Shown here: one piece after another, positions 1-64,000 of the stretch
Position numbering within the stretch: the first letter of the stretch is position 1
Layout: every line of letters starts with the position of its first letter
Assembly (NCBI GenBank): GCA_964409385.1
Contig: CAYPCY010000002.1
Span: forward strand, 79,941-143,940
Direction of reading: 5' to 3'
DNA from: an uncultured Methanosarcinales archaeon
Lineage (GTDB): Archaea > Nanobdellota > Nanobdellia > Woesearchaeales > CAYPCY01
DNA: 64,000 nt
The notes under the pieces: generated by a model
Told to the model about the DNA's origin: nothing
The model's database searches: none
The model's input: the letters and a program-made list of their open reading frames with translations, nothing else
Program-made: the position numbers and the translations under genes

Positions 1-479
1 TTTCCGGATGGGTCTGATATTTCTAGGGTTAAGTTTTCTCTTCCCCATAATACTTTGGATAATTTTTTTAATTGGTTTTTTGCTTTTTTTCTTTTTGTTG
101 GATCGTCTTCTGAGTCTCTAGTGTTTTCCAGAATTTCTTTTATTCTATTTAGTAATCCTTCTATGTTGCTTACGAATCCGTCACTTGCCACGCCGGGGTC
201 TATTGTTATCATTCTAGGAATTTTTACTGTCGCTTCTGAACTTTTCACTAGTCTAACATTCAGATCTTCTTCTTTTTCTATTGTGAATGTGTACTTTGCT
301 GGTTCTTGTTTTTCATCAAGATCAACGTCTGTTTTTTTGTATTTGCATTCTTCGCAGTACATGGTTAGTATGAATGCTTTTCCAAAGTATGGTATTTCTT
401 TTTCTATTTCAGAAAGTGTCAGTCCGTTCTTGCCGCAAATATGGCAGGGTTGGCCTTTTATTATGTTGTCTTCACTCAT
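1..479 (-). CDS. ZPR1-type zinc-finger protein (start at 479, runs off the window start; C-terminally partial)
   Basis: Minus-strand ATG at 479-477, translated by hand: MSEDNIIKGQPCHICGKNGLTLSEIEKEIPYFGKAFILTMYCEECKYKKTDV...KIPRMITIDPGVASDGFVSNIEG. Two CxxC pairs followed by a ZPR1-like A domain. Not in the ORF track because no stop lies inside the window. Confidence 0.5.
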   Translation of the reverse strand, partial: MSEDNIIKGQPCHICGKNGLTLSEIEKEIPYFGKAFILTMYCEECKYKKTDVDLDEKQEPAKYTFTIEKEEDLNVRLVKSSEATVKIPRMITIDPGVASDGFVSNIEGLLNRIKEILENTRDSEDDPTKRKKAKNQLKKLSKVLWGRENLTLEISDPSG

Positions 480-511
480 ATATTGCTTCAAAAACTATGA
501 GTTTAAAAATT

Positions 512-907
512 TTATTCTTCAAGATTGTTTGTTTGTTTGCTTCTGTAAATACTTGCAAATCCTGGAGTTACTACGATGTAATCTTCTCCAAATCCTGCAA
601 TATCTCCTTCTATAGCGTCGCAAGTTTTCTTAAGTTTATTAACTGCTCTTTTTAACTCAATCAAATCTTTTTCTTTTATTGGTTTAATATTAACAAGTGC
701 TATAGTGTATCCTTCTCTTATTGATTCTAGGATTTCTTTAACATCAGAAAAGTCTTCTATTACGAATGGTCTTACTGTGATTTTGGATTCTTTATCAAAT
801 CCTGTTTCGGTGTCTAATTCTACATATTCTTCTTCTACTGGCTCATCAAAATCTTCAGAATATTCCTCTCCGAATCTATTTTTGATTTGTGAAAATAAGT
901 TTCTCAT
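512..907 (-). CDS. sepF: Cell division protein SepF homolog
   Basis: C-terminal region VRPFVIEDFSDVKEILESIREGYTIALVNIKPIKEKDLIELKRAVNKLKKTCDAIEGDIAGFGEDYIVVTP aligns block by block with the bacterial SepF core (VVLFEP..EAQEIADELK..ATVLNL..AKRIVDFLSG..YAIGGDIQKVG..IFLCTP). Confidence 0.7.
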   Translation of the reverse strand: MRNLFSQIKNRFGEEYSEDFDEPVEEEYVELDTETGFDKESKITVRPFVIEDFSDVKEILESIREGYTIALVNIKPIKEKDLIELKRAVNKLKKTCDAIEGDIAGFGEDYIVVTPGFASIYRSKQTNNLEE

Positions 908-975
908 TTATGTCCCCTCCATTAACTATACTTGTGTAGTAATTATTCCGATATTTAAAACTATCGGATTTTTCT

Positions 976-1953
976 TTATAATTTCTTCTTAAATTCTTCA
1001 ATTACTGGTACTGGGCTTGGATCAAAATTTTGTTTAAATGCTAGTAGTAATGAAGTATAATCTCCAATAAATATGCTGGTGAACATTTTTGTTAGTTTTG
1101 AAGTTCCTGACATGTTTATTTGAGTATTTTCTATTCTTTTTTTAGTTAGTAATTCTTTAGTTAGTTTTATTCTTTTTTTAATTCTTACATGATCATCATC
1201 CTTGCTTAATATTATGCAGAGTAAGTCATTATTTTTATTGTATGCTTCTAATTCATTATGGTTTAATTCTGAAAATGTGTTGTTGAAAGCGAACATTTTA
1301 CTATTTTCATTAAATTGTGTTTTCCACCTATAAGCTACAGAACTCAAGTCTGGACTTCCATAAATCAATATTATTTTATCTAATAATTTGCTTGAGAGAT
1401 CATCAGCCATTTTTTGTAGTTTTGGATTACTTAATGATTTCAGTAAGGAGGGATATTCTTTCTTTCTATCCTTAACTAATCCACTATTAACTAAGACATT
1501 TAATACTGGAAAGAATAAGTATGGAAGGGCCATTCTAGGTTGTATGTTTCCAGGAATTTTTATTAAGTGGTCATTGTTAATTTTTGAAATTTCTTCTAGT
1601 TTGCCTCCTGAAGATATTAATAGTGTTTTGCATTTTAATCTTCTGGCATGCCTGTACATGTTTATTGTTTCTTCAGTATTTCCTGAATAGCTTATTGCGA
1701 AGACTAGTGTTTTTTCATTATTGTGTTCTGGAATTTCATAGTCTTTGACTGTTTCAATATTTACTTCAGTACCAACCAGATTTTTTAGTAGGTCTCCTGG
1801 TATTCCTGAACCTCCCATTCCACAAACTAATATTTTATCGACATCCTTAACTTTGACATTGTTTCCTATGTCCATGGCTTTAGTATAATGTTCGCTTATT
1901 TTATTTAGAAATCCTAAAGAGTTTTGAGAATCTAAATGTCCGTATTCTTCCAT
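976..1953 (-). CDS. Bifunctional phosphoglucose/phosphomannose isomerase (SIS domain)
   Basis: VCGMGGSGIPGDLL ... AISYSGNTEET motifs typical of the archaeal PGI/PMI SIS-domain family. Confidence 0.7.
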   Translation of the reverse strand: MEEYGHLDSQNSLGFLNKISEHYTKAMDIGNNVKVKDVDKILVCGMGGSGIPGDLLKNLVGTEVNIETVKDYEIPEHNNEKTLVFAISYSGNTEETINMYRHARRLKCKTLLISSGGKLEEISKINNDHLIKIPGNIQPRMALPYLFFPVLNVLVNSGLVKDRKKEYPSLLKSLSNPKLQKMADDLSSKLLDKIILIYGSPDLSSVAYRWKTQFNENSKMFAFNNTFSELNHNELEAYNKNNDLLCIILSKDDDHVRIKKRIKLTKELLTKKRIENTQINMSGTSKLTKMFTSIFIGDYTSLLLAFKQNFDPSPVPVIEEFKKKL

Positions 1954-2159
1954 GGAGAATTAATAATTTCTTATCTATTTAAAGTTTATTAAACCCGGGA
2001 CATGCTCCTAAGAGCATATTCCGGGAAAAAGAGGTGAGTATTAATAGAATAAAGAGAGATAAGCTAATATTTAAACTTTACTAGTTTTTACTATTATATA
2101 ATAGTTAAAAATTAAATATTTAGAAAATAATTAAAAGCTTTAAACAATTTCATAATATT

Positions 2160-2657
2160 ATGAACTGTTCATCCTGTAAGAAAAAGAGAGAATTAAAAAA
2201 ACTAAGTTATACTGAAAGGAAGTATTGTACTTCTTGCTTAGTTTCATTACTTGAAAGAAGAATAAAAAAATTATTTAGAGAAAAAGAAATTCCTAAACTA
2301 ACAATAAAAAAAGAAGATAGTTTAGAGTTTGACTTTGCACTATTCTTCCTAAAAAAATTATTTCCTAGAGAAGAAATAAAACTTGCTAATACTGGAGTAA
2401 AACCTTCTAGTTTGGATGAACAAGCATTTCTTCTTCTAGACTCCTTCATTAATAATAAAAATTTAAAAAAACAATCTTACTTTCCAGAAAACATACTAAT
2501 TGAAGAGATGGAATTGTTAAGAGATTACATAAAAAGCAAGAACAAACCTAAATTCAAAAACAATAAACTGCTAAATGAATTAAAAAAGAATTATCCTGAT
2601 GTTTTATTCTCAATTTTTCAGAGTAAATTATTTCTTGAGACCAAAAGCTTTTTATGA
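2160..2657 (+). CDS. Hypothetical protein with N-terminal C4 zinc ribbon
   Basis: CSSC...CTSC near the N-terminus; A-ending codon usage; no recognisable catalytic motif. Confidence 0.4.
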   Translation: MNCSSCKKKRELKKLSYTERKYCTSCLVSLLERRIKKLFREKEIPKLTIKKEDSLEFDFALFFLKKLFPREEIKLANTGVKPSSLDEQAFLLLDSFINNKNLKKQSYFPENILIEEMELLRDYIKSKNKPKFKNNKLLNELKKNYPDVLFSIFQSKLFLETKSFL

Positions 2658-2678
2658 TACTAATTTCTTCACACAATC

Positions 2679-3632
2679 ATGAACACTAAAAATTTAGAGA
2701 ATCTTGTTATTATAGGCTCTGGTCCTGCAGGTTGGACTGCAGCGATTTATGCTTCAAGAGCAGACTTGGATCCTTTAGTTATTGAAGGAGTAGAAGTTGG
2801 TGGTCAGTTAATGCTAACAACTTTAGTTGAGAATTATCCAGGCTTCAAAAAAGGAATTCAAGGTCCTGAATTAATGGATGAGATGAGATTACAAGCTAAA
2901 AATTTGGGTGTTAGAATAATAACCTCAAATGTTACTAATTTAGAAAAAGAAGGAAAACACTTCAAAATAGTATATTCTGAAAAAACAATTCTTGCAAAAT
3001 CAGTTATTATAACTACTGGAGCTTCTGCAAGGTGGTTGAATATTCCATCAGAAAAGAAATTTAAGGGAAGGGGAGTTTCAACATGTGCAACTTGTGATGG
3101 TTATTTCTTCAAAGGAAAAACTGTAGCTATTATAGGAGGCGGAGATTCTGCAATGGAAGAAGCACAATTTTTAGCCAAGATTTGTAAATCTGTAAAAATA
3201 ATTCATAGAAAACATTGTTTGAGAGCTTCAGAAGCAATGCAAAAAAAGGTTAAAATTCTCAAAAATGTAGAGTTTATATGGAATTCGGAAATTAAAGAAT
3301 TTTTAGGAGATAATATATTGACAGAAATTAAAGTTTTCAACAGCAAAACGAATAAAGAATCAGAAATTAAGGTTGATGGAGTCTTCCTTGCTATAGGACA
3401 TATTCCAAATGTTAATTTCATAAAGAAAGGATTAGTAGAACTAGACAAAATGAACTATATAATTACAGAAAACACCAAAACAAAAACTCCAGGATTATTT
3501 GCAGCAGGAGATGTTCAAGATTTCAAGTATAGACAAGCAGTTACTGCTGCAGGCACTGGTTGTATGGCCGCTTTAGAAGCAAATGCTTTTTTAGAAGGGC
3601 ATGTTTACGATAAAAAATTAAAAGAATGTTAG
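2679..3632 (+). CDS. trxB: Thioredoxin-disulfide reductase
   Basis: GSGPAGWTAAIYASRA (FAD site), redox-active CATCDG, GGGDSAMEEA (NADPH site), AAGDV. Confidence 0.85.
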   Translation: MNTKNLENLVIIGSGPAGWTAAIYASRADLDPLVIEGVEVGGQLMLTTLVENYPGFKKGIQGPELMDEMRLQAKNLGVRIITSNVTNLEKEGKHFKIVYSEKTILAKSVIITTGASARWLNIPSEKKFKGRGVSTCATCDGYFFKGKTVAIIGGGDSAMEEAQFLAKICKSVKIIHRKHCLRASEAMQKKVKILKNVEFIWNSEIKEFLGDNILTEIKVFNSKTNKESEIKVDGVFLAIGHIPNVNFIKKGLVELDKMNYIITENTKTKTPGLFAAGDVQDFKYRQAVTAAGTGCMAALEANAFLEGHVYDKKLKEC

Positions 3633-4348
3633 AAGGTAAAATTGCAATAGTTACGGGAGCTTCATCTGGTATTGGAAATGCTATTACTGAAGCTTTAGCT
3701 AAAGAAAAAGCGATTGTTGTAATGGCTGCCAGGAGTATTGATAAGATGAACTCCCAAGCCACAAACCTTAAAGAAAAATACGGTTCTGTTGTTGATGCTG
3801 TTAAGACGGATCTTACTAATGAGGAAGATATTAAGAATTTGTTTAAATACACCATTAAGAATTATGGAATTCCTAAAATTCTAGTAAATTCAGCAGGAGT
3901 TTTTACCTACAAAAGTTTAAAAGAAACAACCATGGAAGAACATAATAAGATTTTCCAATTAAATTATACTTCTGTCGTTCAAACAATAAAATGTGCTTTA
4001 GAAAGTATGAGTGAAGGAGTTATTATTAATATTTCTTCACAAGCGGGACTAGAAGGTTTTGATAATGAAACCGCATATTGCGCTTCAAAATTTGCATTGA
4101 ATGGATTCTCTCAATCTTTAGATAAAGAATTAGAAAATATTAGAGTTTATGCATTATGTCCTGGACTGGTTGACACTCCATTAGCTAGAAAGTCAAAGCT
4201 TCCTGAAATTCTTGGAATAAGTACTGAGGATGATTGGAAGAAACAATTGCAAGTTAGTGAAGTTTCTAATAAAACTTTAGAAATAATAAGTAATTACAAG
4301 ATATATTCCGATAATGCAATAATTCCGTTAAGTTCTGAAAGAGTTTGA
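3626..4348 (+). CDS. Short-chain dehydrogenase/reductase (SDR)
   Basis: KIAIVTGASSGIGNAI Rossmann motif; catalytic YCASKFAL (YxxxK) motif. Confidence 0.8.
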   Translation: MLEGKIAIVTGASSGIGNAITEALAKEKAIVVMAARSIDKMNSQATNLKEKYGSVVDAVKTDLTNEEDIKNLFKYTIKNYGIPKILVNSAGVFTYKSLKETTMEEHNKIFQLNYTSVVQTIKCALESMSEGVIINISSQAGLEGFDNETAYCASKFALNGFSQSLDKELENIRVYALCPGLVDTPLARKSKLPEILGISTEDDWKKQLQVSEVSNKTLEIISNYKIYSDNAIIPLSSERV

Positions 4349-4413
4349 TTTTTCTGAAAATTATTATTATTTAATGAAAGAACTATTTTATTAATTAAAA
4401 TTATTAACAAATT

Positions 4414-5244
4414 ATGAAATTAATATTCTTAATAATCCTCTTAACAGCATGTTCTATTCCTTCAGAAGAAGGTTCTATAGAGGTTGAATTCTGTCCTGGA
4501 TGTTATAATACCTTCATTAGTTTAATTAACAATTCTGAAAATATTTCTTGTGCTTTTTATGAAGTAGATAAGAAGATTATTTCCTTACTCGAAGAAAAGA
4601 AAGCTAACATATTCTTACATAATAAGACTTGGGGCCTGATGCACAACAAATATTGTGTTTTAAACAAAAAAACAGTAATTACAGGAAGTTTAAACCCTAC
4701 AAATAATGGCTTCACCAAAAACAGGAATAATATTGTAATAATAAATTCTTCAATACTAGCAAATAATTATTTATCAAAATTTAATAATTTAAAGTATGGA
4801 AGTAAAACTAAAATAATACACAAATTTAAGCTTTCAGGAATAATAATAGAAAATTATTTTTGCCCTGAAGATTCTTGCGAGGAGAAAGTAATTAATATTT
4901 TAGAGAAAGAAAAAAACATTAAATTTATGTTATTCACAATCACTTCAGATAGTATTGGAAATTTATTAAAAGAAAGAAACGCCTCAGGAATTATAGATCC
5001 TTTACAAAAGAACATTAAAGGTTCTGAATATAAAAAATTAAACACTGAAGTTTACAATTGCAAAGGAAAATTACATCATAAAGTTTTCTTTACCGATAAT
5101 ATTGTAATTACCGGAAGTTACAATCCTACAAATGCAGGAAACACAATTAATGATGAGAATATAATAATAATTCACAATAAAAAAATAGTAAACAAATTCA
5201 AGAAAGAATTCTCACTCCTTCAACATTGCACTTTCTCTGATTAG
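4414..5244 (+). CDS. Secreted/lipoprotein phospholipase-D-family (Nuc-like) nuclease with two HKD motifs
   Basis: N-terminal signal peptide with lipobox LLTAC|S. Two HxK(x4)D(x6)G motifs: MHNKYCVLNKKTVITGSLNPT and LHHKVFFTDNIVITGSYNPT. Confidence 0.7.
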   Translation: MKLIFLIILLTACSIPSEEGSIEVEFCPGCYNTFISLINNSENISCAFYEVDKKIISLLEEKKANIFLHNKTWGLMHNKYCVLNKKTVITGSLNPTNNGFTKNRNNIVIINSSILANNYLSKFNNLKYGSKTKIIHKFKLSGIIIENYFCPEDSCEEKVINILEKEKNIKFMLFTITSDSIGNLLKERNASGIIDPLQKNIKGSEYKKLNTEVYNCKGKLHHKVFFTDNIVITGSYNPTNAGNTINDENIIIIHNKKIVNKFKKEFSLLQHCTFSD

Positions 5245-5592
5245 CAATCTAGGAATATTATTTTTAATAATATTTATTCTTTTTTCGGTTAGTTTCGATT
5301 CTAAAAATTCTTCTCTTTCAAGCCTTCTAATGAGTGTCTCCAATAATCTAATATCTTCAACTTCTTCTCTTTGAAGGTCAACAAGTTTTGACTTTCCAGT
5401 TTTTTTTATGAGATTAGATTTTTTATTTTCTACCTTTCTAATTATTCTTAATCCATTGATTATTTTAGCATATAATTTTTCATCAGCACTACCATGTCTT
5501 TTTACATCTTCAAGTATATCAATAAATCTAGAAATACTTTCAAATGCTGAGATAATACCTTCGATTAATTCTTCTATTCTTTTGTAAATCAT
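5212..5592 (-). CDS. Hypothetical protein
   Basis: 126-aa ORF co-oriented and 4-bp overlapping with the upstream membrane-protein gene; no recognisable motif. Confidence 0.35.
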   Translation of the reverse strand: MIYKRIEELIEGIISAFESISRFIDILEDVKRHGSADEKLYAKIINGLRIIRKVENKKSNLIKKTGKSKLVDLQREEVEDIRLLETLIRRLEREEFLESKLTEKRINIIKNNIPRLLIRESAMLKE

Positions 5593-6200
5593 TCGCTCTT
5601 ACCTATCAAGTCTGCAGTACAAGCTCCCAAGACTGCAAGTATACTAATTGCAGCAACGCTTTTATATATTTCTTCAAACTGAGTTTCTAAATTTGCAAAT
5701 CCGAATAAAAATAAGACAAATACAACAACTGATAAGGCAGTAATATAAACAGTTAATATCCTTAAAGGAATAAACTTTAATGATTTGCTCTCTTTAATTT
5801 CTCTATAGCCACTATAGTAAATAAACATACTTCCAATAAGAAAAGAAACCAAGTAAAGTAATGAAGCTCTCATCATAGAAATTTCATGAGCTATCTTAAT
5901 ACCATAAAAGAAAGCAAAATGACCCATTATTCCAATAAACGCACCTATAATACTCTTACTAATATCTCGTAATGTGACTCTTTTCAAAGGACTAGATTTT
6001 AATTCTTTCTTAATATCCTTTTCTAAATTTTTTAATTCTTCAAGATCCTCTAATTCTTCCTTTTCAGCCTTCAAAAGTTTCTGATCTGAAGCCAAATCTT
6101 TCTCTTCTGCATCTTGAAGAATTTTTTGATTTTTCAAGACTTTTTGCTGATTCTTAAGAATTTTCTTATTAAGAGTTATTATTTCGTCTAACTTACTCAT
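5589..6200 (-). CDS. Membrane protein with N-terminal coiled coil (DUF2391-like)
   Basis: Charged coiled-coil N-terminus followed by about four TM helices. Confidence 0.5.
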   Translation of the reverse strand: MSKLDEIITLNKKILKNQQKVLKNQKILQDAEEKDLASDQKLLKAEKEELEDLEELKNLEKDIKKELKSSPLKRVTLRDISKSIIGAFIGIMGHFAFFYGIKIAHEISMMRASLLYLVSFLIGSMFIYYSGYREIKESKSLKFIPLRILTVYITALSVVVFVLFLFGFANLETQFEEIYKSVAAISILAVLGACTADLIGKSE

Positions 6201-6235
6201 TCAACAATTAGAACTGGTTTAGGATTTAAATCTTT

Positions 6236-7258
6236 CTACTGGTTATTATATGCTTCTACTTCTTCATATAATACAGTAAGTTTAATCCCTGCTTGCTTCA
6301 ATAATTTTCTGCTTTCTTGAGCCGCATGATATTGTTTTTCACAAATAACTTCCGTAATTCCAGAATTTATAATCATTTTAGCACAGGCTGGGCAAGGTTC
6401 CATTTTTACATAGATGGATGATCCATCAATACAAATACCATGTTTTGAAGCTTGAACTATTGCATTCTGTTCCGCATGTGTTGTTCTAACACAATGTTTC
6501 CTTTCTACACCGTCAGAATGAATTGTTGATTCCATTTGATGACCTGCCTCGTCACAATGTGGTAAATGTGTCGGCGCTCCAGCATATCCTGTAGATAATA
6601 TTCTTTTATCTTTTACTATAACACAACCTGCCTTACCCCTATTACAAGTTCCTCTAGATCCTACCGATTTCATTATTGAAATGAAATATTCTTCCCAAGA
6701 GGGTCTTAATTTAAATTTTAAGTCTTTCAAGACTTTATCAACCTTATTATGTACTTTTTTTAATGAAGAATCATTTATTACTACTATATTAGCTGCTTTC
6801 TTAATCTTATTATGTGCCCTAAAATGACTTCCTCCCCCCTTACTTTCTAATTCTTCCATTATTTTGAATTCTTCAAAAGTTTTAGGATCTTTTTCTCTGT
6901 TTCTAGCAAGTAACCTTTCAAATCTTAATGTTTGAGGGGCATCTACAAATACTAAATTAAAATCTTCTCTTTGTTTAAGAACTTCAACTTCTCCTTCAGT
7001 ACCTATTGAGCTAATAATATAATTTTGATTCTGATCTAATTTTATTAATGTCTTCCAAGCTAGAATTCCAGGACCATACTCTGTTCTTAACTCATTTCCT
7101 AAGATTTGTAAATTCTTCCTTGTAATTTCTTTATTTTCTTTCCCTAAATCTTCCCTAAGAATATTAGATAGTGAATAGTGAATGAATCCTTTTCCTTGCA
7201 AATAATTTGCAACAGTGTCTTTTCCAGAAGCATAGCTTCCCCCCAAGCCTATAATCAT
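6236..7258 (-). CDS. Fusion protein: T4-type dNMP kinase-like N-domain + dCMP deaminase C-domain
   Basis: N-terminus: GLGGSYASGKDT P-loop and IVVINDSSLKKVHNKV, resembling phage T4 gp1 dNMP kinase (SGVKRSGKDT...LVITNDGSLEEL). C-terminus: HAEQNAI...PCPACAKMI cytidine/dCMP deaminase zinc-binding signature. Confidence 0.7.
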   Translation of the reverse strand: MIIGLGGSYASGKDTVANYLQGKGFIHYSLSNILREDLGKENKEITRKNLQILGNELRTEYGPGILAWKTLIKLDQNQNYIISSIGTEGEVEVLKQREDFNLVFVDAPQTLRFERLLARNREKDPKTFEEFKIMEELESKGGGSHFRAHNKIKKAANIVVINDSSLKKVHNKVDKVLKDLKFKLRPSWEEYFISIMKSVGSRGTCNRGKAGCVIVKDKRILSTGYAGAPTHLPHCDEAGHQMESTIHSDGVERKHCVRTTHAEQNAIVQASKHGICIDGSSIYVKMEPCPACAKMIINSGITEVICEKQYHAAQESRKLLKQAGIKLTVLYEEVEAYNNQ

Positions 7259-7366
7259 ATATTTTCTATATTTAACATTCTTTAAATCATTTACTATTCT
7301 AAAATGAAAAGTTTCCGGAGTAAACTTTATAAACGATACAAAATTCAGTTTTTTTGGTGATATATT

Positions 7367-7774
7367 ATGTCAGTAATTGGTTTTAACATAGCAAAGATTG
7401 ATGCGGAAAAAAAGAATTCTCCGAAAGGAAAAGTTAATGTGGAAAGTAATGTTGCCATAAAAAAAGTTGAAGTTTCTGATGTTTCGTTAGGAAAGGATGA
7501 TGAGAAAGTATTAGATTTTAATTTTGAATTTAAAACTAATTATTCTCCTGACGTAGGCCATATTCTTATTGCAGGAAATTTACTGTTTTTAACAAAGAGT
7601 GAAGAAGCTACTAAAATAGCTGATGAATGGAATAAAACTAAAAAATTAGAGAAGGATGTCATGAGACCAATCTTTAATACAGTTCTTGCAAGAGGAAATA
7701 TTCAAGCTATGATTATTAGTAAGGATTTAAACCTTCCAGCACCTATTCAGCTACCTAGAATGAAGGATAATTAA
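7367..7774 (+). CDS. Hypothetical protein upstream of CDC48
   Basis: 135-aa ORF, co-oriented, 30 bp upstream of cdc48; no motif recognised. Confidence 0.4.
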
Positions 7775-7808
7775 GTTTATAAATATAATTTCTTTCTTTT
7801 TTTTGAAA

Positions 7809-10085
7809 ATGACAGAAGAAGTAAAGCTTAAAGTTGCAGAAGCAATCCAGGATGATGTCAATAAAGGTATTGTTAGGATTGACTCTTCATACATGCACAA
7901 GATAGGTTTGAGACCTGGAGATATTGTAGAAATTGCAGGGCAGAGATCTACAGTTGCTATTGCGGATCGTTCCTACCCAGGAGATATAGGACTTGATATT
8001 ATAAGAATGGATGGTCTTGTAAGAAGAAATGCAAAGGCAGGAATTGGCGAAATAATTTCTATTCGTAAGGTTGAAGTTCACAAAGCAAAAAAAGTAATTA
8101 TAGCACCTGCAAGAAAGGGAATAATGATAAGGGCAAATCCTGAAATTTTTAAGAATGGATTGTTAGGAAGGGCTGTTAAAAAAGGAGATTTAGTATCATT
8201 AGGAGGTGCTAGAAGAAGAAAATCTTCAATGTCAGCAAATCCTTTATTCGAAGAATTCTTTTCAACCCTAGACGAAAACATGCTTAATTTTGGATTGGGA
8301 GACTTAAAATTTGTCATACTTAATGCCACACCAAAAGATGTTGTTATTATTACTGAAGAAACTCAAGTAGAATTCAAGCCTGAAGCTGTTGATTTGAAAG
8401 AAGAAGTAATTTCTGAAGTTGTTTATGAAGACATTGGCGGTTTGGATGAAGAAATAAAGAAAGTTAGAGAACTTGTTGAATTACCTCTAAAACATCCTGA
8501 AGTTTTTGAAAGGTTAGGTATTGAACCACCTAAGGGAATTTTACTTCATGGTCCTCCAGGGACTGGTAAAACATTATTGGCAAAGGCAGTAGCTAGTGAG
8601 ACAAATTCACATTTTATATTAATTAATGGTCCTGAAATAATGAGTAAGTATTATGGACAGAGTGAAGAAAATTTAAGAAAAAAGTTTGAAGAGGCTGAAG
8701 AAAACTCTCCAAGTATTATTTTCATTGATGAAATAGACGCTATAGCTTCCAAGAGGGAAGAAGCTCGTGGTGAAGTGGAAAGAAGAGTTGTTGCACAACT
8801 TCTTTCCTTAATGGACGGTCTTACATCAAGAGGGAAAGTTGTTGTTATTGCAGCCACTAATATTCCAAATTCTTTAGATCCTGCATTAAGAAGGCCTGGA
8901 AGGTTTGACAGGGAGTTAGAGATTGGAGTTCCTTCAAAGAAAGGAAGAGAAGTTATATTGAAAATTCATACTAGGAATATGCCATTAACTAAATCAATTA
9001 ATTTATCAAAGATTGCAGAGATAACTCATGGTTTTGTAGGCGCTGATTTATCCTCTCTAGCTAAAGAAGCAGCAATGATTGTTTTACGAAGATTACTTCC
9101 TGAAATGAGTCTTGATAAGGAAGAACAAATTCCTCAAGAAGTTCTCGAAAAGATCATTATTAGTCAAAAAGATTTTCTTGATGCTTTAAAGTTTGTAAGA
9201 CCTTCTGCAATGAGAGAAGTTCTAATCGAAATCCCAAATATTAAATGGAAAGATATTGGAGGTTTGAAAGAGGCTAAACAAGAATTAATTGAAGCTGTAG
9301 AATGGCCTTTGAAAAATGCATCTTCATTCAAAAATTTAGGGGTTAAACCACCTAAAGGAGTTTTATTATATGGTCCTCCTGGGACTGGTAAAACCTTATT
9401 GGCAAAGGCAGTAGCTAACGAGTCAGAAGCTAATTTCATTCTTGTAAAAGGTCCTGAACTACTTAGTAAATGGATGGGCGAGTCAGAAAAGGCAGTTAGG
9501 AAAATTTTTGAAAAAGCAAGACAAACAGCCCCAACAATTATCTTCTTTGACGAAATAGATAGTTTAGCACCTAATAGAAGTGCAGGAGATGATAATAAAG
9601 TTACTGAAAGGGTCGTTAATCAACTACTTACCGAGATTGACGGAATGCAAGATTTAGAGAATATTGTTATTATTGGCGCCACTAATAGACCAGACATTAT
9701 GGATACTGCATTATTAAGACCTGGAAGGTTTGATAGAATTTTATTAATTGGTTCTCCTGATATAAAAGCAAGAGAAGAAATTTTAAAGGTTCACACTAAA
9801 GAAATGCCTTTGGACAAGGATGTTTCGATTAATGAACTTGCAAAATCTTCAGAAGGTTATGCTGGTGCAGATATTGAATCAATATGTAGAGAGGCAGCTA
9901 TTAACTCATTAAGGGAAGATATGAAAGCTAAAAATGTTAAAATGAAACATTTTAAAGCTGCATTAAAAAAAGTAAATCCTTCATTAACTAAAGAGATTAT
10001 TGATGCTTATGCTGAATTACAAAATAAGTTTTCTCAAGCTAAAGCTAGAGAATTACAGCTTAACAAACCAAGTTATTTCGGTTAG
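7809..10085 (+). CDS. cdc48: AAA+ ATPase CDC48/VCP
   Basis: Two AAA modules, each with Walker A GPPGTGKT, Walker B DEID and second region of homology. The track starts at TTG 7803; ATG at 7809 is preferred. Confidence 0.9.
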
Positions 10086-10116
10086 ATTTAAATAATACTT
10101 TTGTGTTTTTTATAAT

Positions 10117-11019
10117 ATGAAATTTTTTATTATATTGTTAATATTATTGTTGGTTCCTTTTAGTTTTGCACATGTTGATTATTTTGAATCAACAAATCCT
10201 GGTTTAACAATTGATAATCCTGTATATTTTATTGATACTATTTCTGAAAAATTAATAATTTACTCAACATTTAGTAATTCTAGGAAGGCAATTCAAGAAT
10301 TAAAGTTTGCTTCTGAAAAATTGAGCGAAGCAAAAAAAGTTTCTAATATTGAAAATTTTGAAAAAACAATTAATTTATACACTAAATATATTGAAAGTTC
10401 AAGATCAAGACTTGAAAAGTCTGAAATTAAAACTTTAGATTTTGCTGATTTATTATATGAGTTAACAAATTATGAGTATGAACTTCTCACTTTAAGAGAA
10501 TCCTTAATTTTAGAAAGTAAAATTCCTGCAACAAAAAGGGATGAATACAGAAAAGAATTAGGAAATTCATTCTCTGATTTCACTATCATTTTAGTATCTA
10601 AAACACCTACCATAATTATGATTAATGGTTTAAGTCCTGAAGATACAATAGAATTTAGTCATAGAATGGAAAGTATTCAGGATCGGGAAAAAGCAAGAGC
10701 AGAAATGAAAATTACTAAAACTAAAATGACTATTGATTTAATAAAAGAAAAATTAACTTCTAAAAATTTTTCAGATTTAGAAGCTGATGTAATTGTTGAT
10801 ATTTCTGACAATATTGACTCAGTAAATTTAAATCCTATTCCAGAATTGCCAGTTAGTGCAACAACTTTCGATTTTAACAGTTTTGAAGATTATTTTAAAA
10901 AGGCAGTTTTGGAATTAAGATCTTCTGAAGATTATTTTAATAAGAAAGACTACAAAAGATCTTATTATTCGTCTAGTTTCGCATCAGAACTAATTAATTC
11001 CATAGTAACTTTTATATAG
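10117..11019 (+). CDS. Secreted hypothetical protein
   Basis: N-terminal signal peptide MKFFIILLILLLVPFSFA; no catalytic motifs. Confidence 0.5.
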   Translation: MKFFIILLILLLVPFSFAHVDYFESTNPGLTIDNPVYFIDTISEKLIIYSTFSNSRKAIQELKFASEKLSEAKKVSNIENFEKTINLYTKYIESSRSRLEKSEIKTLDFADLLYELTNYEYELLTLRESLILESKIPATKRDEYRKELGNSFSDFTIILVSKTPTIIMINGLSPEDTIEFSHRMESIQDREKARAEMKITKTKMTIDLIKEKLTSKNFSDLEADVIVDISDNIDSVNLNPIPELPVSATTFDFNSFEDYFKKAVLELRSSEDYFNKKDYKRSYYSSSFASELINSIVTFI

Positions 11020-11064
11020 TATCTATTGATAATTTATATTAAAAAATCAAGAGGTGTTTTTACA

Positions 11065-11367
11065 ATGGGTAAAAAAAGTTTTATAACAAAAATAATTATT
11101 GGGTTAATAACAGGAGTTTTAGCTTACTTCGGACTTATAGAAGCTAAGAGAAGAGGATATGGTAGAACTGCAAAAAAATCTGTTAAAACAGCTCAAAAAA
11201 GAGCTTGTGTTTTAGAAAGAAAGGCCCAAAGAAAAATGAAAAAAGTTGCAAGAAAAGCAACTAAAAAAGCAGGAAAGGCAGTAAAAAAAGCAGAAAAAAA
11301 ATTAGCTCCTAAAAAAGCCAGGAGAAAACCTGCAAAGAAAAAAACTATTAGAAAAAAGAAGAAATAA
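11065..11367 (+). CDS. Membrane-anchored lysine/alanine-rich basic protein (histone H1-like tail)
   Basis: GAGGTG ribosome-binding site 8 nt upstream of ATG 11065. One TM helix, then AKKA/KKAxK repeats (KKATKKAGKAVKKAEKKLAPKKARRKPAKKK). Confidence 0.5.
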   Translation: MGKKSFITKIIIGLITGVLAYFGLIEAKRRGYGRTAKKSVKTAQKRACVLERKAQRKMKKVARKATKKAGKAVKKAEKKLAPKKARRKPAKKKTIRKKKK

Positions 11368-12609
11368 ATGCCAAATGCAGGAGACTTTGTTAGAGTTGTA
11401 TTAAAAGATGAAACCTTGGACGGTATTGTAATGCCGTCTGAGGATAATTATTTAGTTCTTAAACTAGCTTCGGGTTATAACATTGGTTTAGAAAATAAAA
11501 AAGTAAAAAAAATAACTGTTTTAAAAAAATCTGTTTCTTCAAGAACAAAAAAAGAAAAACAACCTGTAAAGGCAGATATCACAATATTGCATACTGGTGG
11601 GACTATAGCTTCTAAAATTGATTATTCTACTGGTGCAGTTTCTGCAAAGTTCTCTCCTAGTGAACTTAAAACTTTATTTCCCGAATTAAAAAAGTTTGGA
11701 AAGATAAGGAGTATATTAATAGGTAATTTTCTTAGTGAGAATATTAGGTTTGAACATTATAATAAACTAGTAAAGACTATAAAAAAAGAAATTGATAATA
11801 CTCAAGGTATTATTATAACTCATGGTACTGACACTTTACATTATACTAGTGCCGCACTTAGTTTCATGCTACAAGGTCTTAATAAACCAGTTGTCTTGGT
11901 TGGTGCTCAAAGAAGTTCCGACAGGGGGAGTTCTGACGCTTCATTAAACCTTGTTTCAGCTGCTAAATTCATTAAAGAGAAAATTCCAGGTGTTTTTGTT
12001 TGCATGCACAATTCTGAAAATGATGATTCTGCAATTATTATGAATGGGGCAAATTGTAAAAAGTTACATTCTAGTAGGAGGGATGCTTTCAAACCAATTA
12101 ATATAGAACCGGTAGCTTTAATTTCTGAAAAAATAAAGTGGATTGAAAAGCCTAAAAAAACAGTTGAAAAATTAAAAGTTTATTATTTGAAAAATTTAAA
12201 AATTGGAATTTTAAAGGCACATCCTCAAATGTTTGTTGAGGAAATAAAGACTTTTGAAAACTTTGATGGTTTGATTATTGAAGGAACTGGCCTTGGTCAC
12301 TTACCCGTTGAAAAATTCGATTCTTCAACTTTAGAGAATGAAAGAATATTCAAGGAACTTTCAAGACTAACAAAGAAAATACCTGTATTTATGACTTCCC
12401 AAACTATTAGTGGAAGGGTTAATATGGAAGTTTATTCTCCAGGAAGAAAATTGAAAAAACTTGGAGTTTTAGGAAATTATAGTACTATGACTTCAGAAAC
12501 TGCTTTTGTAAAACTTGCGTGGGCATTAAGTAATTTTAAGAATGTTGAAGAAGTTATGATGACTAATTTTTTCGGAGAGAATTCTGACAGGTTGAAAGAT
12601 GGATTTTAA
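11368..12609 (+). CDS. gatD: Glu-tRNA(Gln) amidotransferase subunit D
   Basis: Asparaginase-like TILHTGGTIAS...HGTDT motifs. Followed directly by gatE with an 11-bp overlap. Confidence 0.85.
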   Translation: MPNAGDFVRVVLKDETLDGIVMPSEDNYLVLKLASGYNIGLENKKVKKITVLKKSVSSRTKKEKQPVKADITILHTGGTIASKIDYSTGAVSAKFSPSELKTLFPELKKFGKIRSILIGNFLSENIRFEHYNKLVKTIKKEIDNTQGIIITHGTDTLHYTSAALSFMLQGLNKPVVLVGAQRSSDRGSSDASLNLVSAAKFIKEKIPGVFVCMHNSENDDSAIIMNGANCKKLHSSRRDAFKPINIEPVALISEKIKWIEKPKKTVEKLKVYYLKNLKIGILKAHPQMFVEEIKTFENFDGLIIEGTGLGHLPVEKFDSSTLENERIFKELSRLTKKIPVFMTSQTISGRVNMEVYSPGRKLKKLGVLGNYSTMTSETAFVKLAWALSNFKNVEEVMMTNFFGENSDRLKDGF

Positions 12610-13996
12610 GAAGATTGGTTTTAAGTCAGGTTTGGAAATTCATCAACAATTGGATAGTTCTAAACTTTTTTGTTCTTGTCCTAGTTTGTTAAGGTATGAT
12701 AAGCCTGATTTTGTCATTAAAAGAAATTTAAGAGCGGTTGCTGGAGAGAAGGGCGAGATTGATGTTGCTGCTTTTTATGAACAATTGAAAGGGAAGTATT
12801 TTTTTTATGAGGGTTATGATGATACTACTTGCTTGGTTGAATTGGATGAGGAACCACCTCATAAAATAAATAAGGATGCTTTGAAGATTGCATTTTTAGT
12901 GTCTAAAATGATGCATTGTGATATTCCTAAACAAGTTCAGGTTATGAGAAAGACTGTTGTTGACGGGAGTAATACTTCTGCATTTCAAAGGACTGTATTG
13001 ATTGGTAGGAATGGTTGGATTAAAGTTGGTAGTAAGAAGGTTGGTATTAATTATTTAATTCTTGAAGAGGATGCTGCTAGAAGAGTTGCTGAAACTAAAA
13101 ATTCAGTAACTTATCGATTGGATAGGTTGGGGATTCCATTATTAGAAATTGTTACCGCTCCAGATTTAAAAACGCCTGAAGAAGTTAAAAAAGCAGCAGA
13201 GACTATTGGAATGATATTAAGATCCACAGGAAAGGTTAGGAGGGGTATTGGAACTGTCAGACAAGATATTAACATTTCTATAAGGGGACATTCAAGGGTT
13301 GAAATGAAAGGTGTTCAGGATTTAAAATTCATGATTAAGTATATTGAGGAGGAAGTTAAAAGACAGAAGAAAACAAAGGGAAAAGAAAAAGCTCATGTTA
13401 GGAATGTAAAATCAGATTTCACTTCCAAATTTTTAAGGCCTCTTCCAGGTGCTGCTAGGATGTATCCTGAAACTGATATTCCTTTGGTAAATCCTCAGCT
13501 TAAGAAGATTAAACTTCCTGAATTAATTAATGATAGAAAAAAAAGATTTGAAAAACTTGGTTTGTCTTCACAACTTGCAGAGCAGCTTTCTAAGTCTAAT
13601 AGAAGTTCTTTATTTGAAAAATTAGTAAAATTCGCTCCGGCAAGATTTGTTGCTGACTTGCTCATTAATGGTTTGAAGGATATGAAAACAAGACTTAATG
13701 CAAATACTTCTAAACTTTCAGATTCTGATTTTGTTAAGGTTTTTGAAGAATTTTCTAAAAAGAAAATTCCTAAAGATGCTGTTTATGAGATTCTTTCAAA
13801 AAAGGCACTTGGTAAAAAATTAGTGATTAAAAGTTTTAAGACTGATTCTTCTAAAGTGGAAAAAGATATTAAAACAATTGTTAAGAAATTTCCTGGTCTT
13901 TCTGAAAAGGCTTTAATGGGAGAAGTAATGAAGAAGTTCCGTGGTAAGATTGATGGAAAACTAGCTATGCAATTAATTCTTAAGTTTAAGAAGTGA
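12599..13996 (+). CDS. gatE: Glu-tRNA(Gln) amidotransferase subunit E
   Basis: N-terminal GLEIHQQL and CSCP GatB/E family motif. At 465 aa it is shorter than typical GatE (~620 aa). Confidence 0.8.
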   Translation: MDFKKIGFKSGLEIHQQLDSSKLFCSCPSLLRYDKPDFVIKRNLRAVAGEKGEIDVAAFYEQLKGKYFFYEGYDDTTCLVELDEEPPHKINKDALKIAFLVSKMMHCDIPKQVQVMRKTVVDGSNTSAFQRTVLIGRNGWIKVGSKKVGINYLILEEDAARRVAETKNSVTYRLDRLGIPLLEIVTAPDLKTPEEVKKAAETIGMILRSTGKVRRGIGTVRQDINISIRGHSRVEMKGVQDLKFMIKYIEEEVKRQKKTKGKEKAHVRNVKSDFTSKFLRPLPGAARMYPETDIPLVNPQLKKIKLPELINDRKKRFEKLGLSSQLAEQLSKSNRSSLFEKLVKFAPARFVADLLINGLKDMKTRLNANTSKLSDSDFVKVFEEFSKKKIPKDAVYEILSKKALGKKLVIKSFKTDSSKVEKDIKTIVKKFPGLSEKALMGEVMKKFRGKIDGKLAMQLILKFKK

Positions 13997-14959
13997 TTTT
14001 TTATTAATATGGAATGTTCCGAAGTATGCTGTTATTATTATTCCTATTATTACCCATAGTAAATCTTTAGCTCTTACTACTAGACTAACTGCAAGTCCTA
14101 TTGCAGAGCTTAATCCTGTTATTGCTGCAGCACCTACTTGTCCTGCTTCTAATGTTCCTATTGCGAAGGGCATAGGTAGTGTGTAGGCTATTCCAATAAA
14201 TATTATGAACATGAATACTTGGGCTAAGTTAGCATTAGTTCCTAACATTAGCAATAATGACTTATATTCTATGAACATGATAATCCATGCTAGTAATGAA
14301 ATAAATATTGTTTTTACAAAGATTTTCTTGTTTTCCTTGTGAAATTTCACTAGTTCAAATTCAAATTCTTCAATTTTTTTATAGAATTTTTTATGTGATA
14401 ATTTTTTGAAGATTCGTTTCAGGACTCCTTTTTCATTAATTATTCCTTCATAAATCCAAATAATTAATGCAAAAAATAATAATGCTGAAGTTACTAGTGT
14501 ATAATTCCAGGTTGTTGATAATTCTTCAGAACTTACTAAGAAAAATACTCCTACTATGAAGAAGAATGCTGATGTTGTAAGGTCTAATATTGTATCTATC
14601 ATTACACTGGATGCTGCGTGTTTCATTGGAATCTTATCTTTTGTTAACATTACTACTCTTAATCCTTCACCTCCAACTCTTGGGATTGGTGTTACATAAC
14701 TTGCCATGAACCCTGCAATTCTGTAACTGAATAGTTTTAGAAAACCAATTTCTACTTTTTGACCTTTTAGTATGGTATGCCATCTCCATGTTAATACAAG
14801 CATTATTCCAATGATTGCTGCTAAATAAGTTAAGAATGTTGGAATTGTTATATTATTTAGTGTTTGGAATGCTTCTCTAATTCCGAACTTTTGAAAAATA
14901 TACTTTGCTGCTATTACTCCAATTATAAAAGATATTATTATTGAAAGTAGTTTCTTCAT
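13973..14959 (-). CDS. UPF0104/flippase-like (lysylphosphatidylglycerol synthase TM-region family) membrane protein
   Basis: Multi-TM protein whose N-terminal half resembles the UPF0104 TM region. True start is MKKLLS at 14959, because the track ORF extends over the tRNA locus. Confidence 0.6.
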   Translation of the reverse strand: MKKLLSIIISFIIGVIAAKYIFQKFGIREAFQTLNNITIPTFLTYLAAIIGIMLVLTWRWHTILKGQKVEIGFLKLFSYRIAGFMASYVTPIPRVGGEGLRVVMLTKDKIPMKHAASSVMIDTILDLTTSAFFFIVGVFFLVSSEELSTTWNYTLVTSALLFFALIIWIYEGIINEKGVLKRIFKKLSHKKFYKKIEEFEFELVKFHKENKKIFVKTIFISLLAWIIMFIEYKSLLLMLGTNANLAQVFMFIIFIGIAYTLPMPFAIGTLEAGQVGAAAITGLSSAIGLAVSLVVRAKDLLWVIIGIIITAYFGTFHINKKSLLKLKN

Positions 14960-15171
14960 TTCCTTCTTGAGATGGCTTGTTTGTTTTAAATATTTTTCTT
15001 TAGAAAGAAGGCGAGCACGGGAGGATTTATAACGCAACCTTATCAGGTTGCATCGGGATATGAGGGTATAAGCTCTGCTTAACCCAACTAGAAACAAAAT
15101 AGTATTCTTGAGCGTGAGCGAAAAATACTTCGGTAAAAGGTAGACGAAAATACCTTGCAGAAAATGTATAA

Positions 15172-15379
15172 CGAGCACGGGAGGATTTGAACCCCCGACC
15201 TACAGCTCACTCCAAACCTGATAAGTTACAGAACTAAGATTCTGAACTTCAAAATGGTCAAACATTTTGTAAGGCTTGTAGGAGGCTGTCGTTCTATTTA
15301 CCTAACCATTATGCAGCTTTATGTTGTATGCTTTTGATCAAGCTTTTCGCAAAAGGTTGCCAGGCTAAACTACGTGCTC
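15172..15379 (-). tRNA. tRNA-Arg(CCU) interrupted by two introns (about 63 nt in the D-loop at 20/21 and about 71 nt at 37/38); mature length 74 nt
   Basis: Hand-folded on the minus strand. Acceptor GAGCACG/CGTGCTC is a perfect 7 bp. D-stem GTTT (exon 1) pairs with GAAC (exon 2). D-loop AGCCTGG|TA. Anticodon stem ACAGC/GCTGT is a perfect 5 bp. Loop CTCCTAA has U33 and A37. Variable loop AGGTC. T-arm GGGGG-TTCAAAT-CCTCC. Discriminator G. Exons approximately 15379-15360, 15296-15279 and 15207-15172. Confidence 0.6.
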
Positions 15380-15436
15380 GTGGGATTGAGAAGTTTTAAA
15401 TGCTTTAAATTATTTACTTTTAGTGGTTTAATTAAG

Positions 15437-16333
15437 ATGATTAAGGAAAAACCTGAGGATTTTGTTGTTGAGGAGGTTCCTTTAGAGTTTTCAAAGGAGG
15501 GAAATTATTTAATTTACAAACTTGTTAAGAATAATTTGTCTTTGCATAATTGTTTGGATATTATTACTAAACTAACTAGGATTTCTTCGAAGAATATCGG
15601 TTATGCGGGTATTAAGGATAAGAAGGCAGTCACTACTCAATACTTGAGTTTTCCTAAGAAAATAAGAGATTTAAAAGAAAGAAATTTCTCTTTAACTTTC
15701 ACAACTAGAAATGAGGATAGGCTTAATCTTGGTTGTTTGAAAGGTAATAAATTTAAAATTTTATTAAGAAATTATTTCGGTAAAATTAACAAGCAATCTT
15801 TAATTCCTAATTATTTTGATGAGCAGAGGTTTTCAGAACATAATTATGAGGTGGGTTTGGCAATATTAAGGAGGGATTTCAAAAAAGCATGTTCTTTAAT
15901 TGGTTTAAAACCTGAAAATAATAATTTTATTGGAGAGTTAAGAACCTTGCCTGATAGGATTTTAAGATTGTATATTCATTCTGTTCAATCTAAGATTTTT
16001 AATGATTTGTTGGCTGATAGTTTAAAATCTTCAAAGCATAAGCTTGTTAAGTATTCTCTTGGAGAGTTTGTATTTCCATATAATTTAAAGATGGAGAATT
16101 TTCAGATTCCTCTTCCTGGTTTTGATTATGATGGAGAACTACCTGAAAAACTTAAACCTAGAGATTTTATTATTAGGGAGATTCCTAGACTTTCTAGTGA
16201 GGGTGCTTCAAGAAATGCATTTTTACAAATTAAGAATTTCAAAACTTCTAAAAGAAAGGAGGGAACTTTGGTTTCTTTTGAATTGGGGAAGGGTAGTTAT
16301 GCTACTATTGTGTTAAAATCTTGTATAGAGTAA
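15437..16333 (+). CDS. truD: tRNA pseudouridine(13) synthase TruD
   Basis: KPEDFVVEEV and GYAGIKDKKAVTTQ TruD signatures. ATG at 15437 lies inside the longer GTG-started track ORF. Confidence 0.8.
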   Translation: MIKEKPEDFVVEEVPLEFSKEGNYLIYKLVKNNLSLHNCLDIITKLTRISSKNIGYAGIKDKKAVTTQYLSFPKKIRDLKERNFSLTFTTRNEDRLNLGCLKGNKFKILLRNYFGKINKQSLIPNYFDEQRFSEHNYEVGLAILRRDFKKACSLIGLKPENNNFIGELRTLPDRILRLYIHSVQSKIFNDLLADSLKSSKHKLVKYSLGEFVFPYNLKMENFQIPLPGFDYDGELPEKLKPRDFIIREIPRLSSEGASRNAFLQIKNFKTSKRKEGTLVSFELGKGSYATIVLKSCIE

Positions 16334-17248
16334 TACTAAAAATAATGTATATACTGCTAAGTACATGTATCCTTCATTTCTTGTCATTATTTTGTCTTTG
16401 AATGTTTGGTAAAATATTAATGTGGATATTATGAAGAATGGTATTCCTAAGAATATTATGTTGTCTGGTATTACTAACGTGGTTATTAGTGCGGGTAGAC
16501 TCATTATTAGTAATGAGTTAAAAATATTGCTTCCAACTACATTTCCTAGGGCTAGACTTAGTTTGTTTTTCTTTGCTGCTGCTACTGATACCATTACTTC
16601 TGGTAGGCTAGTGCCTAATGCTATTGCTGATGCGGCTAATACTTCTGTTCCTATGTTTAATAGTTTTGATAATTCTATTACTGAGGTTATTGTATATTCT
16701 GCTGAGAAGTATATTGCTATTATACTAGCAGTAAACATTGGAAGTGTTTTTTTCTCTAGTTTTTTATGGTGATTTGTTAAATCTACCGTTTCTAGATTTC
16801 TATCGTGACTTCTTTTTACTCTTATTACGTATATTATGAATAGGATAATTCCTGTAATTCCATCCGTTAGTGTGAATTGTCCGTCTATTGTGGTTATTAT
16901 TAGGAAGAGACTTGCTATTATTAGCATGGTAGTATCTCCTACTGATCCTTTTATTCTGAATCTTTTGGTTAGGAATACTGCGATGCCCATTACAAAGAGT
17001 ATGTTTGCTATATTGCTTCCTATTACGTTGCCGATTATTATTTCAGTGCTGTTTTTGAAGACTGCGAATAATGATGTTATTAGTTCGGGTAGGCTTGTTC
17101 CAAATGCTAGGATTGTTGTTCCTATTATTATTGGGCTTAGTCTAAAATAATATCCTATTTTTTCAGCGCTTATTACTAGATAGTCTGAACTTTTTACTAG
17201 GAAGTAGAGGCTTGTTATTAAGATTAAGAGCCAGAATAATAGTTCCAT
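16313..17248 (-). CDS. CaCA-family Na+/Ca2+ exchanger
   Basis: Two alpha-repeat motifs (GTSLPEL... and GNVIGSNI/GNVVGSNIFN) in a roughly 10-TM protein. Confidence 0.8.
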   Translation of the reverse strand: MELLFWLLILITSLYFLVKSSDYLVISAEKIGYYFRLSPIIIGTTILAFGTSLPELITSLFAVFKNSTEIIIGNVIGSNIANILFVMGIAVFLTKRFRIKGSVGDTTMLIIASLFLIITTIDGQFTLTDGITGIILFIIYVIRVKRSHDRNLETVDLTNHHKKLEKKTLPMFTASIIAIYFSAEYTITSVIELSKLLNIGTEVLAASAIALGTSLPEVMVSVAAAKKNKLSLALGNVVGSNIFNSLLIMSLPALITTLVIPDNIIFLGIPFFIISTLIFYQTFKDKIMTRNEGYMYLAVYTLFLVLLYTRF

Positions 17249-17271
17249 GCACTAGTTTTATTAGAATTTGT

Positions 17272-17862
17272 TTAAATATTTTCTTTTTTCTTGCTCATAT
17301 GTATTACTAGTCCGTTATTTTTTGATTTGAAGTATTTTACTTTGTCGAAGTATGTGTGGATCATGAAGGTTCCTGCTCCTAGGTTTGGTTCTTTTTTTTC
17401 TTTTCCTGACCAGTTGTAGTAGTTTATGAATCCGTTTTTTACATGGTCTCCTTGGTGGTGTCTCATTAGGAAGGTGTAGAATTCTGGTTCTAGTATTCCT
17501 CCTTCGTCGATTACTGCAAATCTTGCTTTTTCATCGTCTATTTTGTAGGATAGTTTTATTTTTTTTTCTAGGTTGAATTTGTTTCCGTGTTGGTGGGCAT
17601 TTAGTATTGCGTCTAATAATCCTGATTCTACTTTTCCGAATCCTTTTATTGCTGAGAGTCTATTGTATTGTTGTGATATTTCTACTGCTTTTTTTTGATA
17701 GTTTCCTGTTAGGTCTAGACTGTCTGTTTTGAATCCTTTTCTTGATTTGTATGTTTCTATGTTTAGGTCTTTTAGGTGTATTGGTCCTCCTTGTTCTATT
17801 CTTGTTCTAAGAAATGAATTTTTATCATCTTCTAGTTTTACTTTTAGAATGTTTCTTGCCAT
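17272..17862 (-). CDS. RsbW/SpoIIAB-like GHKL serine kinase / ATPase (orphan)
   Basis: N-box LLDAILNAHQHG, G1 box VIDEGGI and G2 box GAGTFMI match SpoIIAB (EAVTNAIIHG / IRDEGLGI / GMGFTIM). Confidence 0.55.
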   Translation of the reverse strand: MARNILKVKLEDDKNSFLRTRIEQGGPIHLKDLNIETYKSRKGFKTDSLDLTGNYQKKAVEISQQYNRLSAIKGFGKVESGLLDAILNAHQHGNKFNLEKKIKLSYKIDDEKARFAVIDEGGILEPEFYTFLMRHHQGDHVKNGFINYYNWSGKEKKEPNLGAGTFMIHTYFDKVKYFKSKNNGLVIHMSKKKENI

Positions 17863-17924
17863 TTTCTTTTTAATTCAATTTGAATTTATAAATCTTTCTA
17901 TTTTCACTACTTGTAAGTCATAAC

Positions 17925-18995
17925 TTATTTCATATGTAGTTCTAAAACATCCTCATCCTTCAAAATATGCATTAAACCAAGCTTTTGATTAGCAAATTTA
18001 GAACTAGGACCAGAAACCTTACAAAACTTAAAATTCTTAACAAAATCCTTATGTAACTTTTCACAAACACGCTTAACACTATCTCCTTCTATCATAATAA
18101 GAGGCTCTTCCAAATCAGCATCCTTACCAGGCTCTTTCATATAAACCCTAATAAAACTTAAAGATTTGAATATTAACTCTTTCAACTCTTCAATATTCTT
18201 CTTCTTTAACGCTGAAGTTTTAAGATCGGGTTTTATCTTATTAAGTTTCTCCAAGTTTTTACAAGTATCAATCTTATTAGCCACTATAATCCCAGGCAAA
18301 TACTTCTTATTAGCCTCAATACAATCAATAAACTGATCAATACCTATTTTACTCCTAATAAGAACATCACCATTATTAATTTTGAAAGTCTTCAAAACAT
18401 CCTTAACAGTCTCCTCAGTAAGTTCCAACTTTACAGTTGTAGAAATTCTAATACCATTCTTTGAAGTTTTTACAATCTTAACATCAGGCTTTTTCTCATT
18501 AGGCCTCAACCCCGCCTTCCTAACCTCACGAAGAATTAATTCATACTGTTCAGGCTTATTACAATCAATCAAAAACAATAACAAGTCAGCATTTCTCATA
18601 ACAGAAAGAATTTCCTTACCCTTACCCTTACCAGAAGCAGCCCCTTCAATAATTCCAGGAACATCCAAAACCTGAATTTTAGCATGCTTATAATTTAACA
18701 AGCCAGGAATAACAGTCAAAGTAGTAAATTCATACTGTCCAATTTCAGAATCAGCATTAGTTAACAAATTAAGCAAACTACTCTTACCAACAGAAGGAAA
18801 ACCGACCATAACAACAGTCGCATCACCAGTTCTCCTAACAGAATAACCCTCACCCTTACCACCAGAACTAGAACTTACTTTTTCATTAAGAACAGCAAGC
18901 TTAGCCTTTATTAATCCAATATGATGCTGAGTCTTCTTATTATACTTAGTTTTAGAAAGTTCCTTCTGTAATTCCTCAATCTTTTCCAAAGACAT
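17925..18995 (-). CDS. DRG/Obg-family GTPase with C-terminal TGS domain
   Basis: GFPSVGKSSLLN (G1), DVPG (G3), NKID (G4). Confidence 0.8.
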   Translation of the reverse strand: MSLEKIEELQKELSKTKYNKKTQHHIGLIKAKLAVLNEKVSSSSGGKGEGYSVRRTGDATVVMVGFPSVGKSSLLNLLTNADSEIGQYEFTTLTVIPGLLNYKHAKIQVLDVPGIIEGAASGKGKGKEILSVMRNADLLLFLIDCNKPEQYELILREVRKAGLRPNEKKPDVKIVKTSKNGIRISTTVKLELTEETVKDVLKTFKINNGDVLIRSKIGIDQFIDCIEANKKYLPGIIVANKIDTCKNLEKLNKIKPDLKTSALKKKNIEELKELIFKSLSFIRVYMKEPGKDADLEEPLIMIEGDSVKRVCEKLHKDFVKNFKFCKVSGPSSKFANQKLGLMHILKDEDVLELHMK

Positions 18996-19074
18996 ACCTA
19001 AGAATTAAACTAAATTGTTTAAATAATTATCTCAAAACAAAACATATTTAACAAAAGAAAATTTAATATAAAAT

Positions 19075-19638
19075 ATGAATCACTTAAACATTGAAATAAA
19101 AGCAAAATGCAATAACAAAAACAAAATTAGAGAAATACTAAATTCTAAAAATGCTGTTTTCAAAGGAACAGATCATCAAATAGATACTTACTTCAAAATA
19201 AACAATGGAAGAATGAAATTAAGAGAAGGAAACATAGAGAATTACTTAATACATTACGAAAGAGAAAACAAGAAAGGACCTAAACAATCAAAGGTAATAT
19301 TATACAAGTCAAATCCAAATTCTTCATTGAAAAAACTCTTAAAAAAAGCATTAGGAATATTAATCATAATAGATAAAGAAAGAGAAATATACTTCATAGA
19401 CAATGTAAAATTTCATATAGACACGGTAAAAGAATTAGGAGATTTTGTCGAGATTGAAGCCATTGATGAAGAAGGAAACATAACCAAAGAAGAATTATTA
19501 AAACAAAAGAATACGAATTATTCTGAGATTCAAAATCAAAGACTTTTGAAACAATGCAATCAATACTTAGAATTATTTAATATTAAAGAAGAAGATTTAA
19601 TCCCAATATCCTATAGTGATTTATTATTAAAAAAATAA
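19075..19638 (+). CDS. CYTH-domain protein (CyaB/thiamine-triphosphatase-like)
   Basis: N-terminal EIKAK and central VEIEAI motifs typical of the CYTH fold. Confidence 0.55.
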   Translation: MNHLNIEIKAKCNNKNKIREILNSKNAVFKGTDHQIDTYFKINNGRMKLREGNIENYLIHYERENKKGPKQSKVILYKSNPNSSLKKLLKKALGILIIIDKEREIYFIDNVKFHIDTVKELGDFVEIEAIDEEGNITKEELLKQKNTNYSEIQNQRLLKQCNQYLELFNIKEEDLIPISYSDLLLKK

Positions 19639-19674
19639 TAAAATATTTATATTTAAGAAAAGAAAATAATTATA

Positions 19675-20271
19675 ATGGAAGGAATCTTAATCTTCAGTGA
19701 TAGTATAGGTTTTGGCAGGGGAGAATCTCCAAATATTGGATGGGTTGGAAGACTAAAAAAAGATTTTGAACCTAAAGGAAGTCATAATTGTCTATTCAAC
19801 CTAAGCATTCCAGGAGATACTTCAACAAGTCTTCTAAAAAGATTAAATACTGAATGTAAAGCAAGAATAAAATACAAACGTAAAGAAGACAAGTTCACAA
19901 TAATAATATCCATAGGAATGAATGATTCAAAAGGAATAAATAATAAGAATAATATTAAAACATCATTACCAACATTCAAAAAAAACATTTCAAGAATAAT
20001 AAATACAACAAAAAAATACACAAAAGAAATTATTATAATAGGATTAACACCAGCAAGTGAAGAACCATTCGAAAATACTTATTTCACAAATAAACAAATA
20101 GAAACATTCAACAATATTCTAAAAGAATCCGCAAAGAAAGAAAACCTAGAATTCATAAACACATTAAAAGAATTCAAAAAATTAGATTATGCCTCTTTAC
20201 TATCTGATGGTCTTCATCCCAGCAAGAAAGGATATGACGAATTATATAAAATAATAAAAAAGAAGTTTTAA
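19675..20271 (+). CDS. SGNH/GDSL hydrolase
   Basis: Block I FSDSIG, block III GMNDS, block V DGLHPS. Confidence 0.7.
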   Translation: MEGILIFSDSIGFGRGESPNIGWVGRLKKDFEPKGSHNCLFNLSIPGDTSTSLLKRLNTECKARIKYKRKEDKFTIIISIGMNDSKGINNKNNIKTSLPTFKKNISRIINTTKKYTKEIIIIGLTPASEEPFENTYFTNKQIETFNNILKESAKKENLEFINTLKEFKKLDYASLLSDGLHPSKKGYDELYKIIKKKF

Positions 20272-20296
20272 ATATGAACCAATAAATTATTAATTA

Positions 20297-21364
20297 ATGC
20301 ATGATAAAGAAGCAATAGACTGGTTAAAAAATAAAGAGTTCTCAAAGTATGCAGAAGATAAAAAAGACTTAATGATTAAAACATTACAACAATGCATACT
20401 ACCAAATAATGAAAAAGTATTAATTCTTGGAGATACAGGTTTTGAAAATAAAAGATTAGCTGCAATCTTAGCATACTCATACTATCTAGCATGTAAAGAA
20501 TTAAATTTAGAAACAGAAATAGTATTACAAACCCCAAAAGAAAATAGAGAATTTGCAAATGAAAATTTCGAAAAGAAACTTTTAGAACTTCCAGACAAAA
20601 GCATACTACTAATTGCATTAACTAACAAGTTAGGAAAGATGCGTTTTGAAAAAAGTTATAGAACATACTGTAATAAACATTTACACAGGTTCTTATCAAC
20701 ACCAAGCTTGGGAGGTTTACCAACAGAAAAAGCAAACAATTTATTCAATGCTTTTGACATTAATTATACAGAATTACAAAATAAACACGCTAAATTAAAA
20801 GAAATATTAGACAAGACTGACGAACTAAAAATAATAACAGAAGCAGGAACTAACCTAACATTAAACATTAAAGATATTAAAGCAATATCTGCAGCAGGAG
20901 TATACACCACACCAGGCACAGGCGGAAACCTACCAGGAGGAGAAGTATATTTACACCCTACAAAAGAAGGAGCTAATGGAAAAGTAGTGATTGATGTTTG
21001 CTTAAGAACTAAAGAAAGAACCATGCTTGTAGAAACACCATTCACTATAAAAGTTGAAGAAGGAAAAGTAATTAGTATAGAAGGAGCTCAAGAAGCAGAA
21101 GACTTAAAATACACTCTAGACTGGGCAAAAGCAAACGCTAAATATCCTGAAAATGTTTCATTCCTTTGTGAATTAGGAATTGGAACCAATCAACATGCAA
21201 TCCCATCAGGAGTCACAATAATAGATGAAAAACTACCAAATACTGCACATGTTGCAATAGGTAGTAATTACTGGTTTGGTGGTCCTATAAGAACAATAAT
21301 TCATCTTGATCAAGTATTCAAAAACCCCAAAATTTATGCAGATAATGAACTAATAATATTATAA
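20297..21364 (+). CDS. M29-family aminopeptidase (AmpS/PepS-like)
   Basis: ELGIGTN...AHVAIGSNY C-terminal signature resembling aminopeptidase T. Confidence 0.55.
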   Translation: MHDKEAIDWLKNKEFSKYAEDKKDLMIKTLQQCILPNNEKVLILGDTGFENKRLAAILAYSYYLACKELNLETEIVLQTPKENREFANENFEKKLLELPDKSILLIALTNKLGKMRFEKSYRTYCNKHLHRFLSTPSLGGLPTEKANNLFNAFDINYTELQNKHAKLKEILDKTDELKIITEAGTNLTLNIKDIKAISAAGVYTTPGTGGNLPGGEVYLHPTKEGANGKVVIDVCLRTKERTMLVETPFTIKVEEGKVISIEGAQEAEDLKYTLDWAKANAKYPENVSFLCELGIGTNQHAIPSGVTIIDEKLPNTAHVAIGSNYWFGGPIRTIIHLDQVFKNPKIYADNELIIL

Positions 21365-21445
21365 ATATAATTTTATTTAGAAAATATTTAAATATTGTTT
21401 CAACAATAAAAATAAATTAATACATAAAAAATAGGAGGGTAGATA

Positions 21446-21568
21446 ATGGGACATCATCCAATAACACAAACAACTAGTTCGGCAGGAATTCAGCCCTTAA
21501 CAATAGGCCTTATAATAATAGGTTTGGTAATATTAGCATATATTTTATACAAATTTTTTAAGGATTAA
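21446..21568 (+). CDS. 40-aa single-TM micro-protein with strong Shine-Dalgarno
   Basis: AGGAGGGT lies 7 nt upstream of the ATG. Protein MGHHPITQTTSSAGIQPLTIGLIIIGLVILAYILYKFFKD. Below the ORF-track size cut-off. Confidence 0.45.
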   Translation: MGHHPITQTTSSAGIQPLTIGLIIIGLVILAYILYKFFKD

Positions 21569-21611
21569 ACTGTAACAACCTTTTTATATAATTCTCTTTT
21601 CAACTTAAAAA

Positions 21612-23735
21612 ATGGAGCTTATAATTACTGAAAAACCATCCGCAGCTAAGATGATAGCGAGTGCATTGTCAGATTCTACACCAGCACAAGTAAAAAATGG
21701 CAAAGTAACAAATTATGAAATTACACATAACAAAAAAAAAATCATAGTCTCTTCAGCAGCAGGACATTTATACGGTCTTGAAGAAAAAGAGAAAACATTC
21801 GAATATCCCCGTTTTGATATTGAATGGAAACCAACACACAAAACTTCTAAAAATGCAAGATTTACAAAAGCATTCCTTGACAACCTAACAAAAATAGCTA
21901 AACAATCAGACTCTTTCACAGTAGCTTGCGATTATGACGTTGAAGGAGAAGTTATAGGATTAAACTGTGTGAGATTCGCTTGTAAGCAAAAGGATGCTTC
22001 AAGAATGAAATTCTCAACATTAACAAAGTCTGAAATTCAAGAATCTTACAATAACAAAGCAAAAACATTAAACTGGGGACAGGCAAGGGCAGGAGAAACA
22101 AGACATTTTCTTGATTGGATGTACGGTATAAATCTAAGCAGAGCATTAATGTCCTCACTAAAAAAGGCAGGAACTTTCAAAGTATTAAGTACTGGAAGAG
22201 TTCAAGCTCCAGCATTAAAAATAGTTGTTGATAGAGAGTTAGAAATTAGGGATTTCAAACCAGAAACGTTTTGGCAATTAAGAATTCAAACTAATAAATT
22301 AGATGCACAACACGAAAAAGACAAGTTTAACAAGAAAGAAGAAGCAGAAACTGCAAAAAACAACACTTCAAAAGAAGCTATAGTAAAAGAATTAATTTCA
22401 ACAACAAAAAAACAATTTCCATATCCAGCATTTGACCTGGGGTCTTTACAAGTAGAAGCACATTCTAATTTCAGATATACTCCAAAAAGTACATTAAGCA
22501 TTGCCCAAAAATTATATTTGGCAGGATTAATATCATACCCAAGAACTTCCAGTCAGAAACTACCAGCAAAATTAGGACTTAATAAAATACTAAAAAAACT
22601 TGCAGAATTCTATAAAGAAGCTGAAGAACTACAAGGAAAAAATCCAGTTCAAGGAAAGAAAGACGATCCTGCACACCCAGCAATATTCCCTACAGGACAA
22701 AAACCCAAAAAATTAGCAGAACAAGAAAAGAAAGTTTATGATTTAATAACCAGAAGGTTTCTTTCAGCATTCGGAACACCCGCAGAGAGGGAACATTCAA
22801 CCATAAAATTAAAATCAAATACTGAGAATTATATTGCAAAAGGAGTTAGAACATTAAAACAAGGATGGTTTGAAATATACAAGCCATACGTGAAACTTAA
22901 AGAAGTTGAACTCCCAGAACTAAAAAAAGAAGAAAAACTAACAATAACAAAAAAATTACTTGATGAGAAAGAAACTCAACCTCCAAGAAGGTATACTCAA
23001 GCGTCGCTAGTTTCAGCACTTGAAAAGAGAGGATTAGGAACTAAAGCAACAAGAGCAGAAATCGTAGACACTTTATTCTCAAGAGGATATATTGATGGTA
23101 AGTCTTTAGTAGCTTCAGACTTAGGAATTGATATTATTGCTATACTGAAAAAGTTCGTTCCTGAAATTGTAGATGTAGAATTAACTAGAGAAGTAGAAGA
23201 AGACATGCAACAAATTAGAGAAGGAAAAACAACCGAAGAAACAATTTTAAAAAAGGCAAAGCCAAAACTAATTAAAATTCTTACTAAGTTCAAATCACAA
23301 GAGCTTGAAATAGGAAATGAATTAAAAAAAGCTTATTCAGAAACATTAAGGAAAGATTCAGAATTAGGGAATTGTTCTTGTGGCGGAAAATTAAAAATTA
23401 AGTTTTCAAAAAAGAAACAAAGATTTGTTGGTTGTGATAAGTATCCAGATTGTACAAACACATTCCCCTTACCAAAGACTGGAAAAATAATACCAACAGA
23501 AAAAGCATGCGAAACTTGTTCAACACCAATAATACAAATCGGAAGAAGAACAGTATGTATAAATCCTGACTGTAAGAGCAAGAAAACCAATGGTACAGTT
23601 AAAGAAAAACCATGTCCTAAATGTGACGGTAAGTTAATATTAAGAAAAAGTGTTTATGGAGAATTTCTAGGTTGTAGTAATTATCCAAAATGCAAACAGA
23701 CAGAAAAAATTCTAAATTCCAAAAGCAGCTCTTAA
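21612..23735 (+). CDS. topA: DNA topoisomerase I (type IA) with C-terminal zinc ribbons
   Basis: Toprim N-terminus (ITEKPSAAK...DYDVEGE), catalytic tyrosine region (LISYPRTSS), several Cx2C...Cx2C ribbons at the C-terminus. Confidence 0.9.
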   Translation: MELIITEKPSAAKMIASALSDSTPAQVKNGKVTNYEITHNKKKIIVSSAAGHLYGLEEKEKTFEYPRFDIEWKPTHKTSKNARFTKAFLDNLTKIAKQSDSFTVACDYDVEGEVIGLNCVRFACKQKDASRMKFSTLTKSEIQESYNNKAKTLNWGQARAGETRHFLDWMYGINLSRALMSSLKKAGTFKVLSTGRVQAPALKIVVDRELEIRDFKPETFWQLRIQTNKLDAQHEKDKFNKKEEAETAKNNTSKEAIVKELISTTKKQFPYPAFDLGSLQVEAHSNFRYTPKSTLSIAQKLYLAGLISYPRTSSQKLPAKLGLNKILKKLAEFYKEAEELQGKNPVQGKKDDPAHPAIFPTGQKPKKLAEQEKKVYDLITRRFLSAFGTPAEREHSTIKLKSNTENYIAKGVRTLKQGWFEIYKPYVKLKEVELPELKKEEKLTITKKLLDEKETQPPRRYTQASLVSALEKRGLGTKATRAEIVDTLFSRGYIDGKSLVASDLGIDIIAILKKFVPEIVDVELTREVEEDMQQIREGKTTEETILKKAKPKLIKILTKFKSQELEIGNELKKAYSETLRKDSELGNCSCGGKLKIKFSKKKQRFVGCDKYPDCTNTFPLPKTGKIIPTEKACETCSTPIIQIGRRTVCINPDCKSKKTNGTVKEKPCPKCDGKLILRKSVYGEFLGCSNYPKCKQTEKILNSKSSS

Positions 23736-24002
23736 TTCTTCACTAGGATTCCATAATGGATCAAAAGTAATATCTATCTTAACATCCTCAACACCCTTAA
23801 TCTTTCTAATTTCAGAATCAATAGCTTCAATTAACATACCACCAAAAGGACAAGTTGGACTAGTAAAAGTCATTAAAATACTAACAATATCCTTTTCTAT
23901 CTTAATATCATAAATTAATTCTAAAGTATAAACATCAATTCCTAATTCAGGATCTTCAACTTTTTTCAAGACATTAATAATTTCTTTCTTACCAACCATC
24001 AT
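23712..24002 (-). CDS. DUF59/MIP18-family Fe-S assembly protein
   Basis: LGIDVYTLELIY...TFTSPTCPF motif. Confidence 0.6.
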   Translation of the reverse strand: MMVGKKEIINVLKKVEDPELGIDVYTLELIYDIKIEKDIVSILMTFTSPTCPFGGMLIEAIDSEIRKIKGVEDVKIDITFDPLWNPSEELRAAFGI

Positions 24003-24131
24003 AATATAGTTTTTGATTTGTTTTTATATAGTTTTTCTAGTTTCCCCTTTAAAAATCCGAAGGTTTTATTAACTGGTTCTTTTTCTTCAAGGATATTCAG
24101 GCATAGTCTGAAGAAAACACGAGGTAAAAAA

Positions 24132-24323
24132 ATGAAAGGAACAGTAAAATTTTTCGACTCCACGAAACACTTTGGTTTCATCACTGGAGAAGACGAAAAG
24201 GATTACTTTGTCCATGCTTCCCAAGTTGAAAATGAGGAAGTCCTTGCAGAAAATGACGAAGTTGAGTTTGAACCTGCAGAAGGAGACAGAGGAGCCCTAG
24301 CTAAAGACGTTAAGAGATTATAG
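24132..24323 (+). CDS. csp: Cold-shock protein (CspA family)
   Basis: MKGTVKFFDSTKHFGFITGEDEKDYFVHASQV carries RNP1/RNP2 motifs. GAGGT ribosome-binding site upstream. Unusually C-ending codons. A T-run follows the stop. Confidence 0.8.
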   Translation: MKGTVKFFDSTKHFGFITGEDEKDYFVHASQVENEEVLAENDEVEFEPAEGDRGALAKDVKRL

Positions 24324-24381
24324 ATAAAGAATTCTTAGTAGGATCATGAAGTAATGACAGAATTCAAAGTATAATAACTTA

Positions 24382-24409
24382 TTTTTTCTTTTTTTCTTTT
24401 TTTCTTTTT
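24382..24409 (+). terminator. Oligo-T archaeal-type terminator after csp
   Basis: tttttctttttttctttttttcttttta T-tracts immediately downstream of the csp stop. Confidence 0.4.
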
Positions 24410-24450
24410 ATAGTAACTTTTTTAAATTGATTATTGTTCTAATTTTTAAT

Positions 24451-24525
24451 AGCGGGATGGGGCAGGCAGGAGTGCCCGTCGGGCTCATAACCCGGAGGTC
24501 GAAGGTTCAAATCCTTCTCCCGCTA
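24451..24525 (+). tRNA. Initiator tRNA-Met (CAU)
   Basis: Cloverleaf folded by hand. A1:U72 with discriminator A73. Three G-C pairs closing the anticodon stem (TCGGG/CCCGG). Loop CTCATAA. T-arm GAAGG-TTCAAAT-CCTTC. TATA-like tttaaatt about 25 nt upstream. Confidence 0.85.
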
Positions 24526-24635
24526 TCCTTTTCAAAGGATAGAACCCAAAGTATGTGTTTCCCTACGGTCAAGCACATTATTTTATAGTACTATCAAGTT
24601 GTTTTTGCGAGATATTTTTCATTTTATTCAAGCCC

Positions 24636-24950
24636 ATGAGAGAATTCGTTAATAAACTAAAAAAAAGGATTGAAAGTATTAAAGGAATACAACAATATAC
24701 TGATAATTACAATAATTGGTGTTATGGAACTTCTAAACAAAAGCATATTGTTCATCTACATCCTTACAACACACACGCGGATATTGAAATTAACAATCCT
24801 GAAATGTTCAGAAAATTTCTTAACAAGTTCGAGTCAAGACCTCATGAGTGGAATCCTCAAAACTGGTTGATTATTGATCTAATATCAAAAGAAAATTATA
24901 ATGCTGCTAAGGAAGTTATTAATGAAGTAGTTAAATTTATTAGTTCTTAA
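24636..24950 (+). CDS. Hypothetical protein
   Basis: ORF downstream of tRNAi-Met with start MREFVNKL; no motif recognised. Confidence 0.35.
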   Translation: MREFVNKLKKRIESIKGIQQYTDNYNNWCYGTSKQKHIVHLHPYNTHADIEINNPEMFRKFLNKFESRPHEWNPQNWLIIDLISKENYNAAKEVINEVVKFISS

Positions 24951-24964
24951 CATTTTATACTATT

Positions 24965-25576
24965 ATGATTGCAGGTGTAGATGAGGCAGGAAGAGGTTCT
25001 GTTATTGGTCCTTTAGTTATTGCTCTTGCTGAAATTCCAGAGTCTAAACTTTCTTTACTAACTGAAATAGGTGTTAAAGATTCTAAACTTTTGAAAAGAA
25101 ATAAACGAAAAGAAATTCTTGAGAAAGTGAATAATATTGCAAAATTCTACTATAAAATTTTTGATGCTCATGAAATAGTTAATTTCATGAAGTTAAAATC
25201 TTTGAATCAGTTAGAACTTGGGGGAATGGTTAATCTTTCTAATAGTGCAAGATCTGAGAAGATAATTATTGACTGTCCTTCAGCAGGTATTACTTCCTTC
25301 TCGAAAGATATTAATTGTTTATTGAATAATCCTAAAACTTTAATTATTGAGCATAAGGCTGATTTGAATCATTCAATAGTCGCGTTAGCTTCTATTGCTG
25401 CTAAAGAGAAAAGAGAAGATTTAATTGATGTTTTAAAAGAAAAATTTGGAGATTTTGGTAGTGGATATCCTGCAGATCCAAAAGCAAAAGCTTATTTAAC
25501 AGATAATCCTGAAATTAGTATTGTGAGAACTAACTGGAGTACTTGGAAGAATAGGGTCCAAACTAGATTAATATGA
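24965..25576 (+). CDS. rnhB: Ribonuclease HII
   Basis: MIAGVDEAGRGSVIGPLVIA catalytic motif; GVKDSKLL; GSGYP. Confidence 0.85.
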   Translation: MIAGVDEAGRGSVIGPLVIALAEIPESKLSLLTEIGVKDSKLLKRNKRKEILEKVNNIAKFYYKIFDAHEIVNFMKLKSLNQLELGGMVNLSNSARSEKIIIDCPSAGITSFSKDINCLLNNPKTLIIEHKADLNHSIVALASIAAKEKREDLIDVLKEKFGDFGSGYPADPKAKAYLTDNPEISIVRTNWSTWKNRVQTRLI

Positions 25577-26361
25577 ATATTTCAATAAATTATGAAGAGG
25601 GAATGATTAAGAAACTTAGAAAGCTAGGATTTAGAGATATTCCCAAAAAAACACCTTTTGAAAAATTAAGATTAGAAAAGAATTGTTTAGTAGTACTATA
25701 TAATACTGGAAAATTATTGCTTCAAGGTTCTGACTCTGGAGTATTGCACACTTTAAGTGATTTAAGAGGTAAGAAAAAACAAAATAAATTAGATTCTGAA
25801 GAGGAAATTATTGGTAGTGATGAAACTTTGAAGGGAGATACTTTTGGCGGATTAATAGTCAGTGGTTTTAAGGGAAATTCTAGAATTAGATCTAGACTTA
25901 TGTCTTTAGGAGTTAAGGATTCTAAACTACTTTCAGAACAACAAATTTTGAGGATTGCTGAAGCGTTAGAGAAAGAGTTTCCAAATAGAATTTGTATTAT
26001 TGAATTATCTCCGGAAAATTACAATCACAAAATGTCATATACTAGTGTTACAGGATTACTGAATCAAATGCATCAAGATGTTTATAATACTCTAAAGCCA
26101 GGAAAACATGTTGTTGATAAATATCCTGGTTGCAAGATTGGTGATGAAATTCTTGAGAAGGCAGAATCTAAATATTTAGAGGTTGCTGCCGCATCTATTG
26201 TTGCTAGAAAAAGAGCTTTAGATCAGTTTGATAGACTTAGTGAAAAAATCGGATTTACACTTCCTAAAGGAAGCACTCATGTTAGTGATGCTTTAAGAAA
26301 GTTAGAAATTAAAGGATTGAATAAAGCAAGATTTGTCAAGACCCATTTTAGGAATGTTTAA
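25573..26361 (+). CDS. rnhC: Ribonuclease HIII-like (TBP-like N-domain + type-2 RNase H domain)
   Basis: N-domain VVLYNTGKLLLQGSDSG resembles B. subtilis RnhC ITAYKSGKVLFQGKNAG. Catalytic IGSDETLKGDTFGGLIV matches the HIII signature IGSDEVGKGDYFGPLVV. The start overlaps the rnhB stop (ATGA). Confidence 0.7.
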   Translation: MNISINYEEGMIKKLRKLGFRDIPKKTPFEKLRLEKNCLVVLYNTGKLLLQGSDSGVLHTLSDLRGKKKQNKLDSEEEIIGSDETLKGDTFGGLIVSGFKGNSRIRSRLMSLGVKDSKLLSEQQILRIAEALEKEFPNRICIIELSPENYNHKMSYTSVTGLLNQMHQDVYNTLKPGKHVVDKYPGCKIGDEILEKAESKYLEVAAASIVARKRALDQFDRLSEKIGFTLPKGSTHVSDALRKLEIKGLNKARFVKTHFRNV

Positions 26362-26373
26362 TTTTTAACTTCA

Positions 26374-26390
26374 AAATCTCTTTGAGATTT
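26374..26390 (+). promoter_or_regulatory. Intergenic palindrome aaatctc-ttt-gagattt (TCAAA-hairpin family) between rnhC and smc
   Basis: Perfect 7-bp inverted repeat preceded by TTCAAAA and followed by ttttaaat (TATA-like). Confidence 0.4.
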
Positions 26391-26439
26391 AGTAAGTTTT
26401 AAATACTATTCTCGTTCCTTTTCGAGTGAGGATATAGTA

Positions 26440-29400
26440 ATGACTAGAATAACAAAACTTGCAATGCATGGTTTCAAGTCTTTTGGGAAAAAGACGGATA
26501 TTTTACTTGGTAATTCTTTCAATTGTATTTTGGGTCCGAACGGTTCTGGAAAGAGCAATGTTTTGGATGGTTTATGTTTTGTTCTTGGAAAAGCTGGCTC
26601 TAAAGGGTTAAGGGCTGAAAAGACTAGTAATTTAATTTACAATGGTGGAAAGTCTAAAAATCCGTATAAAGAAGGAACTGTACAAATATATTTTTCTAAT
26701 GAGAATAATGAGTTTCCTATTCAAGAAAAAGAATTAAAACTTTCAAGAACTGTAAAAAGTAATGGCACTAGTGTTTATAGAATTAATGATCAAACAGTAA
26801 CAAGAACTCAAGTTTTAGATGTTTTAAATGCTGCAAGGATTAATCCAGACGGGTACAATATTATTTTGCAAGGAGATATTGTAAAACTTGTTGAAATGTC
26901 TTCAATAGAAAGGAGGGGAATTATTGAGGAAATCTCAGGAATTTCAGTTTATGAAGAAAAAAAGAACAGGGCATTAAGAGAATTAGGGAAGGTTGAAGAA
27001 ACCTTGAATGAAGCAGATATTATATTAGCAGAAAGAAAATCTTATATTAAGGATTTGAAGAAAGATAGGGATCAAGCTCAAAAGTTTAAGGATTTAGATG
27101 ATAAAATAAAAAGAAACAAAGTAACTTCTTTAACTTTAAGAAAGAACAAGAAGTCTAAAGAACATTCGAATTTTGATTCTAAAATAAAAGTAGAAAGAGA
27201 AAAAGTTTCTAAATTAGAAAATAAAATTTCTCAGTTAAAAAAGCAAGTAGATTCTAAAAAAGAAGAGGTTGAGCTTATTAATAAGCAAGTTGAAGAGTCT
27301 GGAGAAACTACACAGGTTGATATGCACAAACAACTTGACCAGTTAAAAGTTAATTTTGCATTGAACAAACAAAAATTAGAAAACTTAAATTCTGAAATTC
27401 TTAAAATTCAAGAAAGAAAAAAACAATTATCTCAAGACTTAGATAATTACAGAAATAAATCTTCAGGTTTCATCAAGAAAAAAGAAGATTTAGGAAAAGA
27501 AATTTTAATGAAAGAAAAATTAATTTCAGAAATTGAAAATAAAATTAAAAATTTTAAAGAAAATAACAAAATTGATGAGAATATTGACAAAGAACTAGAA
27601 ATTATAGATTCAGAAAACGAAAAGAAACAAGAGAGTATTGAAAGTTTAAGAGTAGAACATCAAAATATGATTAGAGAAAAAGACAAATTAGAATTTAGTC
27701 TTAATTCTATTGATGAAAAAATAGATAAGGTTTTAGAAGTTGAAAAAGAGAATAAGGATCAGATTATAATATTAAGAGAGCTTAAACAAAAATTTAAGCA
27801 AGTAACTATTGAATTAACATCTATATTGAATGAAGAATCAAAGATTTCTTCAGAACTTTCTACGGCAAGGTCAAGACTTATTAGCAAGAAGGAAGATTTT
27901 GCAAAACTTAATGCTAAAAATTCATTGATTTTAGAAAGAAGACATGCAAACGCTGCAGTTAAGAACATTATTGATAATAAAAAAAACTTTCCTGGAGTTA
28001 TTGGAATAGTTTCTGATTTAGGAAGTGTTAATCAAAAGTTTTCAGTTGCTTTAGAAATTGCTGCAGGAAATAAAATAAGAAGTATAGTTACTGAGTCTGA
28101 TGAGTCTGCATCTTCTTGTATTAGATACTTAAAAGAAAAAAGGTTAGGAGTTGCTGCTTTTTTCCCATTGAATAAATTAAAACCAATATTGATACGTTCA
28201 GAATTAAGAAGTTTAAAAGGTCCTGGGATTTTTGGTTTGGCAATAGATCTTGTAGATTTTCAAACTAAATATGATAAAGTTTTTCAACAAGTTTTTGGAA
28301 ATACTTTAGTTGTTGAAAATATTCCTGCAGCAAGGCGTTTAGGAATAGGAAAGACTAGGATGGTAACTCTTGAAGGAGATATTATTGAGGGTTCTGGAGT
28401 TATGATTGGTGGTTTTAGAGGAAGGGCAGTAGGCGGCTTTAAAGAAAAAGAAGTTTCAAAAAATTTAGATTCTTTAAGTGTTGACATTGCAGATTTAGAA
28501 GCTGTAGTTTCAAAACTAGAGAGTGAAAAAGAATCATTAAATTCAAGGATTGAAAGTTTAAGGATTCAAAAGTCAGAATTTGAAGGAGAAATAATAAAAT
28601 TAGAAAAATCATTACATGTTGATTCTGAAGATATTGAAGCATCTCAAGAATTAAAACAAAAAATAAGTAAGGAAATCAATGAGATAGAATCAAAACTTGA
28701 ATCTGGAGAAAGAAGTATTAGAAATATAACTAGAGACTTAACACAATTAAAGATAAAAAAACAGGAAATCAGAAATAAAATTAATGAATTAAGAAATCCT
28801 GCAGTATTGGCAGAACTAAATTCTTTCGAGGAGAAAAGACAAGAATTAAAAGATGAACTTTCAAATCTTAAAGCTGAAATTAAAGCTCAAGAACTCCAAG
28901 AAGAGAGTGTTATGGGTCCAGAAATAAAGAATATTGAAAGAATATTAAAACAACAAGAAAAAGAAGAAGAAGAATTTAAGAATGAAGCAGAACAATTAAA
29001 GAATTCAATCTCATCTGAAAAGAAAAATCTTGAATTTAAGGAGAAAAAACAAAAGGAATTCTATAATAAGTTCAAAGATTTATTTAATAAAAGACAAAAT
29101 ATTAGTGATGAGATTGGGAAGATAGAAGGAGATATTATTCAAAAAGAGGAAAGAATAAGATCTTTAGAAACAAGAGTTAATTCGTTATCTTTAGAAGTTG
29201 CAAGGCTTAATGCAGAAATTTCAGGAATTGATGAAGAACTTTCTCAATTTAAGAATGTGAAGCCTTTCAAAAACAAATCTGAAGAAACTATTGAAAAGGA
29301 AATTCGTGATTTTGAGAATTTAATAAATAATATTGGTTCTGTTAATATGAGATCATTAGAAATTTTTGATCAGGCAGAAACTGAATATTTAGCATTACAA

Positions 29401-29925
29401 GATAAGAAGACAAACTTAACTAAAGAAAGGGAAGATGTTCTTATAATGATTAATCAAATAGAAGATAAAAAGAAAGAATTATTCAGTAAAACCTTCAGGG
29501 CTTTAGAAAATAATTTCAAGGGAATTTTTGAAAGATTAACCACTAAATCTGCAAAGGCGGAATTAGTTCTTGAAGATAAGAATAATCCGTTTAATGGAGG
29601 TCTTGAAATAAAAGTTAAACTTTCTGGTAATAAATTTTTGGATTTAAGAAGTCTTTCTGGAGGGGAGAAAACACTTACTGCTTTAGCATTCTTGTTTGCT
29701 GTCCAAGAGTATCAACCAGCTTCTTTCTATTGTTTGGACGAAGTAGATGCTGCTCTTGATAAAAGAAATTCTGAAAAATTAGCATCTCTAGTTAGAAGTT
29801 ATTCAAACAATGCACAGTATATAATAATAAGTCATAATGATGCAGTTATTAGCGAGGCAGATAATTTATATGGAGTTTCAATGGCAGAAGATGGAATTAG
29901 TAAAGTAACTAGTCTAAAAATCTGA
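26440..29925 (+). CDS. smc: Chromosome segregation protein SMC
   Basis: N-terminal Walker A GPNGSGKSN, long coiled coils, hinge, C-terminal LSGGEK signature plus Walker B DEVDAALD. Confidence 0.9.
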   Translation: MTRITKLAMHGFKSFGKKTDILLGNSFNCILGPNGSGKSNVLDGLCFVLGKAGSKGLRAEKTSNLIYNGGKSKNPYKEGTVQIYFSNENNEFPIQEKELKLSRTVKSNGTSVYRINDQTVTRTQVLDVLNAARINPDGYNIILQGDIVKLVEMSSIERRGIIEEISGISVYEEKKNRALRELGKVEETLNEADIILAERKSYIKDLKKDRDQAQKFKDLDDKIKRNKVTSLTLRKNKKSKEHSNFDSKIKVEREKVSKLENKISQLKKQVDSKKEEVELINKQVEESGETTQVDMHKQLDQLKVNFALNKQKLENLNSEILKIQERKKQLSQDLDNYRNKSSGFIKKKEDLGKEILMKEKLISEIENKIKNFKENNKIDENIDKELEIIDSENEKKQESIESLRVEHQNMIREKDKLEFSLNSIDEKIDKVLEVEKENKDQIIILRELKQKFKQVTIELTSILNEESKISSELSTARSRLISKKEDFAKLNAKNSLILERRHANAAVKNIIDNKKNFPGVIGIVSDLGSVNQKFSVALEIAAGNKIRSIVTESDESASSCIRYLKEKRLGVAAFFPLNKLKPILIRSELRSLKGPGIFGLAIDLVDFQTKYDKVFQQVFGNTLVVENIPAARRLGIGKTRMVTLEGDIIEGSGVMIGGFRGRAVGGFKEKEVSKNLDSLSVDIADLEAVVSKLESEKESLNSRIESLRIQKSEFEGEIIKLEKSLHVDSEDIEASQELKQKISKEINEIESKLESGERSIRNITRDLTQLKIKKQEIRNKINELRNPAVLAELNSFEEKRQELKDELSNLKAEIKAQELQEESVMGPEIKNIERILKQQEKEEEEFKNEAEQLKNSISSEKKNLEFKEKKQKEFYNKFKDLFNKRQNISDEIGKIEGDIIQKEERIRSLETRVNSLSLEVARLNAEISGIDEELSQFKNVKPFKNKSEETIEKEIRDFENLINNIGSVNMRSLEIFDQAETEYLALQDKKTNLTKEREDVLIMINQIEDKKKELFSKTFRALENNFKGIFERLTTKSAKAELVLEDKNNPFNGGLEIKVKLSGNKFLDLRSLSGGEKTLTALAFLFAVQEYQPASFYCLDEVDAALDKRNSEKLASLVRSYSNNAQYIIISHNDAVISEADNLYGVSMAEDGISKVTSLKI

Positions 29926-31020
29926 GAATTCTTTTATTGTCTCAACAATTTCTTTCTTTGTATTTTCAAATTCAAATTTGGTAAGTATTGTTCTTCTTGC
30001 ATTAGTTCCTATTTTTTCTCTTAATTTGTAATTTTTTAATTCTTTAAGTTTTCTGTACAGAAAGAAAGAGTTTTTGAACGGGAAGAAAAAACTATTTTTT
30101 CCATCTTCTATATAATCATTAACAAAACCTACAGGAGTACTAATTACAGGAAGAGAACAAGACATTGCTTCCATAACTGCTAAGCAACTAGTTTCTGTCA
30201 AACTTGGCATTACATAAACATCCATAGAATTCAAGTAAGGGATAACATTATTTTGTTTTCCAACTAAAATAATATTTTTTCTTTCTAGTTTGTCTTTTAA
30301 TTCTTCTAAACCATCCCCAACTATTAATAATCTAGAATTTTTATCATTTAATCTTCTGAATGCCCTAAGAAGAGTTAAAAGATCTTTTTCCCTGGCTATT
30401 CTTCCATGATATCCTATAACATATTTTCCTTCTAATCCTAATTTCTTTTTTAGTTCTCCCTTATTAAGTGCTGGTTTGAATTTTTTAGTATTTACGCCCA
30501 TATGAATTATTTTTTTCTTTGTTTTGAACCCATTCCATTCTAATTTATCAGCAAGATTTTGGGAGGGCAATATTAACAAGTCAGTCTTGTTATAAATCCA
30601 CCTGCTTATTTTTTTGACTAATAATTTGCTGATTATTTTTAGTAGTGATGTCTTTAATGCTTTTGAAGAAAGTTCCCATTCAATAGTGTGAATGTATGAT
30701 ATTATTTTCTTTCCTTGTTTTTTAGCTGCTAGTATTGATAAAAAACCAACCGGTCCTATTGATTGATTAAATATAAAGTCTGATTTAGAAACTTCTTGTT
30801 TTATTGTTTTCCTATCAAATTTTGCAAATTGTATATCTCCAAAGTTTTTTTTAATTGTTTTTATTCTTTTAATATTAAATTTTTTCTCTAATTTTCCGAA
30901 GTCAGGAGCTAATATTTTAACTTGAAATTCTTTTTCTAAACTGGGAAGTATATCCATTAAAAATCTGACTATTCCATCCCAACGAGGTAGGAAACAATCA
31001 GTTGTTATAAGTAATTTCAT
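29914..31020 (-). CDS. Glycosyltransferase family 4
   Basis: GT-B fold with C-terminal E-x7-E-like region. Confidence 0.7.
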   Translation of the reverse strand: MKLLITTDCFLPRWDGIVRFLMDILPSLEKEFQVKILAPDFGKLEKKFNIKRIKTIKKNFGDIQFAKFDRKTIKQEVSKSDFIFNQSIGPVGFLSILAAKKQGKKIISYIHTIEWELSSKALKTSLLKIISKLLVKKISRWIYNKTDLLILPSQNLADKLEWNGFKTKKKIIHMGVNTKKFKPALNKGELKKKLGLEGKYVIGYHGRIAREKDLLTLLRAFRRLNDKNSRLLIVGDGLEELKDKLERKNIILVGKQNNVIPYLNSMDVYVMPSLTETSCLAVMEAMSCSLPVISTPVGFVNDYIEDGKNSFFFPFKNSFFLYRKLKELKNYKLREKIGTNARRTILTKFEFENTKKEIVETIKEFSDF

Positions 31021-31652
31021 CTTACTCTATAGAATACCTCTGCCATTATTCCTTTGTTTGTTATTCCGTTTAGAAAAGACAATAAATAAACATTCCATAA
31101 AAGTCCTAATAAAGAAATTTTTTGACTTTTGAAACAAGATAACGCTTTCTTTTTTATTTCAAAAGTTTTACTTATATCAACAACAAATTTAGGAAAATTT
31201 CTTTTAATATTCACTAAATTCCAAATTCTGAAGGAATAAACTTCACTTTTCACTTTTAATTCATCATAAGCATTTAGAACTTGTTTTTGAACTGCTCTAT
31301 GGTCAGGATGAGGATCGTTTATAGAATGTGTGAATATTTTTTCTGGAGTTTCTTTAAGAATTATTGTTTTTATTGTTTTTATTGTTTTTTCTTTTTTCCT
31401 ATTAAATTTTCCTTCTTCAAGATTGAAAAATTCTACTCCATATCCACCAATTATCTTATCTGCCTTTTCTGCTTCTTTAATTCTCAAATTTCCTATGTAT
31501 GATTCTTTAAGCCAAGGGTTTGCTAATACTCCTTGAGAAAAAATAAATGTCTTAATTTTATAGTTTTTTTGTGCATATTTTGCAAGGGTTCCGCCAGGTC
31601 CTATTATTTGATCGTCTGAATGAGCGCAAAAAACTAATATTGTTTTTTTCAT
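31017..31652 (-). CDS. PIG-L/LmbE-family N-acetylglucosaminyl deacetylase
   Basis: ILVFCAHSDDQIIGPGGT (HxDD motif) and HPDHR motifs. Overlaps the upstream GT4 gene by 4 bp. Confidence 0.6.
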   Translation of the reverse strand: MKKTILVFCAHSDDQIIGPGGTLAKYAQKNYKIKTFIFSQGVLANPWLKESYIGNLRIKEAEKADKIIGGYGVEFFNLEEGKFNRKKEKTIKTIKTIILKETPEKIFTHSINDPHPDHRAVQKQVLNAYDELKVKSEVYSFRIWNLVNIKRNFPKFVVDISKTFEIKKKALSCFKSQKISLLGLLWNVYLLSFLNGITNKGIMAEVFYRVR

Positions 31653-31665
31653 TGCTTTTCTTCTA

Positions 31666-32379
31666 TTATGAAGATTTATATAATTTTGGAATTATTTTAC
31701 TAGTTTCCTGAACTATTAATACACTGACTATCATAGAGAATAATAATAATTGGAGAGCGAGAATTATTAATAATAAATAGTACGAAATATTGTTGGTTCT
31801 AGTAATAAAAACTCCTAAATATGCTGTTGAAAAAATATAAGGAATTAACCCAAAACTTGTTGCTGTTAAAAATGTCGAATATTTCATTTTTGAAAATCCT
31901 GCTATATAACTTAAAGCGTCAACACTAGTAAATGGGTTAAGCCTTAAGAAGAATAAAATAGTTCCTCCGTGTTTTTGTGTTACTCTATCAAATTTAATGA
32001 GTTTTTCATGAGAAATATATCTTTTTAATTTATCTCTTCCTAATTTTTTAGAGATGAAAAAAACTGCTGTTGAAGCCATAATATTTCCAACTAAGGCAAT
32101 TATAAATCCTGTTATTCCACCAAATAATGCTCCAGCAGACGCGTAAATTATGAAGCCAGGCATTGAAAGGAAAACTTCTACAAAAATAAATCCTATGAAT
32201 GGAATTATTGCTAAAATACCATAATTTTCCAAACTTGATTGTAACGCACTAGGATCTTCATTTAATAATACATGAACAAATCCTTCAGATTGATAATTCC
32301 AAAATAGCAAACTTGAAAGTAGTAAGAAAGTTATTATTGTAGTTAATAGATTTTCTCTCAAGAATTTTTCCCACTTCAT
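31666..32379 (-). CDS. DedA/TVP38 family membrane protein
   Basis: Conserved DedA core (GxxxxxG...FxxRxxxxxR-like), multi-TM. Confidence 0.65.
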   Translation of the reverse strand: MKWEKFLRENLLTTIITFLLLSSLLFWNYQSEGFVHVLLNEDPSALQSSLENYGILAIIPFIGFIFVEVFLSMPGFIIYASAGALFGGITGFIIALVGNIMASTAVFFISKKLGRDKLKRYISHEKLIKFDRVTQKHGGTILFFLRLNPFTSVDALSYIAGFSKMKYSTFLTATSFGLIPYIFSTAYLGVFITRTNNISYYLLLIILALQLLLFSMIVSVLIVQETSKIIPKLYKSS

Positions 32380-32454
32380 TACCTTTTTTTGAAATTATTA
32401 ACTATAAAAATCTATTCCCTAAAATTATTAAATGATTACTATTATATACTTTTA

Positions 32455-32931
32455 ATGAAATTCCCTCTTTCGGTTGCTATTGCTGCTTTAATTCATAATA
32501 ATAAAATTTTGATGATTAAAAGAGCTAAAGGTTCTTATTCTGGATTGTGGGGGTTTCCTGGCGGCAAGATAGAATTTGATGAGCATGTTTCTGAAGCTGC
32601 TCTTAGAGAAATTTTTGAAGAGACAGGTATCGAATCGGAATTTAAGAGACATGTAGGATTTGTTTCTGAACATTTAATGGAGAATAAAGAAATAATTAGA
32701 CATTTTTTGCTTCACATTTGTGAATTAACTCCTAAGAATACTAAATTCGTTGAAGGTCGTGAAGGAGAACTTGCCTGGTTTGATCTTGATAATATTAGCA
32801 GGGTGAAAGAACATCTTATTCCCAGTGACTTCCTGATTATTAATAATCTTATTAAAAATGCTGGAAGTACTTATTATAATTGTGTTATTGAAAAATCTGG
32901 AGAGTTTCACGTTCTGAAAAAGTTTGAATGA
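32455..32931 (+). CDS. NUDIX hydrolase
   Basis: Nudix box GFPGGKIEFDEHVSEAALREIFEETGI. Confidence 0.75.
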   Translation: MKFPLSVAIAALIHNNKILMIKRAKGSYSGLWGFPGGKIEFDEHVSEAALREIFEETGIESEFKRHVGFVSEHLMENKEIIRHFLLHICELTPKNTKFVEGREGELAWFDLDNISRVKEHLIPSDFLIINNLIKNAGSTYYNCVIEKSGEFHVLKKFE

Positions 32932-32979
32932 TAATTATTTTGGAAAAACAATGCCTCCAATAAAATCCACTCTGTAAAT

Positions 32980-33399
32980 TTATTTATTGTCTTGCTTTAT
33001 TATTTCCTTTCCAGTAAAGTATTCTAGACTTCCTTGAACTTTGCAGGAATATTTGAATTTTTTTATATTAAAAGTTTCAGGTCCCCTGAACGGGTATTCT
33101 TCAGTTACTTTCATTAATGCTTCTTTTAAGAATGAGTAAGTTTTTTTTGCTTTGCTATGTTGTTTTGGTTTCATTCCTCCAGCGTAGGACATTGTCCAGA
33201 TTGGTTTGTTTTTGTACTTTATTATTGAGATTCCTGGGAATGTGTAAAAACCAGTGTATAATTCTATATACTCGTAATTTCCTTCCTTGAATATTAATTC
33301 TTTAAACCCATCTATTGATGCTTCTACTTCCTTGCCTCCTGCAGCATAAGTGTTTTTATTAGCTTTTACTATGAATTCAGCCAGTTCTTCTAAGTTCAT
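32980..33399 (-). CDS. Hypothetical protein
   Basis: 139-aa ORF with A-ending codon usage; no motif recognised. Confidence 0.4.
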   Translation of the reverse strand: MNLEELAEFIVKANKNTYAAGGKEVEASIDGFKELIFKEGNYEYIELYTGFYTFPGISIIKYKNKPIWTMSYAGGMKPKQHSKAKKTYSFLKEALMKVTEEYPFRGPETFNIKKFKYSCKVQGSLEYFTGKEIIKQDNK

Positions 33400-33483
33400 A
33401 AATTGTTTTTGTTTTCTTCATTTTTTAATCTTCTTTATTTTTCTTCGGAAATTTTTATATATTACCTTCTCATTTCTTACTTA

Positions 33484-35214
33484 ATGGTGAAGTGGGATTT
33501 AAAGAAACTGATTCCTGAAGGTTCTGAAAAGTTAATTTCTGAACTAAAGTATAAGGTTGAAAAATTCAAGAAATATAGAGGGAACATAAATCTTGATAAT
33601 TTCTTTACTATTATGAAAGAGAGTGAAGAAATTAGTGGTTTGGCAAAGAGACTTAATGGTTATTCTTCATTATGGCTTTCTGAAAACACTTCTTCTTCAG
33701 AAAGAAATTCTTATAATTTGAAAGTTTCTCAATTATTAACTGATGTTGAAAATGAATTATTATTCTTTAGTTTATGGTTTAAATCATTGTCTGACAGGGA
33801 GGCGAAAAAGTTTATTGATATTTCTGAAGAGTACTATTATCATTTGGAGTCTATTAGGTTGTTTAAAGATCATACTCTGAAAGAGAAGGAAGAACAAATT
33901 CTTAATTTGAAAGATATTACTGGTGTAGAAGCAATTACTAGATTGTATGATATTATTACTAACAAGTTCAAGTTTTATTGGGATGGTAAAGAAATCACTC
34001 AGTCTGACCTTACTGTTTTTGTCAGGTCTTCAGATCCTAAGATTAGGGAGAAAGCATACAAAACACTATTTGGACCATATTATCGAGAGGAAATGGCTCT
34101 TGGTGAAGTGTATAAAACTATAGTGTTAGATTGGTATAATGAAAATTTGAAATTAAGAAGTTTTAAGACACCCATTTCTGTTAGGAATTTAGCAAATGAT
34201 GTTCCTGACGAGGCTGTTGATGCGTTATTAAATGTTGTCAGGAAAAATACAGGAATATTTCAGGAGTATTTTAAAATTAAAGCTGAACTTTTGGGGATGA
34301 AGAAATTATCCAGGTTTCATTTATACGCGCCAGTTTCTGACTTTGACAAGTCTTACTCTTTCGAAGAGTCTAAAAAGATTGTTTTAGAAACTTACAAGAA
34401 TTTTTCTGAAAAAGCATATTCTTACGCTAAGGAAATTTTCGATCTTGATAATGTTCATTCTGAAATTTCTCTAGGAAAACAGTCTGGCGCTTTTTGTTAT
34501 ACTGTAGTTAAGGATATTGCCCCATTCATATTATTGAATTTTGTGGGTAAACTTAATGATGTTTCTACTATGATGCACGAGTTTGGTCATGGAATTCATG
34601 GTAGGGCTGCAAGAGAACAAACACAATTTACTTTTCATTCGGCATTACCTATGGCTGAGACTGCTTCAATATTTGGGGAAACTTTATTGGAGAATAGGTT
34701 ATTAAAAGAATCTTCTGATAAGGATAAGATTAATTTATTAGTTAATACTATGGATGGTTTTTATGCTTCTATTGTTAGGCAGGTTTTCTTTGTTATTTTT
34801 GAAAAGGAAGCGCATGAGATGATTGCTAATAATGCTACTATTGAAGAATTGAATTCTGCCTACTTGAAAAATTTAAAGGAACAATTTGGTTCGGCCATGG
34901 ACATTCCTGATGATTTCAAGCATGAGTGGAAATACATTCCTCACATTTATCACACTCCTTTCTATTGTTATGCTTATGCTTTTGGTAATCTGTTAGGGTT
35001 GTCCTTGTATAAAATGTATGATCGTGAAGGTAGTGATTTTGCTGAAAAATATATGAGACTATTATCTTATGGTGGTGGTAATTCTCCTGGTAAGATTCTT
35101 AAGGAAATAATGGATGTTGATATTACTTCTGAAAAATTCTGGCAGGATGGTTTTGATATTATTAAGGAAAATCTTGAGGAGTTGAAAAGGCTTGGAAGAA
35201 TTAAAAAAGCTTAA
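33484..35214 (+). CDS. pepF: Oligoendopeptidase F (M3B)
   Basis: HEFGHGIH zinc-binding HExxH motif plus downstream E; length about 576 aa. Confidence 0.8.
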   Translation: MVKWDLKKLIPEGSEKLISELKYKVEKFKKYRGNINLDNFFTIMKESEEISGLAKRLNGYSSLWLSENTSSSERNSYNLKVSQLLTDVENELLFFSLWFKSLSDREAKKFIDISEEYYYHLESIRLFKDHTLKEKEEQILNLKDITGVEAITRLYDIITNKFKFYWDGKEITQSDLTVFVRSSDPKIREKAYKTLFGPYYREEMALGEVYKTIVLDWYNENLKLRSFKTPISVRNLANDVPDEAVDALLNVVRKNTGIFQEYFKIKAELLGMKKLSRFHLYAPVSDFDKSYSFEESKKIVLETYKNFSEKAYSYAKEIFDLDNVHSEISLGKQSGAFCYTVVKDIAPFILLNFVGKLNDVSTMMHEFGHGIHGRAAREQTQFTFHSALPMAETASIFGETLLENRLLKESSDKDKINLLVNTMDGFYASIVRQVFFVIFEKEAHEMIANNATIEELNSAYLKNLKEQFGSAMDIPDDFKHEWKYIPHIYHTPFYCYAYAFGNLLGLSLYKMYDREGSDFAEKYMRLLSYGGGNSPGKILKEIMDVDITSEKFWQDGFDIIKENLEELKRLGRIKKA

Positions 35215-35770
35215 AGAAGAGTATAATGATTGTGAAAGATGTCCATTACTTGTAAAGAATAGAAATAATGTTGTTTTTGGTACGGGGGATAGTTCTAGAG
35301 TTTTAATTATTGGCGAAGCTCCTGGTATGCAGGAGGATTTGAGGAATGAACCTTTTGTTGGAAGGTCTGGTGAAGTTTTGAATTCTTTGCTTGCTGATAT
35401 TGGACTTTCGAGGAGTGATGTGTATATTACTAATACTATTCTTTGTAGGCCTCCTGATAATAGGAATCCTTCTTCTGAAGAGTTAAGGAATTGTAAGTCT
35501 AGGCTTGATAGGCATGTTGAAATTTTAGATCCTGAAGTTATTATTACTCTTGGAAATTTCGCTACAAAGTACATTTTAGGTACTAGTAAGGGTATTACTA
35601 CTATTCATGGTAGAGTTTTCGATATAGGGGGTAGGAAGGTAGTTCCTATGTATCATCCTGCTGTATTGCTTTATTCAGGTAATAATCCTGATAAGAGAAA
35701 AGAGTTACTTAATGATTTCATGACTGTAAAGACTTTGCTTGGTGGGACTGATTTAAGGAGTTTTTTATAA
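35192..35770 (+). CDS. udg: Uracil-DNA glycosylase family 4
   Basis: CERCPL 4Fe-4S cysteines; GEAPG...EPFVGRSG motif. Confidence 0.75.
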   Translation: MEELKKLKEEYNDCERCPLLVKNRNNVVFGTGDSSRVLIIGEAPGMQEDLRNEPFVGRSGEVLNSLLADIGLSRSDVYITNTILCRPPDNRNPSSEELRNCKSRLDRHVEILDPEVIITLGNFATKYILGTSKGITTIHGRVFDIGGRKVVPMYHPAVLLYSGNNPDKRKELLNDFMTVKTLLGGTDLRSFL

Positions 35771-35808
35771 TTCTAAATATTTTTAATTAGGAAGTAAATC
35801 CTAATAGT

Positions 35809-36189
35809 ATGATTAGAATATTCCTGGATACTATGTTCTTAATGATGCCTTTCCAGTTCAATGTAGATATATTTTCAGAATTGAATAGGTTGTTTGGAGA
35901 TTATGAAGCTTGCATTTCTAGCATTACATTTAAAGAATTAGACAATATTGAGAGTAAAGAATCTAAAGGTTCAGATAAATTAATTGTTAAGGCGGTAAGA
36001 AAGCTTATTGAACAAAAGAATTTGACAATTATTGAGTCTAATGAGCGTTTGGTTGATGATTTCCTTGTTGAAAACGCGGAAGATTTTGACTTTGTAGCTA
36101 CTCAAGATAAGGAATTAAAGAAAAAACTTAAAAACAGAACCAAATTCATTGTTTTGAGATCAGGTAAATATTTAGAAAATGTTTTATAA
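35809..36189 (+). CDS. PIN-domain protein (upstream of rpoE)
   Basis: Acidic residues in IFLDTMFLM and ATQDKEL; its position ahead of rpoE-spt4 is typical of archaea. Confidence 0.55.
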   Translation: MIRIFLDTMFLMMPFQFNVDIFSELNRLFGDYEACISSITFKELDNIESKESKGSDKLIVKAVRKLIEQKNLTIIESNERLVDDFLVENAEDFDFVATQDKELKKKLKNRTKFIVLRSGKYLENVL

Positions 36190-36748
36190 AGTTAAGGTTA
36201 AGGATCATATAAGATTTCCTCCTGAAAGGTTTTCGGGGGATGTTACTGAAGGCATTCTTAATGAAATTAGAAAATCTTATGAAGGCTATACTTCTAAAGA
36301 TCTTGGTTTGGTAATGGATGTAACTGAAGTTTTTAATATTGGTGAAGGAATTATTGTTCCTGGTGATGGTGCTAGTTATTATGAAACTGAATTTGAACTT
36401 GTTAGTTTCAAGCCTGAATTGCATGAGGTTGTTATTGGTAGAATTAAGGATATTGCTGACTTTGGCGCTTTCTTGAATTTTGGTCCTGCGGACGGTATGA
36501 TTCATGTTAGTCAAACAATGAATGATTTTGTTTCTTTCAGTAAGGATAAGGTATTAACAGGTAAGGACACTAAAAGATTACTAAAAGTTGGAGATGTGTG
36601 TAAGGCTAAGATGATTGCAATTTCTTTTAAGGATAATTCGCCTAAGATTGGTCTTACAATGAGACAAGTTGGTCTTGGAAGGCAAGAGTGGATTGATGAG
36701 GATTTAGCTCCTAAAAAAACTATTACTAAAAAAGAGGTTAAAAAATAA
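36179..36748 (+). CDS. rpoE: DNA-directed RNA polymerase subunit E (Rpo7)
   Basis: Rpb7-like N-domain plus S1 domain (VVIGRIKDIADFGAFLNFGP). Confidence 0.85.
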   Translation: MFYKVKVKDHIRFPPERFSGDVTEGILNEIRKSYEGYTSKDLGLVMDVTEVFNIGEGIIVPGDGASYYETEFELVSFKPELHEVVIGRIKDIADFGAFLNFGPADGMIHVSQTMNDFVSFSKDKVLTGKDTKRLLKVGDVCKAKMIAISFKDNSPKIGLTMRQVGLGRQEWIDEDLAPKKTITKKEVKK

Positions 36749-36749
36749 A

Positions 36750-36938
36750 ATGAAAAAGGACAAAGTTTGTAAGTCTTGCAAATTATTTGTTGATGGTAAT
36801 GTATGTCCTGTTTGTAAGAAAAATTTATTTTCTACAAATTGGCAGGGGAAGATTTACATGTTAGACACTAAAAATTCTAAAATTGCTAATGAGATTGGAA
36901 TTAAAGAAAAAGGAGAATATGCTATTAAAGTAAGTTGA
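36750..36938 (+). CDS. spt4: Transcription elongation factor Spt4 (RpoE2)
   Basis: 62 aa, CKSC...CPVC zinc ribbon, conserved position after rpoE. Confidence 0.8.
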   Translation: MKKDKVCKSCKLFVDGNVCPVCKKNLFSTNWQGKIYMLDTKNSKIANEIGIKEKGEYAIKVS

Positions 36939-37372
36939 AAATGAAATTATTAACTCAAGAAAAAAATGATGTGTTTGGAAGGGAAGATTCTGTATTTCGG
37001 ATTTCTTATTCCGGAGCTACTCCTGATAGGAATTCTTTAAAGGAAGATATTGCTAAACAATTGAAGATAAAGTCTGATTCTTTAGTAATTAGAAAGATAG
37101 AACCAAAATTTGGTAAGAGTGAATCTTTAGTTTATGTTACTTCATATAAGAATAAGAAAGATTTAGAGACTTTAGAACTTAAACATTTAATTTCTAAGAA
37201 TAATAAGGAAGTTAAGAAGAAAGAAGAACCTAAAGAAGAAGTGGTTGAAGAATCTAAGGAAGAAAAGTCTGAAGAGGATTCTACTAATGAAACTAAAGAA
37301 GAAATAGTTGAAGAAAGTAAAGAAGAAGAACCTTCTGAAGAGAAAAAAGAAGCGGTAGAGGAGTCAGAATGA
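36935..37372 (+). CDS. rps24e: Ribosomal protein S24e with acidic C-terminal extension
   Basis: S24e core (LLTQEKNDVFGREDSVFRISYSGATPDRNSLKE) followed by a long E/K-rich tail. Confidence 0.8.
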   Translation: MKMKLLTQEKNDVFGREDSVFRISYSGATPDRNSLKEDIAKQLKIKSDSLVIRKIEPKFGKSESLVYVTSYKNKKDLETLELKHLISKNNKEVKKKEEPKEEVVEESKEEKSEEDSTNETKEEIVEESKEEEPSEEKKEAVEESE

Positions 37373-37530
37373 CTGAAGAAACAAAGAAAAAATCTTCAAA
37401 AAAGTGGGAAGCTTACAAGGATGGCAAAAAATTAAAGAGGGAATGCTTAAAGTGTGGCCCTGGAGTTTTTTTAGCTGAACATAACAATCGGTTTGCATGT
37501 GGCAAGTGTGGTTTTATGGAGAAAAAATAA
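37369..37530 (+). CDS. rps27ae: Ribosomal protein S27ae
   Basis: 53 aa. CLKCGPGVFLAEHNNRFACGKCG zinc ribbon. Start overlaps the rps24e stop. Below the ORF-track cut-off. Confidence 0.7.
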   Translation: MTEETKKKSSKKWEAYKDGKKLKRECLKCGPGVFLAEHNNRFACGKCGFMEKK

Positions 37531-37567
37531 GAAAGTATTAAATAATTAATTTCTCTTTTCTTTGATT

Positions 37568-38713
37568 ATGGATTTTAAAGACGATATTAATTCTGCCTGT
37601 AAGGCTTTAAAGATTAATGCAGTTTGTATAATTGGTGGTTCTTTTGCTAAAGGAACTAATTTAGATGATGATTTTGATATTGATTTCTTCCTAAAATTTT
37701 CTAAAAAATACAAGAATGAAGAAATTTCAAACTTGACAGAGAAAGTTCTAAAAAAATCTAAAATAAAATACTTAAGAATTCATGGTAGTAGAGATTATTT
37801 TCATTTTGAAAGAGAGACTAAGCATTATGAGGTAGTTCCAGTTTTTAATATTAAGAAACCTTCTGAAGCAATTAATATTACTGATGTTTCTCCATTACAT
37901 GTTGATTATGTTAAGAAAAAACTAAAAAAACCAGGTGATGTAAAACTTGTCAAGAGATTCTGCAAGGCTGGAAGAGTTTATGGAGCTGAATCTTATATTA
38001 ATGGATTTTCAGGTCATGTTATTGAATTATTAATAATTCATTATGGAAGTTTTAAGAATTTATTAAAGAAAGCTACTTCTTGGAATCCTAAAGTTATTAT
38101 TGATATTGAAAAAAAGGTTAAAAATCCATTAGTAAACTTGAATTCATCTAAAACAATAGGTCCTTTAATACTTCTTGATCCAGTTCAACCTGCAAGGAAT
38201 GCTGCTGCTTCATTGTCTTTGGAAAAATTCAATAAATTTAAGGATTTGGCTAATAATTATTTAAAGAAACCTTCTAACTCTTTTTTTAAGAAGAAAAAAT
38301 TAGATTTTTCTAAATTTAAGAAAAATAATCCTGCTTTGAAAATAGTTTTAAAACCTGTTGATTCTAGTAAGGACATTTCCGGAACTAAAGCATTCAAAGC
38401 ACTAAAATTTTTATTAAGATGTTTAGAAGAGAATAATTTTAAGATTAATTATGATTGGGAGTTTGATAAGAAGTTCATTATTTTTATTTCTGGAAAGTTA
38501 AAGTCTGATACTGTTATTGTTATTGGTCCACCCTTAAATAAAAAGGAGGATTGTAATAAATTTTTGAAGAAGAGAAAAAACACTTATAAAAAAAGTGGTA
38601 GGTTATTTTCTAAGGAGAAAGTCAAATTTAAAACTTTGAAATCTTGCTTAAATTTTTATTTGAAAGATTCTTATGTAACTTCTAGGATTAAGAGGGTTGA
38701 GAGTGTTATCTAG
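37568..38713 (+). CDS. cca: CCA-adding enzyme (class I archaeal nucleotidyltransferase)
   Basis: GGSFAKGTNLDDDFDIDFF resembles the archaeal Cca GSxARGTxL..SDIDxF Pol-beta NTase signature. At 382 aa it is on the short side. Confidence 0.55.
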   Translation: MDFKDDINSACKALKINAVCIIGGSFAKGTNLDDDFDIDFFLKFSKKYKNEEISNLTEKVLKKSKIKYLRIHGSRDYFHFERETKHYEVVPVFNIKKPSEAINITDVSPLHVDYVKKKLKKPGDVKLVKRFCKAGRVYGAESYINGFSGHVIELLIIHYGSFKNLLKKATSWNPKVIIDIEKKVKNPLVNLNSSKTIGPLILLDPVQPARNAAASLSLEKFNKFKDLANNYLKKPSNSFFKKKKLDFSKFKKNNPALKIVLKPVDSSKDISGTKAFKALKFLLRCLEENNFKINYDWEFDKKFIIFISGKLKSDTVIVIGPPLNKKEDCNKFLKKRKNTYKKSGRLFSKEKVKFKTLKSCLNFYLKDSYVTSRIKRVESVI

Positions 38714-39287
38714 TTTTTATTTTTCATTAAAATCTTGGACTTTGGAAACTTTTGCACCTTATGGATTTTCAGGCTTGTTTTTACTTGCTTTTATAGAATC
38801 TTCCTTCTTTCCAATACCTCCTGATATTTTATTAATAATATTAGCACTTGCATCTCCAGAACAGGCTTATTTTTTGGCATTAATTGCTACTATCGGTTCT
38901 GTTTTAGGAGGTATTCTAGGTTATTATATTGGTTTTGCTGGTGAGAAATTAATTCTTGAAAAGATTTTTGCAAAGAACAAATTAAGAAAAATGCATAATT
39001 TATTTAACAAATATGAAACGATGGCCGTTTTTATTGGGGGGTTTACTCCATTACCTTACAAACTCTTCACTATCGCAGCCGGAGTTTTCTATCTTGATTT
39101 CAAAAAATTTGTTATTGCTTCAATATTGAGTAGGGGATTGCGTTTTTTCCTTGTTGCATCCTTAATTAGTTTTTTCCATGAGGGTATTGAAACTTTCATT
39201 CTGGAGTATGTTAATGTTCTAAGTATTGTCTTTGGAGTTTTAATTATTGGATATTTTGTTTTTAAGTTTTGGAGGAAGAAGAAATGA
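38697..39287 (+). CDS. DedA/YqaA-family membrane protein
   Basis: Conserved DedA-like segment (LLAFIESSFFPIPPD ... GYYIGFAGEK). Confidence 0.6.
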   Translation: MRVLSSFYFSLKSWTLETFAPYGFSGLFLLAFIESSFFPIPPDILLIILALASPEQAYFLALIATIGSVLGGILGYYIGFAGEKLILEKIFAKNKLRKMHNLFNKYETMAVFIGGFTPLPYKLFTIAAGVFYLDFKKFVIASILSRGLRFFLVASLISFFHEGIETFILEYVNVLSIVFGVLIIGYFVFKFWRKKK

Positions 39288-39790
39288 TTAATATTATTTT
39301 ATTACTTTTAGTTAGTTTCTTCTTGGATTCTATCTTTTTAGATATTTTTACTAACCTTCAATTTTTAGGATTAACTGGATTTTTTGAAATCTTTTCAATT
39401 TTTAATATTTTAATAGTGTTATTTATATTTACAGGTCTTGTTTTTTATGTTGTAAAGCCTAGTTTTAAAAGTTTAAAATCATTATATACTGGTTTATTAC
39501 TTACTTTTTTAGTGGTTGGTTTTCTGAAGATGATTATTGCAAGGCCTCGTCCTTTTGAAGGGTTTGAATCTGCCTTTTACAGTTTTCCTTCAGGTCATGC
39601 TGCCATTGCTTTTTCTAGTATTCCAGCATTTAAGAATTTTCCAAAGCCACTATTTTATTCTTTGATTGCATTCGCTGTTTTTGTTGCAGTCAGTAGGTTA
39701 TATTTGCAAGTTCATTACTTTAGTGATGTTGTTTTTGGAAGTGTTATTGGTTATTTTCTTGGAAGACTAGGAGGCTTGCTAAATGAATGA
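39269..39790 (+). CDS. PAP2-family lipid phosphatase
   Basis: KxxxxxxRP (KMIIARPRP), PSGH (SFPSGHA), SRxxxxxHxxxD (SRLYLQVHYFSD). Confidence 0.75.
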   Translation: MEEEEMINIILLLLVSFFLDSIFLDIFTNLQFLGLTGFFEIFSIFNILIVLFIFTGLVFYVVKPSFKSLKSLYTGLLLTFLVVGFLKMIIARPRPFEGFESAFYSFPSGHAAIAFSSIPAFKNFPKPLFYSLIAFAVFVAVSRLYLQVHYFSDVVFGSVIGYFLGRLGGLLNE

Positions 39791-40337
39791 ACTTTTTAGA
39801 CAATTATTTCATATTCTTTTAGGACTTTCAATAATAATTTCAGTAATTTTAGGTTTTGGTATTCCTTTCATTGTTTGTTTACTTATTCTTGGATTAATTA
39901 TTTTGTTATTAGTTAGGTTTAACTATTTTGGATCAATTACTGAAGTCGTTTCTGACATGACTAGGGATCATGAGAATATTCCTGGACTTGGAGGGTTTAC
40001 TTTAGTTCTTGGTTGTTTGATTCCATTATTGTTTTTTGATTATAGGATTGCATTGGTCGGGATTTCTGTATTAACTTTTGGGGATGCTGCAAGTACTGTG
40101 TTTTCTAGATTTGTTAAGACTAAAAAACTACCTTATTCTAGTAAGACTTATGGTGGTACTATTGCTGGTTTTACATTTGGTTTCTTAGGAGCATTACCTT
40201 TTATTAATTTACTAGGTGCTTTTCTTGCTGGTTTTGTAGGCAGTATTACAGAATCTTTTGATGAGTTTTTCGATGATAATTTAATAATTCCAGTTATCGT
40301 CTCATTATTTGTTTATTTCATTAGTCCTACCTTATAG
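39783..40337 (+). CDS. Cytidylyltransferase-superfamily membrane protein (CDP-archaeol synthase CarS / dolichol-kinase-like)
   Basis: C-terminal FGDAAST...KTYGGTIAGFTFGFLG resembles the CTP-transferase/dolichol kinase/CarS motif. About 5 TM helices. Confidence 0.45.
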   Translation: MNELFRQLFHILLGLSIIISVILGFGIPFIVCLLILGLIILLLVRFNYFGSITEVVSDMTRDHENIPGLGGFTLVLGCLIPLLFFDYRIALVGISVLTFGDAASTVFSRFVKTKKLPYSSKTYGGTIAGFTFGFLGALPFINLLGAFLAGFVGSITESFDEFFDDNLIIPVIVSLFVYFISPTL

Positions 40338-40509
40338 AAAATATTAAATAGTTAAACCTTCCAGAATTGATTATGAGCAAACAGATCACAATCAAAACTG
40401 ATTGGATGAAGCATTTGATTGATGATGAACATCAAAGAAAGATTTTTTCATTAACTTTAATTGGTCTGGGAGTTTTATTATTGGTTATTGGAGTGTTAAT
40501 GTTATAAAA

Positions 40510-40701
40510 ATGGGACAGCAAGAAATTTATGATTTTTTAAAGGCTAATAAGGGCCAATGGTTTACTAGTAAGGAAATTTCTGAAAAATTAGGTGTTTCTA
40601 TAGGTTCTGTTACTATGTCTTTGAAAAAGCTTAGAAAGACTAACATGATTAAGTATAAGAATACTGGCAAGCGTGGAACATATAATTATTCTGTTTCTTA
40701 A
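40510..40701 (+). CDS. Small winged-helix DNA-binding protein
   Basis: 63 aa; FTSKEISEKLGVSIGSVTMSLKKL is an HTH recognition-helix pattern. Confidence 0.5.
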   Translation: MGQQEIYDFLKANKGQWFTSKEISEKLGVSIGSVTMSLKKLRKTNMIKYKNTGKRGTYNYSVS

Positions 40702-40710
40702 CTTACTAAA

Positions 40711-40753
40711 TTCAAAATGAATTTTGAAGTTCAAAACATTCCATGTTTTGTAA
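40711..40753 (+). terminator. Two tandem palindromes (ttcaaaat-ga-attttgaa and caaaacat-tcc-atgttttg) followed by a T-run after the wHTH gene
   Basis: Perfect 8-bp inverted repeats directly after the stop codon at 40701, then tttttt. Confidence 0.4.
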
Positions 40754-40802
40754 CTTTTTTCTTAGAAAACTTTAATAAGTTAAACTTTCCTTTCCTTCAA
40801 CA

Positions 40803-42719
40803 ATGATTATTACTTTTCCGGATAGATCAAAGAAGAAGTTTAAGAAAGGAATTACTTCTTTGGAAGTTGCAGAGAGTATTGGCTCTAGACTAGCTAATGA
40901 TGCTATTGCTGCAAAAGTAGATGGTGTATTGGTTGATTTGTCCAAGAAGATCAGTAAGGATTCTAAACTAGAGATATTAACTGGTTCTTCTCCTGAGGGT
41001 GTTGATGTGTTGAGACATTCTTGTGCTCATTTATTATCTCATGCTGTTAAGAGATTATTTCCTAAAGCATTACCTACTATTGGGCCTGTTATTGAGAATG
41101 GTTTTTATTATGATTTTGACTCTTCCCCTTTTTCAGACGAGGATTTAGAAAAGATTGGGTCAGAAATGAAAAAAATTGTTAAGGAGAAAATTCTTGTTGA
41201 AAGGTTTGAACTTTCTAAGAAGGATGCTTTGAAAATGTTTAGTAAGAATAAGTACAAGAAAGAATTAATTAATGAGTCTAAAGGTAAACTTTCTTATTAT
41301 AAACAAGCGGATTTTAAGGATTTGTGTACTGGTCCTCATGTTATTAATACATCTCGGCTTAAAGCGTTTAAGATTACTAAGAGTTCTGGTAGTTATTGGA
41401 GGGGGGATTCTAAGAATAAACAATTACAAAGAATTTATGGTGTTTGTTTTTCTGATAAGAAAACTTTAAACTTGCATTTGCAGATGATGGAAGAGGCTTT
41501 GAAAAGGGATCATAAGTTGCTTGCTGAAGGAAAACTCTATATGATTTCTGATCTTGTCGGTAAGGGTCTTCCTATTTGGCTTCCTAAGGGAGAAATTGTT
41601 AAGAAGGAAATTGAAAATTATGCTGTTGAGATTGAGGATGAGGCTGGTTTTGAAAGAGTTTCAACCCCTCATATTGCCAAGGAAGAATTATTCCTGGCTT
41701 CTGGACATTTACCTCATTATGAGGATGATATGTTTCCTAAAATGAAGATGGATGATGGAACTTATTATTTGAAGGCTATGAATTGTCCTTTACATCATAT
41801 TATTTTTGGTCATGGAGTTAGGAGTTATAGAGAATTGCCTTTAAGACTTGCAGAGTATGGTACTGTTTATAGGAATGAAATGTCCGGTGTTCTTTCTGGA
41901 CTTTTAAGGGTTCGTATGCTTTCTATGAACGATGCTCATATTTATTGCAGTAAGGAACAAATAGGTCCTGAAATTAAGAATGTTATTTCTATGATTAATG
42001 ATTATTACAAAACTTTTGGTTTTAAGAATTATTATTTTAGGCTTTCGTTATGGGATCCTAAGAATAAGGAGAAGTATATTAGTGAACCTGCTAATTGGAA
42101 GTATTCAGAGGCGCAGTTGAGGAAGGTTTTAAAAGAGTTAAAAGTAGATTTTATTGAGGTTGAGGATGAAGCTGCATTTTATGGTCCTAAGATTGATATT
42201 CAGTTTAAGACGGTTACTGGTAGGGAAGAAACTTTATCTACTATTCAATTAGATTTTGCTGCTAAGAAAAGGTTTGGTTTAAAATATATTGATAAGAAGG
42301 GTAAGGTAAATAATGATGTTTTTGTTATTCATCGTGCTCCTCTTTCTGTTCATGAGAGGTTTATTGCTTTTTTGATAGAGCATTATGGAGGTAATTTTCC
42401 TTTATGGCTTTCTCCTGTTCAGGTTAGAATTTTACCTATTAGTGACAAGTTTAATTCTTATGCTAATTCTTTGAAGAAAGAGCTTCCTTTCAGGGTGGAG
42501 GTTGATTCTAGGGCTGAATCGATTAATAAAAAGGTTAGAAATGCTCAGTTGGAGAAGATTCCAGTCATGGTTATTATTGGTGGGAAGGAAATGGTGGGTA
42601 AGACTGTTTCTGTTAGGACTTTGGATGGTAATGTTAAATTTGGTATTAAAAAATCTGTTTTTATTAAGAAAATTACTGAGTTTATAAGTTCTAGATCTAG
42701 ACAGGTTAGTTTCAAATGA
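40803..42719 (+). CDS. thrS: Threonyl-tRNA synthetase
   Basis: TGS N-domain, class II aaRS motifs, zinc-binding residues, C-terminal anticodon-binding domain. Confidence 0.9.
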   Translation: MIITFPDRSKKKFKKGITSLEVAESIGSRLANDAIAAKVDGVLVDLSKKISKDSKLEILTGSSPEGVDVLRHSCAHLLSHAVKRLFPKALPTIGPVIENGFYYDFDSSPFSDEDLEKIGSEMKKIVKEKILVERFELSKKDALKMFSKNKYKKELINESKGKLSYYKQADFKDLCTGPHVINTSRLKAFKITKSSGSYWRGDSKNKQLQRIYGVCFSDKKTLNLHLQMMEEALKRDHKLLAEGKLYMISDLVGKGLPIWLPKGEIVKKEIENYAVEIEDEAGFERVSTPHIAKEELFLASGHLPHYEDDMFPKMKMDDGTYYLKAMNCPLHHIIFGHGVRSYRELPLRLAEYGTVYRNEMSGVLSGLLRVRMLSMNDAHIYCSKEQIGPEIKNVISMINDYYKTFGFKNYYFRLSLWDPKNKEKYISEPANWKYSEAQLRKVLKELKVDFIEVEDEAAFYGPKIDIQFKTVTGREETLSTIQLDFAAKKRFGLKYIDKKGKVNNDVFVIHRAPLSVHERFIAFLIEHYGGNFPLWLSPVQVRILPISDKFNSYANSLKKELPFRVEVDSRAESINKKVRNAQLEKIPVMVIIGGKEMVGKTVSVRTLDGNVKFGIKKSVFIKKITEFISSRSRQVSFK

Positions 42720-44341
42720 GGTTCTTAATTATTTTGCTATTGTTACTGCCTTCTGTCTTAGCCGTGGAATCTCATATGACTTTACTTACTATTTCTGAAT
42801 CTGGAGAGTTTGGTGGGACTGCGGATTTGTATTTGAGGATTGAGGCTGGTAACGGTCAGGTTTTTATTGATACTATGCCTTTGACGAAGATGGATACTCA
42901 AATTACTATGAGGTTTGCTAAGGAGTTTGCTTGTTCTTTTACTAATACTGATTGTTCTAGGCTTGATTTTTTTTATACTATTAGGGCGTCTGCTTCTATA
43001 GTTGGTGGTCCTAGTGCTGGTGCTCCTGCTACTTTACTTACTATTTCTGCTTTGGATGGTGTTTCTTTAGATTCTTCTGCTGTTGTCACAGGCACTATTA
43101 ATTCTGGGGGTATTATAGGTCCTGTTGGGGGTATTAATGAGAAGATTATTGCTGCTAGACATGAGGGATTTGCTAAGGTTTTAATTCCTAAATGGGCTTT
43201 TGCTAATGATACTAACCTTTCAATTTTCACTTCTGGTATTGAGGTTGTTAAGGTTGTTACTGTTGATGAGGCTTTAACTATTCTTACGGGAGTGGATTAT
43301 TTGTATGATAATGGTGAGATTATTGTTGATGAAGAATATACTGAAAAAATGATTGAAACATCTAATGAAATGTGTAATAGAACTTTTAAATTAATTAATG
43401 AAACTGGTATTGTTCCCGCATCTTATAATTTGAGTTTGATTTCTTTGGAGGATGAGAATTATTATTCTGCTGCTAGTTTTTGTTTTTCTTCTAATATTCA
43501 GTTGAGAAAGAGTATTTTGGAGAATTCTAGTATTGATTTTATTGTTCTTGGGTTGGAGAGGTTGGGGGAGCAGATTGTTTCGTTTAATGAGTTTCTTGAT
43601 AATAAGGAGTTAAGGACTATTACTGACTTTCAAACTTTTATTATTGTTAAGGAGCGTTTGTTAGAGTCTGAGCGTCTTTTGGATTCTTTTTGGAATTTGA
43701 GTCTTAATGATTCTTCAATTTATTATACTGCAGCCTTGGCTTCTGAGAGATTTTATAGTGCTGTTGTCTGGAGTGGTTTTTTTGATTTGAGTGGTGAAGT
43801 TTATGATTTGGATTCTTCTCATTTGAGAGAGACTTGTTTTAGGAAGTTGGAGGAGGCAGATCAAACTATTAGTTATGTTAAGTATTACCTACCTAGTTTT
43901 ACTAGGGAGAGTAAGAAGACTTTAGATAAGGCTAGGGATAAAAGACTTTTGGGAGAGTATGAACTTTGTATTTTTGAGGCTTCCAAGGCAAAGGCGGAGG
44001 CGGGAATTATTGCTACGGCTTTGGGTATTAGTAGTGATTCTATTGATGATCTTGTTAATGAAAAGTTGAAGATTGCTTCACGAGCTATTTCTAGAGAGCA
44101 GGATTCTGGAATTTTCCCTATTCTTGCTTATTCTTATTATGAGTATGCTAGTTCGTTGAGAGAGTCTGATCCTTATTCTGCTTTACTTTATGCCGAGTAT
44201 GCTTTGGAGTTGTCTAATGTTAGGATGTATTTTGAGAAGGAAAGTTTTGATTTTAGGGTTCCTAAGTTGGATATTCTTTTTGCTTTGATTATAGGAATAT
44301 TTATAGGTTCTTTCATTACTTACTTTAATGTTCGAAAATGA
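42716..44341 (+). CDS. Secreted, C-terminally membrane-anchored Lon-like S16 serine protease without an ATPase domain (COG1750-type)
   Basis: Signal peptide. Lon proteolytic-domain catalytic Ser motif GGPSAG and downstream Lys (INEKIIAARHEG). About 300 aa of unknown C-terminal domain plus a final TM helix. Confidence 0.65.
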   Translation: MRFLIILLLLLPSVLAVESHMTLLTISESGEFGGTADLYLRIEAGNGQVFIDTMPLTKMDTQITMRFAKEFACSFTNTDCSRLDFFYTIRASASIVGGPSAGAPATLLTISALDGVSLDSSAVVTGTINSGGIIGPVGGINEKIIAARHEGFAKVLIPKWAFANDTNLSIFTSGIEVVKVVTVDEALTILTGVDYLYDNGEIIVDEEYTEKMIETSNEMCNRTFKLINETGIVPASYNLSLISLEDENYYSAASFCFSSNIQLRKSILENSSIDFIVLGLERLGEQIVSFNEFLDNKELRTITDFQTFIIVKERLLESERLLDSFWNLSLNDSSIYYTAALASERFYSAVVWSGFFDLSGEVYDLDSSHLRETCFRKLEEADQTISYVKYYLPSFTRESKKTLDKARDKRLLGEYELCIFEASKAKAEAGIIATALGISSDSIDDLVNEKLKIASRAISREQDSGIFPILAYSYYEYASSLRESDPYSALLYAEYALELSNVRMYFEKESFDFRVPKLDILFALIIGIFIGSFITYFNVRK

Positions 44342-45564
44342 AATTATTTAAGGCTTATGATGTTAGGGGTGTTTATCCTAGTGAGATTAATAAGGAGTTT
44401 GTTTATAATTTTGCATTGGCTTTTTGTGAGTGTTTCAGGCTAAAAAATGTTGTTATTGGTTATGATGCTAGGAGTTCTTCGAAGGAGTTGTTGAAGGCTT
44501 TGATTATGGGATTGTCTGTTGGGGGTGTTAAGATTACTAATGCAGGTCTTGTTTCTACGCCTATGTTGAATTTTATTAGTTCTGGTTTTGATTATGGTCT
44601 TATGATTACTGCTTCTCATGATCCTAAGGAGTATAATGGGATTAAGGTTTGTAAGAAGTCTGTTCCTTTAGGTTATGATGAGTTGGTGGGTGTTGAGAAG
44701 CGGATTAAGTCATTTCCAATTATTGATTCTAAGGTTGATATTGTTAAGAAGGATTTTGTTGATGAGTATGTTAAGGAGTTTACTCCTTTTATGGGTGGTG
44801 GTTTATTGATTGATTGTAGTCATGGTTCTACTGGTGAGGTGGTTGGGAGGTTGTTTCCTAATGCTACTGTGTTGAATTCTATTCCTGATGGTAGTTTTCC
44901 TGTGCATGGTCCTAATCCTTCTGATAAGAATTCTCAAGAGTATTTTATGAAGGAGTTTGTTAAGGGCGGGTTTGATTTTGGGTTTATGCTTGATGGTGAT
45001 GGGGATAGGGTATTATTCTTTAATTCTGATGGTGTTATTTCTTCGTCTAAGGTTGCTTGTGTTTTTATTGAAAAGTTTAAGTTTAATGTGGTTAAGGATG
45101 TTACTTGTAGTATGATTATTGATGATGTTGCTTCTGTTAAGGGGGTGGAGGTGTTTTCTTCTAAGGTTGGCAGGGTTAATATTCCTTTTATGATGAGGAG
45201 GGTGGGGGCTGATTTTGGTGTTGAGAATTCTGCCCATTTTTATTTTAAGGATTTTAATTATTTGGATTCGGGTGTTTATACTGCCTTGAAATTATTGTCC
45301 CTTGATAAGGTGGATTTTAGTAAGTATGATAAGTATTTTGAGGATTTGATTAATATTGAGTCTTCTGACCAGGATGGTACTATTAAGAAATTGATTTCTA
45401 AGCTTCCTAAGCCTTTGAAGACTGAGAGTATTGATGGTAAGAGTTTTTATTTTAAGGATTTCTGGATTAATATTAGGAAGAGTAATACTGAACCTGTGGT
45501 TAGGGTTAAGATTGAGGCTGTTTCTGAGAATATTCTTGAACATACTATAAACTTATTGAATTAA
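44338..45564 (+). CDS. Phosphohexomutase (phosphoglucosamine/phosphomannomutase family)
   Basis: Active-site ITASHDP (Ser-His-[N/D]-P) and metal-binding LDGDGDR. Confidence 0.8.
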   Translation: MKLFKAYDVRGVYPSEINKEFVYNFALAFCECFRLKNVVIGYDARSSSKELLKALIMGLSVGGVKITNAGLVSTPMLNFISSGFDYGLMITASHDPKEYNGIKVCKKSVPLGYDELVGVEKRIKSFPIIDSKVDIVKKDFVDEYVKEFTPFMGGGLLIDCSHGSTGEVVGRLFPNATVLNSIPDGSFPVHGPNPSDKNSQEYFMKEFVKGGFDFGFMLDGDGDRVLFFNSDGVISSSKVACVFIEKFKFNVVKDVTCSMIIDDVASVKGVEVFSSKVGRVNIPFMMRRVGADFGVENSAHFYFKDFNYLDSGVYTALKLLSLDKVDFSKYDKYFEDLINIESSDQDGTIKKLISKLPKPLKTESIDGKSFYFKDFWINIRKSNTEPVVRVKIEAVSENILEHTINLLN

Positions 45565-45581
45565 AATAATTCAGAAGTTCA

Positions 45582-45598
45582 AAATTTCTTTGAAATTT
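45582..45598 (+). promoter_or_regulatory. Intergenic palindrome aaatttc-ttt-gaaattt (TCAAA-hairpin family) before pop5
   Basis: Same architecture as the 26374-26390 element, with compensatory c/t and g/a changes that preserve pairing. Preceded by GTTCAAAA and followed by ttttataaatt. Confidence 0.4.
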
Positions 45599-45653
45599 AG
45601 AAACTTTTATAAATTAAACTTCTATCCTTTGTCGTTGAGAGAGACGTAAAAGT

Positions 45654-45959
45654 ATGAAATTAACTTCTTCGTTAAGGGAAAAGAAAAGATATGTCAAATT
45701 TTCTGTTGATGGAAATTTTTCAAGTTCACAAGTTAAAGCAGCTATTGAAGGTTCTTTTAAAGACTTACATGGTAGTTTTGGATTAGCTGAGGCTGGATTA
45801 CAGTTTGTTAAGATTAATAAGGAGACTGGTGTTGTTAGGGTTAATAATAAGACTGTTGATAAGTTAAAGAGTGCTTTTACGTTCATTGATAAAATTAATG
45901 AAAAACCAGCTAGAATTTCTAGTTTAAAAACGAGTGGAATACTCAAGAGGGTGATATAA
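45654..45959 (+). CDS. pop5: RNase P protein subunit Pop5/Rpp14
   Basis: N-terminal LREKKRYVKFSV pattern; conserved position ahead of psmA. Confidence 0.7.
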   Translation: MKLTSSLREKKRYVKFSVDGNFSSSQVKAAIEGSFKDLHGSFGLAEAGLQFVKINKETGVVRVNNKTVDKLKSAFTFIDKINEKPARISSLKTSGILKRVI

Positions 45960-46673
45960 ATGCAAGCAATGCCTCATCAATTAATGGGTTATGATAGAGC
46001 AATTACAATGTTTTCTCCTGATGGGAGATTGTTACAGGTTGAATATGCTAAGAAGACTGTTAAGCAGGGTAGTACTGCTATTGGAATGGTTTGTAAGGAT
46101 GGTGTTATTTTAGTTACTGATAAGAGACTGGTTGATAAACTGGTTGTTCCTGAGGGTATTGAGAAGATTTGGCAGATTGACGAGCATATTGGTGCTACTG
46201 CGTCTGGTATTATTAGTGACGCGCATGTTTTGATTGAGAAGTCTAGAGGGACTGCTCAGCAGCATCAGGTAACTTATGATTCTCCTGCTGATATTCTTAC
46301 GATTGTTAAGGATGTTTCTAGTCTTAAACAAATTTGTACTCAGTCTGGTGGTCTTAGGCCTTTTGGTGTTTCTTTACTGATTGCGGGTGTTGATAATGGT
46401 GATTGTAAACTTTATGAGACTGATCCTACTGGTATTTATTTCCAGTATAAAGCTACTGTTATTGGTGAGGGGGAGAACGATATTGAGAAAATTCTTCATA
46501 AGGAGTATAGTGACAATTTAAGTATGGAGGCGGGTTTGAAACTTTGTCTTTCTGCTATGAAGAAAGTTTTGGATGATACTTTTAATGCGGATAGGGTTGA
46601 TGCGGCGTTTATTTCATTAAAGGATAAGAAGTTTAAGAAATTCTCTTTAGAGAGTATTAAGAAAGCATTATGA
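45960..46673 (+). CDS. psmA: Proteasome alpha subunit
   Basis: GYDRAITMFSPDGRLLQVEYA N-terminal signature. Confidence 0.9.
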   Translation: MQAMPHQLMGYDRAITMFSPDGRLLQVEYAKKTVKQGSTAIGMVCKDGVILVTDKRLVDKLVVPEGIEKIWQIDEHIGATASGIISDAHVLIEKSRGTAQQHQVTYDSPADILTIVKDVSSLKQICTQSGGLRPFGVSLLIAGVDNGDCKLYETDPTGIYFQYKATVIGEGENDIEKILHKEYSDNLSMEAGLKLCLSAMKKVLDDTFNADRVDAAFISLKDKKFKKFSLESIKKAL

Positions 46674-47377
46674 GACAAACATTTGATAAGGAAAAAGTAA
46701 GTTTTAACTTTGCAAGGTTAAATAAGGAAGGCAAGATTTTTGAAGTGGTTGTTGATCCTGACCTTGCTATTAAGTTTAGGAGGGAGAAACCTGGTGATAT
46801 TTCTGAAGCTCTTCATAGTCAGGATATTTTTAAGGATGCGAATAGGGGCGAGTTGGCTAATGAGCATGAGTTGAATGATTATTTTAAGACTGATAATAAG
46901 TTGGAGATTTGTAAGAGAATCTTGTTTGAGGGTGAAATTCAACTTTCTCAGGAGTATAGGGAGAAGCTTCGTGAGGAGAAAAGGAATAGGATTATTGAGT
47001 TAATCCATCAGACTGCTTTTGATCCTAGGACTAATACGGTTCATCCTAGGCAAAGGATTGAAAATGCTTTTGGTGAGGCTAAGATTCGTGTGGATGAGCA
47101 TTTGTCTGCTAAGAATCAGCTTCCTGATATTATAAAAAAATTAAGGCCGATATTGCCTATTAGTTTCGAACAAAAAATTGTTGAACTAATAATTCCAGCT
47201 GATAATGCTGGTAAGTGTTATTCTCAAATCAAGCAAAATTATGATCCTGATTCTGAAGAGTGGCTTTCGGATGGTTCTTTGAAAATGACCATTAAGTCTC
47301 CTTTGGGTTTGGTGAATGATTTGTTGGATCTTGTGAATTCTATAACTCATGGTAGTGCGGATATTAAAGTAAAATAG
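46670..47377 (+). CDS. sdo1: Ribosome maturation protein SBDS/Sdo1
   Basis: SBDS family N-terminal FYSH-domain pattern; canonical position in the superoperon. Confidence 0.8.
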   Translation: MRQTFDKEKVSFNFARLNKEGKIFEVVVDPDLAIKFRREKPGDISEALHSQDIFKDANRGELANEHELNDYFKTDNKLEICKRILFEGEIQLSQEYREKLREEKRNRIIELIHQTAFDPRTNTVHPRQRIENAFGEAKIRVDEHLSAKNQLPDIIKKLRPILPISFEQKIVELIIPADNAGKCYSQIKQNYDPDSEEWLSDGSLKMTIKSPLGLVNDLLDLVNSITHGSADIKVK

Positions 47378-48085
47378 GTGAAAAATAAAATGTTAAAATG
47401 TAAAAATAAGGAAATAGTTGTTCCGGGAGAAATATTATGTGAAGGTATGGATTTCCTGCCTAGCTACGGAACGTATAGGGATGATAAAGTAATTAGATCA
47501 TCTATAGTGGGTCTTGTTAATGTTGACGGTAAGGTCATTAAGATAATGCCTACTTCTGGAAGGTATTTTCCTAGACGGGGAGATACTATTATTGGAAGAG
47601 TTTTTGATATTACAATGAATGGGTGGAGATTGAATATTAACAGTCCATACTCTGCTTTTTTGACTATGATGGAGGCTTCTTCTCAGTTTATTAAGAAGGG
47701 TTCTGACTTGAGTAGGATTCTTCCTATGGAGGGTTACATGGTTGGTAAGATAACTAATGTTACTGGTCAGAATTTGATTGATTTGACTATGAAAGGTCCT
47801 GGTTTGAGAAAACTTGATGGGGGAGTTATTGTTAATGTTAGTTCTTCTAAAGTGCCTAGGATTATTGGCAGGCAGGGTTCTATGATTAAGTTAATCAAGG
47901 AAGCTACTGGTTGTTTTATAACGGTTGGTCAGAATGGTCTTGTTTGGCTGTCTGGTGAGGCTAAGAATGAAGCGGTTGCTATTAAGGCGATTGAATTGAT
48001 TAATGAGAATGGTCATAAGAAGGGTTTGACTGATGAAGTCAAGAAGTTTCTGGAGAAGGAAACTGGTAAGAAATTAGAGGTTTAA
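47378..48085 (+). CDS. rrp4: Exosome subunit Rrp4 (S1 + KH)
   Basis: VVPGEIL N-terminus, S1 domain, KH motif GRQGSMIKLI. Confidence 0.85.
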   Translation: MKNKMLKCKNKEIVVPGEILCEGMDFLPSYGTYRDDKVIRSSIVGLVNVDGKVIKIMPTSGRYFPRRGDTIIGRVFDITMNGWRLNINSPYSAFLTMMEASSQFIKKGSDLSRILPMEGYMVGKITNVTGQNLIDLTMKGPGLRKLDGGVIVNVSSSKVPRIIGRQGSMIKLIKEATGCFITVGQNGLVWLSGEAKNEAVAIKAIELINENGHKKGLTDEVKKFLEKETGKKLEV

Positions 48086-48086
48086 A

Positions 48087-48779
48087 ATGTATAAGAAAAG
48101 ATTAGACGGTAGAAAACCATCTGAATTTAGGAAGGCAAGTGCTGAAGTTGGTGTTGTTAAGAATGCTGTAGGCTCTGCTCGTTTTCAGATTGGTAAGACT
48201 TCGGCTTATGCTGCAGTTTATGGTCCTAGGGAGATTATTCCTAGGCATAAAATGTCTGCGAAGTCTGGAGTTTTAAGATGTAATTATAATATGATGCCAT
48301 TTTCTGGTATGGGTGACAGGGTTAGACCTGGTAATAATAGGAGATCAACTGAAATTTCTTATGTTACGGAGAATTCTTTACTTCCTGTGTTGGATTTGAA
48401 GAAATTCCCTAATACGGGAGTTGATGTTTTTATTGAGTTGGATCAGACTGACGCTGGTTCTAGATGTGCAGGTATTACTGCTGCGTCTTTGGCTTTGGCT
48501 GATGCTGGTTTTGCAATGAAGGATTTGGTAGTTGCAGTGGCTGTTGGTAGTGTTGATGGAACTTTAGTTGTTGATTTGAGTTATGAAGAGGAAGATTTTG
48601 ATGCTCCTGTAGCGGATATTCCTTTTGCTATAATTCCTAGTACTGGCGAGGTTACTTTATTACAGATGGATGGTAAACTTTCTCAAGAGACTTTGATGAA
48701 AGCTTATGATATGGCTAAGAAGGCTGCGGATGAGATTTATGATATTATGAAGTCTGCATTAAAGAAAAGGTATGATTAA
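48087..48779 (+). CDS. rrp41: Exosome subunit Rrp41 (RNase PH)
   Basis: RLDGRKPSEFR and GSAR RNase PH motifs. Confidence 0.85.
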   Translation: MYKKRLDGRKPSEFRKASAEVGVVKNAVGSARFQIGKTSAYAAVYGPREIIPRHKMSAKSGVLRCNYNMMPFSGMGDRVRPGNNRRSTEISYVTENSLLPVLDLKKFPNTGVDVFIELDQTDAGSRCAGITAASLALADAGFAMKDLVVAVAVGSVDGTLVVDLSYEEEDFDAPVADIPFAIIPSTGEVTLLQMDGKLSQETLMKAYDMAKKAADEIYDIMKSALKKRYD

Positions 48780-49548
48780 AATGAATGAGACTATGAAGAA
48801 ACATTTACAAAATTCCATTTCTAATGGTATTAGATTGGATGGTAGGAAGCTTGAAGAGTTTAGAAAGTTGGAAGTTGAGACTGGCGTTGTTGCTACTGCT
48901 GAAGGTTCTGCTAGGGTTAAACTTGGTAATACTGAATTGATTGCTGGGGTTAAGATGGCTGTTATGTCGCCTTATTCTGACAGGCCTGATGAGGGGACTT
49001 TAATGGTTAATGCTGAATTGACTGCTATGAGTCATGAAAAGTATAAATTAGGACCTCCTGAGGCTGATGCTATTGAAATAGCAAGAGTGGTTGATAGGGG
49101 TATTAGAGAAAGTCATGCTATTGATGTTGGAAAACTTTGTATTACTAAGGGCGAAAAGGTTTGGATGGTTGGTATTGATATTGTTACTATTAATACTGAT
49201 GGTAATTTGATTGATGCTGCGGGTATTGCTACTTTGGCTGCTATTAAGGATGCGTTCTTTCCTGAATATGATGGTGAGAATGTTGATTATAAGAAGAAGA
49301 CTAAGAATAAAGTCCCTTTGAATTCTGAACCTTTACCAGTTACTGTTTTTAAGATTGGTAAGGATTTGGTTTTAGATCCTACTTTTAGTGAAGAGGAGGC
49401 TGCTGATGCTAGAATTACAGTTACTATTTTGGCTGATGGTACTTTGTGTTCTTTACAAAAGGGTGGTAATGCTACTTTCACGAGGGATGAATTGGATAAG
49501 GCTACTAAATTAGCTGTTAAGATGAGGAAGAAATTAAAATGGAATTAA
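48772..49548 (+). CDS. rrp42: Exosome subunit Rrp42
   Basis: IRLDGRKLEEFR...EGSARV inactive RNase PH-like fold. Confidence 0.85.
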   Translation: MIKMNETMKKHLQNSISNGIRLDGRKLEEFRKLEVETGVVATAEGSARVKLGNTELIAGVKMAVMSPYSDRPDEGTLMVNAELTAMSHEKYKLGPPEADAIEIARVVDRGIRESHAIDVGKLCITKGEKVWMVGIDIVTINTDGNLIDAAGIATLAAIKDAFFPEYDGENVDYKKKTKNKVPLNSEPLPVTVFKIGKDLVLDPTFSEEEAADARITVTILADGTLCSLQKGGNATFTRDELDKATKLAVKMRKKLKWN

Positions 49549-49745
49549 GAGATGATACTAAGTATGAGAAGGCTAGGATGATTGGTTCTAGATCTTTGCA
49601 ATTATCTATGGGTGCTCCTTTCCTGATTAAATTAAGTAAGAAGGAGCTTGAGGGGATGAAGTTTAATCCTATTGAGATTGCTAGGAGAGAGTATGATTCT
49701 GAGGCTATTCCTATAACTATTAAAAGGCCATTACCTGGCCAATAG
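49539..49745 (+). CDS. rpoK: RNA polymerase subunit Rpo6/RpoK
   Basis: TKYEKARMIGSRSLQLSMGAP Rpb6 signature. Confidence 0.75.
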   Translation: MELRDDTKYEKARMIGSRSLQLSMGAPFLIKLSKKELEGMKFNPIEIARREYDSEAIPITIKRPLPGQ

Positions 49746-49835
49746 TTTTTCTTTTTCGTTACTTTTTCATTTTTTCTACAGATTTACCGAGATTTTATTG
49801 CGAATTTTTTTTAAACTATTTTATTAGTTTATTTT

Positions 49836-50141
49836 GTGAAGGATTTTATAGATATACTTAGAAAATATGAGGAAGAAGATATTATAATAACCAATCATGC
49901 TAGGAAGCAAGCATTATTCAGAGGAATTAATATTGAGGAGATAAAAGAAAACATTATAAATCCTAAATTGCTAAAGTTTGTTAAGAAACAAGAAGCTTTG
50001 AAACCTAATGAAGAAAAGTTTGATTGTTATTTTGGCTATAGCAAGACTAAGTGTCACAGGCATATTTTGGTTTTGAACAAGAAATGCATTTTTTGTACCG
50101 TAATAAAAATTAATAGGAGATGGCAAAGAATAATAAAATGA
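49836..50141 (+). CDS. DUF4258-family putative toxin
   Basis: ITNHARKQALFRGINIEEIKENI matches the DUF4258 consensus. Confidence 0.55.
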   Translation: MKDFIDILRKYEEEDIIITNHARKQALFRGINIEEIKENIINPKLLKFVKKQEALKPNEEKFDCYFGYSKTKCHRHILVLNKKCIFCTVIKINRRWQRIIK

Positions 50142-50470
50142 ATTTTAGTTATGATAGAGAGAGTGATGATTTGTTCTTGTACAGTTCAAAATCTAAAGGA
50201 AGTATTGAAATTGGAGATTTTATTCTTGATTTTAATAACAGGAAGGAACTTGTTGGTTTAGAATTAATGAATGCTTCCAGGGTTCTTGAGGATATTACTG
50301 GTGAGAATGTTAATAAATTATTAAATAATCTTAAGAGTTGTTCAGTAAATATTAAGTCTTGTGGTAGTTTGTTAATAATTCAAATTCATTTAATTAGTGA
50401 GTCTAAAGAATTAAATCCTGTTATTTCATTCCCTTCTATTACTAAAAGTCCTTTTTTGGCTTTTGCTTGA
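50138..50470 (+). CDS. DUF2283-family putative antitoxin (with C-terminal extension)
   Basis: MNFSYDRESDDLFLY...GDFILDFNNRKELVGLEL matches DUF2283. Start overlaps the toxin stop (ATGA). Confidence 0.55.
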   Translation: MNFSYDRESDDLFLYSSKSKGSIEIGDFILDFNNRKELVGLELMNASRVLEDITGENVNKLLNNLKSCSVNIKSCGSLLIIQIHLISESKELNPVISFPSITKSPFLAFA

Positions 50471-50518
50471 AAGATTTAAAGTAGAACACTTAAAAACTAG
50501 TTCTTATTCTTTCTTTTA

Positions 50519-50731
50519 ATGAGTGGTTATTATCGTGAGTGGTATTTGAGGAATAAAGAGAAGAAGATACTGTATAATAGAGCTTATTATAATGAGAATA
50601 AGGATAGGATTAGGCAGAAGCAGAAGGAATATTATGATAGGGAAAAGCATGTTATAAACACTCAAAGAAAAGTCAGGAGAGACGAAGCTAGGATTAAAAG
50701 AAATATGGAAAGGTTAGAAGATTTACTTTAG
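50519..50731 (+). CDS. Small highly basic Tyr/Arg/Lys-rich hypothetical protein
   Basis: 70-aa ORF with no motif; located in the TA-rich island. Confidence 0.3.
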   Translation: MSGYYREWYLRNKEKKILYNRAYYNENKDRIRQKQKEYYDREKHVINTQRKVRRDEARIKRNMERLEDLL

Positions 50732-50823
50732 GTTTTTGAATGTTCTTTCAAAATTTTATAACGAAAAGGATTTATTTTAACTAATTCTAGTTTTTCATAA
50801 ATGAGTTGGTTTTATTATGTACA

Positions 50824-51063
50824 TTAACGTTTTAACTTTCTGAACAATTCTTTTTCAGTTCCGTAAAGATTTTTTTCTTCACTTATCTTAATTAGTTTAT
50901 TCAATAGTTTTTTTTCTTCAAACAATTTTTCTCTTAAAGTTTCTTTAATGAATTCTTGCACTGTACCAAATCCGTTTTTTTCAGCATAGTCTTTAGCTGA
51001 AACTAACATTTTTTCAGATAAGCGAACATTCACTTGTTTATTCATACTATCAATAGATACCAT
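50824..51063 (-). CDS. Ribbon-helix-helix (CopG/ParD-like) protein
   Basis: NVRLSEKMLVSAKDYAEKNGFGTVQEFIKETLREKL is a beta-strand followed by two helices, typical of RHH. Start taken at MVSIDS (51063). Confidence 0.5.
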   Translation of the reverse strand: MVSIDSMNKQVNVRLSEKMLVSAKDYAEKNGFGTVQEFIKETLREKLFEEKKLLNKLIKISEEKNLYGTEKELFRKLKR

Positions 51064-51187
51064 TAGATATTTAAACTTTTCGGATAAAAAGTCAACCTCC
51101 AACTAAACTAATAAAAGACTAATTAATAAAATCAAACCTTTAATTCTCGGAAAAAACTTTTTATACTAGAACTATTAAAGAATCATT

Positions 51188-51394
51188 ATGTGCGATTTCA
51201 AAAACTGGGACAAGAAAGTTAAAAAACTTAACATTTTTGACATTGGTTTGATTAAACTTTCAGTTTTAGCATTTACTTTATTCTTGTTAGCAATACTTCC
51301 TAAACTTAATGAGTTTCTAATGAGTATTCATTGGGGTTGGTATTTAGCTATTGCTATTATAGTTTCTTACAAGCCTTCAAAGAAGTTTTTCTAA
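51188..51394 (+). CDS. Small two-TM hypothetical protein
   Basis: 68-aa hydrophobic ORF. Confidence 0.3.
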   Translation: MCDFKNWDKKVKKLNIFDIGLIKLSVLAFTLFLLAILPKLNEFLMSIHWGWYLAIAIIVSYKPSKKFF

Positions 51395-52593
51395 TGTCTT
51401 CTAGTTCTTCTTTTATAGAATGGTTTTCCCCTATTATTCCTTTTGCTCTTAAAATCGGATTTTACTTGGACTGTTTTTATCCTTTCAAGAACTGGAGTTT
51501 CTACCTTATCAATTCTAAATTTAGAGTATGCATTTAACACTTTTGAAAAGTTGTCATAATCCACGTCACTTATTAGGTTGATTGCTTCTCCTTCTTCTCC
51601 TGCTCTTGCTGTTCTTCCTATCCTGTGAACATAGTCTTTTGCATCCATTGGAATTCCATAATTGTATACATGTGATACATTGTCTATATGTAATCCTCTT
51701 GCTGCAACGTCTGTACATACTAGAACAGCTACTGCCTTGTCATCGAATGTTTTCATCATTCTCATTCTTTTATTCTGTGTCAATCCACCGTGAATAGCCA
51801 CTGCTTTAACACCATTAACTTTCAGGTTCTTAGCAACAAAATCAGTTGTTTTCCTAGTATTGCAAAATACCATTGCTTGTTCTACACTTTCGTGTCTTAA
51901 CAATTGAACTAGCAAGCTTAATTTTTTATTTCTAGAAATATCATAATAGATTTGTTTTAGCTTGCTTGGATCTACATGTTGAACTGCGGATATTTTCACT
52001 GCATTATTCATGTACTTGTTAGATAATCTTCTAATCTCGTGTGAGATAGTTGCTGAAAAGAATAATGTTTGTTGTCTAGAATGACATTTTTTTATTATTT
52101 TCTCTACATCATCTATGAATCCCATATCTAACATTCTGTCTGCTTCATCTAGTACTAAGATTTTAACTTTGGACAAGTTTATAGTTCCCCTTTGTAAATG
52201 ATCTAACATTCTTCCAGGAGTTGCTACTACAACGTCCGTCTTTCTTAAATCATTAATTTGCGGATTTATAGATACTCCTCCATAAATTGCTGTTGTTCTC
52301 AAATGTTTTGAGTAAGAAAGTTGTTTTAAAGAATTCTTTACTTGCTCTGCCAATTCTCTTGTTGGTGTTAATACTATTGCTTGTATTCCCTTTCCAGGAA
52401 AGGAATTCTCTACAATTCCACAACCAAAAGCAAGTGTTTTTCCAGAACCAGTTGCTGATTCTCCAATAACATCCTTTCCTTTAATGATGTGTGGTATTGA
52501 TTTTTCTTGTATTTCTGTAGGTTTTGTGAACTTTAATTGCTCTATAACAGCAAATAAGTCTTTACTTAAACCTAAATTTTTAAATAAATTCAT
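51391..52593 (-). CDS. DEAD-box RNA helicase
   Basis: Q motif, Walker A ATGSGKT, PTRELA, DEAD, SAT, HRIGRTARAG. Confidence 0.85.
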   Translation of the reverse strand: MNLFKNLGLSKDLFAVIEQLKFTKPTEIQEKSIPHIIKGKDVIGESATGSGKTLAFGCGIVENSFPGKGIQAIVLTPTRELAEQVKNSLKQLSYSKHLRTTAIYGGVSINPQINDLRKTDVVVATPGRMLDHLQRGTINLSKVKILVLDEADRMLDMGFIDDVEKIIKKCHSRQQTLFFSATISHEIRRLSNKYMNNAVKISAVQHVDPSKLKQIYYDISRNKKLSLLVQLLRHESVEQAMVFCNTRKTTDFVAKNLKVNGVKAVAIHGGLTQNKRMRMMKTFDDKAVAVLVCTDVAARGLHIDNVSHVYNYGIPMDAKDYVHRIGRTARAGEEGEAINLISDVDYDNFSKVLNAYSKFRIDKVETPVLERIKTVQVKSDFKSKRNNRGKPFYKRRTRRH

Positions 52594-53314
52594 TTGTTTA
52601 CCTCTTGTAATATTTACTTAGAAAAAGCGAAGTGATTGTTCAAGTGCTTTCTCCCTTCGAATAAATAGTACTTTTACCTTAGAAATTGCATTTCTTTTTT
52701 AAAGCTTCTTGTTTTCGTTACATTTTTTTGAAAAAGTTATGATAAACAGAATGTTTTTAGTTAAGTTTTTATATTCCTAAATTATCTAAAGTATTATGTT
52801 AATGATAATAAAAGAGATTATATTTTATTTGCTTTTAATTGATAGTGTAGGTGCTAACCTTGGCGCATGGTTTTTTCCAAAATGGTATACAAAAAATTTC
52901 AAATGGTTTGCTAAAAGATTTCCTTTAATAAAAAGCTGGTGCATATTATATTTGTTACTGGTTTTATGGATTGGTTATCTAGTATATTTTTAATGATTAT
53001 GGGTGGGGGAGAAATAAATATTTTTAAGAGGTTCAAAAATAAAGAATTTGATAATCTGGAATATTTGATTCTGAAAGATAATAATATAAGTTGTATTTCT
53101 TCTGATTTGAATAATCTTGTAAAGAGTATATCTAAGATTTCTAAAGAGGATAGTATTAATAAGATTGTCTATAATCAAAAGATACCGGAAGGGATGAATA
53201 GTGGATATTTCTATGGATGTTTAAGCATTGATGAAACGAGAGAGATAGATAAATATATTGATAAAACAAAAATTTTTAGTTAGTTTTTTATATTATATAA
53301 TCAAACTTAATTGA

Positions 53315-53905
53315 ATGTTTGTTTTTGATTTTGATGGTGTGATTGCAGATTCTTTCCAGCAAGTTACTAATATATTCCATAAGGTAGGTAAAGAATATGG
53401 AGTAATAGTTAATTCTGAGGATGACTTGGCAAGACTTTATGAAAATAATATTTTTGATTCTTTAAGAAAGAGGGGATTGTCAGAGAATGAAATTCAAGAG
53501 ATGATTCTTAAGATTAGGACTGAACAAGAAAAGTTAGAAATTAAATTGTTTCCTGGAATGAAAACTTTCCTTAAAAAAATTGATTTTATTGTAATAACTT
53601 CTAACATTGGTAGTATTGTTAAAAAATATTTAAACGAACATGGTATAAAACCTATTAGTGTTATTGGTGCAGAGCATGAAACTAGTAAGGTGAAGAAACT
53701 TCTTAAAATTAAAAACAACAAAACATTTTATATTGGAGATACTGTTGGGGATATTAAGGAAGGGAAGTTAGCAAAGGTTAAGACTATTGCAGTAACTTGG
53801 GGTTTTCATAATAAAACAGTCTTAAAAAAGGAAAATCCTGATTTTGTGACAGATTCTATTAAGGATTTAGAAAATATTTATATAAGAGAAAATAAGAAAT
53901 TTTAG
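53315..53905 (+). CDS. HAD-superfamily hydrolase
   Basis: Motif I FVFDFDGVIAD; motif IV GDTVGD. Confidence 0.7.
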   Translation: MFVFDFDGVIADSFQQVTNIFHKVGKEYGVIVNSEDDLARLYENNIFDSLRKRGLSENEIQEMILKIRTEQEKLEIKLFPGMKTFLKKIDFIVITSNIGSIVKKYLNEHGIKPISVIGAEHETSKVKKLLKIKNNKTFYIGDTVGDIKEGKLAKVKTIAVTWGFHNKTVLKKENPDFVTDSIKDLENIYIRENKKF

Positions 53906-53907
53906 TA

Positions 53908-54594
53908 ATGGCAGATCTTAAATCATGGATTGATGAACAAAAAGCGAAGGGTTTTACTGAAGATCAATTAAAGGAACATCTTAAAAAGAATGGTTATGAT
54001 GATGCTAAGATTAATGAAGCGTTCACTCCAGAACCTCCAAGTCCTCAATTAAGTACTGCTGAACAACCAACTCCAAATCCTGTTCCTGAACAAACAACAA
54101 TTCCTGAAGGTTCTTTACCTAAAAAATCAAAATCTATAAATTTTATTATTATTGGTGTTATTGCAGTTTTAGCAATTGCATTCATTGTTTATTTGAACAT
54201 GGGTCCTACTAATTGTCCTGATGAGGCTTGTTTTACAGAAAATTTGAAAAAGTGTGAAAAGGCAGTTTTTGTTTCTGAAGGGAATGATGGAAAGATAAGA
54301 CAAACAATTACTAGTGGTAGAAGTTTAGACGAGCAAGGTAATATTGAGTGGTGTAATGTTAAGACTGAAGTTCTCACATCACCAATTCAGGAAGTTGTTG
54401 GTTTGAGTATGGTTTGTAAGATGCCTATTAGTAGTATTTCTATTCCTGAATGTAATGGTGAATTGTGGGAGTACACTCAAGCTCAAATGCAGGCGGCATT
54501 GGATGCCATGGGTGATTTAATAAGTAATACTACAAGTGGGGGAATGCCTGATGTTGATTTACCTGATGGTTTTCCAAGCCTTGACTTTCCATAA
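53908..54594 (+). CDS. Membrane-anchored hypothetical protein with Cys-rich extracytoplasmic domain
   Basis: Cytoplasmic N-domain, Pro-rich linker, one TM helix, C-domain with 8 Cys. Confidence 0.45.
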   Translation: MADLKSWIDEQKAKGFTEDQLKEHLKKNGYDDAKINEAFTPEPPSPQLSTAEQPTPNPVPEQTTIPEGSLPKKSKSINFIIIGVIAVLAIAFIVYLNMGPTNCPDEACFTENLKKCEKAVFVSEGNDGKIRQTITSGRSLDEQGNIEWCNVKTEVLTSPIQEVVGLSMVCKMPISSISIPECNGELWEYTQAQMQAALDAMGDLISNTTSGGMPDVDLPDGFPSLDFP

Positions 54595-55332
54595 CCAGTA
54601 AATACTTATTATTATCATTATTAGATTTAGCCATTGTCCAACTCCTAAATTAAAATAAAGCGTTTCTTCTTTGTAAAAGTCTATTATGAACCTTCCTAGA
54701 GCGTATAAGAAAACAAATGAATAAAACACAACTCCTGGCTTTAATTTCTTAAATAAATAAAGAGGTAGTAAAATAACAAACACAGTAAGATTCTTTAACG
54801 AAGCATAAAGTTGGTATGCGTGTCTGTAAACTAATTCGCCATTGGAAGTTTCATTATTGAAATTAACTCCTAAGGAAGAATCAGTAATTTTGCCAACTAA
54901 TTCTGAATTAATATAATTTGCAATTCTTCCTAGGAACAAGAAGAAGCTTAAGGGCAGCATTAACAAATCGGCTAATTTATAGAAATTAATTTGTTCCTTC
55001 TTACAAAAGAAGTATGAATAAACAACCCCGCCTAATAAACCACCGTGAAAACTAAGGCCTCCCTTCCATATTTTAATTATTTCTATTGGATTACTTAAGT
55101 AGTATCCTGGACTCCATACTAAAACTTCAAAAATTCTAGCTCCTAAAATACTAAAGACCATCACATAAAAAATATAATCATCTATCTTCCCTACAGGAAA
55201 TTTCATCTTACGACTTAATTTCTTAATTAGATAATAACTAAATAAGAAACCGATTAAATAAACTAGTCCGTAATACCTAATCTGCAATCCTAGAATTTCA
55301 AAAGCGACAGGATCTATATTGTTGATGAACAT
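54559..55332 (-). CDS. lgt: Prolipoprotein diacylglyceryl transferase (bacterial type)
   Basis: Aligns along its full length with E. coli Lgt: DPVAFEILG..YYGLVYLIGFLF; signature WKGGLSFHGGLLGGVV; GRIANYINSELVGK; RHAYQLYAS; LYALGRFIIDFYKE. Confidence 0.8.
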   Translation of the reverse strand: MFINNIDPVAFEILGLQIRYYGLVYLIGFLFSYYLIKKLSRKMKFPVGKIDDYIFYVMVFSILGARIFEVLVWSPGYYLSNPIEIIKIWKGGLSFHGGLLGGVVYSYFFCKKEQINFYKLADLLMLPLSFFLFLGRIANYINSELVGKITDSSLGVNFNNETSNGELVYRHAYQLYASLKNLTVFVILLPLYLFKKLKPGVVFYSFVFLYALGRFIIDFYKEETLYFNLGVGQWLNLIMIIISIYWLWKVKAWKTIR

Positions 55333-55417
55333 ATAAATTAAAAAAGCAATTAATTATTTAATATTATCGCAACCTTAATATACTTCTTATAACAACTTTT
55401 AACTAAAGGGGTGTATT

Positions 55418-56599
55418 ATGGAAGTTTTGAGTTTGTTTTTAATTCTTTTGGGATTGTCTTTCATACTTTCAGAGTTTTTCGAATCTAAAAGAATTCCTAA
55501 ATTCCTCGGTCCCTTGCTAGTAGGTATTATTTTTGGATTACCATTATTAAAACCTTTAATTGTTGATTCTTTAGATTTTATTAAGGTCTTTGCAGATTTG
55601 GGTTTATTATTCTTAATGTTTTATACTGGATTGCAGATTGACTTGAATGTTTTCAGAAAGAAGAATCATGAGCCTATAGTGCATGGATTCTTAACTTTCT
55701 TACTGCCTTTCGTACTAGGTTTCTTCACAACTTTATACTTTGGATTTCCTTTAATTGTAGCATTAATTGTGGGTATTGCATTATCTGTAACTTCCGAGGC
55801 TATTGCAGTTAGTATTCTTGAAGAGTTCAATCTTAAAAGAAGAAAGATTGGAAGAACAGTATTAGCTTCTGGATTGGTGGATGATATTATTGGTATTGTA
55901 TTACTTTCTGTAATTGTTAGTTTCATTACTTTTTCTAACGAGCTCATGAGTCTTGGTTTTTTCTTTCTTGAAATTTTGGCTTTCATAATTGTTTTAATTA
56001 TTACTAGGTTTTTGTTAATTCCTAAACTATTAAAATTTGTTAATAATAAGTCCGAGTCGGAACTCCTAGTTTCCATGATTCTTTTAGCAGTATTGATGGC
56101 TTTAGCTGCTGATTATTTGGGGTTGAGTTCTATTATTGGTGCTGTAATTGCGGGTATTCTTATTAGACATGTCCTTAACCTCACAAGAAAACATTATGAG
56201 GAGGCTAAGATTGAAAAGTTAATTAGGATTGTTTCTTTCGAATTCTTAACTGTATTCTTTTATATTTGGGTGGGATTTCATGCGGATTTTTCATTAATTA
56301 ATCCTTTACTAGCAATATCACTAATTATTATTGCATTCTTAGGGAAGATTTTGGGAAGTACAATTTCAGGATTTTTCTATAAGAGATCTTTCAAATTTTC
56401 TCACTTGGTAGGTTGGGGTTTAAGTCCTAGGGGTGCTTTAGAACTTGCAATCTTGGAGATTGCTAGACAGTTTAATCTGATTCCTTTAGAATTATATTCT
56501 GCCATTGTTTTCATGGCTGTTACTACTATTGTTATTTCTCCTTTGGTATTCACTTTCTTAATTCGGAAAAATCATGCTCTACTTAAGGATAAGTTTTAA
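55418..56599 (+). CDS. CPA2-family cation:proton antiporter (Kef/NapA-like membrane domain)
   Basis: About 12 TM helices with the CPA motif region (GLVDDIIGIV). Confidence 0.75.
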   Translation: MEVLSLFLILLGLSFILSEFFESKRIPKFLGPLLVGIIFGLPLLKPLIVDSLDFIKVFADLGLLFLMFYTGLQIDLNVFRKKNHEPIVHGFLTFLLPFVLGFFTTLYFGFPLIVALIVGIALSVTSEAIAVSILEEFNLKRRKIGRTVLASGLVDDIIGIVLLSVIVSFITFSNELMSLGFFFLEILAFIIVLIITRFLLIPKLLKFVNNKSESELLVSMILLAVLMALAADYLGLSSIIGAVIAGILIRHVLNLTRKHYEEAKIEKLIRIVSFEFLTVFFYIWVGFHADFSLINPLLAISLIIIAFLGKILGSTISGFFYKRSFKFSHLVGWGLSPRGALELAILEIARQFNLIPLELYSAIVFMAVTTIVISPLVFTFLIRKNHALLKDKF

Positions 56600-56709
56600 A
56601 TAGTAGTTTTCTACTTCTTTGACTATGTTACAAACTTTAGTAGCTTCTATGATTATTATTTAGCTACGGCAGTTTTTTTAACTGCTAATTATAAAATGCT
56701 TAGTGTAAA

Positions 56710-59700
56710 ATGTACAATTTTAAAAAAACAGAAAGGGAAATTGAAAAGTTTTGGAAGACTGTAAAGTCTAGAAAGAATAAGGGAAAACCTTATTTCTTAC
56801 TTGATGGTCCTCCATATGCTAATTTTGTTCCTCATGTTGGTCATGTTAGGAATACTGTATACAAGGATTTCTATATTAGGTGGGCTTTCATGAAAGGATA
56901 TAATGTTTTATTCCAGCCTGGTTTTGACACTCATGGCCTGCCTATAGAGAATGCTGTGGAGAAAAAGTTAAAGCTTAAATCAAAGTCTGATATTGAAAGG
57001 TTAGGAATTTCTAAATTTGTTAAGTTGTGTAAAGAATCTGCAACTAATAATAAGGATTTGTGGCTGGATATTTACAGAAGATTAGGTTCTCATTATGCTT
57101 CAAAAACTCCTTATATTACTTATGAGAATAATTATTTAGAGTCTGCATGGTGGGCTTTTAAGCAATTGTGGGATAAGAATTTGGCTTATGAAGGTAAGCG
57201 TCCTGTTTTTTGGTGTCCTACTTGTGAAACTGCACTGGCTGGTTATGAAGTTACTGATTCTTACAAGAATGTTACTGACCCTTCAATTTATGTTAAGTTT
57301 AAAGTAAAAAATAAAAACGAATTCTTACTTGTTTACACTACTACTCCTTGGACTCTACCTTCTAATGTTGCCATTGTTGTAAGTTCTGAGGCTGATTATG
57401 TTAAGGTAAAGACTGAAAAGGGCGTTTTAATAATTGCTAAGAATAGACTTTCTTTATTGAAAGAGTTAAAACTAAAATATGAACTTCTTAAGACTTTCAA
57501 GGGGAAGAAACTAAAAGGTTTAGAGTATGAATCAATATTGGACATTCCGTTACAGAAGGAATTAGCAAAAAATCCTAATGCGTTAAAGGTTTATTTGTCA
57601 ATTCCTATATTGAAAGAACGAGTCGCTTCTAAAGTTGCCGCTAAGAAGAATATTTCTTCAGGGGATGTTTTTGAAGAGTTTGTTACTGTTGAGAGTGGTT
57701 CTGGACTGGTTCATACTGCTCCTGGTCATGGAAAGTCTGATAATGAGGTTGGTAAGGTTTACAAATTACCAAGTCCTAGTCCTTTGGATGATTCTTGCAA
57801 GTTCACTGATGATGCGGGAGTGTTTCAGGGAGAGTTTGTTAAGGATGCAGACCATGCAATTTTAGATGTTTTACATAAAACTGATAGATTATTAAATTAT
57901 GATAAGATTGAACATAGTTATCCTTTATGTTGGCGTTGTAAGGCTCCTTTGATTTTTAGGATGAGTAATCAGTGGTTTTTGAAGGTTGATCCTTTAAAGA
58001 AGAAAATGCTTCAGTCTAATGAAAGGGTTGATTGGCAGCCTGACTTTGCCAAGGATAGGTTTAGAAACTGGGTTGCTAATGCTGAAGATTGGAATTTTTC
58101 CAGACAGAGATATTGGGGTATTCCAATTCCTATTTGGAAGTGCGAATGTGGTAATATTAAGGTGGTTGGTAGTGTTAAAGATTTAGAAAAGAATTCGAAA
58201 AAACTTCCTAAGAATTTTGATTTACATACTGTTTCAAACATTAAATTAAATTGTTCTTGTAAGAAAAAAATGTCTAGGATTAATGATATTTTTGATGTTT
58301 GGTTTGATTCTGGATGTGCGCCTTTCGCTGCGTTTCATTATCCTTTCGAAAATAAGAAATTGTTTGAGTCTCACTTTCCGGTTAGTAGGATTAATGAGGC
58401 TCAAGATCAGATTAGGGGTTGGTTTTATAGTTTGATGTTTGTTGGAATGGGAGTGTTTAATAAGGCACCTTATAAGACTGTTTCAATGCCTGGCTGGGTG
58501 TTAGATCCTAACGGGGATAAAATGTCTAAATCTCTTGGTAATGTTGTTTGGGCGAAAGATGCGTTGAAAGATTATGGTTCTGATGCTGTAAGGTTTTATT
58601 ATTTTTGGGATATTGATCCTGTCAGTACTCAAAAGTTTAATCTTGCAGGTAATAAGTTGGAAGTTTTCAAATTTTTTAATATTCTTTGGAATCTTCATTT
58701 GTTAGTGTTGGAAGAAAATAAATTACCACAACCAAAATTTTCTAGAGTAGAAGATAAGTGGATTCTTTCTAGGACGAATACTGTATTGAAAAATTTGTAT
58801 GATTCGTATGATAATTTTAAGTTACATAGTGGAACTAGGGATTTATATGATTTTGTTGTTGAGGATATTAGTAGGACTTATGTTCAAATGACTAGGGAGA
58901 GGATGGCTGATGATAAGGAGCCGCTTGCAGTATTGAATCATGTTTTATTAAGGGTTGTTAGGGCATTATGTTCTGTTAGTCCTTTTATTACTGAAAAGAT
59001 TTATCAAAACTTAAAAAAACTGAATAAATTAAAGGATTCAGTGCATAATGATTCTTTACCTGGACTTGGAGATTCTAATAAGAAGTTAGAGGATGAGTTT
59101 AGTTTGGCTTCTGAAATTATTGCTTCTGGTCTTGCTTGTAGGGATAGGGCGAGAGTTGGTGTTAGGTGGCCTTTGAAAGAATTGGTTATTGATTCTAAGC
59201 CTTTGAAGAAGTTAGAACCTTTGATAAAACAACAATTGAATATTAAGAATGTAGTTTTTAAAAAGCCAAAGTTTGATATTAAGACAAAACCTAACTTTAG
59301 AAGTTTGGGGAAGAGTTTTGGGACTGAAACTGCTGATGTTCTTGAACTTATTAAGAAGAGGGAGATTAAGAAATTTCCTTTAAAGCTTGGAAAGTTCAAA
59401 TTGGGGAGGGAACATTTTATTGTTGAGAAGATTTCTCCAGATGGTTTTGTTGTTTCAGAATTTAAGAATGGTTTAGTAATGCTTAATTTAGAAACTAATG
59501 ATGAACTTGAAAATGAAGGTTTTGCTAGGGAAATTGTTAGAAGGTTGCAACAATTAAGGAAGGAGTCTGATTTGAAGAAGTCTGACTTGGTTAATATTTA
59601 TGTTTTTGGTGCGGATAATTTAAAGAAATATTTGGAGAGTTATAAGAAGAAAATTGGTGCTAAAAAATTAGAGTATAAAAATATTAAAGGGTCTGTTAGT

Positions 59701-59745
59701 TTTGAAGTTAAGAATAGAACTTTTAGGATTGGTTTGAAAAAATAA
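56710..59745 (+). CDS. ileS: Isoleucyl-tRNA synthetase
   Basis: HIGH-type PHVGHVRN; KMSKS; editing domain; zinc knuckles. Confidence 0.9.
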   Translation: MYNFKKTEREIEKFWKTVKSRKNKGKPYFLLDGPPYANFVPHVGHVRNTVYKDFYIRWAFMKGYNVLFQPGFDTHGLPIENAVEKKLKLKSKSDIERLGISKFVKLCKESATNNKDLWLDIYRRLGSHYASKTPYITYENNYLESAWWAFKQLWDKNLAYEGKRPVFWCPTCETALAGYEVTDSYKNVTDPSIYVKFKVKNKNEFLLVYTTTPWTLPSNVAIVVSSEADYVKVKTEKGVLIIAKNRLSLLKELKLKYELLKTFKGKKLKGLEYESILDIPLQKELAKNPNALKVYLSIPILKERVASKVAAKKNISSGDVFEEFVTVESGSGLVHTAPGHGKSDNEVGKVYKLPSPSPLDDSCKFTDDAGVFQGEFVKDADHAILDVLHKTDRLLNYDKIEHSYPLCWRCKAPLIFRMSNQWFLKVDPLKKKMLQSNERVDWQPDFAKDRFRNWVANAEDWNFSRQRYWGIPIPIWKCECGNIKVVGSVKDLEKNSKKLPKNFDLHTVSNIKLNCSCKKKMSRINDIFDVWFDSGCAPFAAFHYPFENKKLFESHFPVSRINEAQDQIRGWFYSLMFVGMGVFNKAPYKTVSMPGWVLDPNGDKMSKSLGNVVWAKDALKDYGSDAVRFYYFWDIDPVSTQKFNLAGNKLEVFKFFNILWNLHLLVLEENKLPQPKFSRVEDKWILSRTNTVLKNLYDSYDNFKLHSGTRDLYDFVVEDISRTYVQMTRERMADDKEPLAVLNHVLLRVVRALCSVSPFITEKIYQNLKKLNKLKDSVHNDSLPGLGDSNKKLEDEFSLASEIIASGLACRDRARVGVRWPLKELVIDSKPLKKLEPLIKQQLNIKNVVFKKPKFDIKTKPNFRSLGKSFGTETADVLELIKKREIKKFPLKLGKFKLGREHFIVEKISPDGFVVSEFKNGLVMLNLETNDELENEGFAREIVRRLQQLRKESDLKKSDLVNIYVFGADNLKKYLESYKKKIGAKKLEYKNIKGSVSFEVKNRTFRIGLKK

Positions 59746-59835
59746 GTTTTTTTCTCGCGTTAATCACAATATTTAAGAAATATTTCTATAGATTAGTATT
59801 AAACTCTTATTAAGTATTTTTTAATTTAGTTTTTA

Positions 59836-60111
59836 ATGAAAAGAAAAACTATAAAAGTAAGTAGATACATAGATATACTAAATAAACTTGAAAAACAGGT
59901 TTTTATAACTCCTCACGCTATAAAACAAGCTAGAAAAAGAAATATTTTTCCTAACATGATATTTGCAACAATGTGCGGAGGAAGAATAAAAAATTATGGC
60001 AAGAATTATTTGAAAATAAATAAGAGATACAAACAAGGAATAGTAACTTGTGTTTGTGAAAAAGTTAATGAAAATATAATAATAAAAACTGTGACTTGGA
60101 GGAAATTATAA
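59836..60111 (+). CDS. DUF4258-like putative toxin (second copy)
   Basis: ITPHAIKQARKRNIFPNMI resembles the 49836 gene and the DUF4258 core; A-ending codon usage. Confidence 0.45.
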   Translation: MKRKTIKVSRYIDILNKLEKQVFITPHAIKQARKRNIFPNMIFATMCGGRIKNYGKNYLKINKRYKQGIVTCVCEKVNENIIIKTVTWRKL

Positions 60112-60112
60112 A

Positions 60113-60418
60113 ATGAAATGTCCATATTGCAACGGAATAATGAAAAAGTCAAGTGATAAAATTAAAGAAGATAATATTATTTTTGAAATTCATAAATGTG
60201 AAGAATGCAAAGAAGAAATTTTAGATATGAACCAATTAAAAAAACTAGCAAAAAAATATAGAACTTTAAAATTAGCTAGAGAAGTTACTTTTTCACAATG
60301 GGGAAATTCGCTTGCAGTTAGAGTTTCTAAACAATTAACTAATGATCTTAATATAAAACAAGGTGATAAGGGAATTATATACAAGGAAGGAGAAAGTTTG
60401 AAAATAATTAAAGCTTGA
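60113..60418 (+). CDS. Zinc-ribbon + SpoVT/AbrB-like (MazE-type) putative antitoxin
   Basis: CPYCNG...CEEC ribbon, then swapped-hairpin segment SQWGNSLAVRVSKQLTNDLNIKQGDK. Confidence 0.5.
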   Translation: MKCPYCNGIMKKSSDKIKEDNIIFEIHKCEECKEEILDMNQLKKLAKKYRTLKLAREVTFSQWGNSLAVRVSKQLTNDLNIKQGDKGIIYKEGESLKIIKA

Positions 60419-60458
60419 AGAAGTAAGTTTTATATACTATCCAACAACAATAATTCTT

Positions 60459-60911
60459 ATGAGAAAAGTAAGTACTGACATTCCATTGAGTGAGATTACT
60501 TTGAGAAAGTATGAACCTCCTTCAAATCTTGAAGAGAGAGAACTAATAAAAAAATTATGTTTGTCTATTGGTTTATTACAACCTGGAGATTCCAGAGATG
60601 TAATTGTAGACATTTTGCACGTTCTAATTTCTTCTAAGGAATTAACAACTAAGGAGATTGAAAGATTAACTATTGAGAATCGAGAAAAGTATAATTTGCC
60701 TATTTTAGGAGTTGCACCTTCTAATGTTAGAAGGCAATTATTAAGACTGAAGGATTCTTTCCTGATTGAAAAATTCAATAACCAATATCGTTTTAGGGAA
60801 AACCAATCCTTAGATGAAATATTCAATGAACATATTGAACAGTATTTCTTAAAATCAATAATTTCTAGAGTGAAAGAGCATGTTTCTGAAGTTGAAAAGT
60901 TAAGAAAATGA
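60459..60911 (+). CDS. Hypothetical protein, possible winged helix
   Basis: Chosen over the overlapping minus-strand ORF because its stop overlaps the start of the downstream mtq2-like gene. Confidence 0.4.
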   Translation: MRKVSTDIPLSEITLRKYEPPSNLEERELIKKLCLSIGLLQPGDSRDVIVDILHVLISSKELTTKEIERLTIENREKYNLPILGVAPSNVRRQLLRLKDSFLIEKFNNQYRFRENQSLDEIFNEHIEQYFLKSIISRVKEHVSEVEKLRK

Positions 60912-61948
60912 TGTACGAACCTTGTGAAGATTCTTTCCTTCTTCAAAAGTCAGTAAGGAAATATTCCGGAAGTAAAGCTTTAGACATGGGTACTGGTTCT
61001 GGAATTATTGCAAAAACTTTGGACAAGCATTTTAAGAGGGTTGTTGGTGTTGATATTAATCCTGAAGCCATTAAATATTGTAAAAGTAAATACGAAGGTA
61101 TAACTTTCAAAAATTCTAATTTATTCTCTAATGTTATTGGAAAGTTTGATTTAATAAGTTTTAATGCTCCCTACCTGCCTAATGACCCTAGAGTTAAAGA
61201 TATTGCTTTAGATGGTGGTAAGAAAGGTAATGAGTTAATAATCAAATTCTTAAAAAAAGCAATTCATTTTCTTAAGAATGATGGAAAAATAATTTTGTTA
61301 TTTAGTTCATTATCTCATCCAAGAAATATTTTTGAAACAGCAGATAATCTTTTTCTAAAATATAAATTATTAAATTCTGAAAAGTTAGATTTTGAAGAAT
61401 TATTTGTTTACGAGTTTTCATCAAAGATTATTGGGAAGGGAAAGAGAGGATTAGTTTATCAAGAAGGAGATTATGCTGTTAAAATAATTAATTCTAAAAC
61501 AGACACTTTAAAATTTGAAGCGGACATTCTAAAAAAAATTAATAAGAAAGGAATAGGTCCCAAATTATATTCTTTCAAGAATAATAAGTTAAAGATCGAA
61601 TTAGTAAAAGGAGAAAGAATTTTAGATTTCTTAAAGAATGCCACTAAACAAAAGAAAGTAAAGATGTTAAAAGAAGTTTTTAGGCAATTGAGAATTCTTG
61701 ACTTAATGAATATTAACAAGTCTGAAATGAAAAATCCTTACAAGCATATTATAATTGGTAAAATGCCTGTATTGATAGATTTTGAAAGGGCTCGTTATTC
61801 AGAAAATCCGCAAAATATTACTCAATTCTGTAGTTTTTTAGAAAATAACAAAATAGTTTCCTTCAAGGATCTTCCAAAAAACTACAAGAAAAATCCGTCT
61901 GAAGAAAACTTTAAAAAATTAGAATTTTCTCTTCTTGCTACTGATTAA
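60908..61948 (+). CDS. Fusion protein: Mtq2/PrmC-type glutamine N5-methyltransferase + Bud32/RIO-like atypical kinase-like domain
   Basis: N-domain YEPCEDSFL, LDMGTGSG, FNAPYLP, LDGGKKG match yeast Mtq2 (YEPAEDSFL, FNPPYVP, LLGGKDG). C-domain has Gly-rich loop GKGKRGLVY, Lys strand YAVKI and LIDFERA in place of DFG, but no canonical HGDL catalytic loop. Confidence 0.6.
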   Translation: MMYEPCEDSFLLQKSVRKYSGSKALDMGTGSGIIAKTLDKHFKRVVGVDINPEAIKYCKSKYEGITFKNSNLFSNVIGKFDLISFNAPYLPNDPRVKDIALDGGKKGNELIIKFLKKAIHFLKNDGKIILLFSSLSHPRNIFETADNLFLKYKLLNSEKLDFEELFVYEFSSKIIGKGKRGLVYQEGDYAVKIINSKTDTLKFEADILKKINKKGIGPKLYSFKNNKLKIELVKGERILDFLKNATKQKKVKMLKEVFRQLRILDLMNINKSEMKNPYKHIIIGKMPVLIDFERARYSENPQNITQFCSFLENNKIVSFKDLPKNYKKNPSEENFKKLEFSLLATD

Positions 61949-62866
61949 TTCTTCTTCCAAAGATAATTCTATTAACAGTTCTTTATACCTGTTTCTTATG
62001 GTGACTTCTGTAACTCCTGCAACATCAGCGACTTCTCTTTGCGTTCTTTTTTCTCCATTGATTAATGCTGCAACATATAATGAAGCTGCAGCAATTCCTG
62101 TAGGTCCTCTTCCTGAAGTTAATTCTGCTTCTTGACAGAGTTCAATAATCTCTATTGATTTTGATTGGGTTTCAGGACTTAATTCTAGGCTTGAAGAGAA
62201 TCTTGGAATGTAATCTACTGGATTACTAGGTAGTACTGTAACTTGTAATTCCCTAGTTATGAACCTGTAGGTTCTTCCAATTTCTTTCTTTTCAATACCT
62301 GAAACTTCTCCCAATTCATCTAATGTTCTTGGAATATCATGTCTTCTACAAGCAGCGTATAAGGAGCCTGTAACTACTGATTCCATACTTCTTCCCCTAA
62401 CTAGGCCTTTCTGTACTGCCATAGTGTAAATCCTTGCTGCTTCTTCCTCTACTGATTTAGGAAGTTTTAGGCAGGATGATATTCTTTTTAATTCTGCAAG
62501 TGCTAATTTCAAGTTTCTTTCTATAGCTGTTGATATTCTGTACTGCCACTTTCTTAATCTGAAGAATTTGTTTTTGTCTTTTCCTCTAAGTCCGTAAAGG
62601 TCTGCTTTTCTTCCAACTTCAGTTCCTAGTCCTTGGTCGTATTGTGTGTAGCTCATTGGAGCTCCAGTTCTTCTTCTTTTATCTGCAGTTTCCGAATCGA
62701 AACCTCTGAATCTATCGTCAGAATCAACCATTTTATCTTCAAGAACTAATCCGCATTCTTTACAGATAACTTCGCCACGTTCATTATTCCAAGAAAGATC
62801 TTCGCCCTTACATTCAGGACACTGCTTTAACATAGTCTGATACATAATAACACCCCGTAACCTCAC
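61919..62866 (-). CDS. tfb: Transcription initiation factor IIB
   Basis: N-terminal zinc ribbon CPECKGEDLSWNNERGEVICKECG; two cyclin-fold repeats. Confidence 0.9.
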   Translation of the reverse strand: MRLRGVIMYQTMLKQCPECKGEDLSWNNERGEVICKECGLVLEDKMVDSDDRFRGFDSETADKRRRTGAPMSYTQYDQGLGTEVGRKADLYGLRGKDKNKFFRLRKWQYRISTAIERNLKLALAELKRISSCLKLPKSVEEEAARIYTMAVQKGLVRGRSMESVVTGSLYAACRRHDIPRTLDELGEVSGIEKKEIGRTYRFITRELQVTVLPSNPVDYIPRFSSSLELSPETQSKSIEIIELCQEAELTSGRGPTGIAAASLYVAALINGEKRTQREVADVAGVTEVTIRNRYKELLIELSLEEELISSKKRKF

Positions 62867-63128
62867 TTATATTGTGTACAATAACAATATTTATAAAGAA
62901 AAAGTAGAACTAATATTTAAGACTTTCTATTTTTTTGTGTGTTTTAAGTTCAATATTAAAAAATCAAACACTATTCGTAGTGTTGACAATAATTCTCACT
63001 TATTTGTTAAAATTAGCAAAAGTTTTTAATAAGCTTTTTGTTTTTGAAAAAACATGCCACGATCGCATACTTAACACTTGACGTGTTGGTCGCGATAGTA
63101 GCATTTCATTCACTTGCGTTCATTTCAT

Positions 63129-63211
63129 GCCACGATCGCATAATCTGGTATTGCGCTGGTCTTGAAAACCAGTCCCGTATGGGATTCCCGGTTCAAATCC
63201 GGGTCGTGGCG
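63129..63211 (+). tRNA. tRNA-Ser (UGA)
   Basis: Acceptor GCCACGA/TCGTGGC, discriminator G. Anticodon arm CTGGT-CTTGAAA-ACCAG. Long variable arm TCCCGTATGGGATT. T-arm CCCGG-TTCAAAT-CCGGG. Confidence 0.8.
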
Positions 63212-63417
63212 CTCCTTTTCTTTCCGCCCGTCTTGTAAACCCTGTATTTTCTTTTGGCTTTCTTATCAGCTTTGGTTTTTCTTCTTTCTTTAGGATCTTC
63301 CATATTGTTTGTTTCAGGTTTAAATTATATAAATTCTCTCAAAAAACTGCAAAATCTTCACTAATAAGTCATAACATCCAATACTTTTTTAAAATTGTCT
63401 TGTTTTCTATAAGAGAA

Positions 63418-64000
63418 TGGCCAGAAAACAGCGTAGAGTTCTTAAAACTAGTAAGAAAGAAAGAAAGAGTTTTAACAGGTTAAAGAATGAATTAATTTTT
63501 AATGAAAGAAAATTATTCAATAGTAAAATCTTTAATTTATTGAGTTTTCAAGATTCTAAGCAGAATCAACCTGAAGACTTGGATGAAAAACTTGAAGATT
63601 CCGAATTAATAATGTCTGGTCTTTCTCCTAGTTATAGGTATAAAATTGATTTGTCTGAATTCAGTTTTTTAATAACGGGGAATAAAGGTAGGAATTATGG
63701 TAAGAACAAACAAGAATTGTTAAGAAATGCAATTAAGCTTGGTTTAAAATATCATAATGATTCTTTAAGGAAGGGTAGGAGATTCTATTATTTTGTGCAT
63801 CCAATTCAAGTTGCAAGACATATTTCAAGATTAAACCTTGGGTTTACAACTACTGTTGCAGGGATTATTCATGATGTCCCTGAAGATATTTATGCTCAAA
63901 ATCCTAAAAGAAGAATTTCGCTTGGCAAGATTATGGATGGAATAAAGAGTGATTTAAATCCAAACAGGAATAATAATATTACTGATTATGTTAATGAAAT
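63418..64000 (+). CDS. HD-domain phosphohydrolase (RelA/SpoT-type (p)ppGpp-hydrolase-like), 3'-partial
   Basis: HPIQVARHISRLNLGFTTTVAGIIHDVPED matches the HD motif of SpoT/Mesh1-type hydrolases. Basic N-terminal 60 aa. ORF continues past the window end. Confidence 0.5.

What the first reader, a model, noticed from the sequence alone, without database searches (positions are those of the whole stretch)
6236..7258. Fusion of a T4-type dNMP kinase domain to dCMP deaminase
The N-terminal 180 aa carry GxxxSGKDT and a C-terminal IVVINDSSL block like phage T4 gp1 dNMP kinase. The C-terminal 160 aa are an unmistakable zinc-dependent dCMP deaminase (HAEQNAI / PCxxC). A single polypeptide would convert dCMP to dUMP and phosphorylate dNMPs. 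That is a compact salvage module in a reduced genome, sitting beside a secreted nuclease.
Basis: partly seen in the sequence, partly recalled or inferred. Interest (0 to 1): 0.55.

Follow-up and report, generated by a model that had tools for sequence, protein, structure and literature searches.

The report
Kinase fused to dCMP deaminase
A small archaeon encodes one protein that joins a nucleotide-kinase-like domain to a dCMP deaminase; the fusion is real, widespread and most likely a routine thymidine-nucleotide enzyme, not a T4-type kinase or a phage-defence gene.

Summary

- **C-terminal half:** an unmistakable zinc dCMP deaminase of the ComEB/DCTD clade.
- **N-terminal half:** a P-loop NMP-kinase-like domain. 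Its closest relative is the uncharacterised archaeal UPF0200/AdkA-like family. Short phage dNMP kinases are more distant full-length homologues. T4 gp1 itself matches only at the P-loop and the last strand-helix, so "T4-type" is not supported.
- **Distribution:** common in DPANN archaea, Patescibacteria and Bacteroidales. It occurs fused, as two adjacent genes, and fused in the reverse order.
- **Neighbours in relatives:** ThyX, thymidylate kinase and NrdR-RNR in archaea and Patescibacteria; PurE or LOG in Bacteroidales. None are defence genes.
- **Relation to AvcD/DcdV:** it shares the kinase+deaminase architecture of these anti-phage dCTP deaminases. It fails their size, score and context criteria.

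Best reading: a housekeeping bifunctional enzyme at the dCMP branch point of dTTP synthesis. The kinase substrate is unknown.

Novelty: a compact variant of a published architecture. Interest is moderate.

The parts
6236..7258 (-). Whole ORF, 340 aa plus stop codon: fused P-loop kinase-like domain and dCMP deaminase domain
   Evidence: Searches show an uninterrupted ORF. One search finds more than 120 full-length homologues. One search finds the identical protein on 4 contigs.
6719..7258 (-). N-terminal domain, residues 1-180: P-loop NMP-kinase-like fold of the UPF0200/AdkA-like assemblage
   Evidence: NF006226 scores 88 bits over residues 1-179. The family profile hits 3h0k/3lw7 at E 3e-28. 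Foldseek matches 3lw7 with TM 0.86 and rmsd 2.6. hhalign gives 99.5%.
7214..7249 (-). P-loop (Walker A), residues 4-15, GLGGSYASGKDT
   Evidence: G4, G7, G12 and K13 are invariant in 83 homologues. The region aligns to the T4 gp1 P-loop, LSGVKRSGKDT.
7154..7174 (-). NMP-binding-type motif, residues 29-35, S-L-S-N-I-L-R, matching the Adk and UMP/CMP-kinase motif S-x-G-D-x-L-R
   Evidence: S29, S31 and R35 are invariant. The motif aligns to LSAGDLLR of Dictyostelium UMP/CMP kinase 1qf9.
6896..6925 (-). Arginine-rich LID-like segment, residues 112-121, RFERLLARNR
   Evidence: R112 is 83/83, R115 76/83, R119 82/83 and R121 73/83. The segment aligns to RYKRMIERLR of SSO1041.
6818..6820 (-). R147, the relocated arginine. 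It pairs with G86, where most relatives have R86 with Q147.
   Evidence: The states are exclusive in alignment A3: R86/Q147 in 52, G86/R147 in 30 and R86/M147 in 1 of 83.
6761..6793 (-). Last strand of the kinase fold, residues 156-166, ANIVVINDSSL, followed by the C-terminal helix
   Evidence: N162 is 82/83. This block gives the only hhalign match to T4 gp1, and it also matches SSO1041.
6239..6706 (-). C-terminal domain, residues 185-340: zinc-dependent dCMP deaminase of the ComEB/DCTD clade
   Evidence: PF00383 scores 78.9 bits and TIGR02571 ComEB 116 bits. S. mutans dCMP deaminase 2hvv hits at E 3.7e-27 with TM 0.89.
6470..6478 (-). Catalytic H261-A-E263: zinc ligand and proton shuttle
   Evidence: H261 and E263 are invariant. 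The codons read CAT GCG GAA.
6383..6397 (-). P288-C289-P-A-C292 zinc-binding motif
   Evidence: P288, C289 and C292 are invariant. The codons were checked.
6578..6589 (-). G224-Y-A-G227, at the position of the DCTD allosteric motif G(Y/W)N(A/G). The Asn is replaced by Ala here.
   Evidence: Position 226 is V in 68, A in 6 and N in 6 of 83 members of the window's clade. It is N in 33 of 45 members of the wider family. The motif definition comes from PMC12088426.

Best explanation
The gene encodes a housekeeping, two-domain pyrimidine deoxynucleotide enzyme of a DPANN-type archaeon.

**Deaminase domain (strongly supported).** The C-terminal domain is an active zinc dCMP deaminase that makes dUMP. 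dUMP is the substrate of thymidylate synthase and then thymidylate kinase.

**Kinase domain (inferred).** The N-terminal domain is a catalytically competent P-loop NMP-kinase-like domain of the UPF0200 type. It acts on the same nucleotide pool as the deaminase. My preferred reading is that it interconverts dCMP and dCDP. That would let dCDP from ribonucleotide reductase, or salvaged dCMP, be partitioned between dCTP and dUMP/dTTP. A broader dNMP kinase activity, as in phage DNMK enzymes, is the close alternative.

**Shown and inferred.**
- Shown: the fusion, the domain identities, conservation of the catalytic residues, and the genomic linkage to ThyX, Tmk, NrdR and RNR in relatives.
- Inferred: kinase activity, its substrate, and the direction of flux.
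For: **The fusion is real and ancient.**
- The ORF is uninterrupted.
- More than 120 full-length homologues share 50-89% identity, and dozens of 50%-identity clusters of 330-350 aa exist.

**The two parts are functionally coupled in several independent ways.**
- They are two adjacent genes in 16 of 57 loci, once in reversed order.
- Permuted deaminase-kinase fusions also exist.

**The deaminase looks active.**
- PF00383 scores 78.9 bits.
- 2hvv hits at E 3.7e-27 with TM 0.89.
- HAE, PCxxC and the second-zinc residues C205, H234/C235 and H255/C256 are conserved.

**The kinase-like domain looks active.**
- The P-loop lysine, the Adk-type S-x-S-(D/N)-x-L-R motif, and R47, R58, R112, R115 and R119 are conserved in both fused and stand-alone forms.
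- An arginine has swapped position in mutually exclusive fashion (R86/Q147 versus G86/R147), which suggests the arginine is kept under selection.
- The closest solved relative, 3lw7, is AMP-bound.

**The context is housekeeping.**
- The window and L001 carry PGI, TrxR, CDC48, GatD/E and TruD.
- 11 of 15 distinct archaeal or Patescibacterial loci have ThyX, Tmk, NrdR or RNR within 8 kb. One is a ThyX-Tmk-fusion-NrdR-RNR string, and others have a divergent ThyX-Tmk pair.
- Bacteroidales have PurE upstream in 17 loci or a LOG-family gene in 11.
- No plasmid record holds the full protein.
- None of the 80 best viral-contig matches covers the kinase half.
- GC content is uniform across the locus.
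Against: - No enzymology exists for this clade or for UPF0200. The literature search found nothing.
- The window itself has no ThyX, Tmk or RNR within 64 kb, so linkage rests on relatives.
- The window protein lacks the core Arg (G86) that aligns with the GFPR arginine of UMP/CMP kinase. Compensation by R147 is inferred from covariation, not from coordinates. The covariation may also reflect a single ancestral event.
- D32 of the NMP motif is N in the window protein.
- The canonical allosteric Asn is missing in this clade, which also fits a regulatory role for the N-domain.
- PADLOC's defence model dCTPase matches both domains at 102 bits.
- Stand-alone kinases occur in organisms with no adjacent deaminase, so the kinase's function is not tied only to dCMP.
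Confidence: 0.6

Rival explanations
1. The N-terminal domain does not catalyse phosphotransfer. Instead it is a nucleotide-binding regulatory or substrate-recruiting module for the deaminase, sensing ATP or dNTPs, or holding the phosphates of dCDP or dCTP. On this reading it replaces the canonical dCTP/dTTP allosteric site.
For: - The Asn of the DCTD allosteric motif G(Y/W)N(A/G) is V or A in 74 of 83 members of the window's clade, and the window reads GYAG (motif from PMC12088426).
- In DcdV/AvcD and the E. coli dCTP deaminase, P-loop mutations abolish deaminase-dependent phenotypes, yet no kinase reaction has been shown.
- The window protein has G86 and N32 at two NMP-kinase positions.
Against: - The same arginine set and P-loop are conserved in stand-alone homologues that have no deaminase nearby.
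- The R86/R147 swap keeps one arginine in every member of A3.
- The wider family keeps GYNG yet still carries the kinase domain, with N in 33 of 45.
Confidence: 0.2
2. It is a compact member of the anti-phage dCTP deaminase family (AvcD/DcdV type). On infection it would deplete dCTP and dCMP.
For: - It has the same two-domain order.
- PADLOC dCTPase PDLC02373 scores 102 bits (E 8.7e-30) across both domains.
- NCBIfam antiphage_deaminase scores 78.6 bits.
- Hsueh et al. report PLK+DCD homologues in Bacteroidetes and a few archaea.
Against: - The NCBIfam score is 78.6 against a cut-off of 400.
- It is 340 aa, against 532-576 aa for the studied proteins and the >350 aa rule of Tal et al..
- The neighbours are housekeeping or dNTP-synthesis genes, never defence genes.
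- Identity is 50-59% across many DPANN lineages.
- No full-length copy is found on plasmids.
- Only 108 bp lie upstream before a divergent ORF, which leaves no room for a 174-nt AvcI/DifV-type RNA.
Confidence: 0.1
3. The N-domain is a dephospho-CoA kinase, as some sources name the stand-alone homologues. On this reading its fusion to the deaminase has no metabolic meaning.
For: - JGI and UniRef label several stand-alone homologues 'dephospho-CoA kinase'.
- Pfam CoaE hits 8 of 12 N-domain homologues, with a best E of 3.4e-7.
- The family profile hits Legionella CoaE 4ttp at E 3e-8.
Against: - CoaE scores 17-20 bits against a cut-off of 27 in the window protein, and only over residues 1-26.
- TIGR00152 scores 19-21 bits against a cut-off of 65.6.
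- UPF0200 is about 20 orders of magnitude better in E-value.
- Repeated independent fusion or adjacency with a dCMP deaminase, and with ThyX and Tmk, has no link to CoA.
Confidence: 0.03

Closest known systems
Zinc-dependent dCMP deaminase, ComEB/DCTD clade (e.g. Streptococcus mutans 2hvv/2hvw; T4 Cd 1vq2)
   Same: - The C-terminal 156 aa align end to end with 2hvv (E 3.7e-27), and the fold matches with TM 0.89.
- HAE, PCxxC, the NA motif after HxE, the second-zinc insert and the conserved Tyr are all present.
   Different: - It carries a 180-aa kinase-like domain at the N-terminus.
- It scores below the ComEB equivalog cut-off, 113-116 bits against 219.
- The allosteric GYNG motif reads GYAG.
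UPF0200 / 'adenylate kinase-related' protein SSO1041 of Sulfolobus solfataricus (PDB 3h0k, 3lw7) and NCBIfam PRK08356
   Same: - The match runs the full length of the N-domain: family profile E 3e-28, hhalign 99.5% over 159 columns, and fold TM 0.86 with rmsd 2.6.
- The P-loop, the R-x-x-R-x-x-x-R LID segment and the final I-x-N-D-S strand are shared.
   Different: - UPF0200 proteins are stand-alone and are not linked to a deaminase.
- The window domain scores 88 bits against the PRK08356 cut-off of 189.
- The function of UPF0200 is itself unknown.
Anti-phage dCTP deaminase AvcD/DcdV and the E. coli AW1.7 dCTP deaminase (Hsueh et al.; Tal et al.)
   Same: - Same architecture: an N-terminal P-loop kinase-like domain and a C-terminal dCMP-deaminase-like domain.
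- The PADLOC model aligns collinearly with both domains.
   Different: - It is 340 aa against 532-576 aa.
- It scores far below the NCBIfam cut-off.
- Its context is housekeeping or dNTP synthesis rather than defence islands.
- There is no upstream antitoxin RNA locus.
- The deaminase domain is much closer to housekeeping ComEB-type enzymes.
Phage deoxynucleoside monophosphate kinases (Pfam PF21448 DNMK; T4 gp1, PDB 1dek)
   Same: - The GxxxxGKD(T) P-loop and the final strand-helix block are shared with T4 gp1.
- Short phage DNMK members of about 180 aa are full-length remote homologues (hhalign 98-99.4%) and lie next to phage dCMP deaminase genes.
   Different: - It scores below the DNMK gathering threshold, 16-19 bits against 27.1.
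- T4 gp1 aligns over only 39 plus 28 residues.
- 1dek is not among the top 50 fold matches.
- The bona fide DNMK kinase of L154 aligns without the RxxRxxxR LID segment.

Membership tests
Zinc-dependent dCMP deaminase (DCTD/ComEB clade, Pfam PF00383) | Pfam dCMP_cyt_deam_1 score above the gathering score, and a deaminase fold | tested here: met
   The score is 78.9 bits against a cut-off of 25. Foldseek matches 2hvw with TM 0.89 at E 5e-15.
Zinc-dependent dCMP deaminase (DCTD/ComEB clade, Pfam PF00383) | Catalytic HxE and PCxxC zinc motifs | tested here: met
   H261-A-E263 and P288-C-P-A-C292 are present and invariant in 83 homologues.
Zinc-dependent dCMP deaminase (DCTD/ComEB clade, Pfam PF00383) | Clade signatures from Iyer et al. 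2011: a second zinc site (a Cys before strand 1, plus two Cys and a His in the insert before HxE), an NA motif after HxE, and a Tyr between strand 4 and helix 4 | tested here: met
   C205, H234, C235, H255, C256, N265-A266 and Y310 are conserved. The feature list comes from PMC3239186. The Asn of the NxxP motif is Ala in this protein.
Zinc-dependent dCMP deaminase (DCTD/ComEB clade, Pfam PF00383) | Allosteric motif G(Y/W)N(A/G) for dCTP and dTTP | tested here: not met
   The window reads G-Y-A-G. Position 226 is V or A in 74 of 83 clade members and N in 33 of 45 wider relatives. The motif comes from PMC12088426.
Zinc-dependent dCMP deaminase (DCTD/ComEB clade, Pfam PF00383) | ComEB equivalog score (TIGR02571) | tested here: not met
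   The score is 113-116 bits against a cut-off of 219. It is a relative, not an equivalog.
Zinc-dependent dCMP deaminase (DCTD/ComEB clade, Pfam PF00383) | Deamination of dCMP to dUMP | not testable with these tools
   This needs an enzyme assay.
T4-type dNMP kinase (Pfam PF21448 DNMK; gp1) | Pfam DNMK score above the gathering score | tested here: not met
   The score is 16.2 bits for the whole protein and 19.1 bits for the N-domain, against a cut-off of 27.1. Only residues 3-47 match.
T4-type dNMP kinase (Pfam PF21448 DNMK; gp1) | Full-length alignment to T4 gp1 / 1dek | tested here: not met
   - BLASTP matches residues 2-39 only, at E 0.003.
- hhalign aligns 28 C-terminal columns at 70%.
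- The family profile hits 1dek at E 0.16.
- 1dek is absent from the top 50 Foldseek matches.
T4-type dNMP kinase (Pfam PF21448 DNMK; gp1) | P-loop with Asp after the Lys, GxxxxGKD(T) | tested here: met
   The window reads GSYASGKDT and T4 gp1 reads GVKRSGKDT. D14 is present in 73 of 83 homologues.
T4-type dNMP kinase (Pfam PF21448 DNMK; gp1) | Homology to other (short) DNMK family members | tested here: met
   hhalign of A2 against phage deaminase-adjacent kinases gives 99.4% at E 9e-22 over 172 columns. Against the bona fide DNMK of L154 (69 bits) it gives 98%.
T4-type dNMP kinase (Pfam PF21448 DNMK; gp1) | Phosphorylation of dTMP, dGMP and hm-dCMP | not testable with these tools
   The T4 record gives this specificity. 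This protein would need an assay.
UPF0200 / AdkA-like kinases (SSO1041; NCBIfam NF006226) | Full-length sequence and fold match to SSO1041 | tested here: met
   - phmmer gives E 6e-6.
- The family profile gives E 3e-28.
- hhalign gives 99.5%.
- Foldseek matches 3lw7 with TM 0.86.
UPF0200 / AdkA-like kinases (SSO1041; NCBIfam NF006226) | NCBIfam NF006226 equivalog cut-off | tested here: not met
   The score is 88 bits against a cut-off of 189. It is a sister group, not the same equivalog.
Anti-phage dCTP deaminase (AvcD/DcdV; NCBIfam NF041025; PADLOC dCTPase) | N-terminal P-loop kinase-like domain plus C-terminal DCD domain | tested here: met
   The PADLOC model aligns residues 1-234 and 258-305. 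The architecture follows.
Anti-phage dCTP deaminase (AvcD/DcdV; NCBIfam NF041025; PADLOC dCTPase) | NCBIfam equivalog score | tested here: not met
   The score is 78.6 bits against a cut-off of 400.
Anti-phage dCTP deaminase (AvcD/DcdV; NCBIfam NF041025; PADLOC dCTPase) | Size over 350 aa and a defence-island neighbourhood (criteria of Tal et al.) | tested here: not met
   The protein is 340 aa. Neighbours here and in about 70 related loci are housekeeping or nucleotide-synthesis genes.
Anti-phage dCTP deaminase (AvcD/DcdV; NCBIfam NF041025; PADLOC dCTPase) | Inhibitory small RNA or small ORF encoded immediately 5' in the same orientation (AvcI/DifV, 174 nt) | tested here: not met
   Only 108 bp (7259-7366) separate the start codon from a divergently oriented ORF. 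The RNA is not conserved in sequence, so this is a test of available space only.
Anti-phage dCTP deaminase (AvcD/DcdV; NCBIfam NF041025; PADLOC dCTPase) | dCTP deamination and phage protection | not testable with these tools
   This needs expression, dNTP pool measurement and phage challenge.
Dephospho-CoA kinase (CoaE, PF01121 / TIGR00152) | Family score above the cut-off over the full domain | tested here: not met
   PF01121 scores 17.2-19.9 bits against a cut-off of 27, over residues 1-26 only. TIGR00152 scores 18.9-20.7 bits against 65.6.

The most novel reading that the evidence does not exclude
The compact UPF0200-type kinase + dCMP deaminase may be the housekeeping prototype from which the AvcD/DcdV anti-phage dCTP deaminases were derived. 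Its kinase domain may be a reversible (d)CMP/dCDP phosphotransferase that feeds higher phosphorylated dC nucleotides to the deaminase.

If so, it would explain the still unknown role of the P-loop domain in the defence enzymes. It would also define a route from ribonucleotide-reductase products to dUMP that is independent of Dcd and dUTPase, in DPANN archaea, Patescibacteria and Bacteroidales. As a by-product, it would give a first function to the UPF0200 kinase family.
Probability: 0.2. Interest if true: 0.6.

Novelty: new variant of a known kind. Interest (0 to 1): 0.4.

Why it matters
The role of the P-loop domain in kinase+deaminase proteins is unresolved, even for the well-studied phage-defence enzymes AvcD/DcdV. 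This compact form offers a simpler system for asking what the kinase domain does.

- It is highly conserved.
- It sits with ThyX, thymidylate kinase and ribonucleotide reductase genes.
- It exists fused, split and permuted.

It would also clarify how genome-reduced archaea and bacteria obtain dUMP and balance dCTP against dTTP. Finally, it cautions against calling every kinase+deaminase fusion a defence gene: PADLOC's model hits this protein at E 9e-30. Otherwise the gene is an ordinary metabolic gene in an ordinary chromosomal neighbourhood.

Tried and rejected
- **Frameshift or two genes:** rejected. The ORF is uninterrupted, identical copies sit on 4 contigs, and more than 120 full-length homologues exist.
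- **Mobile or defence origin:** no compositional anomaly, no full-length plasmid hit, and no full-length match among the best 80 viral contigs.
- **Obtaining an AvcD-type sequence for direct comparison:** failed. Plasmid hit H20 was a plain 157-aa deaminase. Comparison with the defence family therefore rests on the NCBIfam and PADLOC models.
- **The search for related loci with the diverse alignment A1:** failed for lack of a conserved stretch. It was redone with A3.
- **Literature:** searches for a UPF0200/SSO1041 function and for a described archaeal kinase-dCMP deaminase enzyme found nothing relevant.
- **ThyX, Tmk, NrdR, RNR or MazG in the window:** none found.
- **Residues 86 and 147 in the model:** model coordinates are not exposed to scripts, so I could not check their spatial proximity or the domain interface (pTM 0.66).
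- **Nuclease link:** rejected. The PLD gene is two genes away and does not recur in the neighbourhood clusters of 57 loci.
Full report
**1. The observation**

Window 6236..7258 holds one ORF on the minus strand. It is 340 aa, starts at the ATG at 7258, and has no internal stop. All four quoted motifs are there:
- GSYASGKDT at residues 7-15.
- IVVINDSSL at 158-166.
- HAEQNAI at 261-267.
- PCPAC at 288-292.

I checked the last two, and GYAG at 224-227, codon by codon against the DNA.

Several results show the ORF is a genuine gene:
- The start matches that of homologues (MIIG...).
- The identical protein is on record from four contigs.
- A homology search returned 1887 hits. The best 120 are nearly all full-length proteins of about 340 aa with 50-89% identity.

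**2. The organism and the neighbourhood**

The window has a uniform GC content of about 30%, with no anomaly at the locus. It carries archaeal housekeeping genes:
- GatD/GatE, CDC48, TruD, topoisomerase and SMC.
- Proteasome alpha and exosome Rrp4.
- ThrRS and a class I tRNA synthetase.

The nearest GTDB relatives of the protein are labelled Woesearchaeota or Nanoarchaeota. This is a DPANN-type archaeal chromosome.

Around the gene lie PGI, thioredoxin reductase, an SDR, a PLD-family protein, a coiled-coil ORF, a DUF2391 membrane protein, a 135-aa ORF and CDC48. The same order is kept in the closest relative, L001.

The PLD protein (4414..5244) has two PLDc_2 domains and a lipoprotein-like N-terminus. 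Its best solved matches are MitoPLD/Zucchini and the Nuc endonuclease. A nuclease role is plausible. However, it lies two genes away, and it does not recur next to homologues elsewhere.

**3. The C-terminal domain**

Residues 185-340 are a zinc dCMP deaminase:
- Pfam PF00383 scores 78.9 bits, and the ComEB model scores 116 bits.
- Streptococcus mutans dCMP deaminase hits at E 3.7e-27 over 137 residues.
- The AlphaFold model (pLDDT 90.6) superposes on 2hvw with TM 0.89.
- The catalytic HAE and PCxxC are invariant in 83 homologues.
- The clade markers listed by Iyer et al. are present: second-zinc ligands, NA after HxE, and the Tyr after strand 4.

There is one departure. The allosteric motif G(Y/W)N(A/G), which binds dCTP and dTTP in classical DCTDs (PMC12088426), reads GYAG here. 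Its Asn is V or A in 74 of 83 members of the window's clade. In the wider fused family it is N in 33 of 45.

**4. The N-terminal domain**

This domain is a P-loop kinase fold, but not specifically a T4-type one.

*Single-sequence scores.*
- AAA_18 scores 36 bits. CoaE scores 17 and DNMK 16, both below cut-off and both confined to the P-loop.
- NCBIfam PRK08356, a 'hypothetical protein', scores 88 bits over residues 1-179.
- The PDB best hit is the UPF0200 protein SSO1041.

*Family profile built from stand-alone relatives (A2), against the PDB.*

| Target | E-value |
|---|---|
| SSO1041 | 3e-28 |
| CoaE | 3e-8 |
| Adenylate kinase 1 | ~1e-5 |
| UMP/CMP kinase | 1e-4 |
| T4 dNMP kinase 1dek | 0.16 |

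*Profile comparisons on an equal footing.*

| Target | hhalign probability | Aligned columns |
|---|---|---|
| SSO1041 | 99.5% | 159 |
| Bona fide phage DNMK member (L154, 69 bits in Pfam) | 98% | 150 |
| T4 gp1 | 70% | 28 |

BLASTP against T4 gp1 aligns only residues 2-39. The best structural match to the N-domain is 3lw7, the AMP-bound SSO1041, with TM 0.86 and rmsd 2.6. UMP/CMP kinases, CoaE and adenylate kinases follow, and 1dek is not in the top 50.

They are also shared with SSO1041, so they are not specific to T4 gp1. The closest family is UPF0200, for which I found no published function.

**5. Is the kinase domain likely to be active?**

The following are conserved across 83 fused proteins, and also in stand-alone relatives:
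- G4, G7, G12 and K13 of the P-loop.
- S29-L-S31-(D/N)-x-L-R35. This aligns with the NMP-binding LSAGDLLR of UMP/CMP kinase.
- R47, R58 and E90.
- R112, R115, R119 and R121, a LID-like RxxRxxxRxR segment.
- N162.

The window protein has Gly at position 86, where most relatives have Arg. This position aligns with the Arg of the GFPR motif in UMP/CMP kinase. Every G86 sequence has Arg at position 147, and no R86 sequence has Arg there. The counts are 52 R/Q, 30 G/R and 1 R/M out of 83.

This looks like relocation of an active-site arginine and argues for retained function. It may be a single historical event, though, and I could not check the geometry because model coordinates are not exposed.

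**6. Distribution and gene linkage**

*Size of the family.* The exhaustive search found 15,619 proteins at E ≤ 1e-3. Many of these are plain deaminases. It also found dozens of 50%-identity clusters of fused proteins of 330-350 aa.

*Taxa.* Among GTDB species genomes, the pair occurs in Woesearchaeota/Nanoarchaeota, Patescibacteria and many Bacteroidales. These taxon labels come from MAG record titles.

*Forms.* Together the forms below are a classic sign of functional coupling:
- In 16 of 57 loci the two halves are separate adjacent genes. Once they are in the order deaminase then kinase.
- Permuted deaminase-kinase fusions exist.
- So do a deaminase-dUTPase fusion and intein-bearing deaminases.

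*Neighbours in archaea and Patescibacteria.* 11 of 15 distinct loci have dNTP-synthesis genes within 8 kb:
- A ThyX-Tmk-fusion-NrdR-RNR string (L004-6).
- ThyX-Tmk placed divergently from the split pair (L009, L091/92).
- Tmk or ThyX directly adjacent (L002, L059, L065).
- NrdR or RNR nearby (L011, L014, L029, L033).

*Neighbours in Bacteroidales.* The gene upstream is PurE in 17 loci, or a LOG-family nucleotide-processing gene in 11.

*Phages.* In phage contigs, a distantly related DNMK-type kinase directly follows the dCMP deaminase gene. In one case this sits in a string of DHFR-deaminase fusion, kinase and RNR.

*Absences.* No defence genes recur in these neighbourhoods. No plasmid holds the full-length protein. 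None of the best 80 viral contigs has the kinase half fused.

The window itself has no ThyX, Tmk or RNR within its 64 kb.

**7. Mechanism**

*Shown:*
- One polypeptide with an intact dCMP-deaminase active site and an intact-looking NMP-kinase-type nucleotide site.
- Repeated genomic coupling of the two.
- Linkage to the thymidylate branch.

*Inferred:* the deaminase makes dUMP for ThyX, and the kinase domain works on the same pool.

I favour dCMP/dCDP interconversion. Fused or operonic enzymes usually act in sequence, and NMP kinases are reversible. It would connect RNR products or salvaged dCMP to dUMP without Dcd or dUTPase.

A non-catalytic, nucleotide-sensing role is the main rival. It is favoured by the missing allosteric Asn in this clade and by the unknown role of the P-loop domain in AvcD/DcdV.

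**8. Comparison with what is known**

The architecture 'P-loop kinase + deoxycytidylate deaminase' has been published for the anti-phage enzymes DcdV/AvcD (532 aa) and the E. coli dCTP deaminase (576 aa). Those authors noted homologues in Bacteroidetes and a few archaea.

The window protein resembles them in domain order, and it is hit by PADLOC's dCTPase model at 102 bits. It fails four tests of membership:
- The NCBIfam cut-off: 78.6 bits against 400.
- The >350 aa rule of Tal et al..
- The defence-island context.
- Room for an upstream inhibitory RNA.

It works like a dCMP deaminase with an attached kinase. It should not be filed as a defence dCTP deaminase, as T4 gp1-type, or as CoaE.

**9. 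Verdict**

The finding is real and correctly read in outline, but the family label for the kinase domain is wrong. The fusion is neither rare nor peculiar to a reduced genome. It is a compact, probably housekeeping variant of a known architecture.

Its main value is as a clean system for learning what the kinase domain of such fusions does. It is also a warning against annotating such fusions as defence genes. I score interest at 0.4.

Noticed in passing
window 24965..25576 and 25573..26361 (+): Two RNase HII (PF01351) genes lie in tandem and overlap by 4 bp. The second has an N-terminal extension of about 80 aa.
   Followed up: no
window 4414..5244 (+): A PLD-family protein has two PLDc_2 domains and a lipoprotein-like signal (LLTAC). 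Its best solved matches are MitoPLD/Zucchini and the Nuc endonuclease.
   Followed up: partly
window 6818..6820 and 7001..7003 (residues 147 and 86 of the fusion protein); alignment A3: An arginine occupies one of two positions in mutually exclusive fashion. R86/Q147 occurs in 52 homologues and G86/R147 in 30 of 83, including the window protein. This suggests a relocated active-site arginine in the kinase domain.
   Followed up: partly
P0164, P0247, P0172, P0228, P0232 (relatives of the deaminase domain): The same deaminase occurs fused in the reverse order (deaminase-kinase), fused to a dUTPase, and interrupted by inteins.
   Followed up: partly
L154 5530..9239; L169 5995..7025; L161 5554..7116 (IMG/VR contigs): Phage contigs place a DNMK-family kinase directly after the dCMP deaminase gene. 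In L154 the deaminase is fused to DHFR and is followed by the kinase and a class II RNR.
   Followed up: partly
L008, L093, L094 (Endomicrobia): The stand-alone form of the kinase (186-187 aa) overlaps the start of an HI0933-like flavoprotein gene in three genomes. No deaminase is nearby, so the kinase family also has a role unconnected to dCMP deaminase.
   Followed up: no
L004-L006 6000..9840: The class II ribonucleotide reductase next to the fusion gene carries an intein with a LAGLIDADG endonuclease. The contig is labelled Berkelbacteria but also holds an archaeal-type ThrRS editing domain and AsnC regulators, so the taxon label may be wrong.
   Followed up: no
window 5212..6200 (-): Two co-directional genes follow the fusion gene: a DUF2391 membrane protein with a coiled-coil N-terminus, and a 126-aa coiled-coil ORF overlapping it by 4 bp. 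They may share an operon with it. The arrangement is conserved only in L001.
   Followed up: no

Follow-up and report, generated by a model that had tools for sequence, protein, structure and literature searches.

Read on the minus strand, positions 15379-15172 of the DNA analysed here (a stretch of 64,000 nucleotides, hereafter the window) very probably hold a functional tRNA-Arg(CCU) gene of a Woesearchaeota-like DPANN archaeon, the transcript of which would have two introns spliced out. The analysis supports a gene in three exons, with a predicted canonical intron at position 37/38 and a predicted non-canonical intron in the D-loop. The three tRNA pieces lie in the correct order on one strand and span 208 nt in total:

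15360-15379, minus strand: exon 1, with the acceptor 5' strand G1-G7, U8, A9, the D-stem 5' strand GUUU and D-loop bases A14-G19 (AGCCUGG)
15298-15359, minus strand: intron 1, in the D-loop after G19; 62 nt long if the bulge-helix-bulge rule is applied, with about 2 nt of uncertainty at the 3' boundary
15279-15297, minus strand: exon 2, with A20-U-A21, GAAC (D-stem 3' strand), G26, ACAGC (anticodon stem 5' strand) and loop bases C32-A37
15208-15278, minus strand: intron 2, 71 nt, between A37 and A38, with an hBHBh' motif; ARAGORN places an intron there
15172-15207, minus strand: exon 3, with A38, the anticodon stem 3' strand, the variable loop AGGUC, the T-arm, the acceptor 3' strand and discriminator G73

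Joined together, exon 1 (GAGCACG-UA-GUUU-AGCCUGG), exon 2 ((AUA)-GAAC-G-ACAGC-CUCCUA, anticodon CCU at 15282-15280) and exon 3 (A-GCUGU-AGGUC-GGGGG-UUCAAAU-CCUCC-CGUGCUC-G, of which GGGGG-UUCAAAU-CCUCC is the T-arm) are folded by ARAGORN into a cloverleaf with a 7-bp acceptor stem, D-arm, anticodon arm and T-arm. The acceptor stem is made of seven Watson-Crick pairs out of seven and the anticodon stem of five out of five, while the T-stem includes one G.U pair. All of the hallmark bases can be read from the ARAGORN output, namely U8, A14, G18G19, A21, U33, A37, G53-U54-U55-C56, A58, C61 and the G15-C48 pair. CCA is not encoded at the 3' end of exon 3. As AGG accounts for 38% of the Arg codons in 18 window genes, a decoder with the anticodon CCU is in demand.

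A preliminary description of this DNA had proposed a tRNA-Arg(CCU) gene with two introns, and all of the pieces that it described are indeed present on the minus strand, with ARAGORN calling the spliced product. It was right in seeking the acceptor 5' strand 208 nt upstream on the same strand, where all seven positions pair, and in placing an anticodon stem ACAGC/GCTGT around CTCCTA|A, with an insert of about 71 nt after position 37; the five pairs are complete and the insert is exactly 71 nt. Three other statements need adjusting. The T-arm and acceptor 3' strand were called perfect, which is true of the acceptor but not of the T-stem, given its G.U pair. The D-stem partner of GTTT was correctly identified as GAAC, and the insert between them gives an intron 1 of 62-64 nt, depending on the 3' cut. 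Finally, the spliced product does form a cloverleaf with anticodon CCU, but the length of 74 nt given for it becomes 73-75 nt, and 75 nt if the bulge-helix-bulge rule is followed.

Standard tRNA finders miss the gene because it is interrupted by two short introns. On the genomic sequence of the 64-kb window, ARAGORN reported only a tRNA-Met and a tRNA-Ser, with or without its intron option, and Rfam reported the same two only, seeing the T-arm fragment alone at the Arg locus. When intron 1 alone was taken out, ARAGORN gave tRNA-Arg(cct) together with a 71-nt intron, i(41,71), and spliced products of 73, 74 or 75 nt were all identified as tRNA-Arg(cct). The RF00005 model, for which the genomic sequence of this gene gave no match, scored exons 2 and 3 of two relatives described below (L002 and L004) at 38.1 and 33.9 bits, respectively, against a gathering score of 29.

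By its predicted fold, intron 2 is a textbook bulge-helix-bulge intron at the canonical position, and it agrees with that motif in every point of geometry. The junction is flanked by the anticodon stem ACAGC/GCUGU. The central helix pairs CUCC (15284-15281) with GGAG (15213-15210) and makes use of anticodon loop bases, the 5' bulge is UA|C (15280, 15279 | 15278), the 3' bulge is UG|A (15209, 15208 | 15207), and the outer helix has 6 bp, AAGCCU (15277-15272) with AGGUUU (15219-15214). Within the intron there is a hairpin, AAC-UUAUCAG-GUU. No C/D-box motifs were seen by eye in either intron.

At intron 1 the window has a 3-4-3 bulge-helix-bulge geometry. Exon bases GCCU (15365-15362; G15-C16-C17-U17a) pair with AGGU (15303-15300) in the central helix, the bulges are GG|C (15361, 15360 | 15359) and AA|A (15299, 15298 | 15297), and an outer helix of 4 bp pairs AACC (15358-15355) with GGUU (15307-15304). 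If 15359-15298 is excised, with each cut placed two nucleotides inside its bulge, the D-loop reads AGCCUGGAUA and the tRNA is 75 nt long. The intron thus has what is looked for in a non-canonical case, that is, a motif at junctions outside 37/38 and an excision that restores the cloverleaf. Since a motif is found at both junctions, the absence of such structures, which the preliminary description had named as grounds for abandoning its proposal, does not apply. The exon-side helix of intron 1 is imperfect, in that A14 faces AUA and pairs with U only if one A is left unpaired, and for this reason the 3' cut is uncertain by 1-2 nt.

The forced intron 1 structure costs 3-5 kcal/mol above the minimum free energy in every haplotype (constrained fold), and the intron 1 region folded alone is as stable as shuffled sequence (z = -0.02); the whole precursor is more stable than its shuffles (z = -3.8). 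By our own estimate, the chance that eight specified pairing positions would be found at a fixed place in a random insert is about one in a thousand.

In order to compare this locus with others, we retrieved it from other assemblies by way of the adjoining TruD and LPG-synthase genes. Seven contigs of further independent assemblies, from several samples, carry the intergenic region of the window unchanged from end to end (eight assemblies in total), and the arrangement is therefore neither chance nor an assembly artefact. Altogether there are five haplotypes from independent metagenomes: the window type, L001 together with L013, L002, L100 and L004-6. The L001 contig ends inside intron 2, and an inversion or split arrangement was considered for it; this was rejected because L013, which comes from the same sample and represents the same locus, overlaps it by 29 nt and continues in the same gene order. 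A scan of public collections with a 30-mer from exon 3 gave no genome contigs and, among metagenome contigs, only L002 again. In the DNA of TruD, L001 is 83% identical to the window and L002 and L004 are each 89% identical to it, and L001 is the outgroup in a tree of the flanking genes.

Over the five haplotypes the exons are identical at 74-75 of 75 positions, the sole change being A/G at position 57 (exon 1, 20/20; exon 2, 19/19; exon 3, 35-36/36). By comparison, the introns are identical at between 36 of 77 and 61 of 62 positions and the neighbouring genes at 79-90% (DNA). Because the exons are nearly identical while leader, introns and flanks diverge freely, strong purifying selection is indicated on the predicted mature tRNA. 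This bears on whether the locus might be a decaying pseudogene, in which two insertions disrupted a formerly intact tRNA-Arg gene that has since fallen out of use. Such a reading would fit the failure of ARAGORN and Rfam to call the genomic sequence, and the partial copy of the tRNA 3' end nearby (see below) is of a kind found at rearranged loci. It is very unlikely, given that the exons have been kept while the flanking genes differ by 10-21%, that both insertions carry splice motifs so placed that excision restores the cloverleaf, that the upstream TATA block is conserved and that AGG codons are frequent.

Intron 1 occupies the same site in all five haplotypes (window, L001, L002, L100 and L004). 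In L004 it carries an internal deletion, and in L002 and L100 it is 75 nt long with an unrelated interior. In the latter two it ends GGGU-ACA before UAGAAC, so that the strand pairing with GCCU and the 3-nt bulge are kept; an RGGU complementary to exon GCCU, three nucleotides before the 3' cut, is thus retained despite the unrelated interiors. Judged from these letters, the L002/L100 junction is a relaxed form of the motif, in which the central helix and 3' bulge are kept and the intron-side outer helix is weak. The first base of intron 1 varies among haplotypes (C, U or A), as expected because it is a bulged position. No significant likeness of intron 1 to intron 2, to the spacer described below or to the L002 intron was detected. 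Between the window and L001 (57-120) intron 1 is identical at 61 of 62 positions, with flanking genes at about 83% and an intron 2 interior that cannot be aligned. Intron 1 of these two is as conserved as the exons, yet the same site holds an unrelated interior in L002 and L100; either the intron is constrained in the window and L001 lineages or it was exchanged between them recently.

A further explanation is that only the anticodon intron is real, exon 1 being a chance or relic match and the 5' part of the tRNA being supplied by a split, trans-spliced gene. Split tRNAs are known in Nanoarchaeum, a DPANN relative (PMC4033280), and the ordinary stability of the intron 1 fold on its own would be in keeping with this. 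We regard it as barely credible here. A complete 20-nt 5' part is present in cis (7/7 acceptor positions, U8, A9, the D-stem strand and AGCCUGG), it is 100% conserved in five haplotypes, the junction has the 3-4-3 motif, and relatives keep the site with a different intron interior. Moreover, the halves of a split tRNA lie at separate loci, and the three exons of the tRNA-Arg gene follow each other in order within 208 nt.

Intron 2 is found only in the window type and in L001/L013. The L001/L013 copy is 74 nt long and shares the junction; in its outer helix a G.U pair is replaced by A-U, and its interior has diverged. In L002, L100 and L004-6 the intron is absent, and ACAGC-CUCCUAA-GCUGU runs uninterrupted.

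Two elements flanking the gene are relevant to its expression:

15393-15421, minus strand: upstream block of 29 nt, with TATA-like TTTAAA boxes at 15404-15409 (-25 to -30 from G1) and 15394-15400
15161-15164, minus strand: T-run UUUU, 8-11 nt past G73, read from the sequence

The upstream block is identical at 28-29 of 29 positions in all haplotypes, and the adjoining 13-nt leader matches L001 at 5-6 of 13; the block is a probable archaeal promoter and the T-run a probable transcription stop. A gene for a TruD/Pus7-family pseudouridine-13 synthase (15437-16333, plus strand) is divergent from the tRNA gene and starts 57 nt from the tRNA 5' end; nucleotide 13 of the tRNA is U. Because TTTAAA is palindromic, the promoter could be common to the divergent TruD gene, and the two genes probably use this one block. 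Among more distant TruD relatives (45-49% identity) no tRNA adjoins TruD, and the synteny is limited to the close haplotypes.

In the expression pathway that we propose for the tRNA-Arg(CCU) gene, a single precursor of about 210 nt would be transcribed from the TATA-like box some 27 nt upstream. EndA, the splicing endonuclease of archaea, would cut two nucleotides into each 3-nt bulge, removing the two bulge-helix-bulge introns (62 nt in the D-loop after G19 and 71 nt at 37/38), after which an RtcB-type ligase would join the three exons and the CCA-adding enzyme would finish the 75-nt tRNA. Here we infer the transcription, the nucleotide-exact cleavage sites and the enzymes involved. An endonuclease of relaxed specificity is plausible for the D-loop junction, especially in its L002-type form; the window does not prove the need for one, because its intron 1 already has the 3-4-3 geometry. 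Genes for EndA and RtcB were not found in the 64-kb window by Pfam searches of about 60 ORFs, and EndA was also not found there with an approximate M. jannaschii query. The gene for the CCA-adding enzyme (tRNA_NucTransf2) is at 37562-38713 on the plus strand, and none of the three window tRNA genes encodes CCA.

Archaeal markers in the window include GatD/GatE, CDC48, TFB, RpoE, exosome subunits, the proteasome alpha subunit and the CCA-adding enzyme, and the GC content is about 30%. The named TruD and TopA homologues are from Woesearchaeota, Nanoarchaeia or Pacearchaeota. Among species representatives, TopA reaches an identity of 54% at best, and the lineage is therefore one with no close reference genome. 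On the strength of these genes we assign the host to a Woesearchaeota-like marine DPANN archaeon without a close reference genome. Elsewhere in the window, two adjacent, overlapping ORFs (24965-25576 and 25573-26361, plus strand) both match RNase HII (Pfam PF01351) and look like tandem paralogues.

The preliminary description had also noted that the intron 2 hairpin recurs downstream in reverse complement, and this is correct: there is a perfect 11-nt inverted match between intron 2 (15215-25) and the downstream region (15039-49). The downstream hairpin is part of an insertion of 160 nt, the last stretch of which repeats the tRNA 3' end; the preliminary description had overlooked this. The insertion has two parts:

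15029-15171, minus strand: spacer 'D', 143 nt, between the tRNA 3' end and the copy of that end, with three hairpins plus one
15012-15028, minus strand: perfect 17-nt direct repeat of tRNA positions 57-73 (AAAUCCUCCCGUGCUCG)

The spacer hairpin GCAACC-UGAUAA-GGUUGC (15034-15051) corresponds in loop and stem to the reverse complement of the intron 2 hairpin (15215-15227). Positions 15012-28 equal 15172-88, for which 0.02 matches would be expected by chance, and the repeat is followed by the flank which directly follows the tRNA in relatives that lack the insertion. In L002, L100 and L004-6 the tRNA 3' end runs directly into this flank, CTTTCTTTTTAAAGAAAAATATTTAAAAC. The spacer is present in L013 at 82% identity, where the 17-nt repeat has decayed to ATTTCTCCCGTGCTCG, and it is absent from L002, L100 and L004. 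It can be seen that intron 2 and the 160-nt insertion co-occur: the window type and L001/L013 have both, and L002, L100 and L004-6 have neither. In addition, intron 2 of L001 has sequence in common with the spacer in each of the two orientations (scores 31 and 37; shuffle maximum 24). Over 27 nt its start matches the spacer end read in reverse complement, and its middle matches the spacer middle in direct orientation.

A direct repeat of a tRNA end bracketing inserted DNA, as found here, is the form taken by the borders of mobile elements. One explanation is that a single integration event left both intron 2 and the insertion, the attachment site having borne an intron-containing tRNA 3' part and nearly all of the element having been deleted later, so that the 143-nt spacer and the displaced 17-nt tRNA end are what is left of it. 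We consider this possible but doubtful. In its favour are the perfect 17-nt repeat around the 143-nt spacer, the joint presence or absence of intron 2 and insertion in each haplotype, the sequence shared in both orientations by L001 intron 2 and the spacer, a direct precedent in Caldiarchaeum (PMC3293823) and the tRNA-Ser of the window, 73 nt upstream of which a 17-nt copy of the 5' end is likewise present. However, no integrase or other element gene is left; the 143 nt between the repeats are without an ORF and the neighbours are housekeeping genes. The two differences from the intron-less haplotypes do not form one contiguous insertion, and scans of viral contigs with the repeat, the hairpin and the spacer gave no relevant match (for the tRNA end, hairpin and spacer 17-mer, either nothing or one chance match inside a coding region). 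With L001 as the outgroup, it is equally possible that both features are ancestral and were lost in L002 and L004. On account of the missing element gene, the non-contiguous differences and the outgroup position of L001, a mobile-element origin is one of two roughly equal possibilities.

The other is that the events were independent, in that spacer and repeat arose by local duplication or slippage and intron 2 is old and was precisely lost in some lineages, which we put forward tentatively as a fair contender short of an even chance. The spacer is 82% identical between window and L013, much like TruD at 83%, as would fit vertical descent from a common ancestor, and a deletion between the direct repeats of 17 nt would yield precisely the short haplotype. 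Against independent events, no source was found for the 143 nt, and the co-occurrence with intron 2 would have to be a coincidence. We did consider whether spacer D had arisen by tandem duplication of the flank downstream together with the beginning of the LPG-synthase gene and rejected this, as the global alignment was no better than shuffles; local alignment of the spacer with the downstream flank gave a weak match (2 of 500 shuffles).

The spacer contains a hairpin module, GAAGTATTTTTCG..TCAAGAATACTAT, and related stretches occur elsewhere in the window. Positions 24543-24588 and 24600-24647, downstream of tRNA-Met (24450-24528), resemble the spacer module (15084-15139) and intron 2 of L001, with a best score of 42 and a shuffle maximum of 30. 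Stems of the module vary by paired changes (AGTATT/AATACT, GTATG/CATAC and ATGTG/CACAT), and all copies found sit inside or beside tRNA genes; the module could be promoter-like or a small repeated element. A profile of the common module matched only its source copies in the window, and BLAST of both introns and the spacer gave no further copies there. Directly downstream of tRNA-Met, and overlapping the module, is an ORF of up to 131 aa (24555-24950, plus strand) with no Pfam match. A separate observation concerns tRNA-Ser(UGA) (63129-63212, plus strand), whose 5' end together with 3 leader bases (CATGCCACGATCGCATA) recurs as a perfect 17-nt copy 73 nt upstream, the repeat lying at 63053-63069 and 63126-63142; the TATA-like box precedes the first copy. 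It is the window's second direct repeat of a tRNA fragment and is likewise 17 nt long. That intron 2 and the insertion stem from a single mobile-element event, and that the hairpin module marks a family of small elements seeding bulge-helix-bulge introns in DPANN tRNA genes, is in our opinion improbable. If true, it would provide a traceable, DNA-level mechanism of archaeal tRNA intron gain beyond the single Caldiarchaeum case.

Archaeal tRNAs with several introns, and with introns in the D-loop (position 20/21), have been described before (PMC4090602, PMC4033280). Like the multi-intron genes of Thermoproteales, Nanoarchaeota and ARMAN that were found by SPLITS-type searches, the tRNA-Arg(CCU) gene combines an intron at 37/38 with one in the D-loop, both in bulge-helix-bulge motifs, and escapes standard tRNA finders. 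It differs in its host, a marine Woesearchaeota-like DPANN lineage, and in the D-loop site, which is 20/21 in the documented cases and here, from sequence alone, a putative cut after G19. In DPANN archaea an alpha4-type EndA with an L3 loop has been linked to more tRNA gene disruption (Kaneta et al., 2018, PMC5829648), and this would be the enzyme class expected to act on the tRNA-Arg(CCU) transcript, a link that we infer. The same study noted that incomplete DPANN tRNA sets point to undetected disrupted genes, as predicted for Woesearchaeota and Pacearchaeota (PMC5829648); the tRNA-Arg(CCU) gene is one such hidden gene.

For the insertion, the closest comparison is the tRNA-Thr(GGU) locus of Caldiarchaeum subterraneum, at which one- and two-intron forms coexist and for which intron gain through an intron-bearing attachment site has been proposed (Sugahara et al., 2012, PMC3293823). 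In the two-intron form, as here, a direct-repeat tRNA fragment brackets inserted DNA. The Caldiarchaeum insertion is 1.8 kb long, codes for a recombinase and lies on the 5' side, whereas ours is 143 nt long, geneless and on the 3' side. Furthermore, the Caldiarchaeum genomes are closely related, whereas the flanking genes of our haplotypes differ by 10-21% and so do not represent one population. At the borders of archaeal tRNA-targeting elements of the SSV1 and pNOB8 type, too, an intact tRNA gene and a repeat of its end enclose the inserted DNA, and here the repeat is perfect; the SSV1 repeat is 44 bp (PMC3293823), whereas here it is 17 nt, with only 143 nt inserted and no integrase.

The two-intron structure is already known in kind, and the comparative record of intron turnover is the more useful part of this work. 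The analysis brings to light an arginine tRNA that would count as absent in an automatic annotation, gaps of this sort having been noted in DPANN archaea (PMC5829648), and it adds a D-loop intron case for Woesearchaeota-like archaea. The five haplotypes amount to a small natural experiment on intron turnover, in which one intron was gained or lost and the other had its interior replaced in two of them. There is as yet no settled account of how archaea gain tRNA introns, and the mobile-element model of intron gain could be tested at this locus.

Follow-up and report, generated by a model that had tools for sequence, protein, structure and literature searches.

A canonical Lgt-type prolipoprotein glyceryl transferase gene in DPANN archaea, most likely an ancient import from bacteria

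The whole stretch of DNA analysed here, referred to as the window, comprises 64,000 nucleotides with a GC content of ∼30%. On its (-) strand, at 54559..55332, lies an open reading frame (ORF) that begins with ATG and encodes a 257-residue protein with seven predicted transmembrane (TM) helices, which we assign as lgt, the gene for a phosphatidylglycerol-type prolipoprotein (diacyl)glyceryl transferase. An AT-rich intergenic region of 85 bp (55333..55417), the presumed promoter region, separates lgt from a divergent Na+/H+ exchanger gene. On the other side, the ORF list gives a convergent neighbour on the (+) strand (53908..54594) that encodes a 228-residue, single-TM protein with no match to any Pfam or NCBIfam family; the two genes share 36 nt at their 3′ ends. 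Both the divergent arrangement with the exchanger gene and the exact 36-nt overlap recur at the equivalent locus of a sister species (L096). The position of lgt, between the gene for IleRS and an exosome cluster, is the same in four independent assemblies and in the sister species.

The genes that surround lgt are those of an archaeon, and the host belongs to the DPANN, small archaea of a symbiotic type. GatD and GatE, the subunits of the Glu-tRNAGln amidotransferase, are archaea-specific, and both are encoded on the (+) strand at 11368..13996, where GatD_N and Asparaginase domains are followed by GatB_N/GatE. Proteasome alpha, SBDS and the exosome subunits Rrp4, Rrp41 and Rrp42 are encoded at 45960..49548 (+), as given by the Pfam annotation of an identical locus (L001), and TFIIB/TFB at 61919..62866 (-), where PF08271 and PF00382 are matched in L001 and in a further locus, L099. 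Cdc48, an archaeal (class-I) CCA enzyme, DRG, TruD, Rpb7, S24e and Rpp14 are also encoded in the window, and eIF6, prefoldin and PolB in its flank. The archaeal context described in the earlier note is thus borne out by GatD/GatE, the exosome, the proteasome, TFIIB, S24e and the archaeal CCA enzyme.

Lgt is a bacterial enzyme for the lipid anchoring of surface proteins, and the assignment of the present ORF to this family is secure at the levels of sequence and predicted fold. The Pfam LGT profile (PF01790) is matched over positions 1-239 of 240 with 210.9 bits (E 2.2e-62; cutoff 24.9 bits), and the NCBIfam equivalog profile TIGR00544 with 173.2 bits (cutoff 118.9 bits). A sequence search finds E. 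coli Lgt (5azb) with E 6e-28. The AF2 model of the protein (pLDDT 91.3, pTM 0.89) has seven long helices, and a Foldseek search of the PDB with this model gives 5azb as the sole match with E < 0.001 (E 6.8e-12, TMq 0.74). The Lgt signature, IWKGGLSFHGGLLGG, is encoded on the (-) strand at 55039..55083, coordinates that are approximate within a few codons; it occupies residues 88-102 when counted along the sequence, or 84-98 when calculated back from the coordinates, and contains His96, the equivalent of E. coli His103. The full-length, bacterial-type Lgt with its signature, as first read from the sequence, is therefore confirmed.

Nine functional residues of E. coli Lgt (Y26, H103, R143, N146, E151, G154, Y235, R239 and E243) could be mapped on to the ORF by pairwise alignment. 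Apart from H103, which belongs to the signature, they are reported to be essential or important (Sankaran 1997; Pailler 2012; Mao 2016). Eight of the nine are identical, being, in the same order, Y21, H96, R136, N139, E144, G147, Y210 and R214; the ninth, E243, is replaced by aspartate (D218). Across 33 DPANN homologues most of the mapped residues either do not vary or are conserved to 90% or more; within the signature region W89, G91, G92, G97 and G98 never vary, and H96 reaches at least 90%. The two arginines R143 and R239 of E. coli Lgt are also quoted by Hong et al. 2025 (PMC12462473). We infer that the protein is catalytically active.

Database searches show that the protein is far from unique. 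More than 230 Lgt protein clusters fall in one clade, spread over hundreds of related archaea, and homologues with 40-54% identity are scattered throughout this DPANN clade. Among the matches listed, the organism labels read Woesearchaeota, Nanoarchaeota, Nanoarchaeia or simply 'archaeon' in all but one case (P0040). Some members of the clade lie on contigs of 0.4-1 Mb; one contig of 421 kb also carries the archaeal neighbours S3Ae, NucS, Spt5-NGN and SecE, and another example lies on a contig of 1.02 Mb. The earlier description of a bacterial-type Lgt in an archaeon is right as to the identity of the protein and its host, but the protein is no isolated oddity. Two GTDB loci with Lgt (L017 and L047) carry the label Methanosarcinales, which we regard as doubtful; the closest named relative of L017, at 70% identity, belongs to the Woesearchaeota/Nanoarchaeota group, and its named relatives among the matches listed are all Woesearchaeota or Nanoarchaeota.

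We consider it probable that the ORF is a functional Lgt orthologue, inherited vertically within DPANN archaea of the Woesearchaeota/Nanoarchaeota type and most likely imported from bacteria in the distant past. The trees that bear on this origin were built by neighbour joining (NJ), a crude method prone to long-branch artefacts. When distant outgroups are omitted, 127 sequences of the DPANN clade are split from 72 bacterial sequences with a bootstrap value of 91%, and the neighbours of the clade are Desulfurellaceae, Bacteriovoracaceae and alphaproteobacteria. When Lgt sequences from Bacillota and cyanobacteria, taken from plasmids, are added as outgroups, these join on a long branch beside or within the DPANN clade, the monophyly of which falls to 21%, and the commonest split sets DPANN plus outgroup against the Proteobacteria-type group. 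Among the species representatives of GTDB, the bacterial sequences closest to the DPANN protein come from Pelagibacterales, Bacteriovoracaceae and Desulfurellaceae; similar base composition may account for the affinity to Pelagibacter.

A different origin for the clade, as a vertical remnant of an ancestral archaeal Lgt that never passed through bacteria, is the alternative that fares best, but we regard it as unlikely. AliA and AliB (arCOG02177 and arCOG02178) carry out lipoprotein lipidation in Haloferax volcanii, and a derivation of AliA from the Lgt family has been proposed as possible (Hong et al., Nat Commun 2025, PMC12462473). None of the sampled bacterial groups demonstrably contains the DPANN clade, the commonest split places the clade with the outgroup and away from the Proteobacteria-type sequences, and its internal divergence, with a median identity of 46%, is as deep as that among the sampled bacteria (45%), all of which would suit an ancestral archaeal enzyme. 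The distribution argues otherwise, since the named archaeal matches, among those listed, come only from the Woesearchaeota/Nanoarchaeota group; the DPANN proteins are also closer to Proteobacteria-type Lgt (38% identity) than to that of Bacillota and Cyanobacteria (30%), and the NJ trees have the weaknesses noted above.

A candidate substrate for the enzyme is encoded in the same window. The ORF at 4414..5244 (+) specifies a Nuc/Zucchini-like phosphodiesterase of the PLD superfamily, predicted to be secreted, which has a pair of HKD motifs and starts with a lipobox signal peptide; it matches PLDc_2 in two stretches (E 4e-26), and its nearest solved relatives are MitoPLD/Zucchini and the Nuc endonuclease. 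The protein begins with MKLIFLIILLTAC, followed by SIPSEEG, and the canonical lipobox L-T-A-C with its Cys13 can be read directly from the sequence, as the earlier note had done in calling it textbook. The signal peptide MKLIFLIILLTA is short, with only 12 residues, and together with the lipobox cysteine it occupies 4414..4452 (+), the Cys13 codon being TGT at 4450-4452. In a PROSITE-like lipobox scan of the whole window, this is the only convincing lipobox ORF; that there is just one in 64 kb, and that its signal peptide is so short, speaks against the preferred reading. The peptide MKLIFLIILLTACSIPSE is an example of a lipobox peptide.

Other textbook lipobox ORFs are found in the related DPANN loci L008 and L088. 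The frequency of lipobox ORFs is 3/238 in DPANN loci and 13/1293 in bacterial loci, and abundant lipoproteins have been predicted in DPANN by Hong et al. 2025 (PMC12462473). Among 120 listed homologues of the PLD-like protein, a strict lipobox is present in 49 and a relaxed one in 12, and most of those that have no lipobox carry an N-terminal TM anchor instead. This exchange of one means of membrane attachment for another across the DPANN PLD family supports functional lipidation.

No match to the Lsp profile PF01252 was found in Pfam scans of the window ORFs, and neither phmmer with E. coli LspA nor an Lsp HMM detected Lsp (best E 0.17) among the ORFs of the window, of the flank on either side and of related DPANN loci, a total of ∼290 kb that is partly redundant and covers ∼85 kb of the genome itself. 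The HMM was built from seven plasmid-borne lspA sequences, and since the bacterial loci gave no match either, the training sequences are its sole positive control. The lsp gene is not normally linked to lgt. As so small a part of the genome is visible, we treat the absence of Lsp as uninformative rather than negative. With AliA in mind, the membrane ORFs of the window that lacked an annotation were scanned against NCBIfam, with no relevant match.

These observations bear on whether this member of the Lgt family could have taken on a role other than making lipoproteins, either the transfer of a lipid moiety to an acceptor other than the lipobox or the remodelling of scavenged host phospholipids. 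The lack of a detectable Lsp nearby, a host that is probably unable to make its own lipids (PMC8421398) and a periplasmic head ∼18 residues shorter than that of E. coli Lgt would all fit such a role. Against it stand the residues for Lgt catalysis and phosphatidylglycerol binding, which are kept, bar the change of E243 to D218, the lipobox proteins found at bacterial-like frequency in DPANN loci, and a PLD family whose members either retain the lipobox or have a TM anchor in its stead. We regard repurposing as very improbable.

The composition of lgt had been read in the earlier note as consistent with acquisition or local inversion, on the grounds that its third codon positions run against the local strand trend. 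The observation is weakly true: in coding orientation the GC3 and AT3 skews of lgt are close to zero (-0.04 and -0.06 respectively), whereas the neighbours on the plus strand are strongly positive, and the GC3 of lgt exceeds the mean of the window by 1.5 SD. The same weak plus-strand skew is nevertheless common to other minus-strand genes, namely those at 51391-52593, 61919-62866 and 29914-32379 (|GC3 skew| ≤0.13), although two more at 16313-17862 follow the strong local plus-strand trend instead. In its GC content (0.302; mean of the window 0.309), its codon-usage distance (0.55, typical for its length) and its skews, lgt is unremarkable for a minus-strand gene, and the interpretation placed on its composition does not hold. 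The sister species has an 87%-identical Lgt orthologue in conserved gene order (L096), with dS ∼1.0, and dN/dS values of 0.08 for lgt and 0.09 for ileS indicate strong purifying selection; any transfer must therefore be old. A recent horizontal acquisition or local inversion, perhaps of a gene that is not integrated into host physiology, would explain the skew and the raised GC3; it is hard to reconcile with this synteny and selection, with the skews of the other minus-strand genes, with the ordinary GC content and codon usage, or with the presence of homologues at 40-54% identity throughout the DPANN clade, and we give it very little credence.

That the contig is bacterial, chimeric or mis-binned, and the protein hence an ordinary bacterial Lgt, can be dismissed: the homologue P0040 is labelled 'Alphaproteobacteria bacterium' and L017 and L047 bear their Methanosarcinales label, but the P0040 contig, with Spt5-NGN, L11 and DUF357 and synteny with a Woesearchaeota contig, is a mis-binned archaeal one, so that these cases show instead that bin labels within the Lgt clade are unreliable, and archaeal informational and housekeeping genes run throughout the window, in the four assemblies and the sister species alike lgt has IleRS to one side and the exosome cluster to the other, its GC content and codon usage fit the window, and the recurrence of an identical locus in at least four independent assemblies shows that the contig is not chimeric, one of the outcomes that the earlier note had named as refuting its reading.

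For the preferred reading, a functional Lgt of ancient bacterial origin, a mechanism can be proposed. The seven-TM protein would lie in the cytoplasmic membrane and bind an anionic glycerophospholipid of phosphatidylglycerol type through its conserved arginines R136 and R214 (R143 and R239 in E. coli). It would then transfer the glyceryl moiety of this lipid, in thioether linkage, to proteins exported through Sec, at the +1 cysteine of their lipobox signal peptide, so that proteins such as the PLD/Nuc-like phosphodiesterase, through Cys13, would be tethered at the cell surface. The signal peptide may later be removed. The lipid donor could be archaetidylglycerol with ether-linked isoprenoids, or phosphatidylglycerol scavenged from bacteria. 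It speaks against the preferred reading that the lipids of archaea, in which the glycerol is of opposite stereochemistry and the isoprenoids are ether-linked, are not known to be used by any Lgt. Woesearchaeota reportedly have neither GGGP nor DGGGP synthase and are probably lipid scavengers (PMC8421398), from which it follows that the enzyme would be either the first Lgt to act on archaeal ether lipids or a sign that bacterial-type phosphatidylglycerol is held in DPANN membranes. We tentatively propose, as a real possibility, that DPANN archaea of the Woesearchaeota/Nanoarchaeota type, against the published view, make lipoproteins by means of a canonical Lgt, acting on archaeal ether lipids or within membranes that contain bacterial-type phosphatidylglycerol. 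In a bolder variant of this proposal, AliA would have evolved from an ancestral archaeal Lgt of which the DPANN clade is a relic.

The statement that archaea have no homologues of lgt, lsp or lnt, cited in the earlier note, is indeed that of the literature: a 2018 review, Hong et al. 2025 (PMC12462473) and a 2026 follow-up all describe Lgt, Lsp and Lnt as having no identified or reported homologue in archaea, and the route of lipobox lipidation in archaea came to light only with the identification of AliA and AliB in 2025 (PMC12462473). A literature search for Lgt (COG0682) in DPANN archaea, among them Woesearchaeota, Nanoarchaeota and Pacearchaeota, found no paper that reports an archaeal Lgt. 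Many of these DPANN proteins are already named Lgt by the NCBI and JGI pipelines, so that the finding is not new at the level of annotation; what is novel is the recognition of these proteins, which are not of a new kind. The presence of a textbook Lgt throughout a large DPANN clade qualifies the view that there is no Lgt in archaea, and the activity and lipid donor of the enzyme bear on the "lipid divide", on the membranes of lipid-scavenging DPANN cells and on whether AliA descends from Lgt.

Comparison with E. coli Lgt (5AZB/5AZC) shows homology over the full length, with ∼30% global identity, seven predicted TM helices, the HGGL motif and both essential arginines in common. The DPANN protein differs in being shorter (257 compared with 291 residues), with ∼18 residues fewer in its periplasmic head, in the replacement of Glu243 by Asp, in its archaeal host, and in the lipids on offer to it, which are probably archaeal or scavenged. 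The Lgt proteins of Proteobacteria type, from Pelagibacterales, Bacteriovoracaceae and Desulfurellaceae, share up to 42% identity with it, are similar in length and are likewise AT-rich, but fall outside the DPANN clade in the tree without distant outgroups (bootstrap 91%). With AliA and AliB the DPANN enzyme would share a function, the presumed lipidation of the lipobox cysteine in an archaeon. The similarity of AliA to Lgt is only marginal (PMC12462473), and a canonical PF01790 protein is thus not to be expected in arCOG02177 or arCOG02178; AliA does have two conserved arginines in its putative catalytic pocket, as does Lgt (PMC12462473).

The ORF at 54559-55332 (minus strand, 257 residues) can be assigned as a prolipoprotein diacylglyceryl transferase (Lgt) from its sequence, motif and predicted fold, because family profile matches, residue correspondences with the E. 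coli enzyme and a structure search all point to the same family. The full-length alignment to Lgt described in the earlier note is borne out: the ORF covers positions 1-239 of the 240-position Pfam LGT profile (PF01790, E 2.2e-62) and scores 173.2 bits against the NCBIfam equivalog TIGR00544 lgt, for which the curated cutoff is 118.9. E. coli Lgt (5azb) is the sole solved relative found by sequence search (E 6e-28). An AlphaFold2 model, calculated from 33 homologues, comprises seven long helices with a mean pLDDT of 91.3. When this model is compared with the PDB by Foldseek, 5azb is the sole match with E < 0.001 (E 6.8e-12, TMq 0.74), every other match having E > 0.7.

The host is archaeal. 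The window, with a GC content of ~30%, encodes GatD/GatE, Cdc48, a TruD-type pseudouridine synthase, a DRG-type GTPase, an archaeal class-I CCA-adding enzyme, Rpb7/RpoE and ribosomal protein S24e; nearer to lgt are RNase P Rpp14, proteasome alpha, SBDS, exosome Rrp4/Rrp41/Rrp42, RpoK and TFIIB, and the flanks beyond the window contain eIF6, prefoldin, an SRP54-type GTPase and PolB. A bacterial or chimeric contig is excluded by these archaeal informational genes and by the recurrence of an identical Lgt, next to the same genes, in four assemblies of independent origin, one from Logan and three from ENA metagenomes of different samples.

Conserved synteny and purifying selection indicate that the gene is in use. 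The order IleRS, Na+/H+ exchanger, lgt, 236-aa protein, HAD is kept in a sister species (87% amino-acid identity), and between the two species lgt has a dS of ~1.0 and a dN/dS of 0.08, with 0.09 for ileS. The plus-strand gene at 53908-54594 overlaps lgt convergently at the 3' ends by 36 nt, and this overlap is also kept in the sister species; its conserved product of 228 aa, which belongs to no known family, has a single TM segment, a Pro-rich linker and a Cys-rich outer domain.

The third-codon positions of lgt had been taken to run against the local strand trend and to be consistent with acquisition. Its skews (GC3 -0.04, AT3 -0.06) do differ from those of the surrounding plus-strand genes, whose GC3 skew is strongly positive. 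A similarly weak plus-strand GC3 skew (absolute value at most 0.13) is found, however, in three other minus-strand genes, at 51391-52593, 61919-62866 and 29914-32379, so that the signal is a strand effect and gives no evidence of recent acquisition; minus-strand genes at 16313-17862, unlike lgt, follow the strong local trend. The GC of lgt is 0.302 against a window mean of 0.309, its GC3 is 0.291 (+1.5 SD), and its codon-usage distance is typical for the length of the gene.

Elsewhere in the window, the plus-strand third-codon GC/AT skew changes sign in the gene block 17925-23735. GC3 skew is -0.86 for the minus-strand gene at 17925-18995, -0.37 to -0.48 for the plus-strand genes at 19075-21364 and -0.07 (AT3 skew +0.36) at 21612-23735, with values of +0.4 to +0.8 around the block. 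The reversal, also seen as a dip in the cumulative skew, stops just before tRNA-Met (24450-24528) and looks like a ~6-kb local inversion or a point at which the skew switches. There is a weaker reversal at 4.4-7.3 kb (4414-7258). Two adjacent, overlapping RNase HII paralogues of 203 and 262 aa, the longer with an N-terminal extension, occupy 24965-26361.

The earlier note also implied that this Lgt is unique, which does not hold. A search with the protein returned 4120 proteins at E <= 1e-10; among the matches listed, one is 100% and one 87% identical, the next best being 40-54%, and all but one of those with organism labels are Candidatus Woesearchaeota, Nanoarchaeota or Nanoarchaeia archaeon. 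The odd one out, P0040, is labelled Alphaproteobacteria, but its contig is a mis-binned archaeal one, since Spt5-NGN, L11, TIM and DUF357 are syntenic with a Woesearchaeota contig. On a 421-kb Woesearchaeota contig lgt is flanked by S3Ae, NucS, Spt5-NGN, SecE and FtsZ and, as in the window, is adjoined by a HAD hydrolase; a 1.02-Mb JGI contig also carries lgt, with no domain-diagnostic markers among its ±10-kb neighbours. Searching from the Lgt of a Methanosarcinales-labelled GTDB locus gave at least ~118 additional clusters, hardly any of them shared with the first search; the only organism labels among the matches listed are Woesearchaeota and Nanoarchaeota, the nearest labelled relative being 70% identical, and the Methanosarcinales label is probably wrong. 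We conclude that Lgt is a lineage-wide trait and not a one-off.

Several public MAG labels are thus wrong or doubtful (L089, the locus of P0040, and L017 and L047, two 'Methanosarcinales' lgt loci whose closest named relatives are Woesearchaeota proteins). In the Woesearchaeota GTDB representative L068 (9187-10720), the lgt frame is in two pieces ~720 bp apart, corresponding to HMM positions 1-189 and 202-249, which may reflect an insertion, a pseudogene or a fault in the assembly.

A lipobox substrate in the same window had been proposed, and a PROSITE-like scan of all window ORFs supports it: the one convincing case is the PLD-superfamily protein at 4414-5244 (plus strand; MKLIFLIILLTAC followed by S, Cys13). 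Two further matches were rejected, one being an internal start and the other an ORF that overlaps tRNA-Ser. With SPI-type signal peptides on two more proteins (10117 and 42716), one of the three secreted proteins of the window has a lipobox. The second of these, at 42716-44341 (plus strand; MRFLIILLLLLPSVLA followed by VESH), is secreted or membrane-bound. Of Lon it has only the C-terminal protease domain and lacks the ATPase, so that it appears to act as a Lon-like protease outside the cytoplasm.

Two HKD motifs are present in the PLD protein. Among solved structures it comes closest to Zucchini/MitoPLD and the Nuc endonuclease, and its named homologues again carry DPANN-type archaeal labels. 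Among the 120 homologues listed, a strict [LVI][ASTVI][GAS]C lipobox ends the signal peptide in 49 and a relaxed one is present in 12, several N-terminally truncated sequences also showing one; in most of the remainder its place is taken by an N-terminal TM helix that is not cleaved. That one and the same ectoenzyme swaps lipobox and TM tether argues well, if indirectly, for the lipobox as a working membrane anchor in these archaea. Textbook lipoboxes occur in three of 238 ORFs in ~195 kb of DPANN loci versus 13 of 1293 in bacterial loci, and Hong et al. 2025 (PMC12462473) independently predict abundant lipoproteins in DPANN. Seven DPANN homologues of ~400-436 aa (P0166, P0174, P0185, P0191, P0205, P0220 and P0230) have an extra lamin-tail domain (PF00932), mostly together with a lipobox. 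We consider it likely that the window gene encodes a functional Lgt, which would lipidate lipobox proteins such as the PLD/Nuc-like ectoenzyme.

Whether this Lgt nests within bacteria was addressed with neighbour-joining trees. In a tree of 199 sequences (the query, 126 sequences from top hits and GTDB archaeal loci, and 72 bacterial Lgt drawn from GTDB species representatives and E. coli), one clade holds every sequence without a bacterial label plus P0040 (18 archaeal-labelled sequences, 107 unlabelled top hits, the query and P0040), and all 72 bacterial sequences fall outside. The clade has a bootstrap value of 91%; when L017 is left out of it, the value is 74%. Median identity of the query is 46% to the clade and 35% to the sampled bacteria (maximum 42%, a Pelagibacter); it is 46% within the clade, 45% among the sampled bacteria, 38% between DPANN and Proteobacteria-type sequences and 30% between DPANN and Bacillota/Cyanobacteria. 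When five Bacillota and one cyanobacterial Lgt are added, this outgroup splits from all other sequences in 100% of replicates but joins beside or within the DPANN clade, whose monophyly drops to 21%; we read this as long-branch noise of a crude distance method. Ancient transfer from bacteria to DPANN is the more economical interpretation because named archaeal matches are confined to one DPANN group, although our confidence here is much lower than for function. The gene would then have been acquired long ago and inherited vertically in the Woesearchaeota/Nanoarchaeota-type lineage.

No Lsp was found in the window, its flanks and related DPANN loci (Pfam, phmmer and a small Lsp profile), a result that says little because it covers only ~85 kb of this genome. 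Woesearchaeota reportedly have neither GGGP nor DGGGP synthase and probably obtain their lipids by scavenging (PMC8421398). Membrane-lipid-related genes in the window encode a flippase-like LPG_synthase_TM protein, two DedA/VTT proteins, a PAP2 phosphatase, a GT4 glycosyltransferase, a PIG-L deacetylase and a GDSL esterase; none identifies the lipid donor of Lgt, and any donor assignment would be far less certain than the function of the enzyme. The flippase-like protein (13973-15178, minus strand; LPG_synthase_TM / TIGR00374) has weak similarity to a glucosaminyl-phosphatidylglycerol flippase, and its bacterial relatives handle modified phosphatidylglycerol, which bears on the lipids that the archaeon has. 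A bacterial-flavoured cluster at 38697-40337, possibly for polyprenyl-phosphate recycling, combines a DedA/VTT protein that weakly matches the undecaprenyl-phosphate transporter UptA, a PAP2 phosphatase whose match to undecaprenyl-diphosphatase is likewise weak, and a six-TM protein of 184 aa that belongs to no family.

The original Lgt observation is thus confirmed and most of its interpretation stands, the exceptions being the argument from codon skew and the implied uniqueness. Full-text literature searches found no paper linking Lgt with DPANN lineages; by contrast, many of these MAG proteins are already annotated as Lgt by the NCBI and JGI pipelines. A known enzyme family is here found where it had not been recognised, which is new to the specialist literature searched, not to databases. 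The finding qualifies the statement, repeated in papers of 2018, 2025 and 2026, that Lgt, Lsp and Lnt homologues are not known from archaea, and it gives direct experimental access to how DPANN archaea make lipoproteins and use lipids.

Aligned globally, the window protein and E. coli K-12 Lgt are ~30% identical. At the positions that we take to be important in the E. coli enzyme, Y26 corresponds to Y21, H103-GGL to H96-GGL, R143 to R136, N146 to N139, E151 to E144, G154 to G147, Y235 to Y210, R239 to R214 and E243 to D218. R143 and R239 are cited as essential in Hong et al. 2025 (PMC12462473). Between TM4 and TM5, the window Lgt has a head region ~18 residues shorter than that of its E. coli counterpart.
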